This document shows, in pieces, positions 1 to 64,000 of a DNA stretch of 64,000 nucleotides (positions within the stretch are counted from its first letter, which is position 1; each line of letters begins with the position of its first letter). The translations under genes and the position numbers were made by a program. The stretch spans positions 62,001-126,000 of the forward strand of contig NGBS01000311.1 of the NCBI GenBank assembly GCA_002245135.1, given 5' to 3'. This stretch comes from Proteromonas lacertae. Its lineage: Eukaryota. The notes below the pieces were generated by a model. That model ran no database searches. It worked only from the letters and a program-made list of their open reading frames with translations, and had not been told where the DNA came from.

Positions 1-243
1 TAAAACAAGATAATATGATTTTAAGAGCAAATATAAAGAATAGTAAGAAGAGTGGTTTGATATCTGATAATGATGATTTGTATTATACGAAAAGTACAAT
101 TGCTTCAACTATAAGTAGTAATAACAGTTCCAGAAGAGGAAGTACTGCTCCACCAGCTGATTCTAGAAAGTATGTTATTATATATTATGAATTTTATGTA
201 TAGAATTTCAACTCAACTTCCTAATATTACGTTAGGCTCATAG
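1..243 (+). CDS. 3' end of an unknown gene (partial; last intron 170-203)
   Basis: Open Ser-rich frame from the window edge, GT...TAG 34-nt intron, short last exon ending TAG at 243. Confidence 0.5.
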
Positions 244-582
244 ATTGATAATATTATAGTATTATGGTGTAATTAATATAAAATATATATAATTTATTAT
301 GAATTTAAAAGAATATTATTCTATTACATCTTTATTCACATAATGACATATCTTATCACTAATAAAAATACTTTTACAACTATATGTCTGAATTGATGAA
401 TAATCAGCTATTTACTTGGTTATATTTGTTTATTAGTAGTTAATTGTATACAGTACTAGCTTGGTGTTAAAAATGGTCCATTTCTATGTGTATAACACTA
501 TTTACATAAATCAATTCTATGTAAAATCATCATTTAAATTTACATAATTTATTTTGCACATATTATTTTTCTTCTCTAACTC

Positions 583-2283
583 ATGGCTGAAATTTCTGTA
601 ATCGTGTATCCATCAAAAGATGGGTATTATCACTTAAATCTTATACACTAGACATATATATGAATTAGTAGAAAAAGGTTTTGGTGATGTTCAATTTAAT
701 GTTAAAGGAGTAGTAATTATAGGAAATAGACAATTTATATCAATCAAAAATGATATATTGAAAGCAAAGATTGAAACTCAAACCGTAGACTGTCCAATTG
801 ATATTGATGGTGTTGAACCTAATGCATTTAAAGAATGTTTAAGGTTATTAGGTGGCGCAGAAGTAAAGATTAATGAAAATAATTGCATTGATTTACTTGT
901 AGCATCGATAATTCTTGAAATACCTAAACTTAAAGAGAATGCTTCTAAGTATAATTGAGTATTTTTTCTAATTATTGTAGGTATATTATTAAGAATGTTA
1001 ATGAGAAAATTGTCACTCAATTCTTAAAGAACCTTGAAACAGCTACAACAGTTGCTGATGTTGAAATTAAAGTGATAGAGTTTTTAGTTCATCATGGTTA
1101 CATATATTTTGATAACTGTATAACCATTTTGATTTGATTTGATTCTATAGATCACTTATTTAAGTTATCAATATCAGAATTGTATTACATTTGTCAAATT
1201 GAGGATATGATAATTCCATCAGAGAAATATATGTTGGTTAGAATTATAGATTATTATAATCATTTTATAAAAAGCAAATCTGGTGAAGAAGGTGAAGAAT
1301 TTACAGAACATATAAAGAATATTATCCAATGCATAAACTATGGAGATGATTGTTTAAAAGAATTATACCATATAAAGTTATATGAAGAAAAAGATGAAAA
1401 ACTTGAGAGAGTGAATAGAGTTTACTTCAGTATAAATATATTCTATACATGTACTGAATAGATCCAAGTTCAAGCGAAGATTTAAACAAACATTTGATTG
1501 CTTTATATAATAGTGATAAGAGTTCTTTTCATTTATCTAATGAAATGAAAGAGGGATTAGAAAATATCCAACATCTTGTTGATTTTATTTCCCCAATTGT
1601 AACTGATAAAGAAACAAATGATAAAACATTCATAAATTGTTTGACAATCTTATTAGAATGTCATGTTGAAAATCCATTCAATTCCGAAAAAGATCGAATA
1701 GATTGTTTTACAAGACTTTTAGGTTTATATGATAAAGTTGTTGATAATCATAATTTGAAATATAGCGAGAATAATGTATTAGAATGTTTTTTACTATTTA
1801 CTATGAAGTGTATTATTAACATTTATTTATACATTTATAGATGCAGAAGCATTAAGAGATAAATTAGGAAGTAAAGAATTAGTAAAAATATTACAATATT
1901 ATAATGTATTAAAAGATAATGAAGCAGTTACAATGGTTGAAAGATTGAAACTAGTGTGTGATCCAAATGATTTTCAATGTTTAGGTGGATTATTAAATAT
2001 GGATATATCAGAAGATCAACAGTTTTGGGAATATATTTGTAATTGTATTCCAATAGCAATTCAACCATCTCAACAAATTCACTTTCAATATATTCCATCA
2101 CAACCTATTCCTTCTCAAGTAATTCCATTCCAAATACCTCCTCAATTCCAAGTACAACCTGGTGTAACTGGTTGTCAATATTATCCTTCTCAGCCAATTA
2201 ATGGTATGACACCTGCTTCTGTAGTTATTAATCCACAACCTAATACTGCTGAAATGAACTTACCACCTACTCCACCAAATTAA
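583..2283 (+). CDS. BTB/POZ-BACK domain protein with Q/P-rich C-terminus (multi-exon)
   Basis: After splicing (e.g. intron 624-651): FGDVQFNVKG...IDIDGVEPNAFKECLRLL...NCIDLLVASIILEIPKL fits BTB; LFKLSISELYYICQIEDMIIPSEKYML is BACK-like; joins ORFs 758, 955, 1180, 1494 and 1933. Confidence 0.75.
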
Positions 2284-2503
2284 AATAATATATATATTAT
2301 CATTCATTAAACTTAACTCAATATATATCTTGTTTATTTTACAAAATTTAAGAAACATTCATAGAAGTTAGAACATTTTAGGGTATAATAAACCTTATAA
2401 CTTCATCAGATGTTTTTATTTTTATTTTTGTTTGAAAATCCGTTTCATTCTATAGAACAACTAACAATTGTTAGATGTAGATAATTCAAAATAGAATTTG
2501 AAA

Positions 2504-5500
2504 ATGAGTGATATAGATGATTCCAAAACGAAGATAGACATTTTGAACAGCAATTCGCATAAAAATGTTAGTGGTCAAGATAATGAAATAGATTCTAGAT
2601 CTTATAGAAGTGACGTATAGTAATTATCTAATTAAGCACATTTTTACATATATAGATTAATCAATTTACAAGTGGAGATAGTTTTTCCTTAGTAAAAGTA
2701 AATTTGTTATTTTATTGTTTGTAGAACGAGATTATGGATACTCCTTCGATTGCAAGTAGAATTCCAACGAAAATTCACAACTCAAGAGCTAAATCATTGA
2801 TACCTTACACCCAAAAGAGAGATTATATAAGTGAAATGAAGTATTTATCAAAAGAAATCAAAAATGAGAAAACACTCAATCATGAATTAATTGAAGAGAA
2901 TAAAAGAAAGTGTGAAGAATATGAAGACAAAATATTAGAGTTAAGTAGTGAATTAGAAAGAATAAAGTCAAATTCAACTCCAAATATATGTTTAAACGAT
3001 AATTTAATAGACTATGATGAAGAAAGTGACAAGAAAAAGTCAGAGATAAACCAATTATTCACCAAATACAATTCACTTTTATCATCTCAATCACTAATAT
3101 CAAGTGAAAATAGTAATACTACAGAACAATATGAAGCGACTAGTTTTAAACCAGAAGAATTGAAAGATATCTTAAAAGAGATCGAAAATTTAAGTATATC
3201 TTCAAAACCAATAATGACATATTCATCGTCTAAATTACTACTTGATACTTGTGATACAATGAAGAGAACAATAGAAAAATATGAGAAAACACGAGAATTA
3301 CTATTTAGTATAAGAAATGAGAATAATATATTGAATAAGAAATTAATTACAAAAGAAAATGAGTTAAAAATGAGTGAAAATGAAAGAAATGAGTTAAAAA
3401 GGAAGATAGATGTATTAATAAATAGTGTAGATGATTGTACATCTATAATAAGTGAAAGGAACTTGGAAATATTGAAACTACAGAATGAAATAGAGGAATA
3501 TAAGAAAGAGATGATAAATAATAATACTACTACAATAATTGATTATGATTCAATGTATGAAGATATAATAAATGAATTAAAGAGTGTTGATGTTTCTATA
3601 AATAGTTTATATAGTCATAATAATAATGAGTGTGGAATATATAATATGAATGAGTTTGATATGATTAATATGATAATAGATGAGAATGATAAGATGTTTA
3701 AAACAGTTGATAAATCAATTGAAATTAAAAACATTAAACGAAAGTTAGAAGTTTATGACATTAATAAGATTGATATAGTAAATGGAGATCCAAAATTAGA
3801 AGTAAATGAAAGTGTTAAAGTAGATCTAATTAATAAAGAAATACCATTAGAAACAACAACTGAATCATTGTCAATGATAAATAATGAGAAAGAGCCAAAA
3901 TTAGAAGTAAATGAAAGTGTTAAAGTAGATCTAATTAATAAAGAAATACCATTAGAAACAACAACTGAATCATTGTCAATGATAAATAATGAGAAAGAAC
4001 CAAAATTACAATCTCTCTCTAGCAATAAGGTTGATTTAGTTTCTACTGAATTACCATTAATTACATCAACTACTAAATTAACTGAAATAATAGTTCCAAA
4101 TCCTAATTTGAATATATCACCACCTACTGAAGTTAATAGTGTTATTCAATCAAATATTCCACTAAATAAGAAACTCCATATCAGTAATAATAATAATAAG
4201 AAAGTAAATGAAGTTAATATATCACTACCAAAAATTGATTTATTAAAGTATAATGATAATAATAATCAAATAATAAATATAATAAATAAAATACCTAAAT
4301 TAAACACCTTGTATAATGATTCTGTAGATATTGTTACAGATGAAAATAATAATGAAAAGTCAAGTGGATTATGGAAATATTTGTTAATAATATTATTATT
4401 TATTACTTTGCCATTATTATTATATATATCTAATTATTATAATAAAGGATGTATTAAAAATAATAATAGTACAATATGTAAATATGATAATCTTACACTT
4501 GATAATGAGATATTATATATATTACAATCAAAACAAAATGAAAAATACAATAATACAAATATAGAGAAAGTAATAGATAGTGAAGAAAAAAAGAATATAG
4601 AGAAAGAGTTGAACAAATTAAAAAAGAAGATAAATTCAATGATGAGTATAGAAGAATATAATGTAATAAAAGAGAAATTGGAAGAAATAAAGAGAATTAA
4701 TATAGAGAAAGAGAATGAAATAAATGATAAAAAGGAAGAGATAAATAGAATAAAAGCAGAAATAGAAAAGTTGAAACAACAACAACAACAACAACAGAAT
4801 GGTAATGAAGATGAAGTAAAGGAATTAAAAGAAAAGGTGAATAATATGAAGAGTATAGAAGAATATAATGAATTGGAGAAGAGATTAAAAGACAAAGAAA
4901 ATGAATTGAATGAAAGAAATGAAGAGATAAATAATACAAAGATTGAGTTAGAAGAATTGAAACTAAAGAAAGAAGAGATTGAAAAAAGAAAAGAGGAAAT
5001 AGAGAATGAATTAAACAGAAGAAAAGAAGAAGAAAATACCTATAAAATGGAGATAAATGAACTTCAAGAAAAATTGAATAACTTTACTCAAGAAAACTCA
5101 GAAATAATAAAAGCAAAAGAAGAAATAGAAAAATCAAAATCCATATTAGAAAATGAAATAAACGAATTGAAAGAACAGCAAAATGAATCAGATAATGAAG
5201 TGATAAAAGAGCTTAGAGATAGAATCAGTGATATGAAAAGTATAGAATATAATGAATTAGATGAAAGATTGAAGGAAATAGATGAGATGAAAAGAATTAA
5301 AGAAGATAAACAAATAGACAATAAACAAGATGTTGAAGAAGAGAAAGAAGCAGTAAATGAAAGAGATAATCAAGCGCCATTAGAGATAGAGGATAATAAA
5401 GAAGTAGAAATAGAGAAAATGAAGGGAAATAAAATAGAAACAATAGATGAGGAAGACAAAGAGATAGAAATAGAGAATATACCCAATGATGACGAGATAT

Positions 5501-5607
5501 TAAGAAATAAGAAATTAATAGACATTTCAATTCAAATTCTTGTTGGAACAACCACTGCCTGCCTCTCTGTTATATTATTCTTCAAGATCAAAAGCATATT
5601 TTTATAA
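2504..5607 (+). CDS. Large coiled-coil protein with an internal and a C-terminal transmembrane helix
   Basis: Two short 5' introns upstream of ORF 2734-5607; E/K heptad-rich; hydrophobic YLLIILLFITLPLLLYI and ILVGTTTACLSVILFF. Confidence 0.7.
3790..4009 (+). repeat. 105-nt (35-aa) coding tandem repeat, 2 copies plus a partial
   Basis: PKLEVNESVKVDLINKEIPLETTTESLSMINNEKE occurs twice, near-identical DNA starting at 3790 and 3895. Confidence 0.9.
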
Positions 5608-5770
5608 TTATCTTTTATTTATTTTTAATATTTCCTGTTTATATATAAAAACCCACCTACATAACACAAGTGAACTTGTATCAGTCTGTTTATCAAAAAT
5701 AACAATCTGAAACGAATAGTTTTTTCATTTCAGTTGGTTATAATTCAGCTTTTTTCAAGGCAAAGAATTG

Positions 5771-6383
5771 ATGTTTGAGAGAAGGCCTACAGGATTTGGA
5801 ACAGTTGTCAATGGAGTTTATTTCAGACCCCATAAAGAACCAAGAGGTCCACCATTATACTGTCCTAAAGATGACTGGGTAAAAGAATCATACAATGTGT
5901 ATTATTATAAGCCAGTTATATATATTTGAATAGAAAATTAAGGAATGGCGGTTTAAAGCCAACTAGTGATGCAAGACCACCAGTTATTGTCAGCCAAGGT
6001 GTTGCATTACCTATGCCAAAACGTGATAAAGAGCCACAACTATACACTCCACCAGATCCCTGGTCTAAACCTTGTATTATATATAATCGTTTATTTTTTT
6101 AATAGCATTTAACAGATTGTTGAATAGTAATGCACAAAGAAGACAAGATCTTCACAGAGATTTCAGTAAGCCAGCAGGTATTAATTCTTTAGCAAAGAAA
6201 AAGAAGCAAAGATTAAATGTAACTAAACGAAGACAGTCTCATTTACCACCACCAGATCAGATAAATAGAAGTAATCCATTTAATGAACCAGTACCTGAAG
6301 AAGATGATGATGTTGAACACATTATAGAACCGCCGAATGAAACACATCCTGAAGAAGCTGATATTTATAATGATGATAACAAC

Positions 6384-6415
<32 letters not shown>

Positions 6416-7713
6416 ATATGATAATAATAATAATGAGTTTGGTAGTACTCAAGCTTCCGTTACTAAAGAACCACTTGAAGCTGCTCCTGCACTTAGTCCA
6501 ACTCCATTGAGTGATGATGATGAAGATAATAATCAAATTAATCAACAAGAGGAGGAAGAAGGTAATAAAATAGAAGTAAAACCTGAAAACATTAAAGAGA
6601 ATAAGAATGAGGATGTAAAACCTAAAGAAGTGAAGAAAGAAGAAGTAAAAGCTAAACCAGAGAGTGTAAAAGAAGAAGAGGAAGAAGAAGTAGTTGAGGA
6701 GGAGGAAGAAGAAGAAGTTGATTATGACGGACTTGATTTAGGTGATGATGAAGTTGTTGAAGAAGAAGTAGTTGAAGAAGAAGAAGAGGAGGAAGAAGAA
6801 GAAGAAGAAGTAAAAGAAGAAGAAGAAGTAAAAGAAGAAGAAAAAGTAAAAGAAGAACCAAAGAAAGAAGAAGAGCCAAAAAAAACACCTCCAAAGAAAG
6901 TTGAACCACCAAAGAAAACACTTCCAAAGAAGATGGAAAAACCAAAGAAGGTTGAAGAAATAAGAAGTTGAACAACCAAAGAAACTAGAACCTACAAAGA
7001 AAGTTGAAGTAAAGAAAACAGAACCTAAGAAAGTTGAAAAGCCAAAGCCAGTAGTAGAACGACCTAAAAAACAAGCACCAGTAAAAAAACCAGAACCAGT
7101 AAAACCTGTAGAAACAAAGAAAGTTGAACCTCCAAAGAAATCAGAAGAACCAAAGAAAACTGAACTAACAAAACCAATAGAACAATCTAAGCCAGTTGGG
7201 CAACCAAAGAAAGAAGAAGTAAAACCAGTTAAACAGTCCAAACCAGTCAAAACAAATGAACCATTAAAAGCAACTGAACCAATAACAACAGAATCAAAAA
7301 CAGAACAACCAAAGATTGAAGTAACTCAAGTAAAGAAACAAAGTAATTCCAGAAGACAAACACCCAAAATAAAAAGAGGAAATAGTAATGATAATATTAA
7401 CGAAACAGACGATTCACTTGGCACATTTGATCCAGATTTCGAACTATCAGATGATGATGATGATGATAGTATTTTACAAACACCAATACATCCAGTAGTA
7501 AAGAAACTAAGAAAGAGTGAAGGAAGATCCAAAACACCAAAAATGAGCAGTATGATTGATTCTGATAATAGTCTTACACCCAAAACTAGAACTCCAAAAG
7601 TAGCAGATGATACTGATTTAGGTTTAGATGATGATGATTTGTTGAGTGAGTTGAGTGAAGGTGATTTAGATAGTAATATTCAATTGAGTGATGATGATGA
7701 TATGGATTTTTAG
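5771..7713 (+). CDS. Low-complexity E/K/P/V-rich protein (2 introns; apparent frameshift at ~6960)
   Basis: ATG 5771 MFERRPTGFG...; ORF 6117-6971; KKVE/PKK repeats continue in the +1 frame to TAG 7713. Confidence 0.65.
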
Positions 7714-7903
7714 AATGGTAATTTAGTTTCTCTATTATTATTATTATATAAATTCACGATGTTTTGTGTAATAATATTTTTGTTTTTATTTTATAAAATA
7801 AAATCTAAAAAAAGATATATTATTTATATCAAAAAACCATAATTAACAATTAATAATAAAAATAATAAGAATGTCTTGTTCTTAATAGTCAAATGAAATA
7901 GAG

Positions 7904-10467
7904 TTATAAGTAAGGCATCTTTCTGCTAAGTTTCAATTGTTCCATTCTCTCAGATAAATCCAATAAATCTCCTTTTCTAACAACATCATGGAAGAATGAA
8001 GATGCTTTCTCAGCATACATAGCTGGACTTGGTATTCTAATAGCACCTAACCAATTATTGTACTGGAAACACAGTTCAAATGTCAATTTCTGAATACCTT
8101 TACAAATATCAACAGGAACATCTTTTCTATTATAAATTGAATAATAAGTTGGTGTTAATACACCTTCTATTTACATATAAGTAATAATATAATAATAATA
8201 ATATATATATACGATTACATGAATGTGCAACCATATACCAATCATAATTATCATGATCAACAACAACTGTATCAATACATGAACCACTTGGAGCATTGTT
8301 ATTACCATTAAAGAATCGAGCATTAGATGTTTTATTGTACGTCACATAAGCAATATGAGGTTTTGATGTATAACCAATCTCTTTAGCAGCTAAATAGAAT
8401 TCACTCAACTCAGAATCAGCTACTGATTCTAATTGACCATGTGATAAAGCTTCACGATAAAATACAATTATTGGTGGTAATCCACCAGCTACTTCTTTAA
8501 ATTGAGTAAATGCTTTAATCCAAATATCTTTAAAGTTAGGGAATGAATATAACTGACCTTTAGATGGTAATTGTTCTGAATGAGTTCCAACGATATTATA
8601 ATTCTGAGCCAATGAGAATGTGAAGGATAGAATACTTGCATTTTTAGCTAAAGAACATACCATCGATTTACTAGGTAAATTCTTAAATATATCACTAACA
8701 TGACATAACATTTTACCCATTTTAGATGCAATTTGTAACAAAACATTTGTACAAATAGATAAACCTCTTTTACCAGTAATATTTCTATCAATAACACACT
8801 GAGATGGAATACCATGACTTAGACAAATATTCTTAATGCTTCTATAAATATCTTTTTCTTTATGAGGTAAAATAACAAATACAAATTGAGTAGTTTCTTT
8901 AATATTATGTTGAATAGCATCTTCCCAATCTTCATAGTTTCTTCCTCTTACTTTATATACATCAGGTCTTGCTACACTTACACCCATATTGCCACCAGCT
9001 GTTCTAAAGTTATTTCCTAATTGTTCAACACTTCTATCATCACTACAGATAATAATCCAATCTTTTAATTCGAATTCATCAATGATATGTGCTTCTCTTG
9101 GTGCTCTACTATAATCAGCTTTATCTCTTCCAACTGGTATATCTCTAGTGCCATAATGCATAGTTGGCATCTCTAAGATTGTAGGAGTAATATTAGAAGA
9201 TTCTCTTTTGATTGTGATGTGATTCTTCTCAAATTGTTCTTGTGGAATGGACTTTACAAAGTCATCTAAAATATGATTATAATCTCTTGGAAGCTTGGCT
9301 GTAGCTTGAATCATAGCTCTTGATAATCCTGTATCACATTTCATTTCATCTGTACAACCAGTTCTTACACATAATTCAGGAATGAATCTTAATTCACCAA
9401 TTTTCTTACCTTTGCTCTTATTACCTGCATATTTATAAGATATTAATAATGGTTGTTTTAAATTCCTAATTGATTGAGAATACTTGTCTTTAAAATAATC
9501 TAAGTATTGAATCTCCTTCTTTTCGCCTTTCTCTTTTCTTTCAAATGTATCAGTTGGATGATGATCCCAATCAATAGCATCTATTCGGTGCATTTCATTA
9601 CTATAAGTTAATACAATAGTAAATGGCAATTCAGACTCAATAGCTTCTTTACCTTCTGTTTCTAACCAATCTAATACGGTTGTTGAATGTAATAGTTTGT
9701 GTTTTATGGTTAAATTCAAAAAGAAATTACTTCCAAATTGAGATAAGTTCACTTTAAAACCTGGCCATAATTTCACTTTTTGACGATCACCAATTTCAAT
9801 GGCTCGAGAGTTGTCAAACCATCCATTCTTTCCATCATTCTTATAACGTTTTTTACCATCTTCAAGTTTCAATCCTCCGATTAATCTCTTTAATAATAAA
9901 CTGATAAATTGGTTGAGACAGTGGACATCTTCACCTAATACACGAACATACTCAATATCAATGATTACTGGACGATCAAACTCCTTTCTTCCTGGATTTA
10001 CAAATTCTTTTACCATTTTTGGACCTTTTTGTTTCTATTGCAAATATATAATTATGATTTATATACATCTCCTTCGATTTTGTTCTTACATAACAACATA
10101 CCACCATCAAAAATGTAATCGTTGAATAAATCTTTGTTGGCTTCAGCAATACGTTCAAGGTTCTTTTTCCTTTCAAAGTTATTCACCATAGTTCTGCTTG
10201 GTTTGTCTGGATTCTGTTCTTTGGTAAATTCAACATGGTGAAGATGCCAAGAAGCTAGTGATTCAAAGTTGACTATTGAGATAAAAATAAAATCTATTTT
10301 GCAATACATGGATAGTAGTTGGTTGCTACTTCAGTACAGTTTGAAGCTGAAGAGGAAGATGAGCCATACCCTGTTGACTGCCTTTTATAGCTGTCTCTTC
10401 TATCGAATCTATCTCCAGAATTACCTATAAATATTAATAATTACATTCTATTCATCATACGCTTCAT
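7904..10467 (-). CDS. PIWI: PIWI-clade Argonaute (N-PAZ-MID-PIWI), probably slicer-inactive
   Basis: TNYYP and IFDGGMLL (N), YLDYFKDKY...QPLL...FIPELC (PAZ), YRSIK...IPSQCV...QIASKMG (MID), NNWLGAIRIPSPAMYA (PIWI end); four short introns. Confidence 0.9.
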
Positions 10468-10982
10468 AAGATAATCAAAAAATCTATTGGTTTTTAAAAG
10501 GCTTGAATGTGAGAGGGCTAAAATGCATTTTTTGCATCATATGGTCATTCACAATAATTTTAAAGCATGTTTTCATCATATAAAATCCGCATTGCATTAT
10601 AAAATGCAAATGTTTCAATACAAAAGATTTAATATTGTCGAGGGTTGTTATTATTTAACAGTTATTTTCGCTTTATTTCATTTTAAATATAAAGCTAAAT
10701 CGATTTCTTAATAAAATAAAGACCAAAATATCATTCTCTATGTTATTTGGTCTATCAATTTATTCATCGTTATATTAGTGATTAGTTGTATTTTTATATC
10801 GATTATAGTGTTTGGTAATTAATTTTCGAGGTTTGAAAATCATTTCATGAAAATGGCTTGATAATCAAGAATACAACTGTTAGAATAATTACTGAACATT
10901 TCATAGTTTTTTGATTCATTCAGTTAATATAAAGGAAGTGCTAATTCTACATAGAAATTAAAATATTAAACTTATAATCAAC

Positions 10983-12117
10983 ATGTCAGCAACATTTACA
11001 ACTCCTAGTAAAGACGGATACATTATGCCAGCAGAGTGGCATAGGCACGATATGTGTTGGATGGGATTTCCTCTCGTATATTTATCATTTATTTATGTTT
11101 TCTATCAATAGAGGCCAGATAATTGGAGAGAAAAAGCAAAACCAGCACAGGAAGCCTATTTAAATGTAGCAAAAGCAATATCAGAATTTGAAGCTGTTAC
11201 TATTTGTGCTCCACCTGAAGTATACAAAGAATGCACGAGTAAGTGTCCTGCAAACATCAGTGTTGTTCAGATGGAGATGAATGATGCATGGTTCAGAGAT
11301 ACAGGTCCAACTTTCGTTCAATCTAAAACAGGAGATGTTAGAGGAGTAAATTGGAAATTTAACGCATGGGGTGGATTAAATGGTGGTTGTTATAGTGATT
11401 GGTCAAAGGATGAAACAGTAGCACCACATATATGTGATATAGTTGGCTACAAGCGTTATGATGCTCCATTTATTCTAGAAGGAGGATCTATCCATGTAGA
11501 TGGTGAAGGAACACTAATTACAACAGCAGAATGTTTATTAAATCCAAATCGTAATCCAGATCTGAACAAACAACAAATCGAGCAATATCTCCAAAGAATA
11601 CACAGGTGCAACGAAAGTAATCTGGTTACCACACGGTCTATATGGAGATGTTGATACAAATGGTCATGTAGACAACATATGCTGTTTTGTTAGACCAGCC
11701 GAAGTTGCATTAGCTTGGACGAATAACCCATCAGATCCACAATATGGAATCTCACGTGAAGCGGAAGCAGTATTAACAATGACCCCAGATGCTAAAGGTA
11801 GAACCATTAAAATTCACAAAATCCCCATTCCAGATCCAACTTTAACAAGAACAGATAAAGAAGCAAATGGTGTAATATTTGAAGATGGAACGATAGCAAG
11901 AGAATATGGAAGATTACCAGGTAGTTATATTAACTTCTATATGGCTAATGAAGGTATTGTTTTACCTGCCTTTGATGTAGCAACTGATGAAGTAGTACGA
12001 AAACAATTTCAAGAAATCTTTCCTGATCGTAAGATAGTGAGTGTAAAAAGTAGAGAAATATTATTGGGTGGTGGTAATATTCATTGTATTACACAACAAA
12101 TGCCATCTAAGTATTAA
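10983..12117 (+). CDS. aguA: Agmatine deiminase (1 intron; +1 frameshift at ~11592)
   Basis: MPAEW, RPDNWR, DAWFRDTGP, FNAWGG, LEGGSIHVDGEGT, DTNGHVDN, SYINFY, GGGNIHCITQQ with catalytic Cys. Confidence 0.92.
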
Positions 12118-12361
12118 GAATAAGTATTAAAAAGGGATATTAGAAATATTTATATGTTTTCCCCTCATTTTTTAGTGTTATTTTCTGAATTTATGTTATT
12201 TTTTATATTTGATCTCTAATGCATAAATGAATGAAATAAAGAACATTTTGTTAAATTATCACATATATATATATATTTCTTATATCTACACACCATTATT
12301 AATTCAATTGAAATGTGTGCTATATAGTATATATATATAAAATAGATTTTACTAAAAGTAA

Positions 12362-13853
12362 TCATTTTTTACTCATCATCTCTTCCATTTTCTTATTATC
12401 CAAAGCTACTCTCTGTACAGCCATATCTCGAATAATAAACAAGTCAGGACGAGAATCGTACTGTCTAGATACAGTAATAGGACCTGTCGGTGTAGATTCA
12501 GAAATTCTTTTCGATTTCACTGTATTAGCTATCAATCTAGCTTCTACACCATGTTTAGGGTATTTTAAGTCTACTAGATGTTGTCGAGCTCTTCTCTTGA
12601 TGATTATTTCTTCGGTTAGAGTTAAGTGAAAAGGTGATAAATCATTAATCTTTTCTTTCTTTGTTTTTTTCTTTTTACTTTTATTACTACCAGTAGTTTC
12701 ATTGATAATTTCATCAAATTCTAATATTTCTTCATCATCTTCATTTCCTTCCCACATCTGAGTGATTGGATTATAACTCATATTGTTAATGGATATTGCT
12801 TGTGGTGCTTTGAATGGTATATTCTTTATACCAGTCTTAGGATCCTTCTGCGTTGCACTATTGATTAATTCATTTGTTATCTGTTTGTTATTATTATTGT
12901 TTTTGTCATGAATAGGTGAAACTATGGGTGTTTTTATAGTGGTTGTTGTGTTGTTGATTAAATTGGAATTTAGTTTTAATACAGTGGTTGTATCTGCTGT
13001 TAATATGGAGTCTGAATCACTGGTAGTAGCACTCAATGTCTCTTCACCTCCTGACCAATCAAAATCATCATCATAACTCTAAAAATAAATAATATTAAAA
13101 AAAATACTTCAACTGGAATTGATGGTGCTTTTAATGAACCATTACTTGCAGATTTCCTTGACATTTTAAAAAATAATGGTGTTGAACCTGGCGTCCTATT
13201 CATGGAAGACCTACTGCCGGATGATAACTTATCTGACGCTGATGAGGAAGAGATCATTTGTGATGAGTTTATATCATCATCATATACCATTTTGACTGGT
13301 CCTGTATTGGAGGAGTGTCTTTCTGGTGTTGATTTATTGGGTGTTTTATGAACAGTAAACTTATTGTGTGATTTGGCATCTTTAATAGCATCTTTGTTGA
13401 GTAGATAACCTTTCTTTGAAGTATTACTTAGATTGGGAGATAAACATTCTAAAGAGTGATAAAAGAGTTGATAAATACTTTGAATAACTTCTCCATCTCT
13501 TTCTCTACGTTGTGTTTCTTCTATTACATATATTATTTGTATTAAATATACTCTGTATCATTTTTTTAATACGATCTTCAATGTCGTTAATTGTACTATC
13601 TTCACTATAAACAATAATTTAAGATAAAGTTATACTCATCAACTTCAGGTTGTAATAATAAATGAGCAGCTTCATTCAATTCAGGTGATTGAAAAGTATT
13701 TAATCTCTTCTTTGCCGCCTTAATATTGACAAAACATGCTGAAGGAGGTGGAGGAGCAACATGTTTCGGTAGTACAATACCTCCTGCAGGTTGTAGTGAT
13801 GAAAGATTCTCAATCTCACCAAAATCTAAGTCACTATCATCATCAGAATTCAT
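12362..13853 (-). CDS. Low-complexity protein with a Byr4/Bfa1-like MxYNPxxxxWEGNE motif (multi-exon)
   Basis: ORFs 13605, 13033 and 12362 joined by short introns; motif MSYNPITQMWEGNE; start codon uncertain. Confidence 0.5.
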
Positions 13854-13936
13854 TTTCGGTAAATTACCAGTTGATATGTAAATTACCACATTTTTTTGTC
13901 ATTTTGGTAAATTTTATTTTATAATTTATCTTTTAC

Positions 13937-16173
13937 ATGAAGGTTGATATTGAGATTATTGGAACTGCAAAAGAAGATTCGCCATCTTCTTTTGTTTATC
14001 ATACTGAAAATTATAGGTATTGTTCATAAAAGTTCAAATTTTGTCTATAGTTTTTTATTCAATGCTGGTGAAGGTACCCAACGTATGTCTCTGGAGAATA
14101 AGATAAAATTATCAAAAGTACAGCATATATTCTTATCGAATTTGAGTTTAGAATGCTGTGGTGGTCTTCTTGGTATTTTATTCGTTTTATAAATGTTTAT
14201 AGGGATGTTACTTACTGTCAATGATATGGGTAAGAAGAATATAACAGTGCATGGTCCACCAGGAACAATTAATTACATTAATTCACTGCGTAAGTTTTTA
14301 ATGATGAGATCAACATTTAATTTGAAAGTAATTGAGTTTGATGAAACAACTACATCAGTCACCTATGATGAATTCACATTTAGAGCAGTATTATTAAAGC
14401 ATGAAAATAGTACTACAGAAAGTGATGAAACTACCTTCAAAAATGACACATTGCTATATTTCATTGAAGTAAAATTAAAAGGAACATTCTTAGCAGCAAA
14501 AGCACAACATTTTGGTATTCCAAAAGGTAAATTATGGGGTGAATTATCAAGAGGAAATACAATTGATTATAATGGAAGAATTATTTATCCAGAAGAAGTA
14601 ATAGACCAATCAGAAATTTCTCCTGTTGTTGGATATTTGACATTACCTTCACTTGGATATATGATATCATTAATACAAAAATTACCATTTATCAAAAAGT
14701 TTTATGAAGAAGAAAAAGAAAAGAATAGGAAAGAGATATTGTATTTTATTCATAATACTCCATTTGATGTATTAAATTATAATCAATATAAAGAGTTATT
14801 AAACATGTTGCAGGAGTTAGAAAATGAGAATAATACAAATATAATTCATTTGTTAATAAATAAAGTGATGTGTGAACAAATACCACCATTTGTAGCTCAA
14901 TATGCTTTATTAAAAGTATATAATAAAATCATACCAAATCAAGTTTCCATTCCATATGTTCCAACCAATACAAATGATGATACTTTAGTAATAAATAATT
15001 CTGAAAATATTAAAATGTTAAAGAAATATATTGTAGTTGATCAATTAATGGTAGTTCATATTTTACCTTCAAAATTAAAAGGAACAACAGACAATTCCAG
15101 AATAATCAAATTACCAACAGATGAAGAGATAAATGAATCATATAACAACAAATTAATAGAAGAAACACTGGAGAAATATAATTGGAAAGAGCAATATAAT
15201 AATTATATATCTCATGAAAATAACTCATCAGCTTTACCATCCAATACAAGAATAGTATTTTGTGGAACAGGTTGTGCTTTACCATCCAAGTTTCGTAATG
15301 TTAGTGGATTATATATGAATATTGATAACAAATATGGAATGTTCTTTGATTGTGGTGAAGGTAGTTATGGTCAATTATACAGAGCTTATGGTGAAGAAAG
15401 AATAAATGAAGTGATTAGGAATATGAAGTTGATTTATATATCACACAACCATGTTGATCATCATTTAGGTGTTTCAAAAATTATATCGTTACAAAGTACA
15501 TCAAATCCAATTACTATAATAGGTGGTGAATTGTTAATGAATTATTTGAATGAATATTCATTAATAGAGAATAGGTTAAGAAATAAATATAATTATATTT
15601 TAGTGACTGAATTTAATGAAAAGAAATCAATAAAAGGAATATTTAACAATGAAGAGGATATTACTATTCAAACTGTAAAAGTAGCTCATTGTGAAGATAG
15701 TCATGCTATATTTTTACAACATAACCAAGCCAATGGCAAACCTTACAGTATTTTATATTCAGGTGATTGTAATGCAGCTTTACATACAGAAAAGTTTTAT
15801 GAAATTGCACAAGTATATATATTTTTATTGTTAATAGAATGCTACACTGATGATTCATGAAGGTACATTTATTGATGCTAAACTAGCTGATGCTAAATTT
15901 CACACAACAATCAATCAAGTGTTAGAAACAGGAAAGAAGTTGAATGCATATAGAATCATCACCACTCATTTCAGTCAAAGATATCCAAAGACATATCTGT
16001 TTGTTACAGATGAAGAGAGAGAAAAAGCACATAATGGTGGTAAATATCTTACTGCTAATGATTTGTTATCAATTCCACTATGCTCTCTAGAATGGCTATT
16101 CAACATTGTACCAATACTGGAAGATATCTTCAAAGATACAGAAGATGAGGATGTTAAAGATACAGATGAATAG
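13937..16173 (+). CDS. ELAC2: Ribonuclease Z, long form (tRNase ZL)
   Basis: FLFNAGEGTQR pseudo-motif, GTGCALPSKFRNVSG, DCGEGSYGQL, SHNHVDHHLG, YSGD, IHEGT, THFSQRYPK; three introns. Confidence 0.93.
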
Positions 16174-16314
16174 CATGTCAATTTTTGTTTCTTAACATCC
16201 TTTGAGATTTAAGAATGTTGTATGTTGAGTGTTTAGTTTTTTTTTGAAAATTTTTAAAAATTCATAATAAAAATATAGTCGTTTTAAACAATCAAAAAAA
16301 TATATCTTTAAAAT

Positions 16315-18955
16315 ATGAAGCGAGCACCTCCTAAATCTGCTCCAAAAGGTCATAAACGATCTACCAGCAGTATTGGCCAGGATGATAGCGAAGGTTATGA
16401 TTATTTGATCCATAATCTGTCAAATTCTAATCAAGTATGAATGAATTAATAATGTTTAGATTGTTCCCACTTTAAGAACGGTAATAGAGCAAAAATGGGA
16501 AATGAAATTCCACGAAACACTTGAGAAGTTTATATCTGAAGAAGATGGGTATATTGTGTTTATATAATATTATAATAGCACTATTCGTGAAGTGTGTAAT
16601 ACATATTTCAGAGATTTTGGTACTTCAGTCCAGCAGATTCTTTCAATGAAGAGAGATGCAACTAATTTGAAGGTATTTTAAATTGTTATTATGTAATATA
16701 AATAGAATGAATTAAAGGGATTCCATCAAGGAGTAGGAAAAACTATAATGAAGTATAAATTCAAATCAATTATAATTTACCTTTGTATAGATTAAGTGAA
16801 AAAGCTAAAGATCTAAGCAGCACAAAATTAAAAACCAAAAACATGGATTCAAGTGTAGATATCCTTCAAATCTGTCAAAAGATAATCAATATAGCTAAAA
16901 AATCTCAAGAGCAAATGAGTGATAGAAAGATCTTCCCAGCTTTGAAATCAATGGATGCCATGAGAACGCTGTTAGTGAAATTACCAACATGCCAATTTAA
17001 AAATCATATGAATTCATTTATACAGCAGACAGTGAATAATGTTAAAGTATTTTATTATATAATATAATATTCATTTTATTTTATATTAAAATATAAATAG
17101 CATTCTGCAGTTAAAGATTTCGAAGATTGGGCAACAAATGTAGGTTCAGCAGCTGAAGATCAAGGTAGAGCAATCTTCCAAGAATATTTACGAGTTCATG
17201 CTCAAATGAAAGAAAGTGAAATAATCGAATTAACAGGTGAAATGACAAATAGCCATACTCGATATACAAATGATTTACATGAAATAGATTTCACCGTAGT
17301 TTATGAATCAATACATATCCACGAATATTTACACTGTAAAGATGATTTTGTTCGTCAATATAAAGAGATTCGAACTCATTATTGTGATCCAAATAGTCTA
17401 GCGAATTGTAATTTAAAGAAAATTGATAGTAATGAATTCTTATCGAATTATCCATCACTATTATTTAGAGTGATGGGATTCTTTATAACTGAATTGAGTT
17501 TAATCCAACAACATGCTTCATTATTTACAATCGAAGAATTACAATCGTTATGGCATAAATTTTGGAATGCTTTTGATGTAGTTTTAAAAGCACAAATTCC
17601 ATTATTTGATGATCCAAAGAATCTATTTCAAATGAGAGTATATAGAATTATATTATATATATTATATATTATTATTATTATAAATATAGTCATTTCTGAA
17701 TTATTTCCGATTAATAATGGCTGGACATCCATTCAATTTCCCTACAGATGCTGTGATGTCTTCATTATCATTATATTTAAATACTTTTGGAGATTTAGTA
17801 ATTCGTGGATCTCAGAAAGAAGTAACTTCGATAATAATAGATGAAGATTTCTCTCCTTATATAGTAAATGATATAAGCGAATATCATAATGTAATAGAGA
17901 GATATGGAATAGAAGATGAAGAAATGAATGGTAAAATAGGAAGTGATATAACATTCCCACTTAGTCATTCATTTACGAAATTAGTTCCCAAAGTATGTCA
18001 ATTAGTAGAGAAATCAATGAATCAATTATTAGAATATATTGATAAAGATGCTGAAGATGAAGGAGTAACGAAAGATATAAGTGATGTATTGAGTAAAGTG
18101 TTAATTGATGTAAATAGACAATTATATGGAATGATTCAACGTCAGACTGATGTTCATATTCCTTATGCTTGTTATGTATTACTAGATGCTAATTTCTTAT
18201 CTAAAGCTTGTGTGAGATTTGATGAAGTATTAAGAAATGGTTTTTCCTTTACGAATATAAATATAGGTGCAAATAATGGAGGATATCATCAAATTCAATA
18301 CTTTGATGATTGTCGTGTAGAATTTAGTCAAACTGAATTGGCGATGCATGAGATGATACCTCGATTAATCGATAAACAAGTGAATATGTATATAAAAGAA
18401 GGAGGTAATATCGATTGGTATACTGATAAAATCAGTCCAAATGGAAATGCTTATGTGAATGATATAGTAGATTATATTCAAGCAACATTTTTCACTTTAA
18501 ATAGTTTTCCTGAATCTTTAAAACAATCAATAATATTCAACACAATGAGACAATTATCAAAGAAATTAATCTCATTAGTAACTGATGTGAATGTAAAGAA
18601 AGTGAGTATGATGGGTTTATTTAATTTAAATTACGATTTATTAAAATTAGAACAATTTGCTGAAGAATTAGAAATAGCGAATTTACGATCTTGTTTTGTT
18701 CCACATCGTCAATTGATGGATTTATTACTATCTGGTGAAGTTGGAAGATATATGTCTTATCAATTAAGGCAAACATTATATCCAGAGATAGATATGGAAG
18801 CTTTACATGATATTTTAGTGAAATATCGAGAACCTGTAAATGCTAGTAATTTATTTAATAGCATATTAGGAAAAGATAAGGATAAGATAAAGATGCCTCA
18901 AATCAAGAAGAAAGAATGTGAAGATTTAATAAAATACTTAGAGAATGAGATGTGA
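16315..18955 (+). CDS. SEC15: Exocyst subunit Sec15/EXOC6 (multi-exon)
   Basis: IREVCNTYFRDF at the N-terminus, IDFTVVYESIHIHEYL, GFFITE, C-terminal NLNYDLLKLEQFA...RQLMDLLL. Confidence 0.85.
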
Positions 18956-19044
18956 TAAATATAATTAATAAAACTATATAAATGTTTATTGTTAATTGTT
19001 AATTGTATTTGTTTAATGAGTTTATTGAATTAAAAAAAGCTTGA

Positions 19045-19148
19045 TTCTTGTTTGACATTTCAAAATGAAATTTTCAAAAATTGAAGATGTTGCTGAGTAT
19101 TTAAAAAGTGCTTATGATATTGATTTGAATGTATGAGTTATATGTGAT
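19045..19148 (+). repeat. 104-bp direct repeat, left copy (kinase-LRR 5' end)
   Basis: Matches 32173-32276 with 3 mismatches. Confidence 0.95.
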
Positions 19149-19360
19149 GTACATAGTGTAAATATTAAATCAACTATATTAACTGTAAAGATATGTGTAA
19201 AAATGTTATTATTCCATGACAAATTCATATAGATCAATTATATTATTGCATGATATTAGAATGATGTTATTGTATAAAATATTTAGATGATATTAGTCTA
19301 TTATATAATTATAATCAGTGGTCAAGAAGAATATATTATGCAATTGTATAATAATCATTT
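19065..19360 (+). pseudogene. Kinase-LRR family remnant
   Basis: First exon MKFSKIEDVAEYLKSAYDIDLN, then degraded VIIP*QIHIDQLYYCMILE*CYC resembling YIIPSQLQMIDRSVAIIERSYY of the 32193 gene. Confidence 0.6.
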
Positions 19361-19430
19361 ATTAATTACATTAATAGTATAATAATATTTAATAATTCTA
19401 TTAATAATACATATTTGAGGTTTTTATTTA

Positions 19431-20255
19431 ATGTTAGATAAAATGAATATATATATATCAATTGTATTTATTATTTTCGTCAGCTTAATTATTTTTATAT
19501 ATTATATTTATATTAAGAGAAAAAAGAATATTATTTATAAAACAGTTAATAAGTTTCCTATATTAACTATATCTATTACAGCATGTAATAGGTATAATTA
19601 CTTAAATCAGACATTAAATGCTTTTTATAGGCATTTACATTATTATGAAAAAGAAATAGACTACAACATACTGTTTTTTGATCAGGGAACTGTTGAAAGA
19701 GAAGAAGTAATTAAAAAATACAATATTAAGAACTCATTTCTATTTAATCCAAGTGGTATGGAATTGAGTTTTGATACTCTATTTTCATATTTATATACAG
19801 AGTATGTATTTCTACTTGAAGAAGATTGGGTTGTTGATAATAATGTTGAAAAGGAAATTTTCCATCCATCATTTTTATATGAAGCAATACTATTATTATC
19901 TGTTGTAAAGAAAATATATGGAATAGTAATTAGAGAAACTGATCATTTTCAAATACATGAAACAATGAATGTAACAACTAAAATGGGTAAACATACTTTG
20001 TATATTGGATTATTAAAATTACAGTATGCTTTTACGAATGGTGCAAGTGTATATAGGACAAAAAATCTAAAGGAAATTGGTGTTTATACAGGTGAAAAAC
20101 TAGTTTCAGATATATTCTTAAATAAAGGATATAAATTAGGCTTTACATATAAAGGAAGAAATGGAAGTAAAGATGATATTCATATTCAACATGTGATGGA
20201 TCATATAGGTTTTCGTACATCTAAATCTGCAATATGTAGTGTAGCTTTATATTAA
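19431..20255 (+). CDS. Type II membrane GT-A fold (GT2-like) glycosyltransferase
   Basis: N-terminal TM; ITACNRYNYLNQTL, FDQG, YVFLLEEDW; intronless. Confidence 0.7.
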   Translation: MLDKMNIYISIVFIIFVSLIIFIYYIYIKRKKNIIYKTVNKFPILTISITACNRYNYLNQTLNAFYRHLHYYEKEIDYNILFFDQGTVEREEVIKKYNIKNSFLFNPSGMELSFDTLFSYLYTEYVFLLEEDWVVDNNVEKEIFHPSFLYEAILLLSVVKKIYGIVIRETDHFQIHETMNVTTKMGKHTLYIGLLKLQYAFTNGASVYRTKNLKEIGVYTGEKLVSDIFLNKGYKLGFTYKGRNGSKDDIHIQHVMDHIGFRTSKSAICSVALY

Positions 20256-20326
20256 AAATCGCAAGTATAAATATGGATTTTTGTTAATTATTCAATGTTA
20301 TTCTATTAATTTTATTAGTTTTTAAT

Positions 20327-20410
20327 AAACACGAAAGTGAGAGGCACAACAGATAGACGCTTATTTTGGAAAAGCACGTCAATTTCGTGTTTTGTGCCTT
20401 TCGTTGTCCA
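20327..20410. other. GC-enriched intergenic element with crossed inverted repeats (pseudoknot or switch-like)
   Basis: AAACACGAAA (20327) pairs with TTTCGTGTTT (20383); AGGCACAA (20342) with TTGTGCCT (20392); inner stem GACGCTT/AAGCACGTC. Confidence 0.55.
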
Positions 20411-20766
20411 GTTTATAATATTACTCAATATTCAAAATCTAAAATCATTTTTGATTAACTCTGAAAGCGTAAAGTTAGAGAGTTAGATGGATGATAGCTA
20501 AATTGCAGAAATCTAGTAAATGTTATACAAAGAACATTATCTAAATATGGTATTTCATTAGGCAAGGTTTATAATATTTCTTTAAAACATTCAGGTGTTG
20601 TACCAAACACTATAAAAATTAATTTTTGTTATACTATGTGAATGTCTTCGTTTGTAAGGATAAAGTTAACAAATAATGAAAGAACTAATATTAAAAATAA
20701 AATATAAATTGGATATTCTGACAACATTCCAGCTATAATATAAGAATATGAATTATTTACATCTAA

Positions 20767-21558
20767 ATGGTTTATTTATTTATATTACTGATTATATGCC
20801 TTTCTATGTTTGTTATTATTTTATTGCAATATAGTAACAAAAATAGATTTGATTTAAAGAAATTTGTCGTAAATAAAGAGATGAAGAAAGAAATATCATC
20901 ACTATTATCAAGTTGTAATACACAAAATAAAAATGAAAGTGAAATATACAGCCAAGGAGATTATGTGAAATTTATGAATAATTTGTCTTGTAAGTGTAAA
21001 GGAATTGGATATTGGGGTGGATTTTGTTTAAATAAAGATAGAATATATGTGGGAGGTAATCATGAGCATGATGTTGGTTTAGCAAATATCTTAGCAGAGA
21101 TATTTCAAAACAAAACGGTTGTTGATTTGGGATCTGGTTTAGGATGGTATTGCCCAATTATATCTAAAAAATCCAAAGTGTGTGATCAATATGATGGATC
21201 AGTTAATATAGAAGAAGCTACTAATGGTAGAGTTAAATATTTAAATTTAGCTCAGCCAATAGAGTTTGATTGTAATTATGATATAGTAATGTCACTTGAA
21301 GTAGCTGAACATATACCACAAACATATGAAGAAGTATATGTGAATAATCTTGTAAAGTGTAGTAGAGAAGGAATACTAATAACATGGAGTAGAATTGGTC
21401 AAGGAGGACATTTTCATGTAAATAATAAAGATAGAAATGATGTAATTAGATTATTTGAGAGTAAAGGATTGAGATATATAAATGAAACTACTTACATGAT
21501 AAAAAATACAACAAAAATAGATTGGTTGAGGGATAATGTATTATATTTTTCAAAATAA
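20767..21558 (+). CDS. Type II membrane class I SAM-dependent methyltransferase
   Basis: N-terminal TM; VVDLGSGLG, SLEVAEHIP, GQGGHFHVN. Confidence 0.85.
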   Translation: MVYLFILLIICLSMFVIILLQYSNKNRFDLKKFVVNKEMKKEISSLLSSCNTQNKNESEIYSQGDYVKFMNNLSCKCKGIGYWGGFCLNKDRIYVGGNHEHDVGLANILAEIFQNKTVVDLGSGLGWYCPIISKKSKVCDQYDGSVNIEEATNGRVKYLNLAQPIEFDCNYDIVMSLEVAEHIPQTYEEVYVNNLVKCSREGILITWSRIGQGGHFHVNNKDRNDVIRLFESKGLRYINETTYMIKNTTKIDWLRDNVLYFSK

Positions 21559-21585
21559 CATCTCTCTCACTTTGTTATAGAAGTA
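20874..21585 (+). repeat. 712-bp inverted repeat, arm 1
   Basis: Reverse complement of 30902-31617, apart from a few substitutions and one 4-nt insertion. Confidence 0.95.
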
Positions 21586-21674
21586 TAGATTTAATGTTAT
21601 TATTTATCATTATTATAAAAACATTACAAGAAAAATTGTTGTAAATGAAATACTAGTAAATAATATTAACCACA

Positions 21675-22119
21675 ATGACTTTAGATAATACAAATACAAA
21701 TAAGGGAGTATTTAATATTTATTATTTTAGTAATGTTAATTTTAATGTATTTGTATAATAATAATCATAATAAAGAATGTGTAATTAATGATGTAATAAA
21801 CTCACACATTCTTCCAATCTATAAATTAGGTAAAAACAAGCATATCACATCAGCTCATTATATAGATTATGAAAATTATATCAATTTAATTATTTATTCA
21901 GATTCAAAAAATATTGAATTTAGCAGATGTGTAATTGTGTATCATAAATTTAAAGACGAATGTAAAGCCAAAATGCAATATGAAGGAAGTAATTACTATT
22001 ATCGAATAGAGTTAAAAACTAGAAAGGATAAAAAGCCTTTGCTTTTGTTTTTGAATAATTTAACAATAAAATTTAACAATAAAAAACGAATAGACACAGA
22101 TTCATTTGTAGTGTGTTAA
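21675..22119 (+). pseudogene. Chimeric truncated GT92 fragment with a different signal anchor
   Basis: 21787-22116 equals 25023-25352 (1 mismatch seen); different N-terminal TM; stop right after the duplicated block. Confidence 0.8.
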
Positions 22120-22199
22120 TGTCATTATTTTATGAATCTAAACCAATAAGTATTAATACAAAGAATAATATAATATACTAGTAATAAATTGGGATGAAT

Positions 22200-22893
22200 T
22201 TGATTTATTTTATCATATACCAAATTATAATATAACATCAAAGTCATACAATTCTAGTTATTTGTTTTCATTATGCCCATTTAATAGTGAATCGCTAAAT
22301 AGTATAAAAGAGTTGAAGTATATATCATTTACATACATATAGTGTGATTTATTAGTAGGAATAATAAATAACTTAAGATTATCTAAGAATCTAAAGGATA
22401 TATTCAACAAAATGTTAATCGTTAATAAACATATAACAAAAGATGTTAATCTGTTTTTATCAAAGTATAGGTTAGTAGATTATATTGGAGTGCAAATGAG
22501 AGTAGGAAATGATGATTTACATGAAAGACAATTTTCAGTTTATATGATATAAAAATGATGATAGATTTGGCAAGAAGAAATAAGAAATATAAGAAATGGT
22601 TTTTAACAGGAGATTCACTGAGATTAAAACTGAATATAAGCAAAACATATAAACAAGTCATTTTATTTTCCAAGAACATATCTATACACTTTGCTTATAA
22701 TTTAAAAGAATCATCAATTATTATTGAACATGAAATGTTGTCAAAATCAAAATTTCTTATAATTTCAAAAAGTACATATGGATTAACATCTATGCTAAAG
22801 TCTGGTTTGTTATTATCCAAACATAATTTGAGTTATGAAGTAGAATATGGGTTAATATTTAATATGAAAAGTAAGTTTAGCAAGTTTCAGTAA
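22200..22893 (+). pseudogene. Fucosyltransferase-like (GT-B) remnant
   Basis: YIGVQMRVGND, WFLTGDS and LSKSKFLIISKSTYG resemble fucosyltransferase motifs I-III; in-frame stop and frameshift. Confidence 0.6.
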
Positions 22894-22901
22894 TATTTTA
22901 T

Positions 22902-23885
22902 ATGGATAGAATTAATGAGTATGGTATTATATACTTACTTATATTAATTATAATAATGATTATATATATTATAATTTATGTAAACTATGATGAATCTGAG
23001 ATATTATTTAAAAGCATTGTCATGAAAGAATTGTTTTACATTAGAAATACAACCGATAATAACTTACCAATATTATATAGTAGAAGATACACATCTGAAT
23101 CATACTATGTGAAGAATAAGACATTAATCAAAATGGAGAATAAAACAGTGAATTATAATACAAACTTTATCAAAAGACAGTCTAAAATCTTAGTTGCAAT
23201 TCATTCTCACATATCATTGTTTTATCATAGATATGTCTTTAGAAAAATATACAAAATATATAGGGATATTCAAGTATTATTTTTTATAGCATTAGATTAT
23301 AATCAAACATTAAACTCTCAGTTGTTAAAAGAAATGAAAATTTATCAAGATATTGTTCTATTCAATTTCAATTGCAATTATTATAATCTACATTTTTTAA
23401 CATATAATTTTCTTAAATGGGTTAAGAAGTATAAAAGTTTGTATGATGTGATAGTTAAACAGGATACTGATACATTTGTTAATATTCATATACTTCAATT
23501 AATGATAAAACAAGTGTTAAATAAAAACAATAAATCATTTGTTTTAGGATATATATGGGGATATGAAAATGTGAATATAAGATATCCTAGCGGAATGTCA
23601 TATGTATTTTTATCAAAATCAATTGATAAATTAGTTGTTCATTTAGATGAAGAATTCGATAGAGTGTATTATGGTTATCCTGAAGATATGTTTTTTGGAA
23701 GATTGGCAAGAAGAGCAAATTTCGATTTTATTGATGCTAATTTTACCTTTAATTACACTATATATATAGAAATTCCTAATATTATATTTGATGCAAAAAA
23801 GATATATATGATTCACTGGTTGAGAATTTCTGAAATAGCATTTTTACATTTGAATTGCAGCAACAGAAGGAATTTCGAAGTATAA
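22902..23885 (+). CDS. GT31-like galactosyltransferase, type II membrane
   Basis: TM; EMKIYQDIV, IVKQDTDTFVN, YPSGMSY, PEDMFFG. Confidence 0.8.
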   Translation: MDRINEYGIIYLLILIIIMIIYIIIYVNYDESEILFKSIVMKELFYIRNTTDNNLPILYSRRYTSESYYVKNKTLIKMENKTVNYNTNFIKRQSKILVAIHSHISLFYHRYVFRKIYKIYRDIQVLFFIALDYNQTLNSQLLKEMKIYQDIVLFNFNCNYYNLHFLTYNFLKWVKKYKSLYDVIVKQDTDTFVNIHILQLMIKQVLNKNNKSFVLGYIWGYENVNIRYPSGMSYVFLSKSIDKLVVHLDEEFDRVYYGYPEDMFFGRLARRANFDFIDANFTFNYTIYIEIPNIIFDAKKIYMIHWLRISEIAFLHLNCSNRRNFEV

Positions 23886-23916
23886 TTTATATATAAATTC
23901 ATATTGGTTGTAAGAA

Positions 23917-24823
23917 ATGGAGTTTTTTGTTACTTTATTATTTCTTGTACTAATAACCATTATTGTAGTATTGTTATTCTATATTAAGATTAATAATAAA
24001 TCATGAAATAAATATAATAGAAATTATTCAAAGTATATAAAATATCTTGATCAGAAATGGGAAAATTTTGAATCAAGAAGAGGACGATTATCTGATCAAC
24101 ATATAAGAACACAGCTATTTCCGTTAATCAAAGAGATTATTCTAGTTTTATCAAAAAAATAATGTATATATGATATTGGTGGAAATATTGGAGATATAAC
24201 AGAAATGTTTAATAAATACTACCCTAACAATTACATATTCACTGTTGAACCTTTAGAAGCTAATTATAAAGAAATGAAATCAAGAATTAATAGAACCAAG
24301 AAGATTAAGCTTTACAACATTGCATTAGGATCATTTGATGGGAATAGAGTATCTAATACATTAAATAGTGGAGGTTTAGGAGATTATTTATATCCAGGAA
24401 GATTAATGAATGAATTTAACATTAAATATATGAAAACTGATTCATTTTATAAGAAATTTTATATATATATATATATATATATATCTTATAGCAAATAATA
24501 TGGAAATGCTCTTTTTCAAATTAGATACAGAAGGATTTGAAGATGATATTATGTACAATGCAAAGTATTTATTGGAAAATGAAAAAATCAAAATAATATA
24601 TTTAGAATATCATCAAGGATATTGTAAAGAGTATGAATCTAATCTAATTCATTATTTGAATAAATATGGTTTTAATACATATTTAGTGGGAAGTAATTTT
24701 CTATTAAGTACTAATGATTGTCCAAATTACTCATTGGATAGATTTAGTTTAGGTCATATTATAGGTTTTCATACCACAAAAGAAATTGAAAATGATTTTA
24801 TAAAGAAGTACAACAAGTCTTAG
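23917..24823 (+). pseudogene. FkbM-family methyltransferase, disrupted
   Basis: TM, YDIGGNIG, TVEPL, KLDTEGFE; in-frame TGA 24004 and TAA 24160; (TA)n intron lacking a GT donor. Confidence 0.75.
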
Positions 24824-24932
24824 TAAATATTTTATACTAAATGGTTATTATGTATTTGATTTTTGATTTTTAAACACTAAAGCTTGATGAAAGTTCAAGC
24901 TTACTTTTCAAATAGAATATTATAAGCAGAAT

Positions 24933-26123
24933 ATGAAAATAAGACTAATTATCATATTCGTTATATCTTTAGTTTTATTATCAATATGTTTGTATAGTAA
25001 GTATAATAATAGTTTTATAGGAAATGATGTAATAAACTCACACATTCTTCCAATCTATAAATTAGGTAAAAACAAGTATATCACATCAGCTCATTATATA
25101 GATTATGAAAATTATATCAATTTAATTATTTATTCAGATTCAAAAAATATTGAATTTAGCAGATGTGTAATTGTGTATCATAAATTTAAAGACGAATGTA
25201 AAGCCAAAATGCAATATGAAGGAAGTAATTACTATTATCGAATAGAGTTAAAAACTAGAAAGGATAAAAAGCCTTTGCTTTTGTTTTTGAATAATTTAAC
25301 AATAAAATTTAACAATAAAAAACGAATAGACACAGATTCATTTGTAGTGTGTATATCAATTGTAGTAAAACTAAAAAGGCCTCTTATGCTTATACAGTTG
25401 ATTGAATCATATAGAAAATTCGGAGTATCAAAAATTGTTGTAAATTATCAATCATCATCAGTAGATGTTATAAAGGTATTGAATTATTATAATCAAATGG
25501 GCGTTGTAGATATATATCAATATAATGATACTGTAGATGAGAGGTTTAGAGATATTGAAAATGATGTTAATCCATATATATATTATTTTCAAATATGGAA
25601 GATAAATCAATGTTATTTTGATTATAAAACTCCATCAAATCACATTATTGTATTAGATGTAGATGAAATTCTTTGGCCAGTTAAAGCATCTAATTATAAA
25701 GAGCTGTTTAAGTCATTACCAAAAATGGATTACTTTTTTTTGCATCAATTCTTTTACAAAATTGAAATTAATATCCCTAGAAATAAAGATCATACAACCG
25801 ATCTTACAGATGTGGATATATTTTCTATAAGGAATTATTGCCCTACTTCCAATGGAATAGCTCACAAATATATAATCCATAATACCAGCAAAATCACTAA
25901 AGCTGAAGTTCATTTTGTACAATATAAAGAAAATGTCAATCAGCAATATATACCCAATAATATTGCTTATGTTAGACATACCAGGCATTATGATGATAAT
26001 ATAAAAGTAATGTGTATTAATTCATCTATTACACATAATACATCAGCAGTTGAGAATAAACTTCATCTTTTATCCAAATCAGTTTATAAAAAAATATTGA
26101 ATAAGATATTTCTAGGGAGATAA
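24933..26123 (+). CDS. GT92 (DUF23)-like glycosyltransferase
   Basis: TM; FVVCIS, LIESYRKFGVSK, QIWKINQC, IIVLDVDEILWP, KYII, VHF. Confidence 0.8.
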   Translation: MKIRLIIIFVISLVLLSICLYSKYNNSFIGNDVINSHILPIYKLGKNKYITSAHYIDYENYINLIIYSDSKNIEFSRCVIVYHKFKDECKAKMQYEGSNYYYRIELKTRKDKKPLLLFLNNLTIKFNNKKRIDTDSFVVCISIVVKLKRPLMLIQLIESYRKFGVSKIVVNYQSSSVDVIKVLNYYNQMGVVDIYQYNDTVDERFRDIENDVNPYIYYFQIWKINQCYFDYKTPSNHIIVLDVDEILWPVKASNYKELFKSLPKMDYFFLHQFFYKIEINIPRNKDHTTDLTDVDIFSIRNYCPTSNGIAHKYIIHNTSKITKAEVHFVQYKENVNQQYIPNNIAYVRHTRHYDDNIKVMCINSSITHNTSAVENKLHLLSKSVYKKILNKIFLGR

Positions 26124-26738
26124 TTCTCAAAACTTTGTTAATACAACATTTTTATCTTCTTTTTTCAATAAAGTTGCGATTACATTCTATGTGTGTTTAA
26201 AATGTTGTTATTACCAGAATCATAAAAATAAAAATGGTTATATGTCACTCTAACACTATTAATTTCATCTTCTTTATACACACACTATAAATTGTCTGAT
26301 TATATTTTTTTCTAATTAATATCAAATTCACATTACCAAATATGTTCTATATGAAGCTTAATCATAAAAAATAAAATAAAAATATCAAGCTTTTGGCTTG
26401 TGATTTTTGATTTTTTTTTTTTTTGAATATTGTAATTAATGTTAGTCAATCAATTATATAGGTACTAGCATTTGAAATGATAAAGTTATGTAAGTCTTAC
26501 CAGAATGTTTGCGAATTTTTCTGTAATAGATTTAAAATTAACTCAATTAACTTGATAGTTAATCGCTTCCCTAAGCTGTATTATTAAGTTTAAATCATGC
26601 TTAATTTTTAGCAATTTTGAGGGTAATAAATGATTAATTTCTATATTACTATGAAGAGGCTGATATAAAGAATTTAATTACAGAGGTAGAAATAGAATAA
26701 TAAATTAAAATGGAATTATAAAGAATTAAAATAACAGA

Positions 26739-27587
26739 TTATACAAAGTATTTTTCTATTTCTTCTCTTGTAGTTGATTTATACTTTTGGTTATAATCAT
26801 AGTGAATAGAGAAGTTATAAGCTCTATTATTAGAACACAAATCAGTTTTACCATTTAGAAATGATATTAATGTTAAAGAACTTTGATCTTGTCTGTGATT
26901 TGATCTATCTGATCCAGGAGGAGCAATACAATCATGTTGTAAAGCACATTTCTCCCATTCATACAATATTTTTTCTGCTAAACGAGAAGGATACATAAAA
27001 GCCACAGTTCCACCAGCACAACATGTTTTATTCAACCATTTATCAGGAAAATTGAAATGTTTTAACATTAAAGGATGTGTATATTTCTTAATATCGTGAC
27101 TAGTTCTTTGAGACCATACTTTGTTTTTCTTGATATTTTCTATCATATAGTTTATACTTCCAGTTATATTACATCCAGCATCAAGCCAAACAACAGGATG
27201 TTTGTATTTTTTATACACTTCATATATTATTACTGGTTTCCATGCATATTCACCTGCAGCAACTGATATATTGAAATATGATGGATAGTTATTGAAAGGA
27301 AAATTTTGTAATAGAAATAATGGATGATTGAGTTTATATCTGTTAAGTAAATAAAGTGTATTTTGTGATAATCCTAGATTATATACAATCATCAGAAATC
27401 TGTTGTTATGTACATAAAATGTGTGAATCATGTTTAATAATAACAATTCGTGGTTTTCTGATCCTCCAGTTACAATTACATAATCATAATCCAATATTTC
27501 ATTATTCTTTACAAACATATTATACATATATATAATAAATATTATAAAAATACAGCTAATGAAAAACTTGGTTTTAAATCTAAACAT
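26739..27587 (-). CDS. DUF1647-like putative glycosyltransferase
   Basis: TM; VTGGSENH, VYNLGLS, YAWKPVII, WLDAG, HRQDQS. Confidence 0.75.
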   Translation of the reverse strand: MFRFKTKFFISCIFIIFIIYMYNMFVKNNEILDYDYVIVTGGSENHELLLLNMIHTFYVHNNRFLMIVYNLGLSQNTLYLLNRYKLNHPLFLLQNFPFNNYPSYFNISVAAGEYAWKPVIIYEVYKKYKHPVVWLDAGCNITGSINYMIENIKKNKVWSQRTSHDIKKYTHPLMLKHFNFPDKWLNKTCCAGGTVAFMYPSRLAEKILYEWEKCALQHDCIAPPGSDRSNHRQDQSSLTLISFLNGKTDLCSNNRAYNFSIHYDYNQKYKSTTREEIEKYFV

Positions 27588-28498
27588 TAAAATAAATAAT
27601 TTACATATTTAGAAACAACTGAAATGTAGTTTAGTCCATATTCATTGGTTTTGAATAAAAATTGTATTAGTGGAACAATATTCTCTACCCAATAATGAAT
27701 AGTATCATTAGGTAGATGTGGAAGATGTATATCTATTATTTCATTCCAATTAGCAGACATATTCTTTTTCCATTCTTCATTATTATCTCCTCTGTCAAAT
27801 CTTGTATTATCATATGATCTTTTATGGAAGTTTATTTTATTTGGATAGAATTTTGATTTTCTTATTTTGTCTCTCATATATATTTCATCAATACAATATC
27901 CATATCTTATATAATCTGAATCTATTATCTCTTTTACTAATTCATACTCGTTTGCTTTGTTTAGTATATCAATTTTTAGTATATCCTCATACATTTGTTT
28001 TGTTCCGCTGAAATAACACATAGGCCATCTTCTACTTACATATCCATTCAATCCAAAGGATTTTATGGTGAAATTGGTATAAGAATAATCCTGAAAAAAT
28101 GTGTAGTTATAGGGAAGCATATCAACATCAGAAATGTACAATATACTATTCTCTTTTTTGATTTGCAACGAACTAAAAATTCTGCACAGTTTGGAGAAAT
28201 ATTCTAAAGAATAGTTTTGTGGAATAACAATTTCTTTATATATAGCTTCTTGTTCAGTTAATTTGTTGACTAACTCATTTGGCAATTTTTGATGTGATAT
28301 AATGTATATAATCGATGTATATCCAAATATTCTCCACATTTTCACAAAAAGCGGAATGTAAAAGAGATATGGGCCAGATGCTGAAATTCCAACATATTTT
28401 TCAAAATTATTACTGTTATATATATTTATATAATTGCATAAGAATAAAAAGATGATGAATAATAAAACTATGATAAAGTAGTTGTATAGTCTTTTCAT
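27587..28498 (-). CDS. Putative type II membrane glycosyltransferase (DxD)
   Basis: TM; ISDVDMLP, RWPMCY, IDE, RFDR, DIH; family not assignable by eye. Confidence 0.6.
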   Translation of the reverse strand: MKRLYNYFIIVLLFIIFLFLCNYINIYNSNNFEKYVGISASGPYLFYIPLFVKMWRIFGYTSIIYIISHQKLPNELVNKLTEQEAIYKEIVIPQNYSLEYFSKLCRIFSSLQIKKENSILYISDVDMLPYNYTFFQDYSYTNFTIKSFGLNGYVSRRWPMCYFSGTKQMYEDILKIDILNKANEYELVKEIIDSDYIRYGYCIDEIYMRDKIRKSKFYPNKINFHKRSYDNTRFDRGDNNEEWKKNMSANWNEIIDIHLPHLPNDTIHYWVENIVPLIQFLFKTNEYGLNYISVVSKYVNYLF

Positions 28499-29545
28499 AT
28501 GTATGTTGTTTTTATATTCCTTTTGTTATTTCTAGCTTTTATAATGAATTATTACTATTTATTTTCAAATAATAATGAATATAATAATATTAGGAAGAAA
28601 GTATATGAAATTTTAACATTAGACATTTATGATAGATTATTTAAAAATGTCAGTTTAACATACTTGGGAAATAGAGTAAATTACAAGAATAATATACTAA
28701 AATACGCATTTGTGAGTTTTATAACTGGTGAAGATTATATTAAATTGATAAATGGAACTATATACTCAGTACACCAATTTTCTAATTATCCTATAGTTTT
28801 ATATGTTGCTGGTGTAATAACAAAGACTATGAATGAAGTCTTTTCACATTATAATAGATTATTAGTTTATTCTATTCCACCTGAAACAACAACTCCTTAT
28901 TTTATAAAATTAAGAGCTTCATTATTAGCTCCAGTTTTGGTAGGTCAAATAGTTGAAGCAGATACAATAGTATTACCTGGCGCAGATTGTTTATTTAAAA
29001 GAATAGAAGAAGAAATTAATGAAAAATATCCTTTTCCAATGATGCCTAGACATCCTGATATAAGAGGCGTTGAAAAGGGAAATGGAACAACAAACATACT
29101 TGATTATCCAATGAATAATAGATCAATGAGATATATGCATGCTCATATGTCTTGGACTTATCATGCTTTACCATTTATAGCATATGTGTATAACAAATCT
29201 TTCATATATGACTATGGAAATGATGAATATGCTTTAAATATCAATTTGTGGGAAAGAAAAGCAAATAAACAATGGTGTATTTATGATCCATACTACAGCG
29301 TAGTAGATATATCACATTCTAGTGATGTCTTCTATAAAACAGATGATATGCTGACGATATATAATTACATTCATGGATGTAAATCTTACATATATCAACA
29401 GAGATTGATAAATAAACTAACACTACTTAAACAAAATGAATATAAAATAATTTACGCTACAAACAAATCTATTCATTTTTCACAATCCTGTAAATTAGAT
29501 AATTTAATTTTAAAAGAAATTTATAAGGAAAATTGTTTAATCTAA
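28499..29545 (+). CDS. Putative type II membrane GT-A-like transferase
   Basis: TM; YSVHQFSNYPIVLY, FIKLRA, IVEADTI, DEYALNINLW, IHGCK. Confidence 0.6.
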   Translation: MYVVFIFLLLFLAFIMNYYYLFSNNNEYNNIRKKVYEILTLDIYDRLFKNVSLTYLGNRVNYKNNILKYAFVSFITGEDYIKLINGTIYSVHQFSNYPIVLYVAGVITKTMNEVFSHYNRLLVYSIPPETTTPYFIKLRASLLAPVLVGQIVEADTIVLPGADCLFKRIEEEINEKYPFPMMPRHPDIRGVEKGNGTTNILDYPMNNRSMRYMHAHMSWTYHALPFIAYVYNKSFIYDYGNDEYALNINLWERKANKQWCIYDPYYSVVDISHSSDVFYKTDDMLTIYNYIHGCKSYIYQQRLINKLTLLKQNEYKIIYATNKSIHFSQSCKLDNLILKEIYKENCLI

Positions 29546-29550
29546 GTTCA

Positions 29551-30516
29551 TTATCTATATTTTATATATTTGCAATGTAAAAAATATATCTCATGAGGTT
29601 TTAATCTGTGAATCATAAAGATGTTATCAACAGAATCAATCACAATACTACCTTCTCCAATTATCTTATTATATTTTCTAACATCACACATACTTACGTT
29701 TGATATTTTTGATAATCTTCCTATAAATACATCTTCTGGTTTACCGTAACAGTTACTATTTATTTCAGAAGTACTTCCCTTCAATAAAGCATTTATAAGA
29801 TTAAATGGTATTACATACCCCATTCCACTAGGAAAATAACCTATAATATATCCCCATATATGATTTTCTGCACTTTCTGATGATTTTGAATGTAATTCTT
29901 TGAGTACATTAATGTTAATGAAAGTATCTGTATCATGTTTAATTAACCATTTGAAGTGAGTGTGAAGCTTTGAACTCCATAATAGAATATTATAGGTTTG
30001 TAGTTCTAATGCATAATAAGATGATAAGAAATTGAATTGAATAACATCTTTAGAATGTTTTATCTCTTTTGTAATTTTTCTATTAATAATTGATTCATTA
30101 CTCTTCCCTGTGATAAATATATATGACAAGAATATATATCCTCTATATATTTTTCTAAATACTTCTCTTTCATAGAACATATCTGGTTCTGAAATTACAG
30201 TAATTAGATATTCACAGTCTTTTATTGTAGGATAATCTAGGTCATTATGGCTAAATTCATTTAATAATAACACATATGGATTTGATTTTCTATTCTTTAA
30301 GTACAATTCATCAAATTTTCTACTACAAGTTACTTTTTTTGTCCTATTAAAACATTGTTCAATTTTTTCAATATCTTTAGATAAAATATTATCAAAATTT
30401 GCAATACTTGAATTGCATGTAAGAATGAGTGTAATTATTATAAAACCACCAAAAGCTATAATAAGCTTTGAATAAAATATTATTAGTCTTATAAATTTTG
30501 ATATAATATAATACAT
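29551..30516 (-). CDS. GT31-like galactosyltransferase (paralog of 22902)
   Basis: TM; WLIKHDTDTFIN, FPSGMGY, PEDVFIG, MIHRL. Confidence 0.8.
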   Translation of the reverse strand: MYYIISKFIRLIIFYSKLIIAFGGFIIITLILTCNSSIANFDNILSKDIEKIEQCFNRTKKVTCSRKFDELYLKNRKSNPYVLLLNEFSHNDLDYPTIKDCEYLITVISEPDMFYEREVFRKIYRGYIFLSYIFITGKSNESIINRKITKEIKHSKDVIQFNFLSSYYALELQTYNILLWSSKLHTHFKWLIKHDTDTFININVLKELHSKSSESAENHIWGYIIGYFPSGMGYVIPFNLINALLKGSTSEINSNCYGKPEDVFIGRLSKISNVSMCDVRKYNKIIGEGSIVIDSVDNIFMIHRLKPHEIYFLHCKYIKYR

Positions 30517-30901
30517 AAATAAATCATTTTTTAATCACAACATTTTATAAATATCCTTTAAATATTCTGTATTTGAAATTTATTGCTATTCTTTCTATAA
30601 TTCTATATGATTTTAATGTTAAATTATTTCAAGGAGGTTATTTAGGAGTAGACATACTACTTGTACTAACATGTTTTAACTTGCTATATGCTACTGCTGT
30701 ATTTACCTGATACAACAAATATATTGTTGAAGCGAAAGAAGAAAGAAACGGAGTAATGCTAAGTATCATTTTCACTTTAATTCATATATTTTTATTCTCT
30801 CATATAATATACACATTATTCATAACTGCAATTATCCGTAGCAATTGTCTAAATAATATTAAAAAAGAAATATGCTTTAAGCCATTGTAATGAATATTTT
30901 T

Positions 30902-31617
30902 TACTTCTATAACAAAGTGAAAGAGATGTTATTTTGAAAAATATAATACATTATCCCTCAACCAATCTATTTTTGTTGTATTTTTTATCATGTAAGTAGT
31001 TTCATTTATATATCTCAATCCTTTACTCTCAAATAATCTAATTACATCATTTCTATCTTTATTATTTACATGAATATGTCCTCCTTGACCAATTCTACTC
31101 CATGTTATTAGTATTCCTTCTCTACTACACTTTACAAGATTATTCACATATACTTCTTCATATGTTTGTGGTATATGTTCAGCTACTTCAAGTGACATTA
31201 CTATATCATAATTACAATCAAACTCTATTGGCTGAGCTAAATTTAAATATTTTACTCTGCCATTAGTAGCTTCTTCTATATTAACTGATCCATCATATTG
31301 ATCGCAGACTTTGGATTTTTTAGATATAATTGGGCAATACCATCCTAAACCAGATCCCAAATCAACAACCGTTTTGTTTTGAAATATCTCTGCTAAGATA
31401 TTTGCTAAACTAACATCATGCTCATGATTACCTCCCACATACATATATTCTATCTTTATTTAAACAAAATCCACCCCAATATCCAATTCCTTTTCACTTA
31501 CAAGACAAATTATTCATAAATTTCGCATAATCTCCTTGGCTATATATTTCACTTTCATTTTTATTTTGTGTATTACAACTTGATAATAGTGATGATATTT
31601 CTTTCTTCATCTCTTTA
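30902..31617 (-). pseudogene. 5'-truncated copy of the SAM methyltransferase (inverted repeat arm 2)
   Basis: Lacks the TM; TGT>TGA near 31495 and a 4-nt ATGT duplication near 31441; residual 171-aa ORF. Confidence 0.85.
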
Positions 31618-31639
31618 GCATATTATTATATGAATAATT

Positions 31640-31905
31640 GGTGTAACTTTTAAATATCCAAATGAATTACTTTTAACAGATACTCATGGAGATCAATTAT
31701 ATCCAAGAATTTTGAAAATATGAAGAAACTGTTTAATATAATACCTAAAGTTGATTATATAATTACTTCTCACTACCTTACTCAGAGAAGTAATAATACT
31801 GCTTTTAAAATTAACTATTACACTTATCTGGAAATGTTATTAAGATATTGAGGTTATAAAATATATGTAATACATGATACACCTCATTTCAATGTTGATC
31901 CAAAT
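31640..31905 (+). pseudogene. SGNH-domain (O-acyltransferase C-terminal-like) fragment
   Basis: LLLTDTHGDQLYP resembles the GDSHA block; KIYVIHDTPHFNVDP; interrupted by stops. Confidence 0.4.
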
Positions 31906-32172
31906 TTATAATATGTATCATTTTTATGTAGCACTACTTCTTAAGCATATTCATTTTGAAAAGCAAAGAATAAAAGATAATCTCAATTGTAGTAAGTCTT
32001 TAAAATGTGGTTATTCATCTTGTATAAAGATTAGTAAAAGCTGAAGGTAGTAGTATATCTCCAGTAATGGTGTTTCTTCATTTTACTACAATATTAAATG
32101 ACTGTAAATAGCTTTAATTCTGGTTCGATACATTTTAATAGCTTCATTTTGAAAGAATCTTAAAATGTTTGT

Positions 32173-32276
32173 TTCTTGTTTGACATTTCAAAATGAAATT
32201 TTCAAAAATTGAAGATGTTACTGAGTGTTTAAAAAGTGCTTATGGTATTGATTTGAATGTATGAGTTATATGTGAT
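32173..32276 (+). repeat. 104-bp direct repeat, right copy
   Basis: Matches 19045-19148. Confidence 0.95.
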
Positions 32277-35200
32277 ATAAATAATAGGATTTCGAGGTGA
32301 TAATAAAAAGCAGAGATGAAATTCGTGTAATGAAAGATGATCATACTAAAATACTAAAAATCTTTAATATTAGAGGTATAGAAGAAGATATTTTAAAGTT
32401 TATAAGGGAAAACTACTATTTCTTGGATATAATTTCTCTTCCTTACATTATTCCATCACAATTACAAATGATTGATCGTAGTGTGGCGATTATTGAGAGA
32501 AGTTATTATGTTATTGACTTAGAAGAGATGATTCATAATAAATCTATTTCATATGTTGATATATGTAGTATGATGTGTTCATTGTGTGATATTCTAATGA
32601 TACTAAGTGAAAATGACTTAGTGATAAGCAATTTGAAGAGTAGTAATTTGATATATGAAAGAGATGGTGAAGTTAATTTATGTGATTTATGTTTGAATAA
32701 ATTGAGAAGAGAAGAAGATATGAGAGTATTTGATATGTGCTTCAAAAGCCCAGAAGAATTGAATGGATTAGAATGTAATGAGAGAAGTATGATTTGGTCA
32801 ATTGGATGTGTATTATATGAAATGATAAACAAAAGATTACCATTTTCTGAAGATTATGAAATATATAAAACAATCGATAATATTGTGAGATGTAAATACA
32901 GTTGTGGGATGAAATGTGATGATTCAATGAAAGAAATAATACAAAGAATGTTGAAAGTGAAGAGAGAAGAGAGATTGAGTATAAAAGAGTTGAATAAAGA
33001 GATGACAAAAATAAGTAAAATATTCAGAGATGGAAATGATAATTTAATGATATGTAATGATAGAAAAGAAAAATTATTCAATGCTGATTATTCAATTGTT
33101 TCATTTCCAATAATTTTTCCACAAAAATATTATCTTAAAAATGATAAATGGAAAGAAATTCGAGATGATTTAATAGAATCATACAACAATAATCCAAATG
33201 AAAGAATACTGTCAATATTATTGATTATTAAACTATACAAATCAGATATATCAATAAAAAATAATATAAAATTTCAAATTCTTCATAAATGTGATGAAGG
33301 AAAAGAATGTTATTTAGATAGAATGATATATAATCTTAAAACTGATAAAGAAATCATCAGAATTGGTGCAAAATATATTTGTTTTTGTAAAGAAGGTATT
33401 AGTTATTTATTTAGGTTATTAAATTTGATCAATCCAGCGAAACTATCATTTTGTATTATTCTAATCATATTTATTTTTATAGATTATGATGATGTTATTA
33501 TTCCATACAAAATTCAATCATTATTCGGATTATATTTTAGTCGATTATCAAATCTAGAAGAATTATATATATCACAATGTAATCTTACTTCTCAATTCAT
33601 TGAGTCATTTATTAAGTCAATTCAACTGTCCAAATTGAAACATGTGAGATTAGAATGTATTTTATTTTATATAACTATGAAATAGATAATCCAATTGGTC
33701 CAAAAGGCTTCAAATTATTACTTCCATATTTGCATTTATTATACAACGAAAATCATGAATTGAATCTAATAGGGATGAATTTAAATGATGAATCAATTAT
33801 ATTATTATCAGAAGAAATATACAGATATGCAAATATTGAGAAAATAAATATAACAGAAAACAATATTCATTCAAGAGAATTAAAAGCTTTATTCTCCAAA
33901 TTTCCTATTACAAAAATCAAGTTTGATTTTAATGGAAGTATAAAGCTACTGATAGATAAAGACATTCCAGAATTATTAAAATACATAATAAAGAGTAATA
34001 AATTTTTTCTGAGTAATTATGAAATTGATGATAATTTTTTCAAATCATTCATTTCATGGAGATTAAATGAATTAAGAGAAATAGAAGATTTAGATCTGAG
34101 TAGTATATGTTGATATTTTTATATTATTTAGATAATAAACTAACACATGAAAGTGTCAAAATACTGATTAACAATTTATCTTCATTACTAAAATTACAGC
34201 ATCTTCAATTGTATGGAAATGAAATAGGAGATGAAGGAATGATATTATTATCTCAGGAAGTATATTTATTGAAAAAAAGGTATGGTAATGAAATAAATTG
34301 TTCAAGTATTATTATTATATCTTTTTTTTTATATAGAAATGGGATTATCATCAGTTGGAATGAAATATTTAGTTGATGGTTTAAAGAAAATTGATGATAG
34401 GATAGTACTTGATATAAGTGATAATAGTATAGATTCAGATGGAATAGAATATTTGATGAATAATGTGAAAGAAAATGATATTGTTAAAAAGATATTTATT
34501 CATGGTATATTTATATATAATTTAATAAATGTTTAATAGATAATCCAATTGGAAATAGTGGATTTAAATTGTTAGAAAAAAATCTGAATATGATTATATA
34601 TGGTTTAATGAATTTAAGTAATATCTCAATAGATGATGAAAGTGTAATGTTATTAACAAATAATATAAAATCATTTAGAGAATGTGAAACAGTTAATCTA
34701 AAAGGAAATAATATCAAAATGAAGGGATTAAAATCAATTTGTTCAAAATCGTTAAAAAAAGAAGAACATCCATTTATAGAAATGAATAATTCATCATGGA
34801 CAAATGAAGAATTGGAATATTATTTGGATTATTGTATTAAAAAGAAACGAAATAAGTTTTATAAAGAATATAATTTTTCAAGTATATTATCTATATTTTT
34901 AATAAAATAGATATGAATTTGAATGATTCTCACATCTCATTGATTAAACAGATCGGTTATGAAAAGCTTGAAATATGTAATAATAGAATAACTTCAAAAG
35001 GGTTGAAAGAAATATCAGATTGCTTTTCAGAAGAAGTGAAATATCTCACCTTATTTAATAATGATATTGGAGATAAAGGAATAGAGATAATCTGTAAATA
35101 TTTGGATATATTTGTAGAAAAGAATAGTAGATATAATCCTTCATCATTAAATATCTCAGGTATTATATGACTATAATTTAATAAAATATTTTGAATAGAT

Positions 35201-35500
35201 GTAGGAATGAGTGAAAAAGGATTGATAATGTTAATAGAAAGAATAAAAGAATATTATACATTAGAAAAGATAGATATATCAGGAAATGAATTAAATGAGA
35301 ATGAATTGAGATTAATGAAGCACAACAATGAAGTCATTGATTGTTTGTATGAATTATCAATAACAGTGAAAGAAAACATAGATAAATCAGAATTAAAATC
35401 ATTTCTAGAAACATTTTCAACAATTGGAAGAATAAAAATAAATGGAATATCAGAAGAAGAAAAGAGTGAATTATCAAATAAATTATGGAATATACAGTAA
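32193..35500 (+). CDS. Pseudokinase fused to RNI-like leucine-rich repeats (multi-exon)
   Basis: NLKSSNL, SPE, IWSIGCVLYEM, R motifs; HRD and DFG replaced; LxLxxNxIGDxG repeats; intron 32259-32287 and several more. Confidence 0.8.
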
Positions 35501-36471
35501 TGTTTTATTCACTATGAAATATATTGAGATTTTTGTTTGAAAATTAAAAATATAATTTAAAAAATAGAGATATATTTATTTGTGTAGTAATATTTCTTAA
35601 TAACTCCTTCTAATTAAGGAAATAAGATTATGTTAGATTTAAAATGGAATGGATTTATGATATAGAAAGAAGTTGATTAACAATGTCAAAAATGTAATAA
35701 GAAAATGTAAAGTATATTCAAATAAGATAGCATGGATAAATACAGAATTAACAATGTTATATATCAAATAAGTAATTAATCCTTATACTCAAGGAAAATG
35801 GTGAATTTTAATTTCGGATCATTTCTATTGCCATCATCAACATTCTATTATTGAATTATGGTTAAAAATTATATAACATAGATAATGAATTTACTAAAGA
35901 GCTGAATATAAAATACTGGAAAAAAGTATTTGACTTATCAAAGATAAAGATAGTGAATGCATGGATCTAGTTAAAGTAATGATAAGCATTTATGAGAAAG
36001 AAAAAATTCAGTTCTTGAAAAGATTAATGAAAATAGTAATACTAAAACTCAATATATAAAAGATTAATTGTAATGTTATTTTTTAGTTATCTTTTTTAGT
36101 TTTTTTTGTAATAAATAAAAAAAAAAATAAACATTTTCTGGCTTGTTTTAATCAAGCTTTTTCATTTTAATATCATTAACAGCGAGAATAAGAGATAAGT
36201 TTTGATTTACAAACTTTGAAAAGAAGTAGCAGAAATAGAAAATAAAATATAATAATACAATGAAAGAAATGTCGTAGATCAGTACTGGCAAAGCAACTCA
36301 ACTCAAATATATCACAATTATTGTGAAAAGAATAAATCGCACTAACAAAAATAATAGAAAATAACTATTTGAATATCGTTTTGAAGAAAGTGGATCATTT
36401 AAAACACTATTAAGTGAATTTAATCATTCAAATAATGTAGTAATACCTTCTGCCAAAAAAATAAATGATAT

Positions 36472-36582
36472 AATCAAGCTCAAACTTTTTATTCTTAATT
36501 TTTCTTATTCTTTCTATATTTGACAGCCTTAGCCACTTATGCACTTTCATATATTAACAGATCATGGGAATTATATATAAGA
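36472..36582 (-). repeat. 111-bp dispersed repeat, copy A
   Basis: Reverse complement of 40028-40138 with 7 mismatches. Confidence 0.9.
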
Positions 36583-36676
36583 TTGTACAAATTTTGAGTA
36601 TCGACTTCAAATTGTGTATTACTATTAAAAATATTAAAAAACAAATTAAACATACAAATAAGAGTAAATAAATAAA

Positions 36677-37814
36677 TTAAACTAAAAATACTTCACCTCT
36701 TTCTTTATGAACTCTTCTACTTATTGAATTCTTATTATTTACATTAGCTATATTATAAAAAATCAATCCACACAATGATATTATTATTCCCAAATAATTC
36801 GTTAAACTCAAATTCCTTCCGAAATAATATACAGAATATAAAACTATAAACACTCTTTTAAAAGAAGACAAAACTGAAAATGAAAGTGCACTGATTTTAT
36901 TCATAACTGAATAAGCACTTATCGATGCAAAATATACACAAATACATGTGAAAAATACTCTCAACCAATGAATATTTGAAAATGTTGGATTGAAATACTC
37001 TGAAAATAATGAAATAGGAGTTAATATCAATCCTGATAATAAACAGTTATAAAAATGAGTCTATAAAACAAATAATAATAATAATAATATACATTGTATT
37101 TATCAAAACCAGATATCAATAGTTTCTTTGTATATATATTCTGTGATACAGCCATAATACAAGAAAGTAAGGAAAAAATAAATCCAAAAAATTGAAACTC
37201 CACTTCACTCACACTTGACATTACAACACCTACAACAATAGGAATTAGTGACATATAAACATAAAACGAGAATGACTGTTGTAATATCAGTGTGGATAGA
37301 ATAACGTTAAACAGTGGCATTGATGCTTTGATAGTATGAACAAGCGATACTGGAACCATACCATAACTGAATAGTGTTAATAGACGATTTAGACTGAAAA
37401 ACATTGCTATTGGTGAAATCCGTTTGAAGAGTTCAAATATTGATACGTGTTTCCAATGAGCAAAAGTGATTTTGTTATGACTTAACAATATCGCTAATTA
37501 AATATTAGATAATTATATACCATCACATATTGCACAGAAGAACATTTGAATTGCTGACAAAGTAGCTGCATTAATGGCTTTATCATTAACTTTGCTAGTT
37601 AACAGCATTTTATTTTGATTAGCTGAAAATATGGAGTTATAGTACCAAAATAGAATTGATAGAATGATCTATATATTAGAAATAAGAATACTGAAAGACA
37701 ATTACCATATTCGCAGTAAAAATGTGTAAAGATACTAGAGTTCTTTTCTTTCAGATCATCATTATCCTGTGTGACAGGCAGCTGCTTGCTGGCTACTCTC
37801 AAATAACTGCTCAT
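36677..37814 (-). CDS. Triose-phosphate/nucleotide-sugar transporter family (SLC35E-like)
   Basis: VPVSLVHTIKASMPLF, SLIPIVVGV, ISALSFSVLSSFKRVF; multiple TMs; short introns. Confidence 0.85.
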
Positions 37815-37939
37815 CACCAAAATGATGAAAAATATCCGTTTCTTGTTTTTTAAAAATGATCAAATCTGAATAACTATTAACAATACACACCTTAAACAAT
37901 ATAATTTTTATTTATAGGAAAAAGAAATGTATTTATTTA

Positions 37940-39367
37940 TCAGTTTTCTTCATCTTCATCTTCATCTTTTGAATTGTGAGGAGTAATAGCTTTATACAGA
38001 TTAGCTAAACCTTTATTCATAGTATTTAACGCTTCAACCACCATCTTCTTATCAACTGCAGAGAAATCAATAGATTCTGGGTCAATCTTTGATATACCAT
38101 CTAAAGTACTTCTCATACCTTTATTTATCTTCTTATCTACATCGCTATCACTTTTGTCTTTTTTCTCCTCTCTTTCATCATAATCTTCTTCATCATTTTC
38201 TTCTTCTTCATCATTACTGTCTTTAGGATTAAAAATTACTTTCTTTCCTGAGTGTTTCTTATTCTTTTCTTCCTCCTCTTCATCATCATCTTCTTCTTCA
38301 TTATCATGATCATCATTCTCATTTTCAACTTTCTTAATCTTCTCAATCAATTTCTTTGGTATTAAATCAATAATCAAACAATAAATAAACATTAATCCAG
38401 TAATAATCATACCATATCTAACAGAGGGAATACTACAGAATATAATCATTAATCCAATATCTCTAATCAACCATTTAACTATATAACCCATCGATCCATT
38501 TGGATTGAAATAATTCGACATCCAATATGTTATAATAATAGAAACGATCAATGCAATACTGAAATAAGTGATTACAATATAAGGATGATTCTGTGTGAAG
38601 GATGTTAAGAATGGAAGCCATTTGTTAGTAGCAAATCCAATTGAAGCTACAACGCCTAAGAAAAACCCACTTGCACCTTTAGTATAACGATGTAATATAT
38701 AATAGATGATAAAGAATAAGGAGAATAATGTACCTAATCCTGTGAATGATATATAGTAATATAATTTATATTGACTTACTGATGGAGCATAATGAATGAA
38801 AATTAATCCAATGAAAAGATAGATGATGGTAGAGAGTTTTAAACGTCGAGTGACTATTATTTCATAGTTTGCGTCAATATTTGATGTTATTGCTACACAT
38901 GTCCTCTTGAATGGAGATGTATGTAGTAAACAACCGTATAGCTCTTTACAGTGGATTGTATGTAATTGTTGATATATAAATTTTCCTATTATTCCATCCT
39001 CTGAAGGGTCTTTTGCTCTATTTCATAGATTATATAATGATGTATAATACCTTTCATATACACTCTGTGAGTAAAAAAGAGAATATAATTCACCATCTTC
39101 TGAATATACTGAAGCATCATAATTAGATGAACTAGCTATGGCACTTATGTTAATTACATTTGTGCTGAGAATGAAACTAAAATTACTATAATCTTGTTTT
39201 CCAAAACAAAATATCCTCTGCTCACCCCTTGCCATCTAACAATTAGATATATACAGATATACATAAAAATCTTCTTCTTTAACAAGGTTTTTAATTCTTG
39301 TATCATTACTATCACAATTAATAAAAGCATTCAGTAGAACAAATATGAAAATAGATTTATAATTCAT
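37940..39367 (-). CDS. NEMP: NEMP/TMEM194-like nuclear envelope membrane protein
   Basis: Signal peptide, SPFKRTCVAI, LYYYISFTGLGTLFSLFIIYYIL, VKWLIRDIGLMIIF, acidic tail. Confidence 0.65.
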
Positions 39368-39544
39368 TCGAAAATTCAAAAAATTCAAAAGTGAAAAGCA
39401 AGTTTGGCTTGATTTTATAAAATGAGATAAACATGTGCAAAAAGATGTTGTATGTTAAAATATACATCTGATGATATGATTTAATCGAATAGTGTTTAAA
39501 TTATAATTAATAATTGTATTTCATGTAAAACCTTACTTTTTTTA

Positions 39545-39929
39545 TTTAGGTATTAGTTATTGTATGAAAAGCAGAAAAATGAAATAATTTATATTATATT
39601 AATAAGGATTATCAACTTATGAGTATTTTAGTTAATTAATGCTTGACTAGGTTTGATTCTTATTTAAAAATTGCTGTTGTTTTTTACAGTAGTAAACAGT
39701 CAAAAGAGTAAAAATAATGTATGAATCAATTATTTGTAATTTCATTAGATCATAGTGAATATATAAATTAAAACAGATGAGTTTTTACACCTCTCCTACT
39801 TCTTATGGTCGAAGCAGATCTAATTTAACAAACTTGTCACCTAATAAAAATTTGGCTCATACTACACCATCTAAACGCTTCTCTATTCCAAATTCTTTAC
39901 AAAAACCAGTCTCACCATATCTAGAAGTA
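39545..39929 (+). repeat. ~385-bp direct duplication of the upstream region and first ~50 codons of the giant gene
   Basis: Matches 42531-42915; truncated ORF from ATG 39777. Confidence 0.95.
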
Positions 39930-40027
39930 ATAAGAGTAATGGTGTTAAGCTGATGATTATTTTGATTATCATATAATTATTTGTATGTATTTCTCTTATA
40001 TTTACAATAATCACTCCGCTAAACATT

Positions 40028-40138
40028 TCTTATATATAGGTCCCATGATCTGTTAATATATGAGAGTGTATAAGAGGTTAAGGCTGTCAAATATAGAATG
40101 AATAAGAAAAATTAAGAATAAAAAGTTTGAGCTTGATT
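40028..40138 (+). repeat. 111-bp dispersed repeat, copy B, directly upstream of ATG 40158
   Basis: Inverted match to 36472-36582. Confidence 0.9.
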
Positions 40139-40157
40139 TAAACTTAAAAAAAATAGA

Positions 40158-42443
40158 ATGAATAAAAATTGCAAACTAGACGAGAATTGTATAAAATCGG
40201 ACCATTCCATAATTAATACATACAAAAATCTGAGTGTAGATGATAAAGAAAAAAACAATCAAGAAATTAGTCTAAAATCAAGATCAAGTAAATCATATAA
40301 AGATGTTATTGCCAATTTAGACTGCATTTCTGATGAAATGGATTTACCAACAGTTGAATATCCTGATTCTGCATATAAATCCAATCCGTATGTAGAAGAA
40401 AGAATGGATGATAATATACGTTATTTGAAAGGAAGAATACCATCTCCAAAGTGGAATAAACTTATAGAAAGCACTGATAAACATTTTTCTGGAAATTCCT
40501 CAAAACCTTTACCATTAACTTCAATGCAGGAAGAACCACATCACTCACCTGAGAATAAGAATGAAAGTAAAAGAGAAGTGATAGAATGGATTGCAATAGG
40601 AGATCATTCATATGTAAAATCCGATTATGATATATATTCATATTTAGAGAAATATCTATCAGCTGAAGAAATGTCAAAGAAATATAAAATATCGATGTAT
40701 GAATGGCATGATTTATTACAATCTCATAATCCAGATAAGATAAATATTGCTGAAGAAGATAATGAAAGTGAAAGAGAAGTGATAGAATGGATTGCAATAG
40801 GAGATCATTCATATGTAAAACCTGATTATGATATATATTCATATTTAGAGAAATATCTATCAGCTGAAGAAATGTCAAAGAAATATAAAATATCGATGTA
40901 TGAATGGCATGATTTATTACAATCTCATAATCCAGATAAGATAAATATTGCTGAAGAAGATAATGAAAGTGAAAGAGAAGTGATAGAATGGATTGCAATA
41001 GGAGATCATTCATATGTAAAACCTGATTATGATATATATTCATATTTAGAGAAATATCTATCAGCTGAAGAAATGTCAAAGAAATATAAAATATCGATGT
41101 ATGAATGGCATGATTTATTACAATCTCATAATCCAGATAAGATAAATATTGCTGAAGAAGATAATGAAAGTGAAAGAGAAGTGATAGAATGGATTGCAAT
41201 AGGAGATCATTCATATGTAAAACCTGATTATGATATATATTCATATTTAGAGAAATATCTATCAGCTGAAGAAATGTCAAAGAAATATAAAATATCGATG
41301 TATGAATGGCATGATTTATTACATTCTTATGATCCAAATAACAAAAAATCAGATGATAAAAATGAGATTAAAGATAAAAATGAAGAATATGAATGGATTG
41401 CAATAGGAGATCATTCATATGTAAAATCCGATTATGATATATATTCATATCTAGAGAAATACTTACCAGCTGAAGAAATGTCAAAGAAATATAAAATAGG
41501 TCTATATGAATGGCATGATTTATTACATTCTTATGATCCAAATAACAAAAAATCAGATGATAAAAATGAGATTAAAGATAAAAATGAAGAATATGAATGG
41601 ATTCAAATTGGAGATGATGCTTATTCAAAATCTGATTATAATGACTATTCATATCTAGAGAAATACTTACCAGCTGAAGAAATGTCAAAGAAATATAAAA
41701 TAGGTCTATATGAATGGCATGATTTATTACATTCTTATGATCCAAATAACAAAAAATCAGATGATAAAAATGAGATTAAAGATAAAAATGAAGAATATGA
41801 ATGGATTCAAATTGGAGATGATGCTTATTCAAAATCTGATTATAATGACTATTCATATCTAGAGAAATACTTACCAGCTGAAGAAATGTCAAAGAAATAT
41901 AAAATAGGTCTATATGAATGGCATGATTTATTACATTCTTATGATCCAAATAACAAAAAATCAGATGATAAAAATGAGATTAAAGATAAAAATGAAGAAT
42001 ATGAATGGATTCAAATTGGAGATGATGCTTATTCAAAATCTGATTATAATGACTATTCATATCTAGAGAAATACTTACCAGCTGAAGAAATGTCAAAGAA
42101 ATATAAAATAGGTCTATATGAATGGCATGATTTATTACATTCTTATGATCCAAATAACAAAAAATCAGATGATAAAAATGAGATTAAAGATAAAAATGAA
42201 GAATATGAATGGATTCAAATTGGAGATGATGCTTATTCAAAATCTGATTATAATGACTATTCATATCTAGAGAAATACTTACCAGCTGAAGAAATGTCAA
42301 AGAAATATAAAATAGGTCTATATGAATGGCATGATTTATTACATTCTTATGATCCAAATAACAAAAAATCAGATGAAATGAAAAATGATATAGAAACTAA
42401 AAAGTGTAAAAAAGTTGTTGAAGATAGAAGTATTACTGTATGA
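40158..42443 (+). CDS. Tandem-repeat protein (9 x 67-68 aa), paralog of the giant gene
   Basis: 761-aa ORF; shares the PDSAYKSNPYVEERMDDNIRYLKGRIPSP block and the repeat domain with 42763. Confidence 0.8.
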   Translation: MNKNCKLDENCIKSDHSIINTYKNLSVDDKEKNNQEISLKSRSSKSYKDVIANLDCISDEMDLPTVEYPDSAYKSNPYVEERMDDNIRYLKGRIPSPKWNKLIESTDKHFSGNSSKPLPLTSMQEEPHHSPENKNESKREVIEWIAIGDHSYVKSDYDIYSYLEKYLSAEEMSKKYKISMYEWHDLLQSHNPDKINIAEEDNESEREVIEWIAIGDHSYVKPDYDIYSYLEKYLSAEEMSKKYKISMYEWHDLLQSHNPDKINIAEEDNESEREVIEWIAIGDHSYVKPDYDIYSYLEKYLSAEEMSKKYKISMYEWHDLLQSHNPDKINIAEEDNESEREVIEWIAIGDHSYVKPDYDIYSYLEKYLSAEEMSKKYKISMYEWHDLLHSYDPNNKKSDDKNEIKDKNEEYEWIAIGDHSYVKSDYDIYSYLEKYLPAEEMSKKYKIGLYEWHDLLHSYDPNNKKSDDKNEIKDKNEEYEWIQIGDDAYSKSDYNDYSYLEKYLPAEEMSKKYKIGLYEWHDLLHSYDPNNKKSDDKNEIKDKNEEYEWIQIGDDAYSKSDYNDYSYLEKYLPAEEMSKKYKIGLYEWHDLLHSYDPNNKKSDDKNEIKDKNEEYEWIQIGDDAYSKSDYNDYSYLEKYLPAEEMSKKYKIGLYEWHDLLHSYDPNNKKSDDKNEIKDKNEEYEWIQIGDDAYSKSDYNDYSYLEKYLPAEEMSKKYKIGLYEWHDLLHSYDPNNKKSDEMKNDIETKKCKKVVEDRSITV
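40570..42376 (+). repeat. Coding tandem array with periods 201 nt (x3) then 204 nt (x5)
   Basis: EW codons at 40584, 40785, 40986, 41187, 41391, 41595, 41799, 42003, 42207. Confidence 0.95.
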
Positions 42444-42762
42444 GCTTATGAATAAGACTATTACTTGTAGATACGAAAGAATTTGATAGTCATAATTATT
42501 ATTATAAACATATAAGACCATATTTGTTTGTTTAGGTATTAGTTATTGTATGAAAAGCAGAAAAATGAAATAATTTATATTATATTAATAAAGATTATCA
42601 ACTTATGAGTATTTTAGTTAATTAATGCTTGACTAGGTTTGATTCTTATTTAAAAATTGCTGTTGTTTTTTACAGTAGTAAACAGTCAAAAGAGTAAAAA
42701 TAATGTATGAATCAATTATTTGTAATTTCATTAGATCATAGTGAATATATAAATTAAAACAG

Positions 42763-45700
42763 ATGAGTTTTTACACCTCTCCTACTTCTTATGGTCGAAG
42801 CAGATCTAATTTAACAAACTTGTCACCTAATAAAAATTTGGCTCATACTACACCATCTAAACGCTTCTCTATTCCAAATTCTTTACAAAAACCAGTCTCA
42901 CCAAATTTGGAAGTACCAAAAATTGAAGCTATTGTGTACAAGCAAAAATATCCCACTTTATATGATAAGTTTGTTAAAGAAAATAGGGAACAACAAATTA
43001 GACTTCAATCAAGATCAACTGATCCATATAAAGATACGACTGTGTATCCAGACCATCACTTATCATATAAAAAAGATTTACCAATAGTCGAACATCCTGA
43101 TTCTGCATATAAATCCAATCCGTATGTAGAAGAAAGAATGGATGATAATATACGTTATTTGAAAGGAAGAATACCATCTCCAGAATGGAATACACTTGTC
43201 GAAACAACTGAGGAACAATTGTCTCATAATCCACCAAATCCCTTACCATTACCATCAATGCAGGAAGAACCACATCAATCACCTGAGAATAAAAGAGTAC
43301 ATGATTTATTACAGAATAAATATCATCAATCAACACCAAGTAGTATAACAAAAACCAAAACAGTTACAAATAACAACTGTTATAATAATACTTCCAATTT
43401 AACATCATTATATCATAATAATAATAATAATAATAAATCACCATTTACAGTTGGATATTCTAAAAACATTCCTACATATCCACCAACAAACTTAAATCAT
43501 AGTAATTTGAATAGTGAAAGAGAGAAATTGAGTAATTTAGAAAATACTATATTTACTTCTACTCCAACAAAGCCATATAATAATAATAATAACTTACAAT
43601 CATCACCATTTTCACCATTAGAAAAGAGTAAAATATCACCTGATAATCGATCAATATCTGTAACTCCAGAAAAGAAAAGACAATATGAGAATAATAATCC
43701 GCATATTTCACCAACCAGCAACTTCTGGAATAAAATGAAATCACCTCAATTAGAGCGACAGGAATATAAATCAAGAAATAATCTAACTAAGAAATCTGCA
43801 TTTGATAAACCTGATAATGATACAAGTATAATAGTGTTAAGAGGAAGAATATTCAAAAGATCTGACTATAATACAAATGAAGAAGATTTAAAGTTATTAA
43901 ATGATAAAGAAAAATCACTTTTATATAAAGTAACACCATTTGAATGGAATAAAATGATTAGAGAAGCAAAAATTAAGAAAGAAAATGAAAGAAAAAGATC
44001 AGAAAATAAGTTACCATTTCTGACTAAATATGTTAGAAGTGATTATATAACAGATTTAGAAATAGAAAATAAGATGACAGAGGAAGAAAGAAATATGAAA
44101 TATAATATATCACCATCAAAATGGAATAAATTAGTAGGTGATAAAAGATTGGAAAATGAAAATAAGAAAATGGAAAAACCATCACCAAGACAGTATCTAT
44201 TTGGCCAATCTAAAAAACCAAATCCTGATATATTATATGATAAAAACAAACCATATGATTTGACTGAGCAAGTGATGATCAATGACACTATATTTAACAA
44301 GTCACAGTGGAATGATGATCCTTTAATTGAGAGATTATTAAGTGAAGAAGAAAGAAAGAACAAATATAAAATGACTCCTTCAAGATATAATAGATTATTA
44401 GAAGATAAAGTAATTCAACATGAAAGGTTAAATAATAATAATAATAAAGTGAATATTAATGGAGTTTTATATGATAAATCTGAATATAAAACAGATGAAG
44501 TTATAGAATCATATATGAAAGAAGAAGATAGAAATAATAAACATAAAATTACTCCTTCTCAATGGAATAATATATTTTACAGTACAGAACGTATTCATAG
44601 AAATGAAATAAGATCAAAAACAACAACACCAATTCCAACAACAAATAAAACAACAACTGCTACTGTAAGACCTCAACAATCAAAAACACCTTCATTCAAA
44701 CCTTATAGTTCATCTAATGATTATTATGATAAAAATAAATACACAACAACTCCAGAACTAGAGAGAACATTATCTACAGAGCAATTACAAATGAAAAATA
44801 AAATGTCACCAACAAAATGGAATAAATATGTGTATGAAGAGATAGAGAAAAAAGATAGAGAAATGATGAAAGAGAATAATAATAAGAAATTAACTCCAGT
44901 GCCTTCTCCTCCACCAATACCATTAAATAAAGTAACTGTGAATGGAAAAGAGTATGATAAAGAAGAATATGAAAAACATAAACTACTGGAAAAAGATTTA
45001 CCTTCAGCAATGAAAGATAAGAAATATAAAGTTACTCCAAATGAATGGGAAAAGATACTGTTTGATAATCTCAATAATCAACAGAAGAATCAACAAAAAT
45101 ATCTACAACACCTTCAGCAAATCAATAAGAATGAACCAGAAAATGAAGAAAAGAAAGATAAAAGTTGTGATAATAAAGAAACACCAATAAAATCAAAGTA
45201 TCTTTTCAGTAAATCACCAAAATTTCAAAATGAAACAGTTAAAAAAGGAATGGAAAAAGTGAATGTAGATAATGAAGAACATCATAAATTTGAATATTTA
45301 ACAAATACAAAAATAGAAAATACATTATCTCCAGAACAAAGGGATAATAAATACAAACAAAAACCATCAGAATGGAATAATACAATAAGAAATAAACAAA
45401 GAGAAATGATAAATAAATCAACACCTCCAAAAACATCATATTTATCTTCTTCTTCTTCTTCTTCTTCTTCTTCTTCTTCTTCTCTCTCTGATTTATTAAC
45501 TCCAACAAAAAATATACTATTGAAAAATGAAAAATACAAAGATTTAACTAAATCATTATCACCTGAAGTAAAGAAGAAAATAAGAGAATTATCGCCAGCA
45601 ACATCTACACTTTCCAAACTTGTGAATGAAAATAAAATTAGAAGTAAAACTGAACCAAAGAAATCGAATCATTCTAATGATGATTATATTCATGTTGGAG

Positions 45701-48700
45701 GAGATGTATATAAACTATCAGAATATGATAAATATTCATATTTAGAACAATATCTATCATTTGAAGATATGAAAAAGAAATATAAAATACCAATGTTAGA
45801 TTGGCATGCTTTATTACAATCTCATAAACCCAAAAGCACAGTATCAGATAGTCTAACAGATAATAATGTTAGTAATGAGAAAAAGTATGATGAATCAGAA
45901 TATGATTTATATAGTGGGCTTGAGATAGGCTTGACAGATGAAGAAAAGAAGATGAAATATAAATATACACCAACTGAATGGGGGAATTATTTATTAAGTA
46001 GAACAAAGAAAGAAACATCTCCACATCCACCACAAGAGGATGTAATTCCACAGAATAAAGAACAATTTACTCCAAAAGAAAAAGAAAAAGAAAAAGAAAA
46101 AAATGAAAAACACTACGATAAAAATGACTTTGTGCCAGTTGGAAAATCAAAATATTTTGCTTATAAATGGAATAATGATGAAGAAATAGAAAGGTTATTA
46201 AATGAAAATGAAAGAAAGATGAAATATAATGTAGTTCCAGAGATATGGAATAAATTACTTCAAGATAAGAAGAAAGAAATGAAAGTAAAACAAAAGACAG
46301 AATCTCCATTGCTTACACAACCAAAAGTGTCTAAAGATACAATTATTAGTGATAGTGACAGTAATAATGATGAAAATGAAGAAGTGAAACAATTACCATA
46401 TAAATTTACAATCAAAGGAAAGAAAATGGAAGATAATAAGAAGGTTGATATACCAATAAGATCAGAATCAGCACCAGTAATGAACAATAATAATGTTTCA
46501 ACAACAAAAGTAAATGAAATGGTAAAAGATATTACTAAATCATTAAAACGAAAATCATTAGATGAAATTAAAATAGATGGAAAAGTATGTCATCCATTGG
46601 AATGGAAAACTGATGAAGAAATTGAATCTAAAATGAGTAAAAGTGAAAAGGATTTGAAGTATGTAATATCTCCAAATGAATGGAATAAATTCTTAATGGA
46701 TAAAAAGAAAGGACAAAACGAAAAACAACAATTACCACCACCACCAACAACAACAATAAAAGACAATAAAAACACAATTGTGTTGGATAAAAAAGAGAAT
46801 ATAGTTAATAACAATAAGAAAGTAGATATTCCTCCAAGATCTGAATCAACTCCTGTTGTGAAGAAAGAAAGAGATAAATTTGAAAGAGTGGAAGTAGATG
46901 GGAAAAAATATTCTGTATCATTGTGGAATAATAATGAAGAGATAGAAGCTCAAATGGATAAAAGTGAAAAAGAATTGAAATATGTTATTACTCCATATCA
47001 ATGGAATAAATATTTAAGAAATAAGAAGAAAGAAATTGAAGCTAAGAAATCAGTCTTATCTAAACCAGCAATTATACAAAACCAAAAAGCTGATAGTGAA
47101 AAGAAAGAAGATGAGAATAAAGAAGAAGATAAGATTGAATTAGTTCCAGTTGAAGATATGTTTGGAGGAATCTCTATTAATAATGAAAAATATTATGATT
47201 ATGAATATCACAGCAATAATTACATTGAGTCACAAATGACTGAAGAAGAAAGAGGTAAAAAGTATAAAATCCCACCAAAAGAATGGAATGATTTTCTAGA
47301 AAAGAAATTGAAAGAAATATCCAATAGATCCTTCAAGAAGATAGAAGAAAAAATAATCAAAGAAAAAGAAAAGATAAATGATAATATGAGTGATAATAGA
47401 ATCAATGAAATGTCAGTAAATGTTGATGATGATAAATCTAAATTAACTCCAAGTATGATAATACCAACAACTGCTAATAGAGATAGTACAAAACAAAAAG
47501 AAATAAAAAACATTATTAATAGTCATATGTTGAATATGAATGAAGAAAATGAAGGATATATCACAATAAAAGATAAAAACAATGAATTACATAAATACAA
47601 AAAGTCACTTTATGCAAGCGATTCACTAGCTGAAGGAAATATGAGTGAAGAAGAAAGGAAGATGAAATATAATGTAGATCCAAGTGATTGGAATAAATTA
47701 GTGTCTAAAAGAAGAGAAGAGATTAATAAAATGATTTGCACTACTGAAGAAGAAAGATCTATATTTAATTCTTTATCTTCTGCATCATCATCAATTTCAT
47801 CATCATTGTCATATTCCAGTGCTAGACAGAATGAGAAAGTGACAGTAAATGGAAAAAAGTATCATAAATCATCATATGAGACTAATGAAGAGATAGAGAA
47901 CAAAATGAATGAAGAAGAGAGGAATAAAAAGTATAAAGTAATGCCATATGAATGGAATAAAATATTAAAGAATAAAAAAGAAGAATTTTCAAAGAAAAGT
48001 ACATCCAATATTTTCAACAATAATAATCTTAAACCATCTCTTATACAATCTCAACAACAACAACAACAACATGAAATACCTTTACCACCTTCAGAATCAC
48101 ATTTATCATCAAGTTTACCAACATATAATACAAAACTAAGTAGGAATAACAACAATAAAATAGTGAATGATTATAATGATGATAATAAAGTAACAATAGT
48201 GGATGATTATGGAAATGTTAAAACATTTGATAAGAATTTATATCATTGTGATGAAGAAATTGAGAGTAAAATGAGTAATGAAGAAAGATTAAACAAACGA
48301 AAGATGACTCCTGGTAAATGGAATAAATACTTAGAAGATAAAAAGAATGAAATATCAAAACAACCACAAGAATCAATTAACAATGAATCTAATAAAATTA
48401 CACTAGATGGAAAGATTTATGACAGAAATGAATGGATTACAAACTCTTCAATAGAAAGACTTCTAAGCGAAAGTGTAAAAGTAAAGAAATACTCAATAAC
48501 TCCATCACAATGGAACAAGATTATTGAAACAAAGAAAGCTAGTCTAGAAAATCCTACTCATCATAAACCATATAGTGGTATGAAAAAAGAAGAAGAAGAA
48601 AAAATAGAAGTAAAAAAGGAAGAATATATGAATGATGATGAAGTTGAAAATATATTAAGTAGAGAAGAAAGAGATAAGAAATATAAGATTCCAGCTGTCG

Positions 48701-50540
48701 AATGGAATAGAATGATAAGAAAAAAGAAGAATGAATTGAATGATTTAAAGAATTCCTTAAAAGATGATAAAGATAAAGTAATGGTAGATAATATTACTTA
48801 CATGAAGTGTTTATGGAATAATAATGATGAAATTGAGTTATTAATGAGTGAAGAAGAAAAACAAAAGAAATATCTTATGAGTCCATTTAGATGGAATAAT
48901 TTCTTAGCAAAGAAAACAAAGGAGATAGTAAGTGGAAATCTCAATAAACCAATTAAAGAAGAAGAGAACAAAAATAAAAGCTCAACAATTAGAAATAAAC
49001 ATGATATAATAAAAATAGATGGTAGAATATATTTTGGAAATAATTATCATGATGATGAAGAAGTTGAATCTCAACTAAATGAAAGTGAAAGAAAGTTGAA
49101 ATATGTAATAACTCCAATTGAATGGAATAAACTACTTGAAGATAAAAAGAAAGAGATTGAGAAAGTAGCAAAGAAAGAAGTTGAATTATCACCACCACCA
49201 CCAAAAGTGAAAGATAATGCAAAATCAGTTATTAAAGATGATAATGATGAAGATGTTTTAGTGTCAAAATATAAATCTTATAAGAAAGAGAATGAGAATA
49301 AGTCTATTCCATCAAGATCACACTCTGCTCCAGTGGTAAAGAAAGAGAGAGATAGAATGGATAAAATAAAAATAGAAGGAAGAGAGTATAGTGCATTTTT
49401 ATGGCATAATAATGAGCAAATTGAATCACAAATGAGTGAAGAAGAAAGACAGTTGAAATATGTAATACCTTATTCAGAATGGAATGTATTTTTGCAAAGA
49501 AAAAAGAAAGAAATTGAGAATATACGAAAGGAGAAAGAACCACATATTACACCAATCACACCAAAACCAACTTTTTCCATTGATAAGAATGATATATTAA
49601 ATCCTCCAACTCAACCAAAACAACATACTATAGTAGATAATAATAATAACTATTATAGATTCAATACTCCAACTAAAAGTCGTGATTATCTTGTTGATGC
49701 TGATAATGATAATGATAAAGTAAAAATTGAAGATGAAGATGGAAATATCAGAGTTTTTGACAAGAATTTATATCATTCTGATGAAGAAATTGAGAGTAAA
49801 ATGAGTAATGAAGAAAGATTAAACAAACGAAAGATGACTCCTGGTAAATGGAATAAATATTTAGAAGATAAAAAAGAATGAATTATCAAAAACCACCAGA
49901 AAAGGCATTAGGTAAAAACCACCACTATCACCACCTCCACCACTTCAATTACCATCAAGCCAAGCCAATCAGAATTATAAAATTGAGAATGATATTAGCA
50001 ATCATTTTATTTATGAAAAGAAATTAGATAGTAGTAATGATTATAAAATCGATCCATTCCCTGTTCCTCCTCCTCAACAACAACAACCGTTGAAAAGTAA
50101 ATTTGTTAAGCAAGTATTATATTTGTGTATTTATTGTGTATTATCATAGATGCTAAATGAAGAACCACTTGTTAGAGATGAATATATCAGTTATGTGTGG
50201 AGATATTTGAAATTTGATTTACAAAAGATGAAAGACTATGTGGATTTATTATTTCCTAGAACTTTAACTGATGCTGATTATAATGAAATCAGGAACAACC
50301 CCAAAGCAAAGTTAGCAATTTTAAAATCCTTGTATTTATATCTAAAATCAATTGGAATTAATTTAAACAAGTATAAATTGTAAATTTTAATATTATAGAG
50401 ATAAATGTGAAGCTTCATCAGATAAAGATACACATAATTTCAAAGATTATAGTTTTAGAAAAGTGAATAAATTCTTAGAAAGTTGTGGAATGACATTTTA
50501 TAATGATATTGTTATGAATTCTATCAGTAATAATCATTAA
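42763..50540 (+). CDS. Giant (~2,500 aa) protein with ~22 dispersed copies of a ~45-aa KY-x-x-P-x-x-W-N domain
   Basis: ORF 42763-49881; continues past homopolymer indels at 49870-49920 and two short introns to TAA 50540. Confidence 0.8.
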
Positions 50541-51015
50541 TTTATTGTTCTATGTAAAATGTGGGATGAGAGTAAGAAAAAAAAGAGAGTATATTTCCTA
50601 TTATAAACAAGTGACGCTATTCATACTGACAATAACATAACTGCAATCTATTTCATACTCTTTGATGAGTAATTTCCAATTATGATTCTTTTCGAAGCAA
50701 ATGTGGGGCATTTATGTGTATAATATTAAAATTAGTAGGAAAACACCTGAAAATTCTATATTTCAAAAATGGAAGTATATCTGCACTCTAAGGACTCCTA
50801 CCTTTCACATAATTATATATAATTATATGATATATGAGTATCCAAATATAATTACTCGTAAAATTGAATTTTTCAACCCCATTCAACCTTAAATGCGAAA
50901 AAATGAATATGACAGTTCAATCAAAACGATTGGATCTTACGATTAAATTTTAATGATTTTATCTTTTTTGAGCCATTAGAAGTAAAATATAGTTTAATTA
51001 ACAAAACACATTAAG

Positions 51016-52333
51016 ATGTCCTCAGAATCCAAAACAATCTACCATTTGACTGGTTTTACCCCATCTTTGGAGCCAGATCGAGTATCTTATAATATTTATG
51101 TCAATAGATAAGACAGCTTTTCACTAATAATTATATAAATGTCAAAGCGATATTTTTATCTGAATTAATCACCACATCAAACAGTATTTAAGTTTTTTCT
51201 ATTATTTAGGTGAGTGTTATGTTTGTACAAATAATGAAGAGACCAGTAAAATGTTTGAATCTCCTTATATAAACGTAAGACTCTCTGATATCGTATATTT
51301 CTATTCTTTATAAAAATATCTAGTGTCAATCCACAATTGAGGTTGAGAATATAGGTATTGGTAATTTAGAAGAAATTGGCAAGCACTTATTAGTCAAGAA
51401 TGTTCCAAAAATCTCAGATCGATTAATTAGAGATAAATTCACAAAGTATGAAGGATTACAAGAATTAATCTTCTTAAACGAAATGCATCCAAATACAAAC
51501 CAGTGTATAAGCATCCTATTAAGGTATGATCAACAATTATCAGGTTTAAATGTATATTGTACAATGAACAACCAGCCAATTATATTAGTATAAATATATA
51601 GATTAGTAATTATAAATATATAGGGTGAAACTCCACTACAAATCTCATTATTATCTCAATCAAGATTTACTACATTATCATCGTCGTTCTTCTTAGATCG
51701 ACAAACAGAATCATCATCGTATGTGCAACAATCACCAGAACCATTAAACTCACCAAATCACCCACAACAACAACAACAACAGCAACAACAACAACAACAA
51801 CAGAATAATAATTCAACTCAAGCCAATAGATTATCAGCAAACAGTGTTCCATTTTACCCAAGTAACTTCACAGTCAGTACAATTGGTAGCAATAATAATA
51901 ATCCCAAAGATAACAATGCATCAACACCTGAAGAATTAAATGATTGGAGACAAAGAGCATCTTCCTACAATTCCTCTGCTGTTCATGGTAGTTTCACTGA
52001 TTCAGAAGAGCCAATACCTCCACCAATATCAACAGTAGTACATTCTCAACCAGCCAGTAGTATCAGCTCACCAGTTTACTCATTTACACGACACTTACAT
52101 CAATCATCAGCACATTTCTATCCACAAATGCAATTACCACCTATTGCACAACAACCAAACCAACAACAACAACAACAAATACCTCAGATTACACGTTCAT
52201 ATAGTCATAATTATGAATATTCACCAGCATTACAATCTCAATTATATGCTACTCAATATGGTCAATTATCACCACCATTACAATATATTCAACCACAACA
52301 AATGCAACCATCACCATTACCACCATTAGCTCC

Positions 52334-52364
<31 letters not shown>

Positions 52365-53384
52365 CCTCAATTATCACCATATTCTCAATCACCTTATGGT
52401 AGTAATAATGGAAGTAGTGGCATTAGTATAATAGGTAATAATGGTATGGTAAGTCCATATCAATATTCAACACCTAATTCAACATCGTCACCAACAACAC
52501 CTGGTATAATAAGTAACAATCATTTACCACCACCACCATCTTCATCAATACCATCTCAACAACAATTACCAATACCACTGTTAGCACCACAATATACTAG
52601 TCAAACTCCACCATCTTATCCACAATATATTAACAACAATAATAATCCTAATAATATATATCATAATCAATATATTAGCACACCATCATCAGCAGCTAGT
52701 TCACCATTTATTACTGGTAATGATACTCCTAATAGTTATACAAGCAGTGGTGTTTGTTCACCTGTTGATATAGATTACAATAACTATTTATATTACAATA
52801 ATAGTGGTCAAAGTATAGTTTCAATGATGAGTAATATGATAATTGATCCTAATAATAGTAATAATGGTAATATGAATAATTCAATACCTTCTCCACATGG
52901 TATAATGCAACAATCACCACTACAACAGTCACCACTTCAACAAGCACAACAATCTCAACAACAATTACCTCCACCTATACCTCAACCTGGTGGTATTGCG
53001 TATTTACCGATTAGAGCAAATCCTGCTCCTGTTATGAATAGAGATTATGAACTTCCTAGTGGATTATCGGCTGGATCTTGTGGTGTTGGTTATGATCCTA
53101 ATAGAGAAGGACCACCAGGTGCTAATTTGTTTATATATAATATTCCCAAGACTTATGGTGACTTACATCTTTATCATGCCTTTGAAAGATTTGGTACAAT
53201 CTTAAGTGCAAAAGTGTTTATTGATAAACCGAGTGGTACGACAAGAGGTTTTGGTTTTGTGAGTTTTGGTTCGCCAGAGAGTGCTCAAATGGCAATTCGT
53301 GAGATGAATGGTAAGACGTTAGAAGGTAGAAAAATTAAGGTTGAAATTAAGCGTAGAGATGCAAATGATGATAATGGCAAATAA
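51016..53384 (+). CDS. RNA-binding protein with a CELF/Bruno-type C-terminal RRM and Q/P/N-rich region
   Basis: REGPPGANLFIY (RNP2), SAKVFIDK, RGFGFVSF (RNP1); several 5' micro-introns. Confidence 0.8.
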
Positions 53385-53578
53385 GAATAGTTGTTGTTTA
53401 TGGATGTTGTTATTTATTAACATATTTGTCAATGTAATGATGTGTTATGTGAATTGTATTTATTTTTTGTTGGTTTTATATAATAAAATAACATAGGAGA
53501 GAAGAAAATAACAAAAAACTAAGTGTGGTGTATGAAAATTTTGACCCCAGAAAACGTAAATAAAATATTTAATCAAAA

Positions 53579-54873
53579 ATGAAGTTTTTATTGGTAAGTC
53601 TACTTATATATAGTTTGTGTCATGCAGCATTGTGTCCTAACATGTGTAGTGGACATGGTACTTGCTCAAAATCTGGCACCTGTGTGTGTAATCCTTCATT
53701 TACTAGTGGTGATTGCTCTGAACGTATATTTACTCTGAATAATTTTATTTTAGGTGTATGTCCTTATGGACACCCATATGTTGATCCACTTGTGAAAAAA
53801 GATGAACCAAACGAAGCATTACATAGTTTCTTGGAATGTTCAGGTCAGGGTGAATGTGACAGAGCAACTGGAATTTGTACATGTCATCCAGGTTATACAG
53901 GTGATGCTTGTCAAAGAGAAAGATGTCCAAACGACTGTAGTGGACATGGTGTATGTACAGCAGTAAAATATATGACATACCACAATGGTGTTTATGAGGA
54001 GGTGGATGATCCTTATGGTTATTCTTTCTGGGATGGAGCACAGTCTCATATATGTAAATGTGATGATGAATATACAGGTTATGACTGTAGTGAGAAGAAG
54101 TGTGCTATTGGTTATATGAGTTTAAGTGATTGTGATACTCCACTTGATGGAAATACACAAACTATTAAGATAGAAGTGAAAGTGAAATTCAATTAATTTT
54201 ACAACTGATTCTACTAAAATTAATGCATTAATGGGATATTTACAATATACAGATTCATTTGGAAGAGTTTGGTTTAGTGATGCTTTTAATTTCTTAAGTA
54301 CAAAAGATAAAGATTTATTATTAGATGTTAATAATAAAGCAAATTATGTCCCTTATAAACTTAAAGGATGGTGGACAATATTAAATAGTTTCCCACCAGG
54401 TACAATCAATGTAGAAAAAGTTGAAATATATAATGGTGATGGATTAACTGATATGTATTTCATCAACTGATGATAAAAAAGATTGTAATAAAAAACCTGA
54501 AGATATTAAAATAACTGCTACTTACACAATTCGTTATAACATATGGTCCACATCAAACAGGCAGTTATAGTGATAATATTGAAATATTAACACCAAAAGA
54601 AGTAGGAGAAAGATCATCAGGATTTGATGGTGGTTATCATGGATTATCATCAAAATCCAATTCCAGGATGTTTATATGAATCAAAAGAATGCAACAAACA
54701 AAATTGAACTAGCAACAGATTATGAAATAAAAGAATTGACAATTCAAACAACAATCATTCCACCACCAACAAAATGTTCTGGAAATGGCATTTGTGATAC
54801 AACAACTGGATTATGTACTTGTTTCACTGGATATTACGGTCTAGCATGTACTGAACAAGCTGCATTATTATAA
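53579..54873 (+). CDS. Secreted EGF/tenascin-like protein (several apparent frameshifts)
   Basis: Signal peptide; CPNMCSGHGTC, ECSGQGECD...GYTGDAC, terminal CSGNGICDTTTGLCTCFTGYYGLAC. Confidence 0.75.
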
Positions 54874-54954
54874 ATATATTATTTTTATATATTATTATTA
54901 GAATTTATTATTTGATTTTCAAACTAACACAAAAGAAATAGAAAAATAATAAAA

Positions 54955-57900
54955 TTATTTATAAGATCCAAATGATATATTCTTCCACTTATTAAATATA
55001 TTCGATTTATACTGCAAATCACTCAAATCATTCTTAATCTTATCATCCAAGTCATTTCCATCATTATTCATCCCAGGATATGATAATATCATTGATTTAT
55101 ATTTATTCCTCTTATTATAACCTTTAGAAGCATAAATCTTCCATGATAAAAACACTAATTTAATCATCTTATATCTCCAATGAAAGAATGCTTTTCTGTT
55201 TTTACTTTCTCTAATTGATTTTTTTGTTGTATATTCCTTCCAATTATTAAATACTTTCAACAAACATTTCTTCTTCCAATATTTAATATATTTCCTTTCA
55301 TAGTAATATTTATTTTTCTTCCTTATAATCCAATTCTTCCATTTATTTAATATATATCTTTGTCTTTCTTCTTTTGTCATATAGGAATAAATAAATCGAT
55401 TAATATATTTCTTATATTGTAAAACATTACATCTTAACTTTGATAGTTTATTCTTCATTTCTATTACATCATTTTCTTCTTTCCATTTTTCATAATACAA
55501 TTTCAATTGATTATTAATTCTATACACTTTAAACTCCTTATATCTTTCTCTCATTTCTTTATTATAATCAGTAATATATTTCAATTGATAAATAGCTCTT
55601 CTTTGTAGATTGATATCACCAATTTTATCTAATTCATTAAAATACTCTTTCTTTTGATTTCTATATTTTATATACTCTTTATATTTCATCCAGTAATAAT
55701 ACATTGTAATTCTCTGGAATATTGGATATAAAGCTAAGAATAATTGCCTTTGTTTGTCTTTATATAGTTTATAATTCCTCCATTCTCTTAATATCATCCG
55801 ATGTAATTGTTTAGTGTAAATGTTCTTTATTTTAACTTTGTGATATTTCTCTAGTATCAAATATTGAATTCCTAATTTCCATTTCTTAAAGAAAGTAGAT
55901 TTCATATTGATCTCATAATATTCAACAGCCATTCTATAGTTCTTATTATCAACAACATTCTGTTTAAAACTATTAAAACATTTAAATATTAAATTATTAT
56001 TATATAATCTATCACAATGTTGATATATTTGTCTTTCTTCAGTTTTGTATTGATGATATAATTGCCATTTATTCATACATATATGTAATGTTTTAATATT
56101 TTGATTGTGACTGTATATACATAACTTATAATAGTCTTTCATATAATTGAAATATTCAGATTTTATCTTGTTATTATATTCCTATCAGCAACTCTTCACA
56201 TTTTTCTTTTATCTCTTTTTCATGGTTTTTATATTCGATAAATAACTGTAAATACTTCTTCATTATCTTTAAATCACTAAATTCTATTGCTTTATTCATA
56301 TTTTCATTATTTTTTCTTCTCTTTAACATCCCATTTCTCAATCTATCAATCAATTTCATTAACTTCTTTCTTTCATATTTCATGTAGAATTCCTCCATCC
56401 TTTCTTTCTTCTCTATACTCTTTTTAGCATAATTATTCCACTTAGATAAATATCTTTTAATGGTATATTCTTCATAAAACTCTTTTATTGGTATTTTTCC
56501 ATATTTCTCTTTATATTGTTTTGATTTATTTGTATATTCAATCCATCTTTGAATATAATTACTCATTCTAAACAACTGAGCTGTATGTTTCATATGGTTT
56601 TCCTTCTGTTTCTCAATGTAATTGTATTTCCATATTTTATAATATCTTTGCTTTAATATTGTATTATAACGGTTTATTGCTTGGTATTCTTTATTTTTAT
56701 TTTGTTTGATTATTTTGACATTTTCTCTCCATTCTTTTAACCATATTTTCTTTATATTCTTACAGTGAATTGAATATATTTCATTATATTTTCTTTTATA
56801 GAGTAATTCTTTATACCAAATTTGAATATATTTCCATCTTCTTTCATTCATTATCGTCTTCTTTTTTCTTCTCAACTAATAATAATAAAATAATAAAAAA
56901 TATAATAATATATACAATTTTCATTTTCTGTGATGCTTGATGCCAATTCATCAATATTTTATGTGTAAATTCATTCTTATAGATTGTATCAACATGTTGT
57001 GTCACGATCTGAGTATGATGTTCTGTAACGGTACTATTTCTCCAATAATCCAAAATATGTTTGACTAAAGCTTGATTATGTTTTGTATTGAATCTTTCAC
57101 CTCTTTCATTTAAGATACTTAGTTTGTGTGAGATTAAATTCCATTCAATCATTACTTTTCTTAGTAATTTAGTGAGATAATAATATCTTGATCTATCTGA
57201 AGCTTGATCTTGTAATAACATATATTTGGCATGATTTTTAAACAGTTTAAAACTATTTAATAATAAATATAAAAAATATATATAATATATATCTATACTA
57301 TTTTTTCTTCATAATCTTATTATTATGATTAATAGCTAAATAATTCAATTCTTTATATCTCTTTGATATATTCTTAAAAGATAGCCAATACTCTAAATAC
57401 CTCTTTTCTTTCCATTTCAATATAACATTTCTTATTTCAACTTGACATTTTCTATATTTCTTCATTGTATTAACTTCTTCTCTCCATTTGTCGAAGATTA
57501 TTTCTAATTTTGCTTTCTTTTTCTCCTTTTGAATAACACTAATCATCTTTTCTTTTTTTACTTTTCTTTCTAAGTAATATATCTTCCAAGCTTCAAAATA
57601 TCTGTTAATAAAGAACTTGTAGGAACTATTCAAATAAATAATAATAAATAATAATAATATATATATATATACTTTAATATATTTATTCTATTTCTCACTT
57701 TATTCACTGTATATGTAATTAATTCTTTAATTGCCCTTCTTTTAGTCTGTTTCTTACTGTATTTAATAGCTTTCTATAATAAATTAAATGAATAATAATA
57801 ATAATATATATATTTATACTCTATATAATCCATGTTTATCATAATCATTAATAACATTATACCAACAATGGAAATAATATTTCAATCTCTTATCAAGCCG

Positions 57901-59556
57901 ATGTTTGTTATATTCATTAATTATATAGCTCTTTCTCCAATTGTAGAAATATATTCTCTTTGTTTTATTCATATATTCATTGATTTGATGATAGTATAAT
58001 TGTTTTAATAATTGTTGTTTTTGAGTATAATTATGCCATTTGTAGAATATTCTTTTGATTGTTTTCTTATATGGTACATCTCTCCAGCGTATTAAATATT
58101 TCCACTGTGTAGTGAAGCGATAGTATACATATGCTTTCTTTTCATTTTCTATTTCTGCAGGATCATATATTTCAATCATCATCTTCATCTACTTTATCAT
58201 CATTTTTATCCTCTTTTTCTTCTTCTTTTTCTTCTTCATTATTATTATCATTATTATATGTTATATTAATAGTAGTAGTACCTCCATTATCTTTACTATT
58301 TCTATAAAAACTACTATCGACTATCATTAAAGCTCTCTATTTTCTTCTTACTAACATTATTATTATCACCATTATTAGATTGTGATTTTAATGATATTTT
58401 TCTCTTCTTCTTTACATCATTCTTATTATCTGGCATTATCTTCTTATCACAAGCTGGACATGGTTTATAAGATGTATAATATCTATTACTCAAATCTATT
58501 GATGATAACAATGAAGATATTTGATTATATCTTTTACCCATTGTTTTTAGAACTTCTTTTAATTTATTATGATTATTGGGTGAATGTTGTAATATTAGTG
58601 ATTTATCTTCAATATTCTCTATCATTGGCTTCTTTGTATTGTTCTCTTTATTGTTTTTTATTTCATTGAGGATGTTTATACTATCAATTGAACTATCATT
58701 TGATTCATTCACTTTATTATCTTCTTTTCTGTTTTTATTATTCATAATAATTAATGAGAAATTGTCACATACTCTACTGGGTGATGATTGGTTAGGCTTG
58801 ACATTCTGTTTGAGTGATAATGAGGTAAATGGCTGAGGTGATAACGGTACTTGTGTTTTCTTTTTCTTTAGAGGTGATATTGATTGTAATGATGTTCTTA
58901 ACTTTAATGGAGAATGAAACTTCTTGTGGTGTCTGATATGGTGGATTTTCTTTTTCTTTTTCTTTATAGGTGGATTATCCTCTCCATTATTTGTTGGTAA
59001 TGCTGTTGTAGTAATTGTTGTTGATGTCCGTTGTTTCTTTTGGTAATGATTTTATATTTGCTGAATGTTTTAGCTTTTTGAAACATTTGCGAAGTTTTCT
59101 TTTGTCTATTGTATTTGATATTTTCTATATTTTATTATAATATTATTAATACATTCAATAAACTGTCAAAATTCCTTAATTTCTGTCTTTCTTTCCACTG
59201 TAAATACCAAGATATACTTCTAGTCATATTTAAATATGATCCAGGTGAATATGATCTAAAATATAACACTTGATGGACTATACCTCGAAGAAATACCACT
59301 TGTTGTTGAAAATCTAGAGAAAGCATCTTTCACACCTTCTTCACTCACCTAATTAGAATAAATTATATTTAAATTATACTGAACTGTATGGGTCTGAACT
59401 TGATTTACTAATATCACTTATACTTCTTGACAGTACTGGTTTATTTGTGTTTGGTGGAATGTTTTCATTCTCCTATAATAGGCATTTAAACCAATTAGAT
59501 CTTTATATCTCTCAAAAAATCAATTTTAAATTCAAATTTCAAACTTTCACAAACAT
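54955..59556 (-). CDS. Sfi1-like centrin-binding repeat protein (multi-exon; 5' end uncertain)
   Basis: Many basic helical repeats with periodic F/L-x-x-W(K/R) across ORFs 54955-58188; low-complexity N-terminus. Confidence 0.65.
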
Positions 59557-59878
59557 GTTTGTTTTTTAAAAAAAGAGAAAATCATTTAAAATGCTCTTTG
59601 ACTAGTGTTTATAATAGTGATTGAATATTAAAAACAAAAAACTCAAAATATAAAAAAGAATCATTCATAATGTTGAGTAAACTTCTTATAAAGTGTTTTA
59701 CACTTCAAAACAGTACATCTAAAAAGTGAATAAGACCATTTCACACAATATGACAGTGTTTGAACAATGAATTAACCAAAAATATCTAAATTTTATTGAA
59801 ATAGTGATTTAATACTGAAGCAAAAAGCGGGAAAGCTTTCAATTTTTTTGATTTCTTCTATTTTTATAGGATCAGAAG

Positions 59879-61504
59879 ATGGCTAGTATAATGATTATTT
59901 TTATTTTCATAGGCAAAGGAATAGATATAAAGAAAGAATTAGGGGTTGGAATTGAAGGTGATGAAGAAACTGTAGTTACTCGTTTACATAAGTTATATGA
60001 GTCGAAAATCAAACCATTAGAAAAACAATACATGTTTGATAGATTTTATCAACCACTTATGGATGAAAAGGATTTTCATTGTAAACCTCAAGTTTTACTG
60101 ATTGGACAATACTCCGTTGGTAAAACCTCATTTATCCAGTTCATGTTGGAAAGAGACTTCCCAGGAGCAAGAATTGGTCCAGAACCAACCACAGATCGTT
60201 TCAATGCAATTATGTATGGTGATGAAGAAAGAGTAGTGCCAGGTAATGCAGCAGCCATGTCAGCAGAGTTTCCTTTCTCTAATTTAACCAAATTCGGTAC
60301 AGGTTTCTTAAATCGATTTGAAGTTGCTCAATTACCTAGTCCAATATTAGAAAAAGTATCATTCATTGATACACCCGGTATTTTATCAGGTGAAAAGCAA
60401 AGATTAGGCAGAACTTACGATTATGCTGAAGTAATTGAATGGTGGGCAGATAGAGTAGATAGAATCTTATTATTATTTGATGCCCACAAATTAGATATTT
60501 CTGATGAGTTCAAATTCGCCATCGAGTCATTACGAGGAAATGATGACAAGATCCGTATTATATTGAACAAAGCTGATTCAGTAGATCAACAACAATTAAT
60601 GAGAATATATGGTGCATTGATGTGGTCCTTAGGCCGTGTTATTACCACTCCAGAATCATTGAGAGTGTATTTAGGATCATTCTGGGATAAACCATTGAAA
60701 TATAAAGATTTTGAAGCTTTATTTGCAGTAGAACAAAGAGATTTATTCTCTGATTTAAGAAACTTACCTAGAAATGCAGCTGTTAGAAAGATTAATGATT
60801 TAGTAAAGAGAGTGAGATTAGCTAAAACACATGCATTATTATTAAGTAGATTAAGAAATGAAATGCCAAAGATGTTCGGTAAAGAAAAGAAGAAGCAGGA
60901 GTTAATCGATGGAATGTTGGAAATATTCAGAAGTGTACAGACTGAATATAGATTACCCGCCTCCGATTTTCCACCATTAGAGAAGTTTAAAGAATTATTA
61001 CAAGCTCATGATTTCACTACATTCCCTAAATATGATAAGAAATTATTTGATGCAATGGAAGAAGCTTTAAGTCAAGATATTCCTCAGTTAATGAACAACT
61101 TACCATCAGCTACAAAGAAGGCAGAAGGTGAAGAAGAAGATGATGATGACAAAGCAGCAGCTGATAATCCATTTGAAACACTTACTTTAGAAAAGCATGT
61201 AACTTGGATTATTACTCCATCAATGAAAGAAGAATCTGATGCAATATTTTCTACACTAAGACAGAATAACGGTAAGATATCTGGTTCTATAGCGAAGGAT
61301 GTAATGATGAAAAGTGATTTACCACAAGAAGATTTGAGAAAGATTTGGCAATTAGCTGATATTGATAAAGATGGTAAATTTGATAATAGTGAGTTTGCTG
61401 TAGCTATGTTTTTAGTGAATATGAGAGTGAAAGGTGAAGAATTACCTGATAAATTACCTGAATCATATATTCCACCATCTAAGAGAGGAAAGAGTAAGAT
61501 TTAG
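59879..61504 (+). CDS. EHD: EH-domain-containing dynamin-like ATPase
   Basis: GQYSVGKT, IGPEPTTDRF, DTPGILSGEKQR, NKAD, NPF, C-terminal EH domain; 27-nt intron 59886-59912. Confidence 0.95.
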   Translation: MASIMIIFIFIGKGIDIKKELGVGIEGDEETVVTRLHKLYESKIKPLEKQYMFDRFYQPLMDEKDFHCKPQVLLIGQYSVGKTSFIQFMLERDFPGARIGPEPTTDRFNAIMYGDEERVVPGNAAAMSAEFPFSNLTKFGTGFLNRFEVAQLPSPILEKVSFIDTPGILSGEKQRLGRTYDYAEVIEWWADRVDRILLLFDAHKLDISDEFKFAIESLRGNDDKIRIILNKADSVDQQQLMRIYGALMWSLGRVITTPESLRVYLGSFWDKPLKYKDFEALFAVEQRDLFSDLRNLPRNAAVRKINDLVKRVRLAKTHALLLSRLRNEMPKMFGKEKKKQELIDGMLEIFRSVQTEYRLPASDFPPLEKFKELLQAHDFTTFPKYDKKLFDAMEEALSQDIPQLMNNLPSATKKAEGEEEDDDDKAAADNPFETLTLEKHVTWIITPSMKEESDAIFSTLRQNNGKISGSIAKDVMMKSDLPQEDLRKIWQLADIDKDGKFDNSEFAVAMFLVNMRVKGEELPDKLPESYIPPSKRGKSKI

Positions 61505-61706
61505 ATTAAAATAATATTGTTATACACAAAATTGTAATTAAAAAATAATACTATATTCTATTATTATTATTAAATAATTATATACATTTTCACTTGATCA
61601 TTTGTTGTTTCTGTTTGTAAATATATATATAAAGAAAAAACAGTTGAAAATAAAGGAATAATTACAGAATTAAAATAATTACCATACATAAAGCATATAT
61701 AATTAT

Positions 61707-62570
61707 TCATTTAATTTCATCATCAACCCATAATTCAGTTGGCTTTATTGGAAATATTCCACTCTGTTTATCCAACTCAATCAGTTCAGAATTGAATGTA
61801 TTTATTGAAGTATCATTAAATGCACTGTATAAACATGAATCACTATCACTAATTGGTAATTGCTTTGATATTATATACTTTGAAAGTAATAATACACAAT
61901 TAATCTTCTCTTTCCGATCTTTTGATGTTATTAAGGCTGTATCATATGCAGTGAGTGTATTACCAATTATTATAATTGAATTTAGTTCATTCCAGTGAGT
62001 ATTGAGTATATTACTGTAGAGAGATATGTTACAATGAATCATATAATATAATACTGGAAATTTAGTATCTATATTGATTTGGTAAGATGATAACAGTGGA
62101 ATTCCATCAAAATAAGTGATAGTCTGTTTATCACAATCATTGAACAATGGATCGTAATGATTACATGATATATCTAAATGACGAGATAATAATATAGATA
62201 ATGCTAATTGATAAGTTGAAGGAATAGAAACTGGTTGATAAAGATCCTAAACCATACGAAATAAATGTTTGAATTTTCTATATATTGGATTATATACATT
62301 AACTATACATAATTTTCAAGAAATTTGATTATAAAAGAGAGTAATTCGGTGTTATTGATAATGGGAATTAATTTATCTATTTTGGAAATTATATATTCTT
62401 TATCATAATTAATTCTATTCAATAAAACTATATTAAATATACGCATCATTGCCAGACAGTAAATCAGCTAACTTATTATTCCTTGCTCTAACATTATAAT
62501 AATAAAATAGATACTTTCCTTTGGTTCTCCTTTTTCGTTTCACTGTTATAAAATCATCTGTCTGACTCAT
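61707..62570 (-). CDS. SRR1: SRR1-domain protein (apparent +1 frameshift at ~62230)
   Basis: YGLGS, YQLAL, YDPLF, YMIHC, LYSNIL, IIGN, AFNDTS. Confidence 0.75.
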
Positions 62571-62657
62571 TAAAAATTAAAAATTATAAATATAGAAAAA
62601 TTGATTCGTTTTATATTTAATCGTTTTTTAATTTCTTTCTTTCTGTTTTTTAATTGA

Positions 62658-63440
62658 ATGAACTCTCCAGATCACAATTCTGATGGTTCAAACGTCGGGT
62701 CAAAACATGCATCGCCAGGTGGCACTCCCTTACACAACAGTTTTCAACATGAACCTCCTTCAGCTCAACTAGCCAATGGCATACCCATCTTAGCAAAATT
62801 CAAAGAGACAGAAAATTTAAGAAAAGACTCAATAACAAAATTAAGAGAACAAATGGATCCTAACAGAAAACTCTCTGCTTTCAATGCCAAGAATGCTCGT
62901 TTAGGTTTCTTACATAAAAAGTCAACTTTGGAAGAAGAAGACGATGATGATGCTGAAGGTTTCATCATTAAGAAATACAAAGCTTTAGTGAATGAATTAA
63001 CCCCAGAAGAAGTAGAAGAATTCAAAGCTGCCTTTGATAAAGCAGATCCAGATCATACAGATAACATATCTTTAGCACAATTAGAAAATGCTATTCGATC
63101 TATGGGTCACAATCCAACACAACAGGAGATGAAGGATATTTTAGCACTGGCAGATCTTGATAAATCAGGTACTGTGTCTTACCAAGAATTTCTAACACTA
63201 ATGGCTTTACAAATGAAACAACCTTTCACCGAAGAGGAATTATTAGCTGCATTTGAATTGTTTGATTTAGAAGATGGTGAAGCTGAAGGTGTAGTTGATG
63301 CTGAGATGATGAAACAAGCAATGATTGATTTATTACCAAATACTACAGAAGAAGAGATTAATGAGTTTATAGCATCAACAGAACCTGATGAGAATGGTCA
63401 GATAGATTATATTAATTATGTAAAGAAATTAATATCTTAA
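62658..63440 (+). CDS. Calmodulin/centrin-like EF-hand protein with an N-terminal extension
   Basis: LTPEEVEEFKAAF, SMGHNPTQQE, DLDKSGTVSYQEF, DENGQIDYINYV. Confidence 0.85.
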   Translation: MNSPDHNSDGSNVGSKHASPGGTPLHNSFQHEPPSAQLANGIPILAKFKETENLRKDSITKLREQMDPNRKLSAFNAKNARLGFLHKKSTLEEEDDDDAEGFIIKKYKALVNELTPEEVEEFKAAFDKADPDHTDNISLAQLENAIRSMGHNPTQQEMKDILALADLDKSGTVSYQEFLTLMALQMKQPFTEEELLAAFELFDLEDGEAEGVVDAEMMKQAMIDLLPNTTEEEINEFIASTEPDENGQIDYINYVKKLIS

Positions 63441-63499
63441 ATTATATATATAATAATAATAATTAATAATATATATGTATTTAGTATGTGTTTTATCTT

Positions 63500-64000
63500 T
63501 TACAATAAATCTAATTGTTCTGTACAGGCTAATCCATAAAAACCTTTGAAACATTCACATAAACCTGTTGCTCCATTACATATTCCATTATTTGCACATT
63601 GAGAAGGAGATGGTAAATCAGGATTGACAAGTGGTTTAACTTCATTTTCAAGATTTTTAACAGTAACTTCATCTTTTTCATAATAAAATTTATCATTTTC
63701 TTTATCAAGTGTTTTCTTCACAATACCAGTAGGATTATTTGATAATCCATGATATGATAGATCACTTGATTGTAGGTTTTTACTTATATCATCTGGTGTA
63801 TAAGTATTTCTAAATTTTCACCTTGTCTTCCTGTTTGATGAGATCCATATGTAATTTGAACTTGAACTTTGTTTGATTTAAACAATTTCTGTTTAATATC
63901 ATCAGTTCCATCCATATTAGATTTAATATCTTTACCATCTAATTCATATACAACTACTTTTTCTACATTCAATACACCTGGTGGGAAACTATTAACAACA
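63500..64000 (-). CDS. 3' part of an EGF/tenascin-like paralog (partial)
   Basis: SFPPG, ITYGSHQTG, YHGLS and CANNGICNGATGLCECFKGFYGLACTEQ shared with the 53579 gene; one frameshift at ~63800. Confidence 0.75.

Follow-up and report, generated by a model that had tools for sequence, protein, structure and literature searches.

A 13-kb block of an AT-rich eukaryotic chromosome carries eight intact single-ORF genes between two copies of a short direct repeat. We interpret this block as a resident cluster with fast turnover, whose eight single-exon genes for membrane-anchored enzymes probably act jointly in the Golgi to build or decorate a lineage-specific glycan, the repeat at its edges being a likely by-product of recurrent short duplications; we assign this interpretation a probability of roughly 55%. 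A sequence-only reading of the window (the whole 64-kb stretch of DNA analysed) had proposed a glycan-related function for the cluster, which is reasonable as a prediction, given that all eight proteins are anchored and four match Golgi glycan families. Most of what that reading had observed was borne out, and its interpretation in part.

Intact genes of the block

Judged by sequence, the eight genes comprise two putative GT31 genes, one gene each of the GT92, DUF1647 and methyltransferase-like types, and three genes without an assigned family (Table 1). A single N-terminal hydrophobic segment is present in every one of the eight ORFs. GT31, GT92 and DUF1647 are families known in Golgi glycan synthesis. 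Scores above the Pfam cut-off were obtained for four genes: the two GT31 genes g5 (PF01762, E 2e-12, 47.7 bits) and g11 (PF01762, E 7e-14, 52.5 bits), both against a cut-off of 23, which share only 31% identity; the GT92 gene g7 (PF01697, E 2e-19, 70.6 bits, cut-off 23); and, marginally, the DUF1647 gene g8 (PF07801, E 8e-6, 26.0 bits, cut-off 25.7). The match of g2 to Methyltransf_23 fell under the cut-off (E 8e-5, 22.8 bits, cut-off 27) and was accompanied by matches to a tRNA methyltransferase PHROG (6e-4) and to UbiG (1e-3).

The sequence-only reading had listed seven membrane proteins plus a methyltransferase. Its eight intact ORFs and its GT31 and GT92 assignments stand, as does DUF1647 by the narrow margin given above, but the methyltransferase scores below threshold and is itself anchored, so the membrane count was too low. 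The label 'GT2-like' for g1 found no support, as Pfam GT2 gave E 0.054 and 13.9 bits where 23.3 would be needed; g1 likewise gave no meaningful match in the PDB (best E 0.22), none in NCBIfam and one at chance level in PHROGs (E 0.085). DxD motifs occur in both GT31 genes, the GT92 gene and g9. Two further proteins had been described as DxD-type, which is correct for g9, with its conserved D-V/A-D motif, but not for g10, which lacks DxD and has only E-A/S-D-T.

Full-length homologues were recovered for g7 (four, 54-70% identity), g9 (three, 73-90%) and g10 (four, 54-65%); in the latter two the anchor is variable while the lumenal part is conserved, strongly so in g9. These three families, the ones with alignments, have no detectable relation to one another, and the block is therefore a cluster of different enzymes and no simple tandem array. 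Searches with g9 returned a chance-level best match in the PDB (E 0.4) and none in PHROGs, and among its homologues one gave a weak, chance-level match in Pfam (E 0.12) and one in NCBIfam (E 0.019). The Atlas clusters nearest to g10 are annotated as 'nucleotide-diphospho-sugar transferase' and GT8-like (0.94-0.95), a lead only. The AlphaFold model of g9 (pLDDT 42.8) and the structure model of g10 (pLDDT 42.6) were too low in confidence for use.

Table 1. Features of the block and of the adjoining kinase-LRR gene, with positions in the window.
Feature	Position	Strand	Description
Left repeat copy	19045..19148	+	solo fragment of kinase-LRR 5' end (leader, 22 codons, 18 nt of intron 1)
g1 (274 aa, earlier 'GT2-like')	19431..20255	+	N-terminal anchor, hydrophobic residues 2-30
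g2 (263 aa, SAM-methyltransferase-like)	20767..21558	+	N-terminal anchor; source of inverted duplicate
Dead GT92 fragment	21698..22119	+	anchor and stem region only
Broken ORF pieces (earlier 'fucosyltransferase')	22169..22893	+	1-nt frameshift near 22525-22545; possible 54-nt intron 22302-22355
g5 (327 aa, GT31 Galactosyl_T)	22902..23885	+	N-terminal anchor, DTD at residue 188
Dead FkbM-type methyltransferase gene	23917..24823	+	anchor retained; in-frame stops, frameshift
g7 (396 aa, GT92)	24933..26123	+	N-terminal anchor, DVD at residue 242
g8 (282 aa, DUF1647)	26739..27587	-	N-terminal anchor; ATG overlapping g9 stop codon
g9 (303 aa)	27587..28498	-	anchored; conserved D-V/A-D motif
g10 (348 aa)	28499..29545	+	anchored; ATG abutting g9 ATG (CAT/ATG)
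g11 (321 aa, GT31)	29551..30516	-	N-terminal anchor, DTD at residue 195
Short broken ORFs	30519..30887	+	one in-frame stop
Dead inverted copy of g2	30902..31617	-	first 107 nt absent; TGT>TGA nonsense, 4-nt insertion
Stop-riddled stretch (earlier 'SGNH')	31667..32150	+	read-through frames examined
Right repeat copy	32173..32276	+	working 5' end of kinase-LRR gene
Kinase-LRR gene	32193..35500	+	exon 1 32193-32258, 29-nt intron, kinase exon, LRR exons with introns of ~29-39 nt

Broken genes and relics

Relic or spacer sequence makes up about 40% of the block, and dead copies are interspersed among the living genes. The GT92 fragment, 84.8% identical to the intact GT92 over 138 aa, is a mosaic in which some 330 nt carry one mismatch (a 99.7% core), whereas about 95 nt at the 5' edge are roughly 70% identical. 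The dead FkbM gene is interrupted in frame by TGA at 24004 and by TAA at 24160 and loses its frame within a (TA)12 run at 24460-24484, and its C-terminal piece alone matched Methyltransf_21 (E 4e-4, 21 bits, cut-off 22.7). Alignment of g2 with its inverted copy spans 716 columns (702 identical, 10 mismatches, 4 gap columns) with both ends of the homology sharp, and part of another broken gene has given way to the copy. Together, the FkbM gene with its two stops and frameshift, the methyltransferase copy and the mosaic GT92 fragment speak for long residence and turnover of the block. About five broken relatives had been counted previously; those of GT92, the methyltransferase and FkbM were upheld, while neither the 'fucosyltransferase' nor the 'SGNH' stretch had a Pfam or PDB match, three read-through frames of the latter having been compared with Pfam. 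The short broken ORFs also had no Pfam match; going by a motif only, they may be what is left of the N-terminus of an acyltransferase-3-type gene.

Introns, spacing and composition

None of the eight intact genes requires an intron, whereas 13 of the 20 genes in the flanks do (Fisher p = 0.0025, from a scripted ORF-joining test on gene spans set by eye), in agreement with the earlier description of a nearly intronless block amid mostly intron-rich flanks. All eight end in TAA, as compared with 8 of 18 flank genes (Fisher p = 0.0095, a post hoc comparison), and the genes, which lie on both strands, are very tightly packed, with spacers of 0-8 nt. GC3 ranges from 0.14 to 0.23 in the block and from 0.13 to 0.27 in in-frame flank genes, synonymous codon use equals that of the flanks and the dinucleotide distance between block and flanks is 83, against 75 +/- 22 among flank windows. 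Composition gives no sign of foreign origin; this match is weak evidence because block and flanks are both about 25% GC.

The edge repeat and other local duplications

The two repeat copies are identical at 101 of 104 bases, differing at three, and a looser alignment (19034-19155 with 32162-32283) is identical at 114 of 122 positions; the sequence-only reading had placed a 97%-identical 104-bp repeat at the kinase-LRR 5' end, and both coordinates and identity were borne out. Both copies have unique sequence on either side, and a 36-mer from the repeat is present at exactly two places in the window, where none is expected (100 shuffles). The repeat comprises a leader of about 20 nt, the 66-nt first exon (22 codons, with the ATG at 19065 on the left and 32193 on the right) and the first 18 nt of the 29-nt intron. 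On the right, this intron (32259-32287, GTATGA..AATAG) provides an in-frame junction to the kinase ORF starting at 32288; the gene matches Pkinase (E 4e-18), and LRR_6 matches, all sub-threshold, were seen in four of six ORF pieces downstream of the kinase. The left copy, about 90-110 nt beyond the SEC15 stop codon at 18955, is the exact outer edge of the cluster, and tblastn with the kinase ORF found no further kinase sequence inside the block.

Five recent short duplications (104-716 nt, 93.7-99.7% identity) were found in the window, three of them touching the block, internally or at its border. One of the other pairs (39503-39929 and 42492-42915) consists of the upstream region and first codons of another gene, in a likewise bracketing arrangement, with the copy of about 370 nt placed 3 kb upstream of the original. 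The window holds a tandem paralogue pair at 39.8-49.9 kb with 5' ends of about 370 nt that differ by one mismatch, its bodies being 88% identical over 226 nt. The unequal divergences of the duplications (0.3%, 1.4%, 2.9% and 6.3%) suggest a process that is still going on. The 104-base repeat is likely one among several such local copy-paste duplications and no proof of a mobile cassette.

Origin of the block

A different origin, the cassette that the sequence-only reading had proposed, would have the block enter as a unit at the first intron of the kinase gene, either on a circle that bore a piece of the kinase 5' end and integrated through a single crossover or by an insertion that duplicated a long target, and be lost again via the 104-bp repeats, giving presence/absence variation of a surface glycan. 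The direct repeats do bracket the block exactly, with a normal gene junction as the predicted empty site, the block differs from its flanks in introns, stop-codon choice and spacing, and the inner relics are older than the repeat, so that the block predates it. We nevertheless consider it unlikely. The relics are far more decayed than the 97% repeat, families of recombinases, transposases or reverse transcriptases had no match among the block ORFs, the repeat analysis reported no terminal inverted repeats for either end, codon use and dinucleotide signature match those of the flanks, and comparable short duplications elsewhere in the window are accompanied by no such cassette; duplications, absent recombinase, matching composition and old relics all weaken the case for mobility. 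The metagenome and viral collections searched yielded no DNA of a relative. The left copy might instead be the last remnant of a tandem kinase paralogue, kept similar by gene conversion while glycan genes accrued between, and the window does hold tandem paralogues with near-identical 5' ends and diverged bodies. This is quite improbable, as neither the kinase body nor LRR exons have left a trace in the block, the homology stops inside the 29-nt intron, and the body would have had to give way to 13 kb of unrelated genes, old relics among them, with exon 1 remaining 97% identical throughout.

Intronless genes, tight packing on both strands and uniform TAA stops also fit old domesticated foreign DNA with a host-adapted composition, such as a glycosylation cluster of the kind that PMC10117803 reports from giant viruses, and the Atlas clusters nearest to g10 are mostly viral, which according to the tool itself does not signal transfer. 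Against this origin, which we regard as very improbable, the block ORFs matched no viral hallmark family and had no meaningful PHROGs or NCBIfam match, GT31, GT92 and DUF1647 are of eukaryote type, the composition equals that of the flanks, and pattern-based scans of viral contigs, limited in reach, returned no relative's locus. We give hardly any credence to an assembly artefact in part of the layout, whether a wrong join where the kinase 5' end recurs or false gene breaks created by indel errors. Indel errors are possible in view of the conserved flank gene for agmatine deiminase, where a +1 frameshift has neither an intron nor another explanation, and the FkbM frameshift sits in a (TA)12 run; yet the repeat copies differ at three bases within unique surroundings, a wrong join would still require a kinase fragment beside the block, and the dead genes carry nonsense codons and truncations beyond their frameshifts.

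Some counter-points to a resident cluster deserve mention. Removal of the DNA between the copies would give a normal SEC15-kinase arrangement, and by a rough estimate, with a 0.5-kb target in 6-8 kb of dispensable sequence, only about 6-8% of random patches would end up at the site of the left copy. The missing introns, all-TAA stops and 0-8 nt spacers also suit a block with a separate history. Three of the eight proteins have no family, and the structure models of g9 and g10 are too poor.

Comparison with known systems

Bacterial O-antigen and capsule clusters resemble the block in gathering contiguous, unrelated glycosyltransferase and methyltransferase genes and decayed copies at one chromosomal site, and perhaps in acyltransferase-like genes, presumed among our relics from the motif only. 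The analogy to such loci that had been drawn from sequence fails on content: genes for a flippase (Wzx), polymerase (Wzy), ABC exporter, chain-length control or sugar-nucleotide synthesis are absent from the block, NCBIfam gave no bacterial match, and the genes of the block lie on both strands and encode proteins of Golgi type with an N-terminal anchor, from families typical of eukaryotes. The side-chain galactosyltransferases (SCG) of Leishmania form a dispersed family of paralogues, whereas in the block at least six unrelated families stand together at a single site. Both are protist glycosyltransferase genes, and variation in SCG alters the surface glycan, an SCG-encoded lipophosphoglycan galactosylation pattern being reportedly linked to survival in the sand-fly vector (PMC2978724).

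A eukaryotic parallel is the five-gene Aspergillus cluster for one extracellular glycan, galactosaminogalactan, which likewise unites different, functionally linked genes (PMC4817252, PMC8224951); it is co-regulated, has a known product and draws on other gene families, while our block is about 40% relic or spacer. The same Pfam families, GT92 and DUF1647, occur among nematode surface-glycan genes, and in Caenorhabditis GT92 mutations are reported to alter how susceptible the animals are to a virus and to bacteria that bind the surface (PMC13520123, PMC10151413, PMC7614267); that is another organism, and ours is a multi-family cluster. Giant-virus glycosylation clusters (PMC10117803, PMC9614988) share compact, intronless glycan genes in AT-rich DNA, but the block lacks a viral hallmark gene, the viral-contig scans returned no viral relative, and ordinary intron-containing cellular genes form the flanks.

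Proposed function and turnover

For the resident cluster that we favour, the proteins would be Golgi type II enzymes, co-expressed and acting on one glycan, with the GT31 and GT92 enzymes adding sugars and the methyltransferase capping them. Nucleotide-sugar transporters would bring in the sugar donors, and the TPT-family gene 4 kb downstream may encode one of them. The cluster may turn over as genes duplicate locally, undergo gene conversion and decay, and a break adjoining SEC15 may have been patched with a copy of the kinase gene 5' end. Hypothetically, a crossover between the two repeat copies would remove the entire block and leave behind an intact kinase gene.

Setting of the island

At a GC content of about 25%, the window carries ordinary eukaryotic genes, namely those for a Piwi/PAZ protein, agmatine deiminase, an RNase Z-like protein, SEC15, a kinase and a TPT-family transporter, together with further cellular genes for NEMP, an EH-domain dynamin-like protein and Sfi1. 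Candidate introns run from GTA (mostly GTAT) to TAG, are AT-rich and measure about 23-55 nt. The standard genetic code fits, long open reading frames (ORFs) stopping at TAA, TGA or TAG. A ciliate code was rejected, since the ORFs of the island, the block of about 13 kb between two copies of a 104-bp direct repeat, end in TAA and, read with the standard code, align colinearly with their homologues. Rfam and tRNA scans returned no matches.

The agmatine deiminase (PAD_porph) domain (11112-12117) passes from one frame into a second, overlapping one near 11590-11600, where no intron signal is seen; the apparent +1 frameshift would reflect an indel in the assembly, recoding or a pseudogene. Because a conserved flank gene is thus also frameshifted without an intron, breaks in island genes that are seen as frameshifts alone call for caution.

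Intact genes of the island

Each of the eight intact island ORFs (see table) opens with a single hydrophobic segment, and all eight proteins have, by hydropathy, the plan of Golgi type II enzymes, in which a lone signal-anchor at the N-terminus precedes a catalytic domain in the lumen; anchors were called with a simple Kyte-Doolittle window, and Golgi placement is predicted. The sequence-only reading had proposed two GT31 genes, a GT92 gene and a DUF1647 gene, and Pfam bears these out above its curated cut-offs. Both GT31 proteins match PF01762 (Galactosyl_T, cut-off 23) in part, g5 at 47.7 bits over profile positions 19-128 of 195 and g11 at 52.5 bits over positions 21-118. The GT31 family is marked by a DxD metal-binding motif and a downstream E-D-V/M..G motif, and both proteins carry them (DTD at residue 188 of g5 and 195 of g11; PEDMFFG and PEDVFIG in the translations). 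The GT92 protein reaches 70.6 bits against PF01697 (Glyco_transf_92, cut-off 23) across most of the profile (positions 2-224 of 249), a family also found in 4/4 of its homologues, while the DUF1647 protein passes the PF07801 cut-off marginally (26.0 against 25.7 bits, positions 59-140 of 141). The methyltransferase scores below the Pfam cut-off, and its family is weakly indicated by PHROGs and NCBIfam as well; the best match there (E 6e-4) belongs to this gene only.

Other assignments fared less well. The product of g1, previously called GT2-like, does not reach the PF00535 cut-off (13.9 bits against 23.3, E 0.054), lacks a DxD motif and has no meaningful PDB match (best E 0.22). The g9 and g10 proteins gave chance-level scores against Pfam, PDB, PHROGs and NCBIfam, and PDB sequence and profile searches with g1, g9 and g10 gave weak chance-level matches (best E 0.17) or none. 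Both g9 and g10 had been described as DxD-type: this holds for g9, whose homologues all keep a D-V/A-D motif (scanned singly against Pfam they gave nothing useful), and fails for g10, which has no DxD. The nearest Atlas clusters to g10, 'nucleotide-diphospho-sugar transferase' and GT8-like (0.94-0.95), offer a lead only, and AlphaFold models built on shallow alignments were too poor for use (pLDDT 42.8 for g9 and 42.6 for g10).

Among proteins from assembled public runs (contigs of 1-9.5 kb), homologues were found for GT92 (n = 4, 54-70% identity), g9 (n = 3, 73-90%) and g10 (n = 4, 54-65%). Those of g9 and g10 are conserved in their lumenal parts and variable in their anchors, as would be expected of working enzymes. 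No relative came up in metagenome scans that used SEC15 and the GT92 alignment, or in a prokaryote-genome scan with the methyltransferase, and none of 10 window proteins had an exact counterpart in the protein collection. Viral-contig scans, which are of limited reach, returned no locus for GT92, g9, g10, DUF1647, g1, the GT92 alignment or a 36-mer from the 104-bp repeat. The scan with the GT92 query did flag one stretch encoding a GT92 relative, without a locus; a repeat scan with the GT92 alignment found none.

No profile-profile relation links GT92, g9 and g10, and the two GT31 proteins are only 31% identical, so that the block is a mix of different families and not a tandem array. A eukaryotic functional gene cluster for a glycan comprises at least three adjacent non-homologous genes of one pathway; the family content agrees, with GT31, GT92, DUF1647, a methyltransferase-like gene and three further families without assignment, and the pairs tested showed no relation. 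That these genes belong to one pathway we infer.

Features of the island and its surroundings (window coordinates)
Feature	Coordinates	Strand	Remarks
104-bp direct repeat, left copy	19045-19148
g1	19431-20255	plus
g2, methyltransferase-like	20767-21558	plus
GT92 fragment	21698-22119		about 330 nt with one mismatch to intact GT92; ~95 nt on the 5' side about 70% identical
Frameshifted ORF	22169-22893		frame break
g5, GT31	22902-23885	plus
FkbM-like gene	23917-24823		two in-frame stops, frameshift in a (TA)12 run
g7, GT92	24933-26123	plus
g8, DUF1647	26739-27587	minus
g9	27587-28498	minus
g10	28499-29545	plus
g11, GT31	29551-30516	minus
Inverted methyltransferase copy	30902-31617		10 mismatches in 712 aligned bases, 4-nt insertion, nonsense codon, 5' end missing
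104-bp direct repeat, right copy	32173-32276
Kinase-LRR gene	32193-35500	plus
TPT/EamA-family transporter gene	36428-37760	minus	short introns; 4 kb downstream of island
Inverted repeat, 111 nt	36472-36582 / 40028-40138		104/111 identical (93.7%)
Direct repeat	39503-39929 / 42492-42915		~370-nt core with one mismatch

Introns, spacing and composition

The claim that intronless island genes sit among intron-rich neighbours proved sound: a scripted search for short introns joining ORFs, with gene spans set by eye, found an intron to be needed in 0/8 intact island genes against 13/20 flank genes (p = 0.0025). Six intron candidates lie between the repeats, none of them within an intact gene. All eight intact genes (19431-30516) stop at TAA, as against 8/18 flank genes, a post hoc comparison (Fisher p = 0.0095). 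Packing is extreme. The start codons of g9 and g10 abut head to head (CAT|ATG, 28496-28501), the g9 stop overlaps the g8 start (27585-27589), and the ends of g10 and g11 are 5 nt apart (29543-29553). With spacers near zero, either promoters would lie inside neighbouring coding sequence or leaders would be extremely short; a common upstream motif, TTGATTCTTRTTT, was not above chance (4 matches, 2.55 expected).

In codon usage (RSCU) and GC3 the island resembles its flanks, the pooled flank values being noisy because 4 of the 22 supplied segments, amounting to 3.5 of 30.7 kb, were not in frame, and its dinucleotide distance to the flanks (83) lies within the spread among flank windows (75 +/- 22). 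The departing composition that marks genomic islands is absent by all of these measures, and, with all DNA here at about 25% GC, the match is weak evidence against a foreign origin.

Decayed genes

Alignment bore out the duplicate relics proposed earlier, the GT92 fragment and the inverted methyltransferase copy, the latter with sharp homology boundaries at both ends. For the broken FkbM gene the decay stands, in its stops and frameshift, and the family falls below the Pfam threshold. The names 'fucosyltransferase', given to the frameshifted ORF, and 'SGNH', given to another relic, could not be upheld, read-through translations of both having no Pfam match. A stretch at 30519-30887, which by a motif may be an acyltransferase-like piece, likewise had no Pfam match on read-through.

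The 104-bp repeat and other duplications

The direct repeat reported to bracket the island is present, its copies differing at 3 of 104 bases; a looser alignment around it has 114 of 122 columns identical, and a 36-mer drawn from it occurs in the window at two sites, the two repeat copies, where none would be expected by chance. All three differences, in an alignment read by eye, fall within the exon and change amino acids. The right copy is the functioning start of the kinase-LRR gene, in which an ATG at 32193 opens 22 codons that are followed by a 29-nt intron (32259-32287) and by the kinase ORF in frame, exon 1 and intron being predicted from sequence. From the SEC15 stop it is 90 nt to the start of the left copy and 110 nt to the ATG in that copy. 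Flanking direct repeats that cover the end of a target gene, here the 5' end of the kinase gene, are a mark of genomic islands. Splicing of the left exon copy to g1 was considered and rejected: the intron set by the available in-frame GT..AG pair would span 288 nt, against 23-55 nt elsewhere.

A whole-window duplication scan changes the weight given to this repeat. In 64 kb it found five short patches in total, of 104-716 nt and 93.7-99.7% identity, three of which touch the island. The direct repeat downstream of the island comprises the upstream region, ATG and about 50 codons of a 2378-codon gene, and its displaced copy lies 3 kb upstream of the source, ahead of a 768-codon ORF (40137-42443). 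The layout is the same as that of the island repeat, in that a copied gene start brackets intervening DNA. The two ORFs have a further 88% identical stretch in common (40333-40558 / 43067-43292) and so resemble tandem paralogues whose 5' ends have been homogenised. The inverted repeat has one arm close to the TPT-family gene's 3' end and a second arm that shortly precedes the 768-codon ORF. The five patches have diverged to different degrees, which suggests that a local process is still at work, for instance templated break repair or gene conversion.

Internal repeats also occur in ORFs of the window. The 768-codon ORF, which has no convincing Pfam family, contains a tandem array of nine to ten units, each of 201-204 nt (40547-42469, 69-94% identical); the single 2378-codon ORF (42745-49881), with no Pfam family, has dispersed internal repeats of about 65-69 nt; and a 960-codon ORF holds two tandem 105-nt units, 99% identical (3786-3995).

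Resident cluster or mobile cassette

The sequence-only reading was largely sound in what it observed, and the cluster is genuine and somewhat unusual. Its mobility is unproven and is the less likely reading on present evidence. We favour, at a probability of roughly 55%, a resident cluster beside which the repeat is incidental. That the block is a cassette seems unlikely, although the left copy lies exactly at the outer edge of the cluster, loss of the block would leave SEC15 and the kinase gene joined in a normal way, and a randomly placed patch would give such a placement perhaps 6-8% of the time, by a rough estimate. Against it, no integrase, recombinase or transposase matched Pfam among the ORFs scanned in the block (8 intact, 22 of 62 further short or relic ORFs, and 7 read-through translations), the window repeat scans reported no inverted repeats at the block ends, and composition is the same as in the flanks. 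The repeat is much younger than the relics found inside the block, which fits either a resident cluster patched later or a block that moved in whole. The fuller proposal, a surface-glycan cassette variable in presence or absence that would enter by a single crossover through the 104-bp homology at kinase intron 1 and pop out through the repeats, we consider very unlikely; if true, bacterial O-antigen islands would have a eukaryotic counterpart that needs no recombinase and that may have come long ago from a giant virus.

The remaining alternatives are fainter. The left copy could be the remnant of a tandem kinase paralogue; its similarity to the kinase gene ends 18 nt into intron 1 and no kinase sequence was found beyond it, and we give this reading little credence. 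More doubtful still is an old foreign or viral fragment, a reading against which the shared composition weighs weakly: the hallmark genes or close viral relatives that identify an endogenous giant virus were not found, no viral hallmark family appearing among the block ORFs scanned against Pfam and the viral-contig scans, of limited reach, returning no relative's locus. An assembly artefact, in which part of the layout would be false, is the least probable of all.

Likeness to known systems and significance

The island differs from a bacterial O-antigen or capsule locus, to which it had been likened. Such loci carry flippase/polymerase, ABC exporter and sugar-nucleotide synthesis genes; none appears among the island's Pfam matches, the island ORFs have no meaningful match in NCBIfam, and the enzyme families are of eukaryotic type. 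By content, with exporter, polymerase and sugar-nucleotide genes absent, the analogy does not hold, and it is reasonable, from the sequence, to suppose that the block acts as a glycan gene cluster and not as a bacterial-type O-antigen locus. In non-photosynthetic cells the TPT/EamA family includes Golgi nucleotide-sugar transporters, and the transporter gene downstream may serve the cluster.

To our knowledge, it is uncommon in eukaryotes for the genes of a single glycan pathway to be neighbours, and here eight anchored proteins of at least six unrelated families are encoded with spacers of 0-8 nt and dead copies interspersed. In full-text literature on intronless protist clusters the phrase 'glycosyltransferase gene cluster' was absent among the matches listed; such a cluster may be in print. 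Among the eukaryotic systems considered, those closest to the island are the galactosaminogalactan cluster of fungi, the SCG family of Leishmania and the GT92/DUF1647 surface-glycan genes of nematodes, with giant-virus glycosylation clusters as a formal look-alike. Nematode GT92-family genes are reported as deciding susceptibility to viruses and surface-binding bacteria (PMC13520123, PMC10151413, PMC7614267); by analogy, rapid turnover of the island could reflect similar pressure.

The glycan that these enzymes would build is probably a surface glycan. Should isolates prove to differ in the island, cassette-like variation of a glycan could be put to the test in a eukaryote, a conjecture as it stands. 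The island would in addition offer a compact genetic handle on how glycans are built and changed in a poorly known, AT-rich eukaryote.

What the first reader, a model, noticed from the sequence alone, without database searches (positions are those of the whole stretch)
28480..28520. Divergent genes with zero intergenic distance (CAT|ATG)
Seen: the minus-strand start (CAT 28496-28498) abuts the plus-strand ATG (28499). Both ATGs immediately precede signal anchors, so downstream starts would lose most or all of the TM. Inference: each gene's promoter and 5'UTR lie inside the other's CDS, giving overlapping sense/antisense 5' ends, mutually exclusive expression, or leaderless mRNAs.
Basis: partly seen in the sequence, partly recalled or inferred. 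Interest (0 to 1): 0.7.

Follow-up and report, generated by a model that had tools for sequence, protein, structure and literature searches.

The report
Back-to-back genes with no promoter gap
In what is likely a Blastocystis-type gut protist, two intact genes predicted to encode membrane-anchored sugar transferases point away from each other with no DNA between their start codons, so each would likely have to use the start of the other gene as its promoter, an extreme but untested case of the gene crowding known from other compact protists.

Summary
Confirmed in the assembly: CAT 28496-28498 abuts ATG 28499-28501. Both ORFs (303 aa, 348 aa) are intact, unrelated to each other, and start with signal anchors. 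Homologues begin at the same position, so these are the ancestral starts. Both look like GT-A glycosyltransferases. The host is likely a low-GC Blastocystis. Five host divergent pairs are 83-515 bp apart, so 0 bp is abnormal for the genome. It is not an isolated oddity: it is the middle of three consecutive junctions of -1 (TAATG), 0 and +5 bp in a 13-kb intronless, rearranging glycan-gene island flanked by a ~125-nt direct repeat. Most likely, local deletion removed the spacer, and the very AT-rich anchor-coding DNA (16-17% GC, like host spacers) doubles as promoter. That would give short leaders (at most 28 nt plus, 120 nt minus, if scanning holds) with overlapping 5' ends. No reads, RNA or syntenic locus could be obtained, so recent silencing of one gene or an assembly collapse remain open. 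Mutually exclusive expression has no support. Related behaviour is known in microsporidia and Giardia.

The parts
28496..28501 (.). CAT|ATG junction; 0 bp between the two start codons
   Evidence: sequence
27587..28498 (-). Intact intronless 303-aa ORF; N-terminal signal anchor (about residues 8-26); DxD-type motif DVD; predicted GT-A glycosyltransferase of no Pfam family
   Evidence: 3 homologue clusters at 73-90% identity start at the same position
28499..29545 (+). Intact intronless 348-aa ORF; signal anchor (about residues 3-21); E-A-D155, DE..LN and HG.K motifs; predicted GT8/GT77-like GT-A enzyme of an unnamed family of 230 proteins
   Evidence: the link of the motifs to GT8/GT77 is recalled
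28471..28498 (+). Longest ATG-free leader window for the plus gene (28 nt), inside the minus CDS; upstream ATGs at 28452, 28455 and 28470 open a short out-of-frame ORF
   Evidence: leader is inferred
28499..28616 (-). Longest ATG-free leader window for the minus gene (about 120 nt), inside the plus CDS
   Evidence: leader is inferred; the ATG-free run is not longer than chance (P 0.27)
26739..27587 (-). DUF1647 type II membrane gene; its ATG overlaps the stop of the 303-aa gene by 1 nt (TAATG)
29551..30516 (-). Galactosyl_T (PF01762) gene, convergent, 5 bp from the stop of the 348-aa gene
19431..31617 (.). Intronless glycan-modification island: GT2-like, methyltransferase x2, GT92 plus a truncated copy, PF01762 x2, FkbM-type methyltransferase in pieces, a broken fucosyltransferase-like gene (label recalled from motifs), DUF1647, and the two junction genes
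19034..19155 (+). Left direct repeat: stub copy of the ATG, exon 1 and intron-1 start of the kinase-LRR gene
   Evidence: 122 nt, 93%
32162..32283 (+). Right direct repeat: 5' end of the kinase-LRR gene (ATG at 32193)

Best explanation
Two intact, unrelated genes predicted to encode type II membrane glycosyltransferases sit head to head with 0 bp between their ancestral start codons, likely because a local deletion in a rearranging glycan-gene island removed the spacer, and both are likely still transcribed from starts inside each other's AT-rich anchor-coding DNA. Shown: zero gap, intact ORFs, homologue-supported starts, equally tight neighbouring junctions, local duplications and deletions. 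Inferred: the first ~100 nt of each CDS (16-17% GC) acts as the AT-rich core promoter of the opposite gene; the capped mRNAs have short leaders (at most 28 nt plus, about 120 nt minus) whose 5' ends overlap by a few to some tens of nt; scanning picks the first ATG; the products are Golgi/ER enzymes that build surface glycans. The arrangement is most likely tolerated compaction rather than a built switch.
For: Starts are ancestral: the 3 of 3 minus-gene homologue clusters and 3 of 4 plus-gene clusters begin at the aligned Met with a hydrophobic anchor. The plus protein carries the residues shared across a 17-protein alignment of its wider family, including D155, D242-E243, N247, H292-G293-K295. 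Its 23 private changes at 165 otherwise invariant columns are conservative (mean BLOSUM62 +0.87 vs -0.35 for random missense, p 0.0004). The minus protein has 5 private changes at 199 columns and a 90-91% relative. Three consecutive junctions of -1, 0 and +5 bp, all leaving ORFs whole, are hard to get from independent assembly slips. The 200 nt around the junction are 16.5% GC (lowest ~1% of 200-nt windows), within the 13-24% of host divergent spacers. Island GC3 (0.14-0.23) matches host GC3 (0.11-0.23), so the genes look resident. The island shows recent duplication and deletion: a 98% inverted methyltransferase copy, a 92% truncated GT92 copy, a 93% flanking direct repeat. Precedent: leaders under 7 nt and signals inside adjacent CDSs in Encephalitozoon (PMC2803860); initiation in loose AT-rich patches and a ~3-nt leader in Giardia (PMC1885649).
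Against: No expression or read evidence at all. No related locus shows the pair conserved. The minus gene has a 5-member cluster at ~90% identity, but the best plus-gene relative is 65%, so the pairing may be recent or confined to this lineage. The plus protein has more private changes (23 vs 4-11) and the longest branch (0.83) of its six-row tree. An intact ORF survives 1-2% neutral change 30-60% of the time (substitutions only), so recent silencing is not excluded. The low GC is shared by the first 100 nt of all 8 island ORFs tested (13-18%), so it is not specific to this junction. The ATG-free leaders are no longer than chance (P 0.47 and 0.27). 3 of 5 members of the 90% cluster are recorded from M54; this may be contig-edge truncation or gene-caller choice. 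The island carries likely long-read errors (TA run at 24460, T run at 26411).
Confidence: 0.5

Rival explanations
1. The junction is real but recent: a deletion removed the shared promoter and silenced one gene (more likely the plus gene), whose ORF has not yet decayed.
For: The island holds several broken or truncated genes. A 98%-identical methyltransferase copy already carries a stop and an indel, so decay is active. No ~90% relative of the plus gene was found although the minus gene has one. The plus protein has a long branch. The ORF would stay open with probability 0.61 and 0.32 at 1% and 2% neutral change.
Against: Private changes in the plus protein are conservative and family motifs are intact. 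A random deletion is not expected to stop at both ancestral ATGs unless keeping both is selected or a short repeat guided it. The -1 and +5 neighbours imply that promoters and terminators inside CDSs are tolerated here.
Confidence: 0.2
2. Assembly artefact: a short spacer was collapsed. If both genes had AT before their ATG, the shared ATAT would join them into exactly CATATG.
For: The ATAT overlap follows from the sequence. Signs of indel errors or decay elsewhere in the island. No reads could be checked.
Against: The two flanking junctions are equally tight and ORF-preserving. The two sides are unrelated genes, not a fold-back (no long inverted repeat at the junction). Both ORFs align to homologues from M1 with at most a 2-residue gap near the start.
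Confidence: 0.12
3. One bidirectional initiation point at CAT|ATG yields two leaderless (0-3 nt) mRNAs, or the overlapping promoters make expression mutually exclusive, switching surface glycans.
For: The geometry allows it. Leaders of 1-7 nt occur in Encephalitozoon (PMC2803860) and leaderless nuclear mRNAs in unicellular eukaryotes (PMC5124965, abstract and introduction). Nearest upstream ATGs at 11-29 nt for 4 of 8 island starts listed suggest short leaders.
Against: No shared initiator motif is evident before 26 listed starts (by eye). No transcript data. Five host divergent pairs keep at least 83 bp. Nothing points to switching.
Confidence: 0.1
4. Transcripts start far upstream, within or beyond the opposite gene, and lose upstream ATGs by splicing, or the block is read from multigene transcripts with reinitiation at TAATG.
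For: Multigene and overrun transcripts are documented in microsporidia (PMC2803860). The TAATG overlap at 27587. Host introns are only 25-36 nt (7 of 7 checked).
Against: No intron is needed in any island ORF. Long leaders would carry upstream ATGs. No evidence for reinitiation in this lineage.
Confidence: 0.08

Closest known systems
Overlapping transcription in compact microsporidia (Encephalitozoon cuniculi, Antonospora locustae; PMC2803860, passages read)
   Same: Very short leaders; control signals displaced into adjacent genes; a head-to-head ribosomal-protein pair 35 bp apart sharing one signal
   Different: There compaction is genome-wide, and 120 of 129 apparent CDS overlaps vanished when starts were corrected. 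Here the gap is 0, the starts are homologue-supported, and the compaction is local to an island.
Giardia lamblia bidirectional AT-rich promoters (PMC1885649, passages read)
   Same: Initiation in loosely defined AT-rich patches, also inside coding regions; leaders of ~3-25 nt; divergent firing
   Different: Giardia examples have 30-308 bp spacers. Nothing equivalent has been tested in this lineage.
Blastocystis gene packing (PMC5608401, passages; PMC12129017, passages and section 5)
   Same: ~30-nt introns; spacers of only tens of bp are common in human subtypes; low-GC lineages (21-23% GC) keep DNA-encoded stops
   Different: Reported overlaps (0, 95 and 5 in three subtypes) are mostly 3' annotation artefacts of poly(A)-made stops. 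The low-GC lineages have a median spacer of 645-719 bp, so a 0-bp 5'-5' junction runs against their trend.
GT-A fold type II membrane glycosyltransferases (GT8 PF01501, GT77-type PF03407)
   Same: N-terminal anchor, DxD-like motif, DE..LN and H..K motifs; nearest named Atlas clusters at 0.92-0.95
   Different: No Pfam or NCBIfam hit and only a weak PHROG row; 46 of 47 wider relatives also lack Pfam hits; donor and acceptor unknown

Membership tests
Divergent gene pair with 5'-overlapping transcripts | Two real head-to-head protein-coding genes | tested here: met
   Intact ORFs with homologues under apparent purifying selection
Divergent gene pair with 5'-overlapping transcripts | Annotated ATGs are the true starts | tested here: met
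   Homologue N-termini align; anchor lost with downstream Met. Sequence evidence only, no proteomics.
Divergent gene pair with 5'-overlapping transcripts | Both transcribed, with starts inside the opposite CDS | not testable with these tools
   No run was available to lay reads from
Divergent gene pair with 5'-overlapping transcripts | Junction present in raw DNA or conserved in relatives | tested here: inconclusive
   No related locus in five scans; no genome held
Leaderless mRNA genes | Transcript begins at or within a few nt of AUG | not testable with these tools
   Only upper bounds on leader length: 28 and ~120 nt
GT-A glycosyltransferase (GT8/GT77-like) | DxD-like and C-terminal His/Lys motifs conserved | tested here: met
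   Plus: E-A-D155, D242-E243, H292-G-x-K295 conserved. Minus: D-V-D and DE conserved in close homologues only. Motif names recalled.
GT-A glycosyltransferase (GT8/GT77-like) | Profile or fold match to the family | tested here: inconclusive
   No Pfam hit; models at pLDDT ~43; Foldseek has no match at E 0.001, only weak GT-A rows such as glycogenin; Atlas feature hits 0.92-0.95
Endogenous viral or recently transferred island | Viral hallmark genes, alien composition or viral sequence relatives | tested here: not met
   GC3 like the host; no relatives in viral contigs or phages; no hallmark gene among island ORFs scanned. Only the Atlas look-alikes are mostly viral, which the tool says is no sign of transfer.

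The most novel reading that the evidence does not exclude
A nuclear eukaryotic gene block run like a prokaryotic or viral one: a single bidirectional start point at CAT|ATG yields two leaderless mRNAs whose promoters are the partner's signal-anchor codons, possibly mutually exclusive as a surface-glycan switch, with the downstream DUF1647 gene translated by stop-start reinitiation at TAATG.
Probability: 0.1. Interest if true: 0.75.

Novelty: new variant of a known kind. Interest (0 to 1): 0.4.

Why it matters
If both genes are expressed, this is the limiting case of eukaryotic gene packing: a promoter of zero dedicated bases, in a lineage whose ordinary spacers are long. It would give a simple natural test of how Blastocystis-type protists pick transcription and translation starts; a search for papers with 'Blastocystis', '5 UTR' and 'transcription start' returned none. 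It also points to an unannotated, fast-rearranging glycosyltransferase island that may shape the surface coat. If one gene is silent or the spacer was lost in assembly, it is ordinary.

Tried and rejected
Sequencing runs: none was listed, no RNA holder listed. No whole genome is held. Related loci: none confirmed in metagenome contigs, viral contigs (25, 69) or GTDB (68); no tblastn match in phages. Earlier scan notes: nothing by place, sequence or words; one loosely related note. AlphaFold models too poor to use (pLDDT 42.6 and 42.8); Foldseek and PDB sequence searches gave nothing significant. Pfam, PHROG and NCBIfam do not name the two proteins. The two proteins are not paralogues (HHalign probability 0.7%) and have no second copy in the window, so a fold-back or inverted duplication at the junction is rejected. 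Upstream extension of either ORF rejected. Recent viral origin rejected on GC3 and lack of relatives. The TGTTTGTT downstream element of human subtypes is not enriched at gene ends by eye (13 sites). Depletion of upstream ATGs is not significant. Literature: searches listed 1 and 4 papers, none by title or abstract start about a zero-gap eukaryotic pair (listings only); one search listed none. Supplements were not read. Three start coordinates in the list were slightly off and were corrected; they do not touch the five spacer values.

Full report
Observation. The window reads CAT at 28496-28498 and ATG at 28499-28501. The first is the start of a 303-aa minus-strand ORF (27587..28498), the second the start of a 348-aa plus-strand ORF (28499..29545). 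Neither frame extends upstream. The next in-frame Met (M54, M16) removes the hydrophobic anchor: best window 2.7 to 0.5 and 2.3 to 0.6. CATATG is not rare in itself (29 seen, about 20 expected).

Are the genes and starts real? The minus protein has 3 homologue clusters at 73-90% identity and the plus protein 4 at 54-65%, all unnamed assembly proteins. All 3 and 3 of the 4 start at the aligned Met with an anchor. These starts are gene-caller predictions, and 3 of 5 members of the closest minus cluster are recorded from M54. A profile of the plus family finds 230 proteins at E up to 0.001. In a 17-row alignment, 16 columns are invariant, among them D155, D242, E243, N247, H292, G293 and K295; from memory this is a GT8/GT77-like GT-A pattern. 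The Atlas points both proteins to nucleotide-diphospho-sugar transferase and GT8 look-alikes. Pfam and NCBIfam do not name them, 46 of 47 relatives scanned have no Pfam hit, and the folds were unusable. The two proteins are unrelated by profile. The plus protein has 23 private changes at 165 otherwise invariant columns against 4-11 for four other lineages, and the longest branch. Those changes are conservative (BLOSUM62 +0.87 vs -0.35, p 0.0004; the null uses single-base missense changes). So both genes were under selection for most of their history; current activity is not shown.

Host. The EH-domain protein at 59879 has its best near-full-length hits in Blastocystis at 62-64%, other taxa at 57% or less. 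Seven hand-checked introns are 25-36 nt with GT-AG ends, and the window is 22-34% GC. This fits a low-GC Blastocystis lineage (inference). Such lineages are reported at 21-23% GC with median spacers of 645-719 bp, while human subtypes have 137-186 bp and often tens of bp (PMC12129017, passages and section 5). Five hand-annotated divergent host pairs here are 83, 87, 409, 410 and 515 bp apart (starts chosen without RNA).

Surroundings. The pair lies in a 13-kb island (19431-31617) of intronless glycosyl- and methyltransferase genes, most with N-terminal anchors. The nine junctions scored are 511, 8, 31, 109, 615, -1, 0, 5 and 412 bp; junctions around the truncated GT92 copy were left out because its ends are unclear. 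The finding is the middle of three consecutive junctions: a TAATG stop-start overlap at 27587, the 0-bp divergent junction, and a 5-bp convergent gap at 29545/29551. The island is rearranging. It holds a 716-nt inverted methyltransferase copy at 98% with a stop and an indel, a 92% truncated GT92 copy that runs into the middle of another broken gene, and two PF01762 paralogues at 31%. It is flanked by a 122-nt, 93% direct repeat that is the 5' end of the kinase-LRR gene at 32193. GC3 matches the host, and no viral or phage relatives were found, so a recent viral insert is unlikely.

Mechanism. If both genes are expressed, their promoters must lie in the opposite CDS. The 200 nt around the junction are 16.5% GC, in the lowest ~1% of the window and within the 13-24% of host spacers. 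This comes from anchor codons, since the first 100 nt of all 8 island ORFs tested are 13-18% GC. Anchor-coding DNA therefore resembles promoter DNA in composition, which would let a spacer be deleted at little cost (inference). Under first-AUG scanning the leaders are at most 28 nt (plus) and about 120 nt (minus); these ATG-free runs are not longer than chance. If both genes had AT before the ATG, a deletion between the two ATAT words would give exactly CATATG; this could happen in the cell or in an assembler (speculation). I put 0.5 on both genes being expressed with short overlapping leaders, 0.2 on recent silencing of one gene (an ORF this long stays open 61% and 32% of the time at 1% and 2% neutral change), 0.12 on an assembly collapse, 0.1 on leaderless or mutually exclusive expression, and 0.08 on long or multigene transcripts.

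Limits. No reads, RNA or syntenic DNA could be examined: five locus scans confirmed nothing and no genome is held. The lack of a ~90% relative of the plus gene, where the minus gene has one, weakly suggests the pairing is not old.

Comparison. It works like overlapping transcription in microsporidia (leaders under 7 nt, a 35-bp head-to-head pair, signals occasionally inside adjacent CDSs; PMC2803860, passages) and like Giardia's AT-rich bidirectional initiation (PMC1885649, passages). Overlaps reported in Blastocystis are mostly 3' annotation artefacts (PMC5608401, passages). Leaderless nuclear mRNAs are described for unicellular eukaryotes (PMC5124965, abstract and start of text). Searches showed no report of a 0-bp divergent pair in this group, from listings only; supplements were not read. 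Membership among 5'-overlapping divergent pairs is met for gene reality and starts, and untested for transcription.

Verdict. A real feature of the assembly and an extreme variant of known gene crowding, more notable for being local to an island in a loosely packed genome. The regulatory claims are unproven. Interest 0.4.

Noticed in passing
window 19034-19155 and 32162-32283: A 122-nt, 93% direct repeat (5' end of a kinase-LRR gene) flanks the whole 13-kb glycosyltransferase island, as if the island was inserted or moved with duplication of that gene's start.
   Followed up: partly
window 27585-27589 (minus): TAATG stop-start overlap between the 303-aa gene and the DUF1647 gene; prokaryote- or virus-like, and a candidate for reinitiation or a promoter inside the upstream CDS.
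   Followed up: partly
window 29545-29551: Convergent genes 5 bp apart; their 3' ends must overlap the opposite CDS.
   Followed up: partly
window 20874-21585 and 30902-31617: Inverted 98% copy of a methyltransferase gene; the copy is 5'-truncated with an in-frame stop and an indel.
   Followed up: partly
window 21698-22893: Truncated GT92 copy (92%) running into the middle of a broken gene with fucosyltransferase-like motifs (label recalled, no family hit); a likely deletion junction.
   Followed up: partly
window 23917-24823: FkbM-type methyltransferase gene in pieces, with a break at a long TA run near 24460; assembly error or pseudogene.
   Followed up: partly
window 28499-29545: The plus protein belongs to an unnamed family of 230 predicted GT-A enzymes without a Pfam model; a relative's cluster includes a marine eukaryote transcript.
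   Followed up: partly
window 39520-39920 and 42520-42900; 40158-49881: Duplicated 5' region ahead of two long low-complexity repeat ORFs (761 and 2372 aa), the first with tandem units of about 66 aa.
   Followed up: no
window 10983-12117: Agmatine-deiminase-like gene (label from recalled motifs) with short introns, divergent from an Argonaute-like gene; a possible old bacterial transfer.
   Followed up: no
window 53579-54873 and 63500-64000: Two related EGF-repeat surface-protein-like genes on opposite strands.
   Followed up: no
window 24881-24903: Short inverted repeat with AAGCTT arms 30 nt upstream of the GT92 start.
   Followed up: no

Follow-up and report, generated by a model that had tools for sequence, protein, structure and literature searches.

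The gene at 42763–49881 raises two questions: to which family, if any, the repeated module of its giant product belongs, and what a protein made of so many copies of that module might do. Within the window, i.e., the whole stretch of 64,000 nucleotides analyzed here, a single open frame on the forward strand (42763–49881) comprises 2,372 codons followed by a TGA and encodes 2,372 amino acids, in DNA of ~25% G+C from an AT-rich eukaryote with introns of ~30–50 nt.

The repeat array and its linkers

ORF translation and profile searches place 23 repeat units and their linkers in this frame. A profile built from the protein's own units returned 24 rows, of which 23 (15–75 bits) were kept and the last (aa 64–78, -4.0 bits) was dropped. 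A second, independent profile, for which only the ten units of three relatives (see below) were used, recovered all 23 units at E ≤ 1e-3 (19.5–63.8 bits), vs. one match at this threshold, with a best score of 6.8 bits, in 50 shuffles of the giant protein. The repeat is real. An earlier, sequence-only reading had described about 22 copies of a domain of ~45 aa and had suggested that an HMM be built from the units; the repeat and the profile check held up, but the numbers require correction to 23 copies of ~55 residues.

The units are given below with their positions on the forward strand, their residues, and their bit scores with the self-built and the relatives' profile, in that order. The array opens with a degenerate unit 1 (43093–43218, aa 111–152; 15.2, 19.5), which sits in an N-terminal block common to the giant protein and its upstream paralog and groups with paralog unit A1 (100/100). 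It continues with units 2 (43834–43986, aa 358–408; 30.8, 41.1), 3 (44002–44163, aa 414–467; 66.2, 46.0), 4 (44263–44424, aa 501–554; 75.0, 42.7) and 5 (44440–44604, aa 560–614; 69.8, 47.1), with unit 6, degenerate in its hairpin half (44695–44856, aa 645–698; 57.1, 21.9), and with units 7 (44923–45087, aa 721–775; 60.3, 46.7) and 8 (45250–45414, aa 830–884; 66.6, 47.0). Unit 9 (45688–45828, aa 976–1022; 23.9, 27.3) is, among the giant units, nearest to the one that the upstream paralog has amplified, and forms a clade with the paralog units (100/98). Units 10 (45856–46017, aa 1032–1085; 58.7, 28.4), 11 (46120–46284, aa 1120–1174; 68.3, 33.8), 12 (46558–46719, aa 1266–1319; 73.5, 42.1), 13 (46876–47040, aa 1372–1426; 72.7, 50.9), 14 (47164–47325, aa 1468–1521; 70.1, 49.6) and 15 (47566–47730, aa 1602–1656; 62.1, 42.5) precede unit 16 (47830–47994, aa 1690–1744; 74.1, 63.8), which was modelled with AlphaFold2. 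The remainder consists of units 17 (48202–48360, aa 1814–1866; 71.8, 28.8) and 18 (48388–48552, aa 1876–1930; 70.4, 51.7), unit 19 with a shortened hairpin (48598–48741, aa 1946–1993; 31.5, 41.2), units 20 (48769–48930, aa 2003–2056; 72.9, 46.3), 21 (49000–49164, aa 2080–2134; 74.6, 47.4) and 22 (49357–49521, aa 2199–2253; 61.8, 44.4), and unit 23, shortened by the TGA (49729–49878, aa 2323–2372; 62.4, 25.1). Median pairwise identity among the units is 29% (253 pairs); units 17 and 23 are recent twins with 83% identity, and the DNA of the unit 23 region (49697–49874) is 89% identical to 48167–48344. The highest mean hydropathy (Kyte-Doolittle) reached by any 19-residue segment is 0.40, and the protein starts with hydrophilic residues, i.e., by this measure the protein contains neither a membrane-like stretch nor an N-terminal signal-like segment, in agreement with what had been read from the sequence.

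The linkers are rich in K, S, N, P, and T and carry 186 K+R vs. 139 D+E. They contain 34 SP/TP sites vs. 18.9 ± 3.7 expected from 1,000 shuffles, which confirms the S/T/P/N-rich linkers with many such sites noted earlier. Their lengths are irregular (0 to 194 residues): most units are set apart by 17–86 residues, whereas seven junctions have linkers of only 0–5 residues, and the giant protein is therefore not "beads on a string" throughout, as the sequence-only reading had it, although that description fits most junctions. The domain family at this locus is new, whereas its beads-on-a-string layout is familiar. Mode I 14-3-3 sites are described as RSXpSXP (PMC6770128), and the giant protein contains four putative sites of this kind, judged by the motif R-S-x-S/T-x-P alone: RSKTEP (45640–45657), RSESAP in a conserved linker block (46459–46476), RSESTP (46837–46854), and RSHSAP (49315–49332), all found on the forward strand by motif scan. 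Only 0.12 are expected and none of 2,000 shuffles reached four; one further site occurs in the relative P0001. However, three of the four lie within mutually homologous linkers (E 3e-11 to 3e-5) and are copies of one ancestral block, and thus do not constitute independent evidence.

Relatives and predicted fold of the unit

A second family member lies directly upstream. Profile and sequence comparison identified a paralog of 761 aa (P0016; 40158–42443, forward strand), in which an N-terminal block 66% identical to aa 72–177 of the giant protein is followed by nine near-identical units. A single unit has been amplified nine-fold here, forming a tandem array (40584–42376, forward strand) with a period of 204 nt, 8.8 copies and 96% matches, and a six-frame scan with the family profile gave ten matches within this paralog. 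Family membership is indicated by the recognition of giant and paralog units with profiles from other members (23/23 units and ten matches, respectively). Pfam matches of the paralog ORF to phage tail terminator, CoA ligase, and GH59 C-terminal families were rejected as artefacts because of the near-identical repeats, no single stretch passing alone.

Outside the window, relatives are few. A profile search of 1,835,955,588 representative sequences yielded three proteins at E ≤ 1e-3 (4.7e-86, 8.1e-18, and 7.7e-17), all unnamed, which we refer to as P0001, P0002, and P0003 and which hold six, two, and two units, respectively; P0003 is 243 residues long. Word-indexed searches with residues 350–2372 among proteins of similar length, and with the unit alignment among longer proteins, found nothing among ~8,000 candidates each, which is weak evidence. 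Five ORFs of the window had no exact match in the protein collection, the ESM Atlas offered no usable match for a two-unit stretch or for the C-terminus of P0003, and JGI metagenome contigs gave no match with a six-unit alignment or with P0003; a search of the literature on orphan repeat domains returned nothing relevant.

Comparison with Pfam-A identified no family on the whole giant protein at E ≤ 1. When units were searched individually at E ≤ 10, a scan limited by HMMER filters that discard most matches above E~0.1, 13 weak families appeared, each matching one of the 23 units. A PDB sequence search with the unit found no match. Structural comparisons of the unit model were similarly negative: Foldseek against the PDB returned six rows with a best E of 5.0, a wide search of 48,161 chains gave no fold match (best Z 3.4), and a fold search of BFVD reached a best E of 1.8. 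These results support the earlier suggestion from the sequence that the unit falls outside the catalogued families, and no solved structure matches it by sequence or by fold.

The unit of ~55 residues has the consensus V/I-x-V/I-(N/D)-G-x-x-Y, Y/W, E-I-E, L/M-S-E-E-E-R/K, K-Y-x-I-x-P-x-x-W-N-K-x-L-x-x-K. An alignment of 27 units (17 of the 23 giant units and ten from the relatives) upholds the consensus proposed earlier, with K34, P39, and an aromatic residue at position 16 in 27 of 27 units and E23 and W42 in 26. AlphaFold2 modelled unit 16 with a pLDDT of 90.0 and a pTM of 0.72 (87.9–90.0 pLDDT across the five models), from an alignment of 23 units that are all paralogous and derive from one protein. 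Strands are predicted at unit residues 6–9 and 12–15 and helices at 23–28, 31–34, and 42–59. The unit is thus predicted to fold on its own as a β-hairpin packed against three helices, which matches the earlier expectation of a hairpin plus helices; the proposed check by AlphaFold and Foldseek gave this hairpin-helix model and no fold match in the PDB. The conserved aromatics Y11, Y/W16, Y35, and W42, together with E23, K34, and P39, would make up the core around which each small module folds autonomously. Mean charge per unit is -2.9 in helices 1 and 2, +2.0 in the loop and +1.4 in helix 3, and each module may represent a charge dipole with acidic helices 1 and 2 and a basic loop and helix 3. 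Should the unit fold as predicted, it is a new small domain for which neither Pfam nor the PDB offers a relative by sequence or structure and 1.84 billion proteins offer almost none. It would then be a candidate for a new entry, as family or fold, in the classifications, and protein design might make use of so compact a module that tolerates repetition.

Possible roles of the giant protein

We favor, at slightly less than an even chance, the view that a self-folding domain without database match, present in 23 copies, makes up what is likely a long intracellular multivalent scaffold with phospho-regulated linkers. We infer the scaffold role from the architecture alone, which would suit a number of alternative roles just as well. 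The cytoskeletal or cortical scaffold, or multivalent binder under proline-directed phosphorylation, that the sequence-only reading had suggested would likewise be a reading of the architecture. With so many modules carried on flexible, basic, S/T/P-rich linkers, each molecule would provide many equivalent binding sites, and the SP/TP sites and conserved RSxSxP blocks of the linkers would act as kinase and 14-3-3-type switches. A more specific version, which we put forward tentatively, holds that the unit is an undescribed autonomous domain that founded a family confined to a barely sampled eukaryote lineage, that this family grows as single units are amplified in tandem, and that its proteins read a repeated or polymeric cellular ligand multivalently, with linker phosphorylation as a switch. 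The features of the proposed domain are four conserved aromatics, an invariant lysine, a near-invariant glutamate, and a hairpin plus three helices. The family is lineage-specific and still expanding, as seen in the nine-fold unit amplification in the adjacent paralog and the recent internal duplication, and its investment in an otherwise compact genome suggests an important structural or organizing role. Other observations count against this reading: amplification of 96%-identical units, as in the paralog, is more typical of fast-evolving than of conserved structural proteins, and the frame is broken just 5' of the C-terminal domain.

Several known systems share parts of this architecture. 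Plakin (plectin) and ankyrin repeats are 33–38 residues long and pack against one another in a single solenoid or globule. The giant protein resembles them in that a β-hairpin followed by helices recurs many times, as in these very large intracellular scaffolds. However, its units have ~55 residues each, should fold individually according to the prediction, and in most cases have a linker between them, whereas plakin and ankyrin repeats are stacked. The single-unit model combines the hairpin with three helices vs. two antiparallel helices in plakin repeats, no plakin occurs among the structural matches listed, and neither plectin/plakin nor ankyrin families match the giant protein or its units in Pfam. 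As in nebulin and titin, tens of copies of a small module alternate with phosphorylatable linkers and multivalency arises by repetition, but the modules are unrelated, the spacing is irregular where that of nebulin is regular, and the nebulin and titin families occur widely and are well documented, unlike the present family with its three relatives among 1.84 billion sequences. Sfi1 likewise has many repeats, each with a helix tryptophan followed by a basic residue; these repeats join into a single uninterrupted helix that lacks both hairpin and proline, and the Pfam Sfi1 model matches an ORF at 56174–56872 but neither the giant protein nor its individual units.

It is unlikely that the protein serves as a ruler or cross-linker of filaments, with the last helix of each unit binding an actin or microtubule subunit and the array running along or bridging filaments. 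Nebulin repeats and villin-type headpieces are the models for such binding. The villin headpiece consists of two short helices, the first of them acidic, and a longer last helix that follows a proline and bears a tryptophan and then a lysine cluster. The giant unit shares the short-short-long order of helices, the proline ahead of the tryptophan helix in the AlphaFold2 model, the lysines after the tryptophan, and the acidic first helix, and its last third (P-x-x-W-N-K-x-L-x-x-K-K-K) resembles the tryptophan-plus-lysine crown of the headpiece; the presence of 23 equal units without a membrane segment also accords with filament binding. In contrast to the headpiece, the unit has an N-terminal β-hairpin, a longer loop before the proline, a last helix of 18 residues, and P-x-x-W in place of P-x-W, and 23 copies of it stand in tandem where the headpiece is a single C-terminal domain. 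The VHP profile of Pfam, assuming that the headpiece model is present in the library, matched neither the whole protein (E ≤ 1) nor any of the 23 units (E ≤ 10), and no headpiece occurs among the six Foldseek rows from the PDB or in the top 50 rows that the wide search listed (best Z 3.4), although families beyond those rows may remain. The spacing of the units is irregular, linker length varying from 0 to 194 residues, and is a poor fit to a ruler.

The basic last helix and linkers could alternatively bind RNA or DNA, with the units coating or condensing nucleic acid as in a chromatin protein. A net basic charge is indeed found in helix 3 and the loop before it, as in the linkers, and lysine clusters look like putative nuclear targeting signals. 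This role has a low probability, however: whole units are neutral (251 K+R vs. 255 D+E), no nucleic-acid-binding family was matched in Pfam or in the PDB sequence search, and no helix-turn-helix or similar fold is found among the structural matches listed. We also see little likelihood that the protein is a fast-evolving, lineage-specific repeat protein of an inter-organism interface, antigen- or effector-like, in which repeat number outweighs any binding function. The very narrow distribution, the two adjacent family members, one of them holding 8.8 copies that are 96% identical in DNA, the recent duplication that produced units 17 and 23, and the compact AT-rich genome with very short introns would fit such a protein. 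However, the giant protein has no signal peptide or membrane anchor, and most of its units are old by their median identity; these diverged units retain the same core residues, which indicates a constrained fold.

The 3' end of the gene and its surroundings

The sequence-only reading had placed the end of the gene at 50540, but the frame closes at the TGA at 49879–49881, and a model that extends to 50540 requires at least two single-base frame changes at A-runs (49870–49918) plus two mini-introns. This frame-break zone on the forward strand contains three A-runs, and comparison with the paralogous copy at 48100–48520 reveals one extra A directly 5' of the TGA and another 15 nt further on. Since the giant ORF keeps its frame through 67 A-runs of at least five nucleotides, the interruption may be genuine, with the gene possibly in decay at its 3' end; it represents either an assembly error or a true truncation. 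Three ways of rescuing the frame were rejected. Read-through of the TGA meets a TAG ten codons later; splicing from the GT donors at 49844 and 49912 to any AG, read by hand, keeps the TGA or enters the TAA at 49913–49915; and Euplotes-style +1 shifts at 49879 lead into a wrong frame.

Coding scores nevertheless indicate that the DNA beyond the TGA is still coding-like as far as 50540; all of the following elements are on the forward strand. A proline/glutamine-rich, linker-like stretch of 66 open codons in the +1 frame (49916–50113) scores +51.3 bits, at the level of the giant frame itself (38.8 ± 7.0 in in-frame windows vs. -39 ± 31, maximum 30, in non-coding windows). It is followed by a putative, frame-preserving mini-intron of 36 nt with GT...AG borders (50114–50149), similar in style to presumed introns of 29, 32, 35, and 52 nt in neighboring genes, and by an exon for a C-terminal helical domain (50150–50379; +30.8 bits). 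The product of this exon matches the C-terminus of P0003 (BLASTP E = 2e-10, 32% identity over 65 aa), which was also the sole match in a word-indexed search; the best E of the C-terminal alignment in a profile search of the PDB was 0.12, and the AlphaFold2 model is all-helical with poor confidence (pLDDT 56.7). In P0003 a single frame covers units and domain, whereas the window has array and domain in different frames; P0001, P0002, and the upstream paralog lack the domain in their predicted forms. Shared with the two-unit relative P0003, the domain would anchor or pair the molecule. A second candidate mini-intron, read from the sequence (50380–50398; 19 nt, or 28 nt with an alternative donor at 50371), would shift the frame by +1 into a possible last exon of 46 codons (50399–50540, TAA at 50538–50540; +23.6 bits), for which no homolog was found and which is the weakest element of the full-length gene model.

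That the array is the remnant of a decaying gene without functional full-length product, as the early TGA that follows a single-base deviation from the paralogous copy, the further frame changes within 50 nt, and the 67 long A-runs that the assembly keeps in frame elsewhere might suggest, is highly improbable, as 2,372 codons are still open in DNA of 25% G+C, all units retain the conserved core residues, and the downstream pieces are still coding-like (+51.3, +30.8, and +23.6 bits), so that any break would be very recent or an error.

The upstream paralogous repeat gene, the 3' frame break, and the shared C-terminal helical domain had not figured in the sequence-only reading. Searches for tRNAs and Rfam families had no match within the window. 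The Sfi1-like ORF at 56174–56872 (Pfam Sfi1, E 3.5e-07) lies 6 kb downstream of the giant gene.

A repeated module with a predicted fold

The giant gene is a single open frame (42763-49881, forward strand; 2,372 codons, TGA stop, translation table 11). A self profile made from 17 units chosen with a regular expression returned 24 rows on its protein, of which 23 scored 15.2–75.0 bits, and the 24th (−4.0 bits) was left out of the unit count. Because such a profile is circular, a second one was built from relatives only (10 units from three unrelated-source proteins, none from the giant). This independent profile recovered all 23 units with E ≤ 1e-3 (19.5–63.8 bits), against one match at that threshold and a top score of 6.8 bits in 50 shuffled giant proteins, so that the repeat, as judged by sequence comparison, is real and far beyond chance. 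An earlier, sequence-only reading had proposed about 22 copies of a domain of about 45 residues; the repetition is borne out by the 23 copies found, and the length is corrected to a measured span of about 55 residues. Pairwise identity between units has a median of 29% (253 pairs) and a maximum of 83% (units 17 vs. 23), with DNA identity of 60–74% among most copies. Conservation was counted over 27 units (17 of the 23 in the window and 10 from relatives), which have in common a hairpin consensus V/I-x-V/I-(N/D)-G-x-x-Y, an aromatic residue at position 16 (27/27), E23 (26/27), L/M26, E30, R/K31, K34 (27/27), Y35 (24/27), P39 (27/27), W42 (26/27), N43 (23/27) and K49 (20/27).

The same reading had placed the unit in no recognised family and had pictured it as a hairpin plus helices, and both views agree with our results. 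Pfam-A yielded no family for the whole giant protein at E ≤ 1, nor for its first 350 residues or the pieces downstream of the TGA; the 23 units searched one by one at E ≤ 10 gave 13 weak families, each in a single unit, i.e., no recurrent remote signal. The best match of the unit profile to PDB sequences had an E value of 0.16. AlphaFold2 folded unit 16 with the 23-unit alignment at pLDDT 90.0 and pTM 0.72, predicting two strands (6-9, 12-15) and three helices (23-28, 31-34, 42-59). No known fold was recovered for this model with Foldseek against PDB (E no better than 5.0 in 6 rows, which match LIM domains over a short hairpin), in BFVD (best E 1.8) or among 48,161 chains in a wide structural search, where none reached Z ≥ 5 and the best Z of 3.4 is of the low order normal for a 60-residue model, so that these searches are no proof of a new fold.

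Only three proteins among all 1,835,955,588 representatives matched the unit profile at E ≤ 1e-3: P0001 (848 aa, six units, E 4.7e-86, cluster of 3 members), P0002 (296 aa, two units, E 8.1e-18, 6 members) and P0003 (243 aa, two units, E 7.7e-17, 6 members). Assembled reads of public sequencing runs are their sole source; all three are nameless, simple ORF calls, possibly pieces of larger spliced genes. Units 1 and 2 of P0001 pair with both units of P0002 in the unit tree (first pair 99/98). No further relatives turned up in word-indexed searches of up to about 8,000 candidates, in the ESM Atlas or in two metagenome scans.

Unit history and the 3′ end of the gene

When the window was scanned in all six frames, the unit profile gave 10 additional matches, all within the 761-residue paralog that adjoins the giant upstream (40158-42443, forward strand). 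The two proteins have an N-terminal block in common (66% identity over 106 residues, E 9e-33), in which the degenerate unit 1 of the giant sits, and in the paralog this block is followed by a tandem array with a period of 204 nt, 8.8 copies and 96% matches. The unit tree covers 38 units (23 from the giant, five of the paralog's 10 and 10 from relatives); in it, the paralog units cluster with unit 9 of the giant (100/98), units 17 and 23 form a pair (100/99), and units 11, 12, 13, 20, 21 and 22 form a clade (95/84), with no resolution elsewhere. Judged from the array and these groupings, the family has an old core, but genes, blocks and single units in it are still being duplicated.

The gene had been thought to run to 50540; its open frame stops earlier, at the TGA. 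The DNA at 49697-49874 and its copy at 48167-48344 are 89% identical; relative to this copy there is one extra A in a run just 5′ of the TGA and a second 15 nt on, and past the TGA the best coding frame switches twice in 40 nt. Codon log-odds, for which in-frame windows of the giant give 38.8 ± 7.0 and presumed non-coding DNA −39 ± 31 (maximum 30), reach +51.3 bits over 66 proline/glutamine-rich codons from 49916. Next come a 36-nt GT...AG segment and, scoring +30.8, 76 codons (50150-50379) that align with the C-terminus of P0003 (E=2e-10). A 19- or 28-nt GT...AG segment would lead into a possible last exon of 46 codons (+23.6), for which no homolog was found, ending in a TAA at 50538-50540. 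As P0003 carries this C-terminal domain after two units in one frame throughout, in the ancestral architecture the units were most likely followed by a C-terminal helical domain. The domain folds as all helical at a pLDDT of only 56.7 and has no match in Pfam, PDB or the Atlas. As assembled here, it is parted from the units by a minimum of two frame changes, each of a single base at an A-run. Since 67 A-runs of five or more leave the giant frame intact, three errors in 50 nt would be surprising, and assembly error and a genuine, very recent truncation are equally likely. Neither an intron nor read-through offered a working rescue of the frame past the TGA.

Linkers and possible function

Linkers, taken between 60-residue unit windows, span 0–194 residues, and seven junctions have 0–5 residues, among them four near-contiguous units at aa 1809-2059. 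They are rich in K/S/N/P/T and net basic (K+R 186 vs. D+E 139), and the units are neutral overall (251 vs. 255). The many SP/TP sites attributed to the linkers are confirmed (34 observed vs. 18.9 ± 3.7 in shuffles); a further 17 lie inside units, mostly as a conserved (S/T)-P capping the last helix. Linkers at aa 1175-1265, 1320-1371 and 2135-2198 are mutually homologous (E 3e-11 to 3e-5), with PPPP...KDN...IPxRSxSxPV(V/M)KKERD in common. The motif R-S-x-S/T-x-P, which PMC6770128 gives as the mode I 14-3-3 motif, occurs four times in the giant (shuffle mean 0.12) and once in P0001; three of the four sites derive from one ancestral block and are therefore not independent evidence. A perfect (TCT)13 run at 45445-45483 encodes a serine tract in a linker and is likely a site of length variation. 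By a simple 19-residue hydropathy test, no membrane span or classical signal peptide was found (maximum mean 0.40, hydrophilic N-terminus), as had been claimed from the sequence.

From this anatomy we tentatively favor an intracellular multivalent scaffold or adaptor. A unit would act as a small domain complete in itself, its core made of conserved aromatic and aliphatic residues (summed mean charge −2.9 in helices 1-2, +2.0 in the loop, +1.4 in helix 3), and 23 such modules on flexible linkers would offer many equivalent sites on one molecule. The putative intracellular site of action follows from the lack of a secretion signal; putative linker phosphosites, both proline-directed and basophilic, would serve as switches, and the C-terminal domain as an anchoring or pairing module. 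A filament-binding ruler is unlikely: P-x-x-W-N-K-x-L-x-x-K-K-K resembles the villin headpiece, but the profile and fold searches give this likeness no support. Nucleic-acid binding is improbable, as is, to the same degree, a fast-evolving interface protein, and we consider a decaying gene very improbable.

With tens of copies of a small module and regulatory linkers, the layout of the proposed scaffold resembles plakins, ankyrin-repeat proteins, nebulin and titin, whereas none of the membership tests run on the module itself placed it in a known family. We thus rate the module as a new domain family in an architectural style already known. Orphan repeat proteins are common among poorly sampled eukaryotes; distinctive here are a confident predicted fold without relatives, extreme rarity, 23 units and an expansion still under way.

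Genomic setting

The window DNA is eukaryotic, with about 25% G+C throughout, and its ORFs match Piwi/PAZ, EHD dynamin-like, Sec15, protein kinase, glycosyltransferase, Sfi1-like and EF-hand proteins. Exact look-up of five ORFs in a 15-billion-protein collection found none. Frame changes within conserved genes suggest AT-rich GT...AG mini-introns in the Sec15 gene (17638-17689, 52 nt), in the kinase gene (near 33650, 29 nt) and at 9900-10400 on the reverse strand (32 and 35 nt), where they part the upstream exons of the Piwi/PAZ (Argonaute-family) gene (8130-10016, reverse strand). Very short introns, 25% G+C and standard stop codons point to a compact, unusual eukaryote genome. The single-exon EHD protein (59879-61504, forward; dynamin-like, DUF5600, C-terminal EH domains) matches mammalian EHD4 structures at 565 bits and is strikingly animal-like for so AT-rich a genome. 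Directly downstream of the giant gene lie a glutamine-rich RRM protein (51723-53384, forward) and a teneurin-type EGF-repeat ORF (53579-54196, forward); an Sfi1-like ORF (56174-56875, reverse; Pfam Sfi1, E 3.5e-07) and a 260-residue EF-hand-pair protein (62658-63440, forward) are both at most 13 kb downstream. Elsewhere, an inverted duplication of a methyltransferase-like gene (20874-21585 and 30902-31617, copies 97–98% complementary; Methyltransf_23 matches in ORFs 20767-21555 and 30929-31441) flanks a glycosylation-gene block of about 9 kb with two Galactosyl_T ORFs, a GT92 ORF and a DUF1647 ORF.
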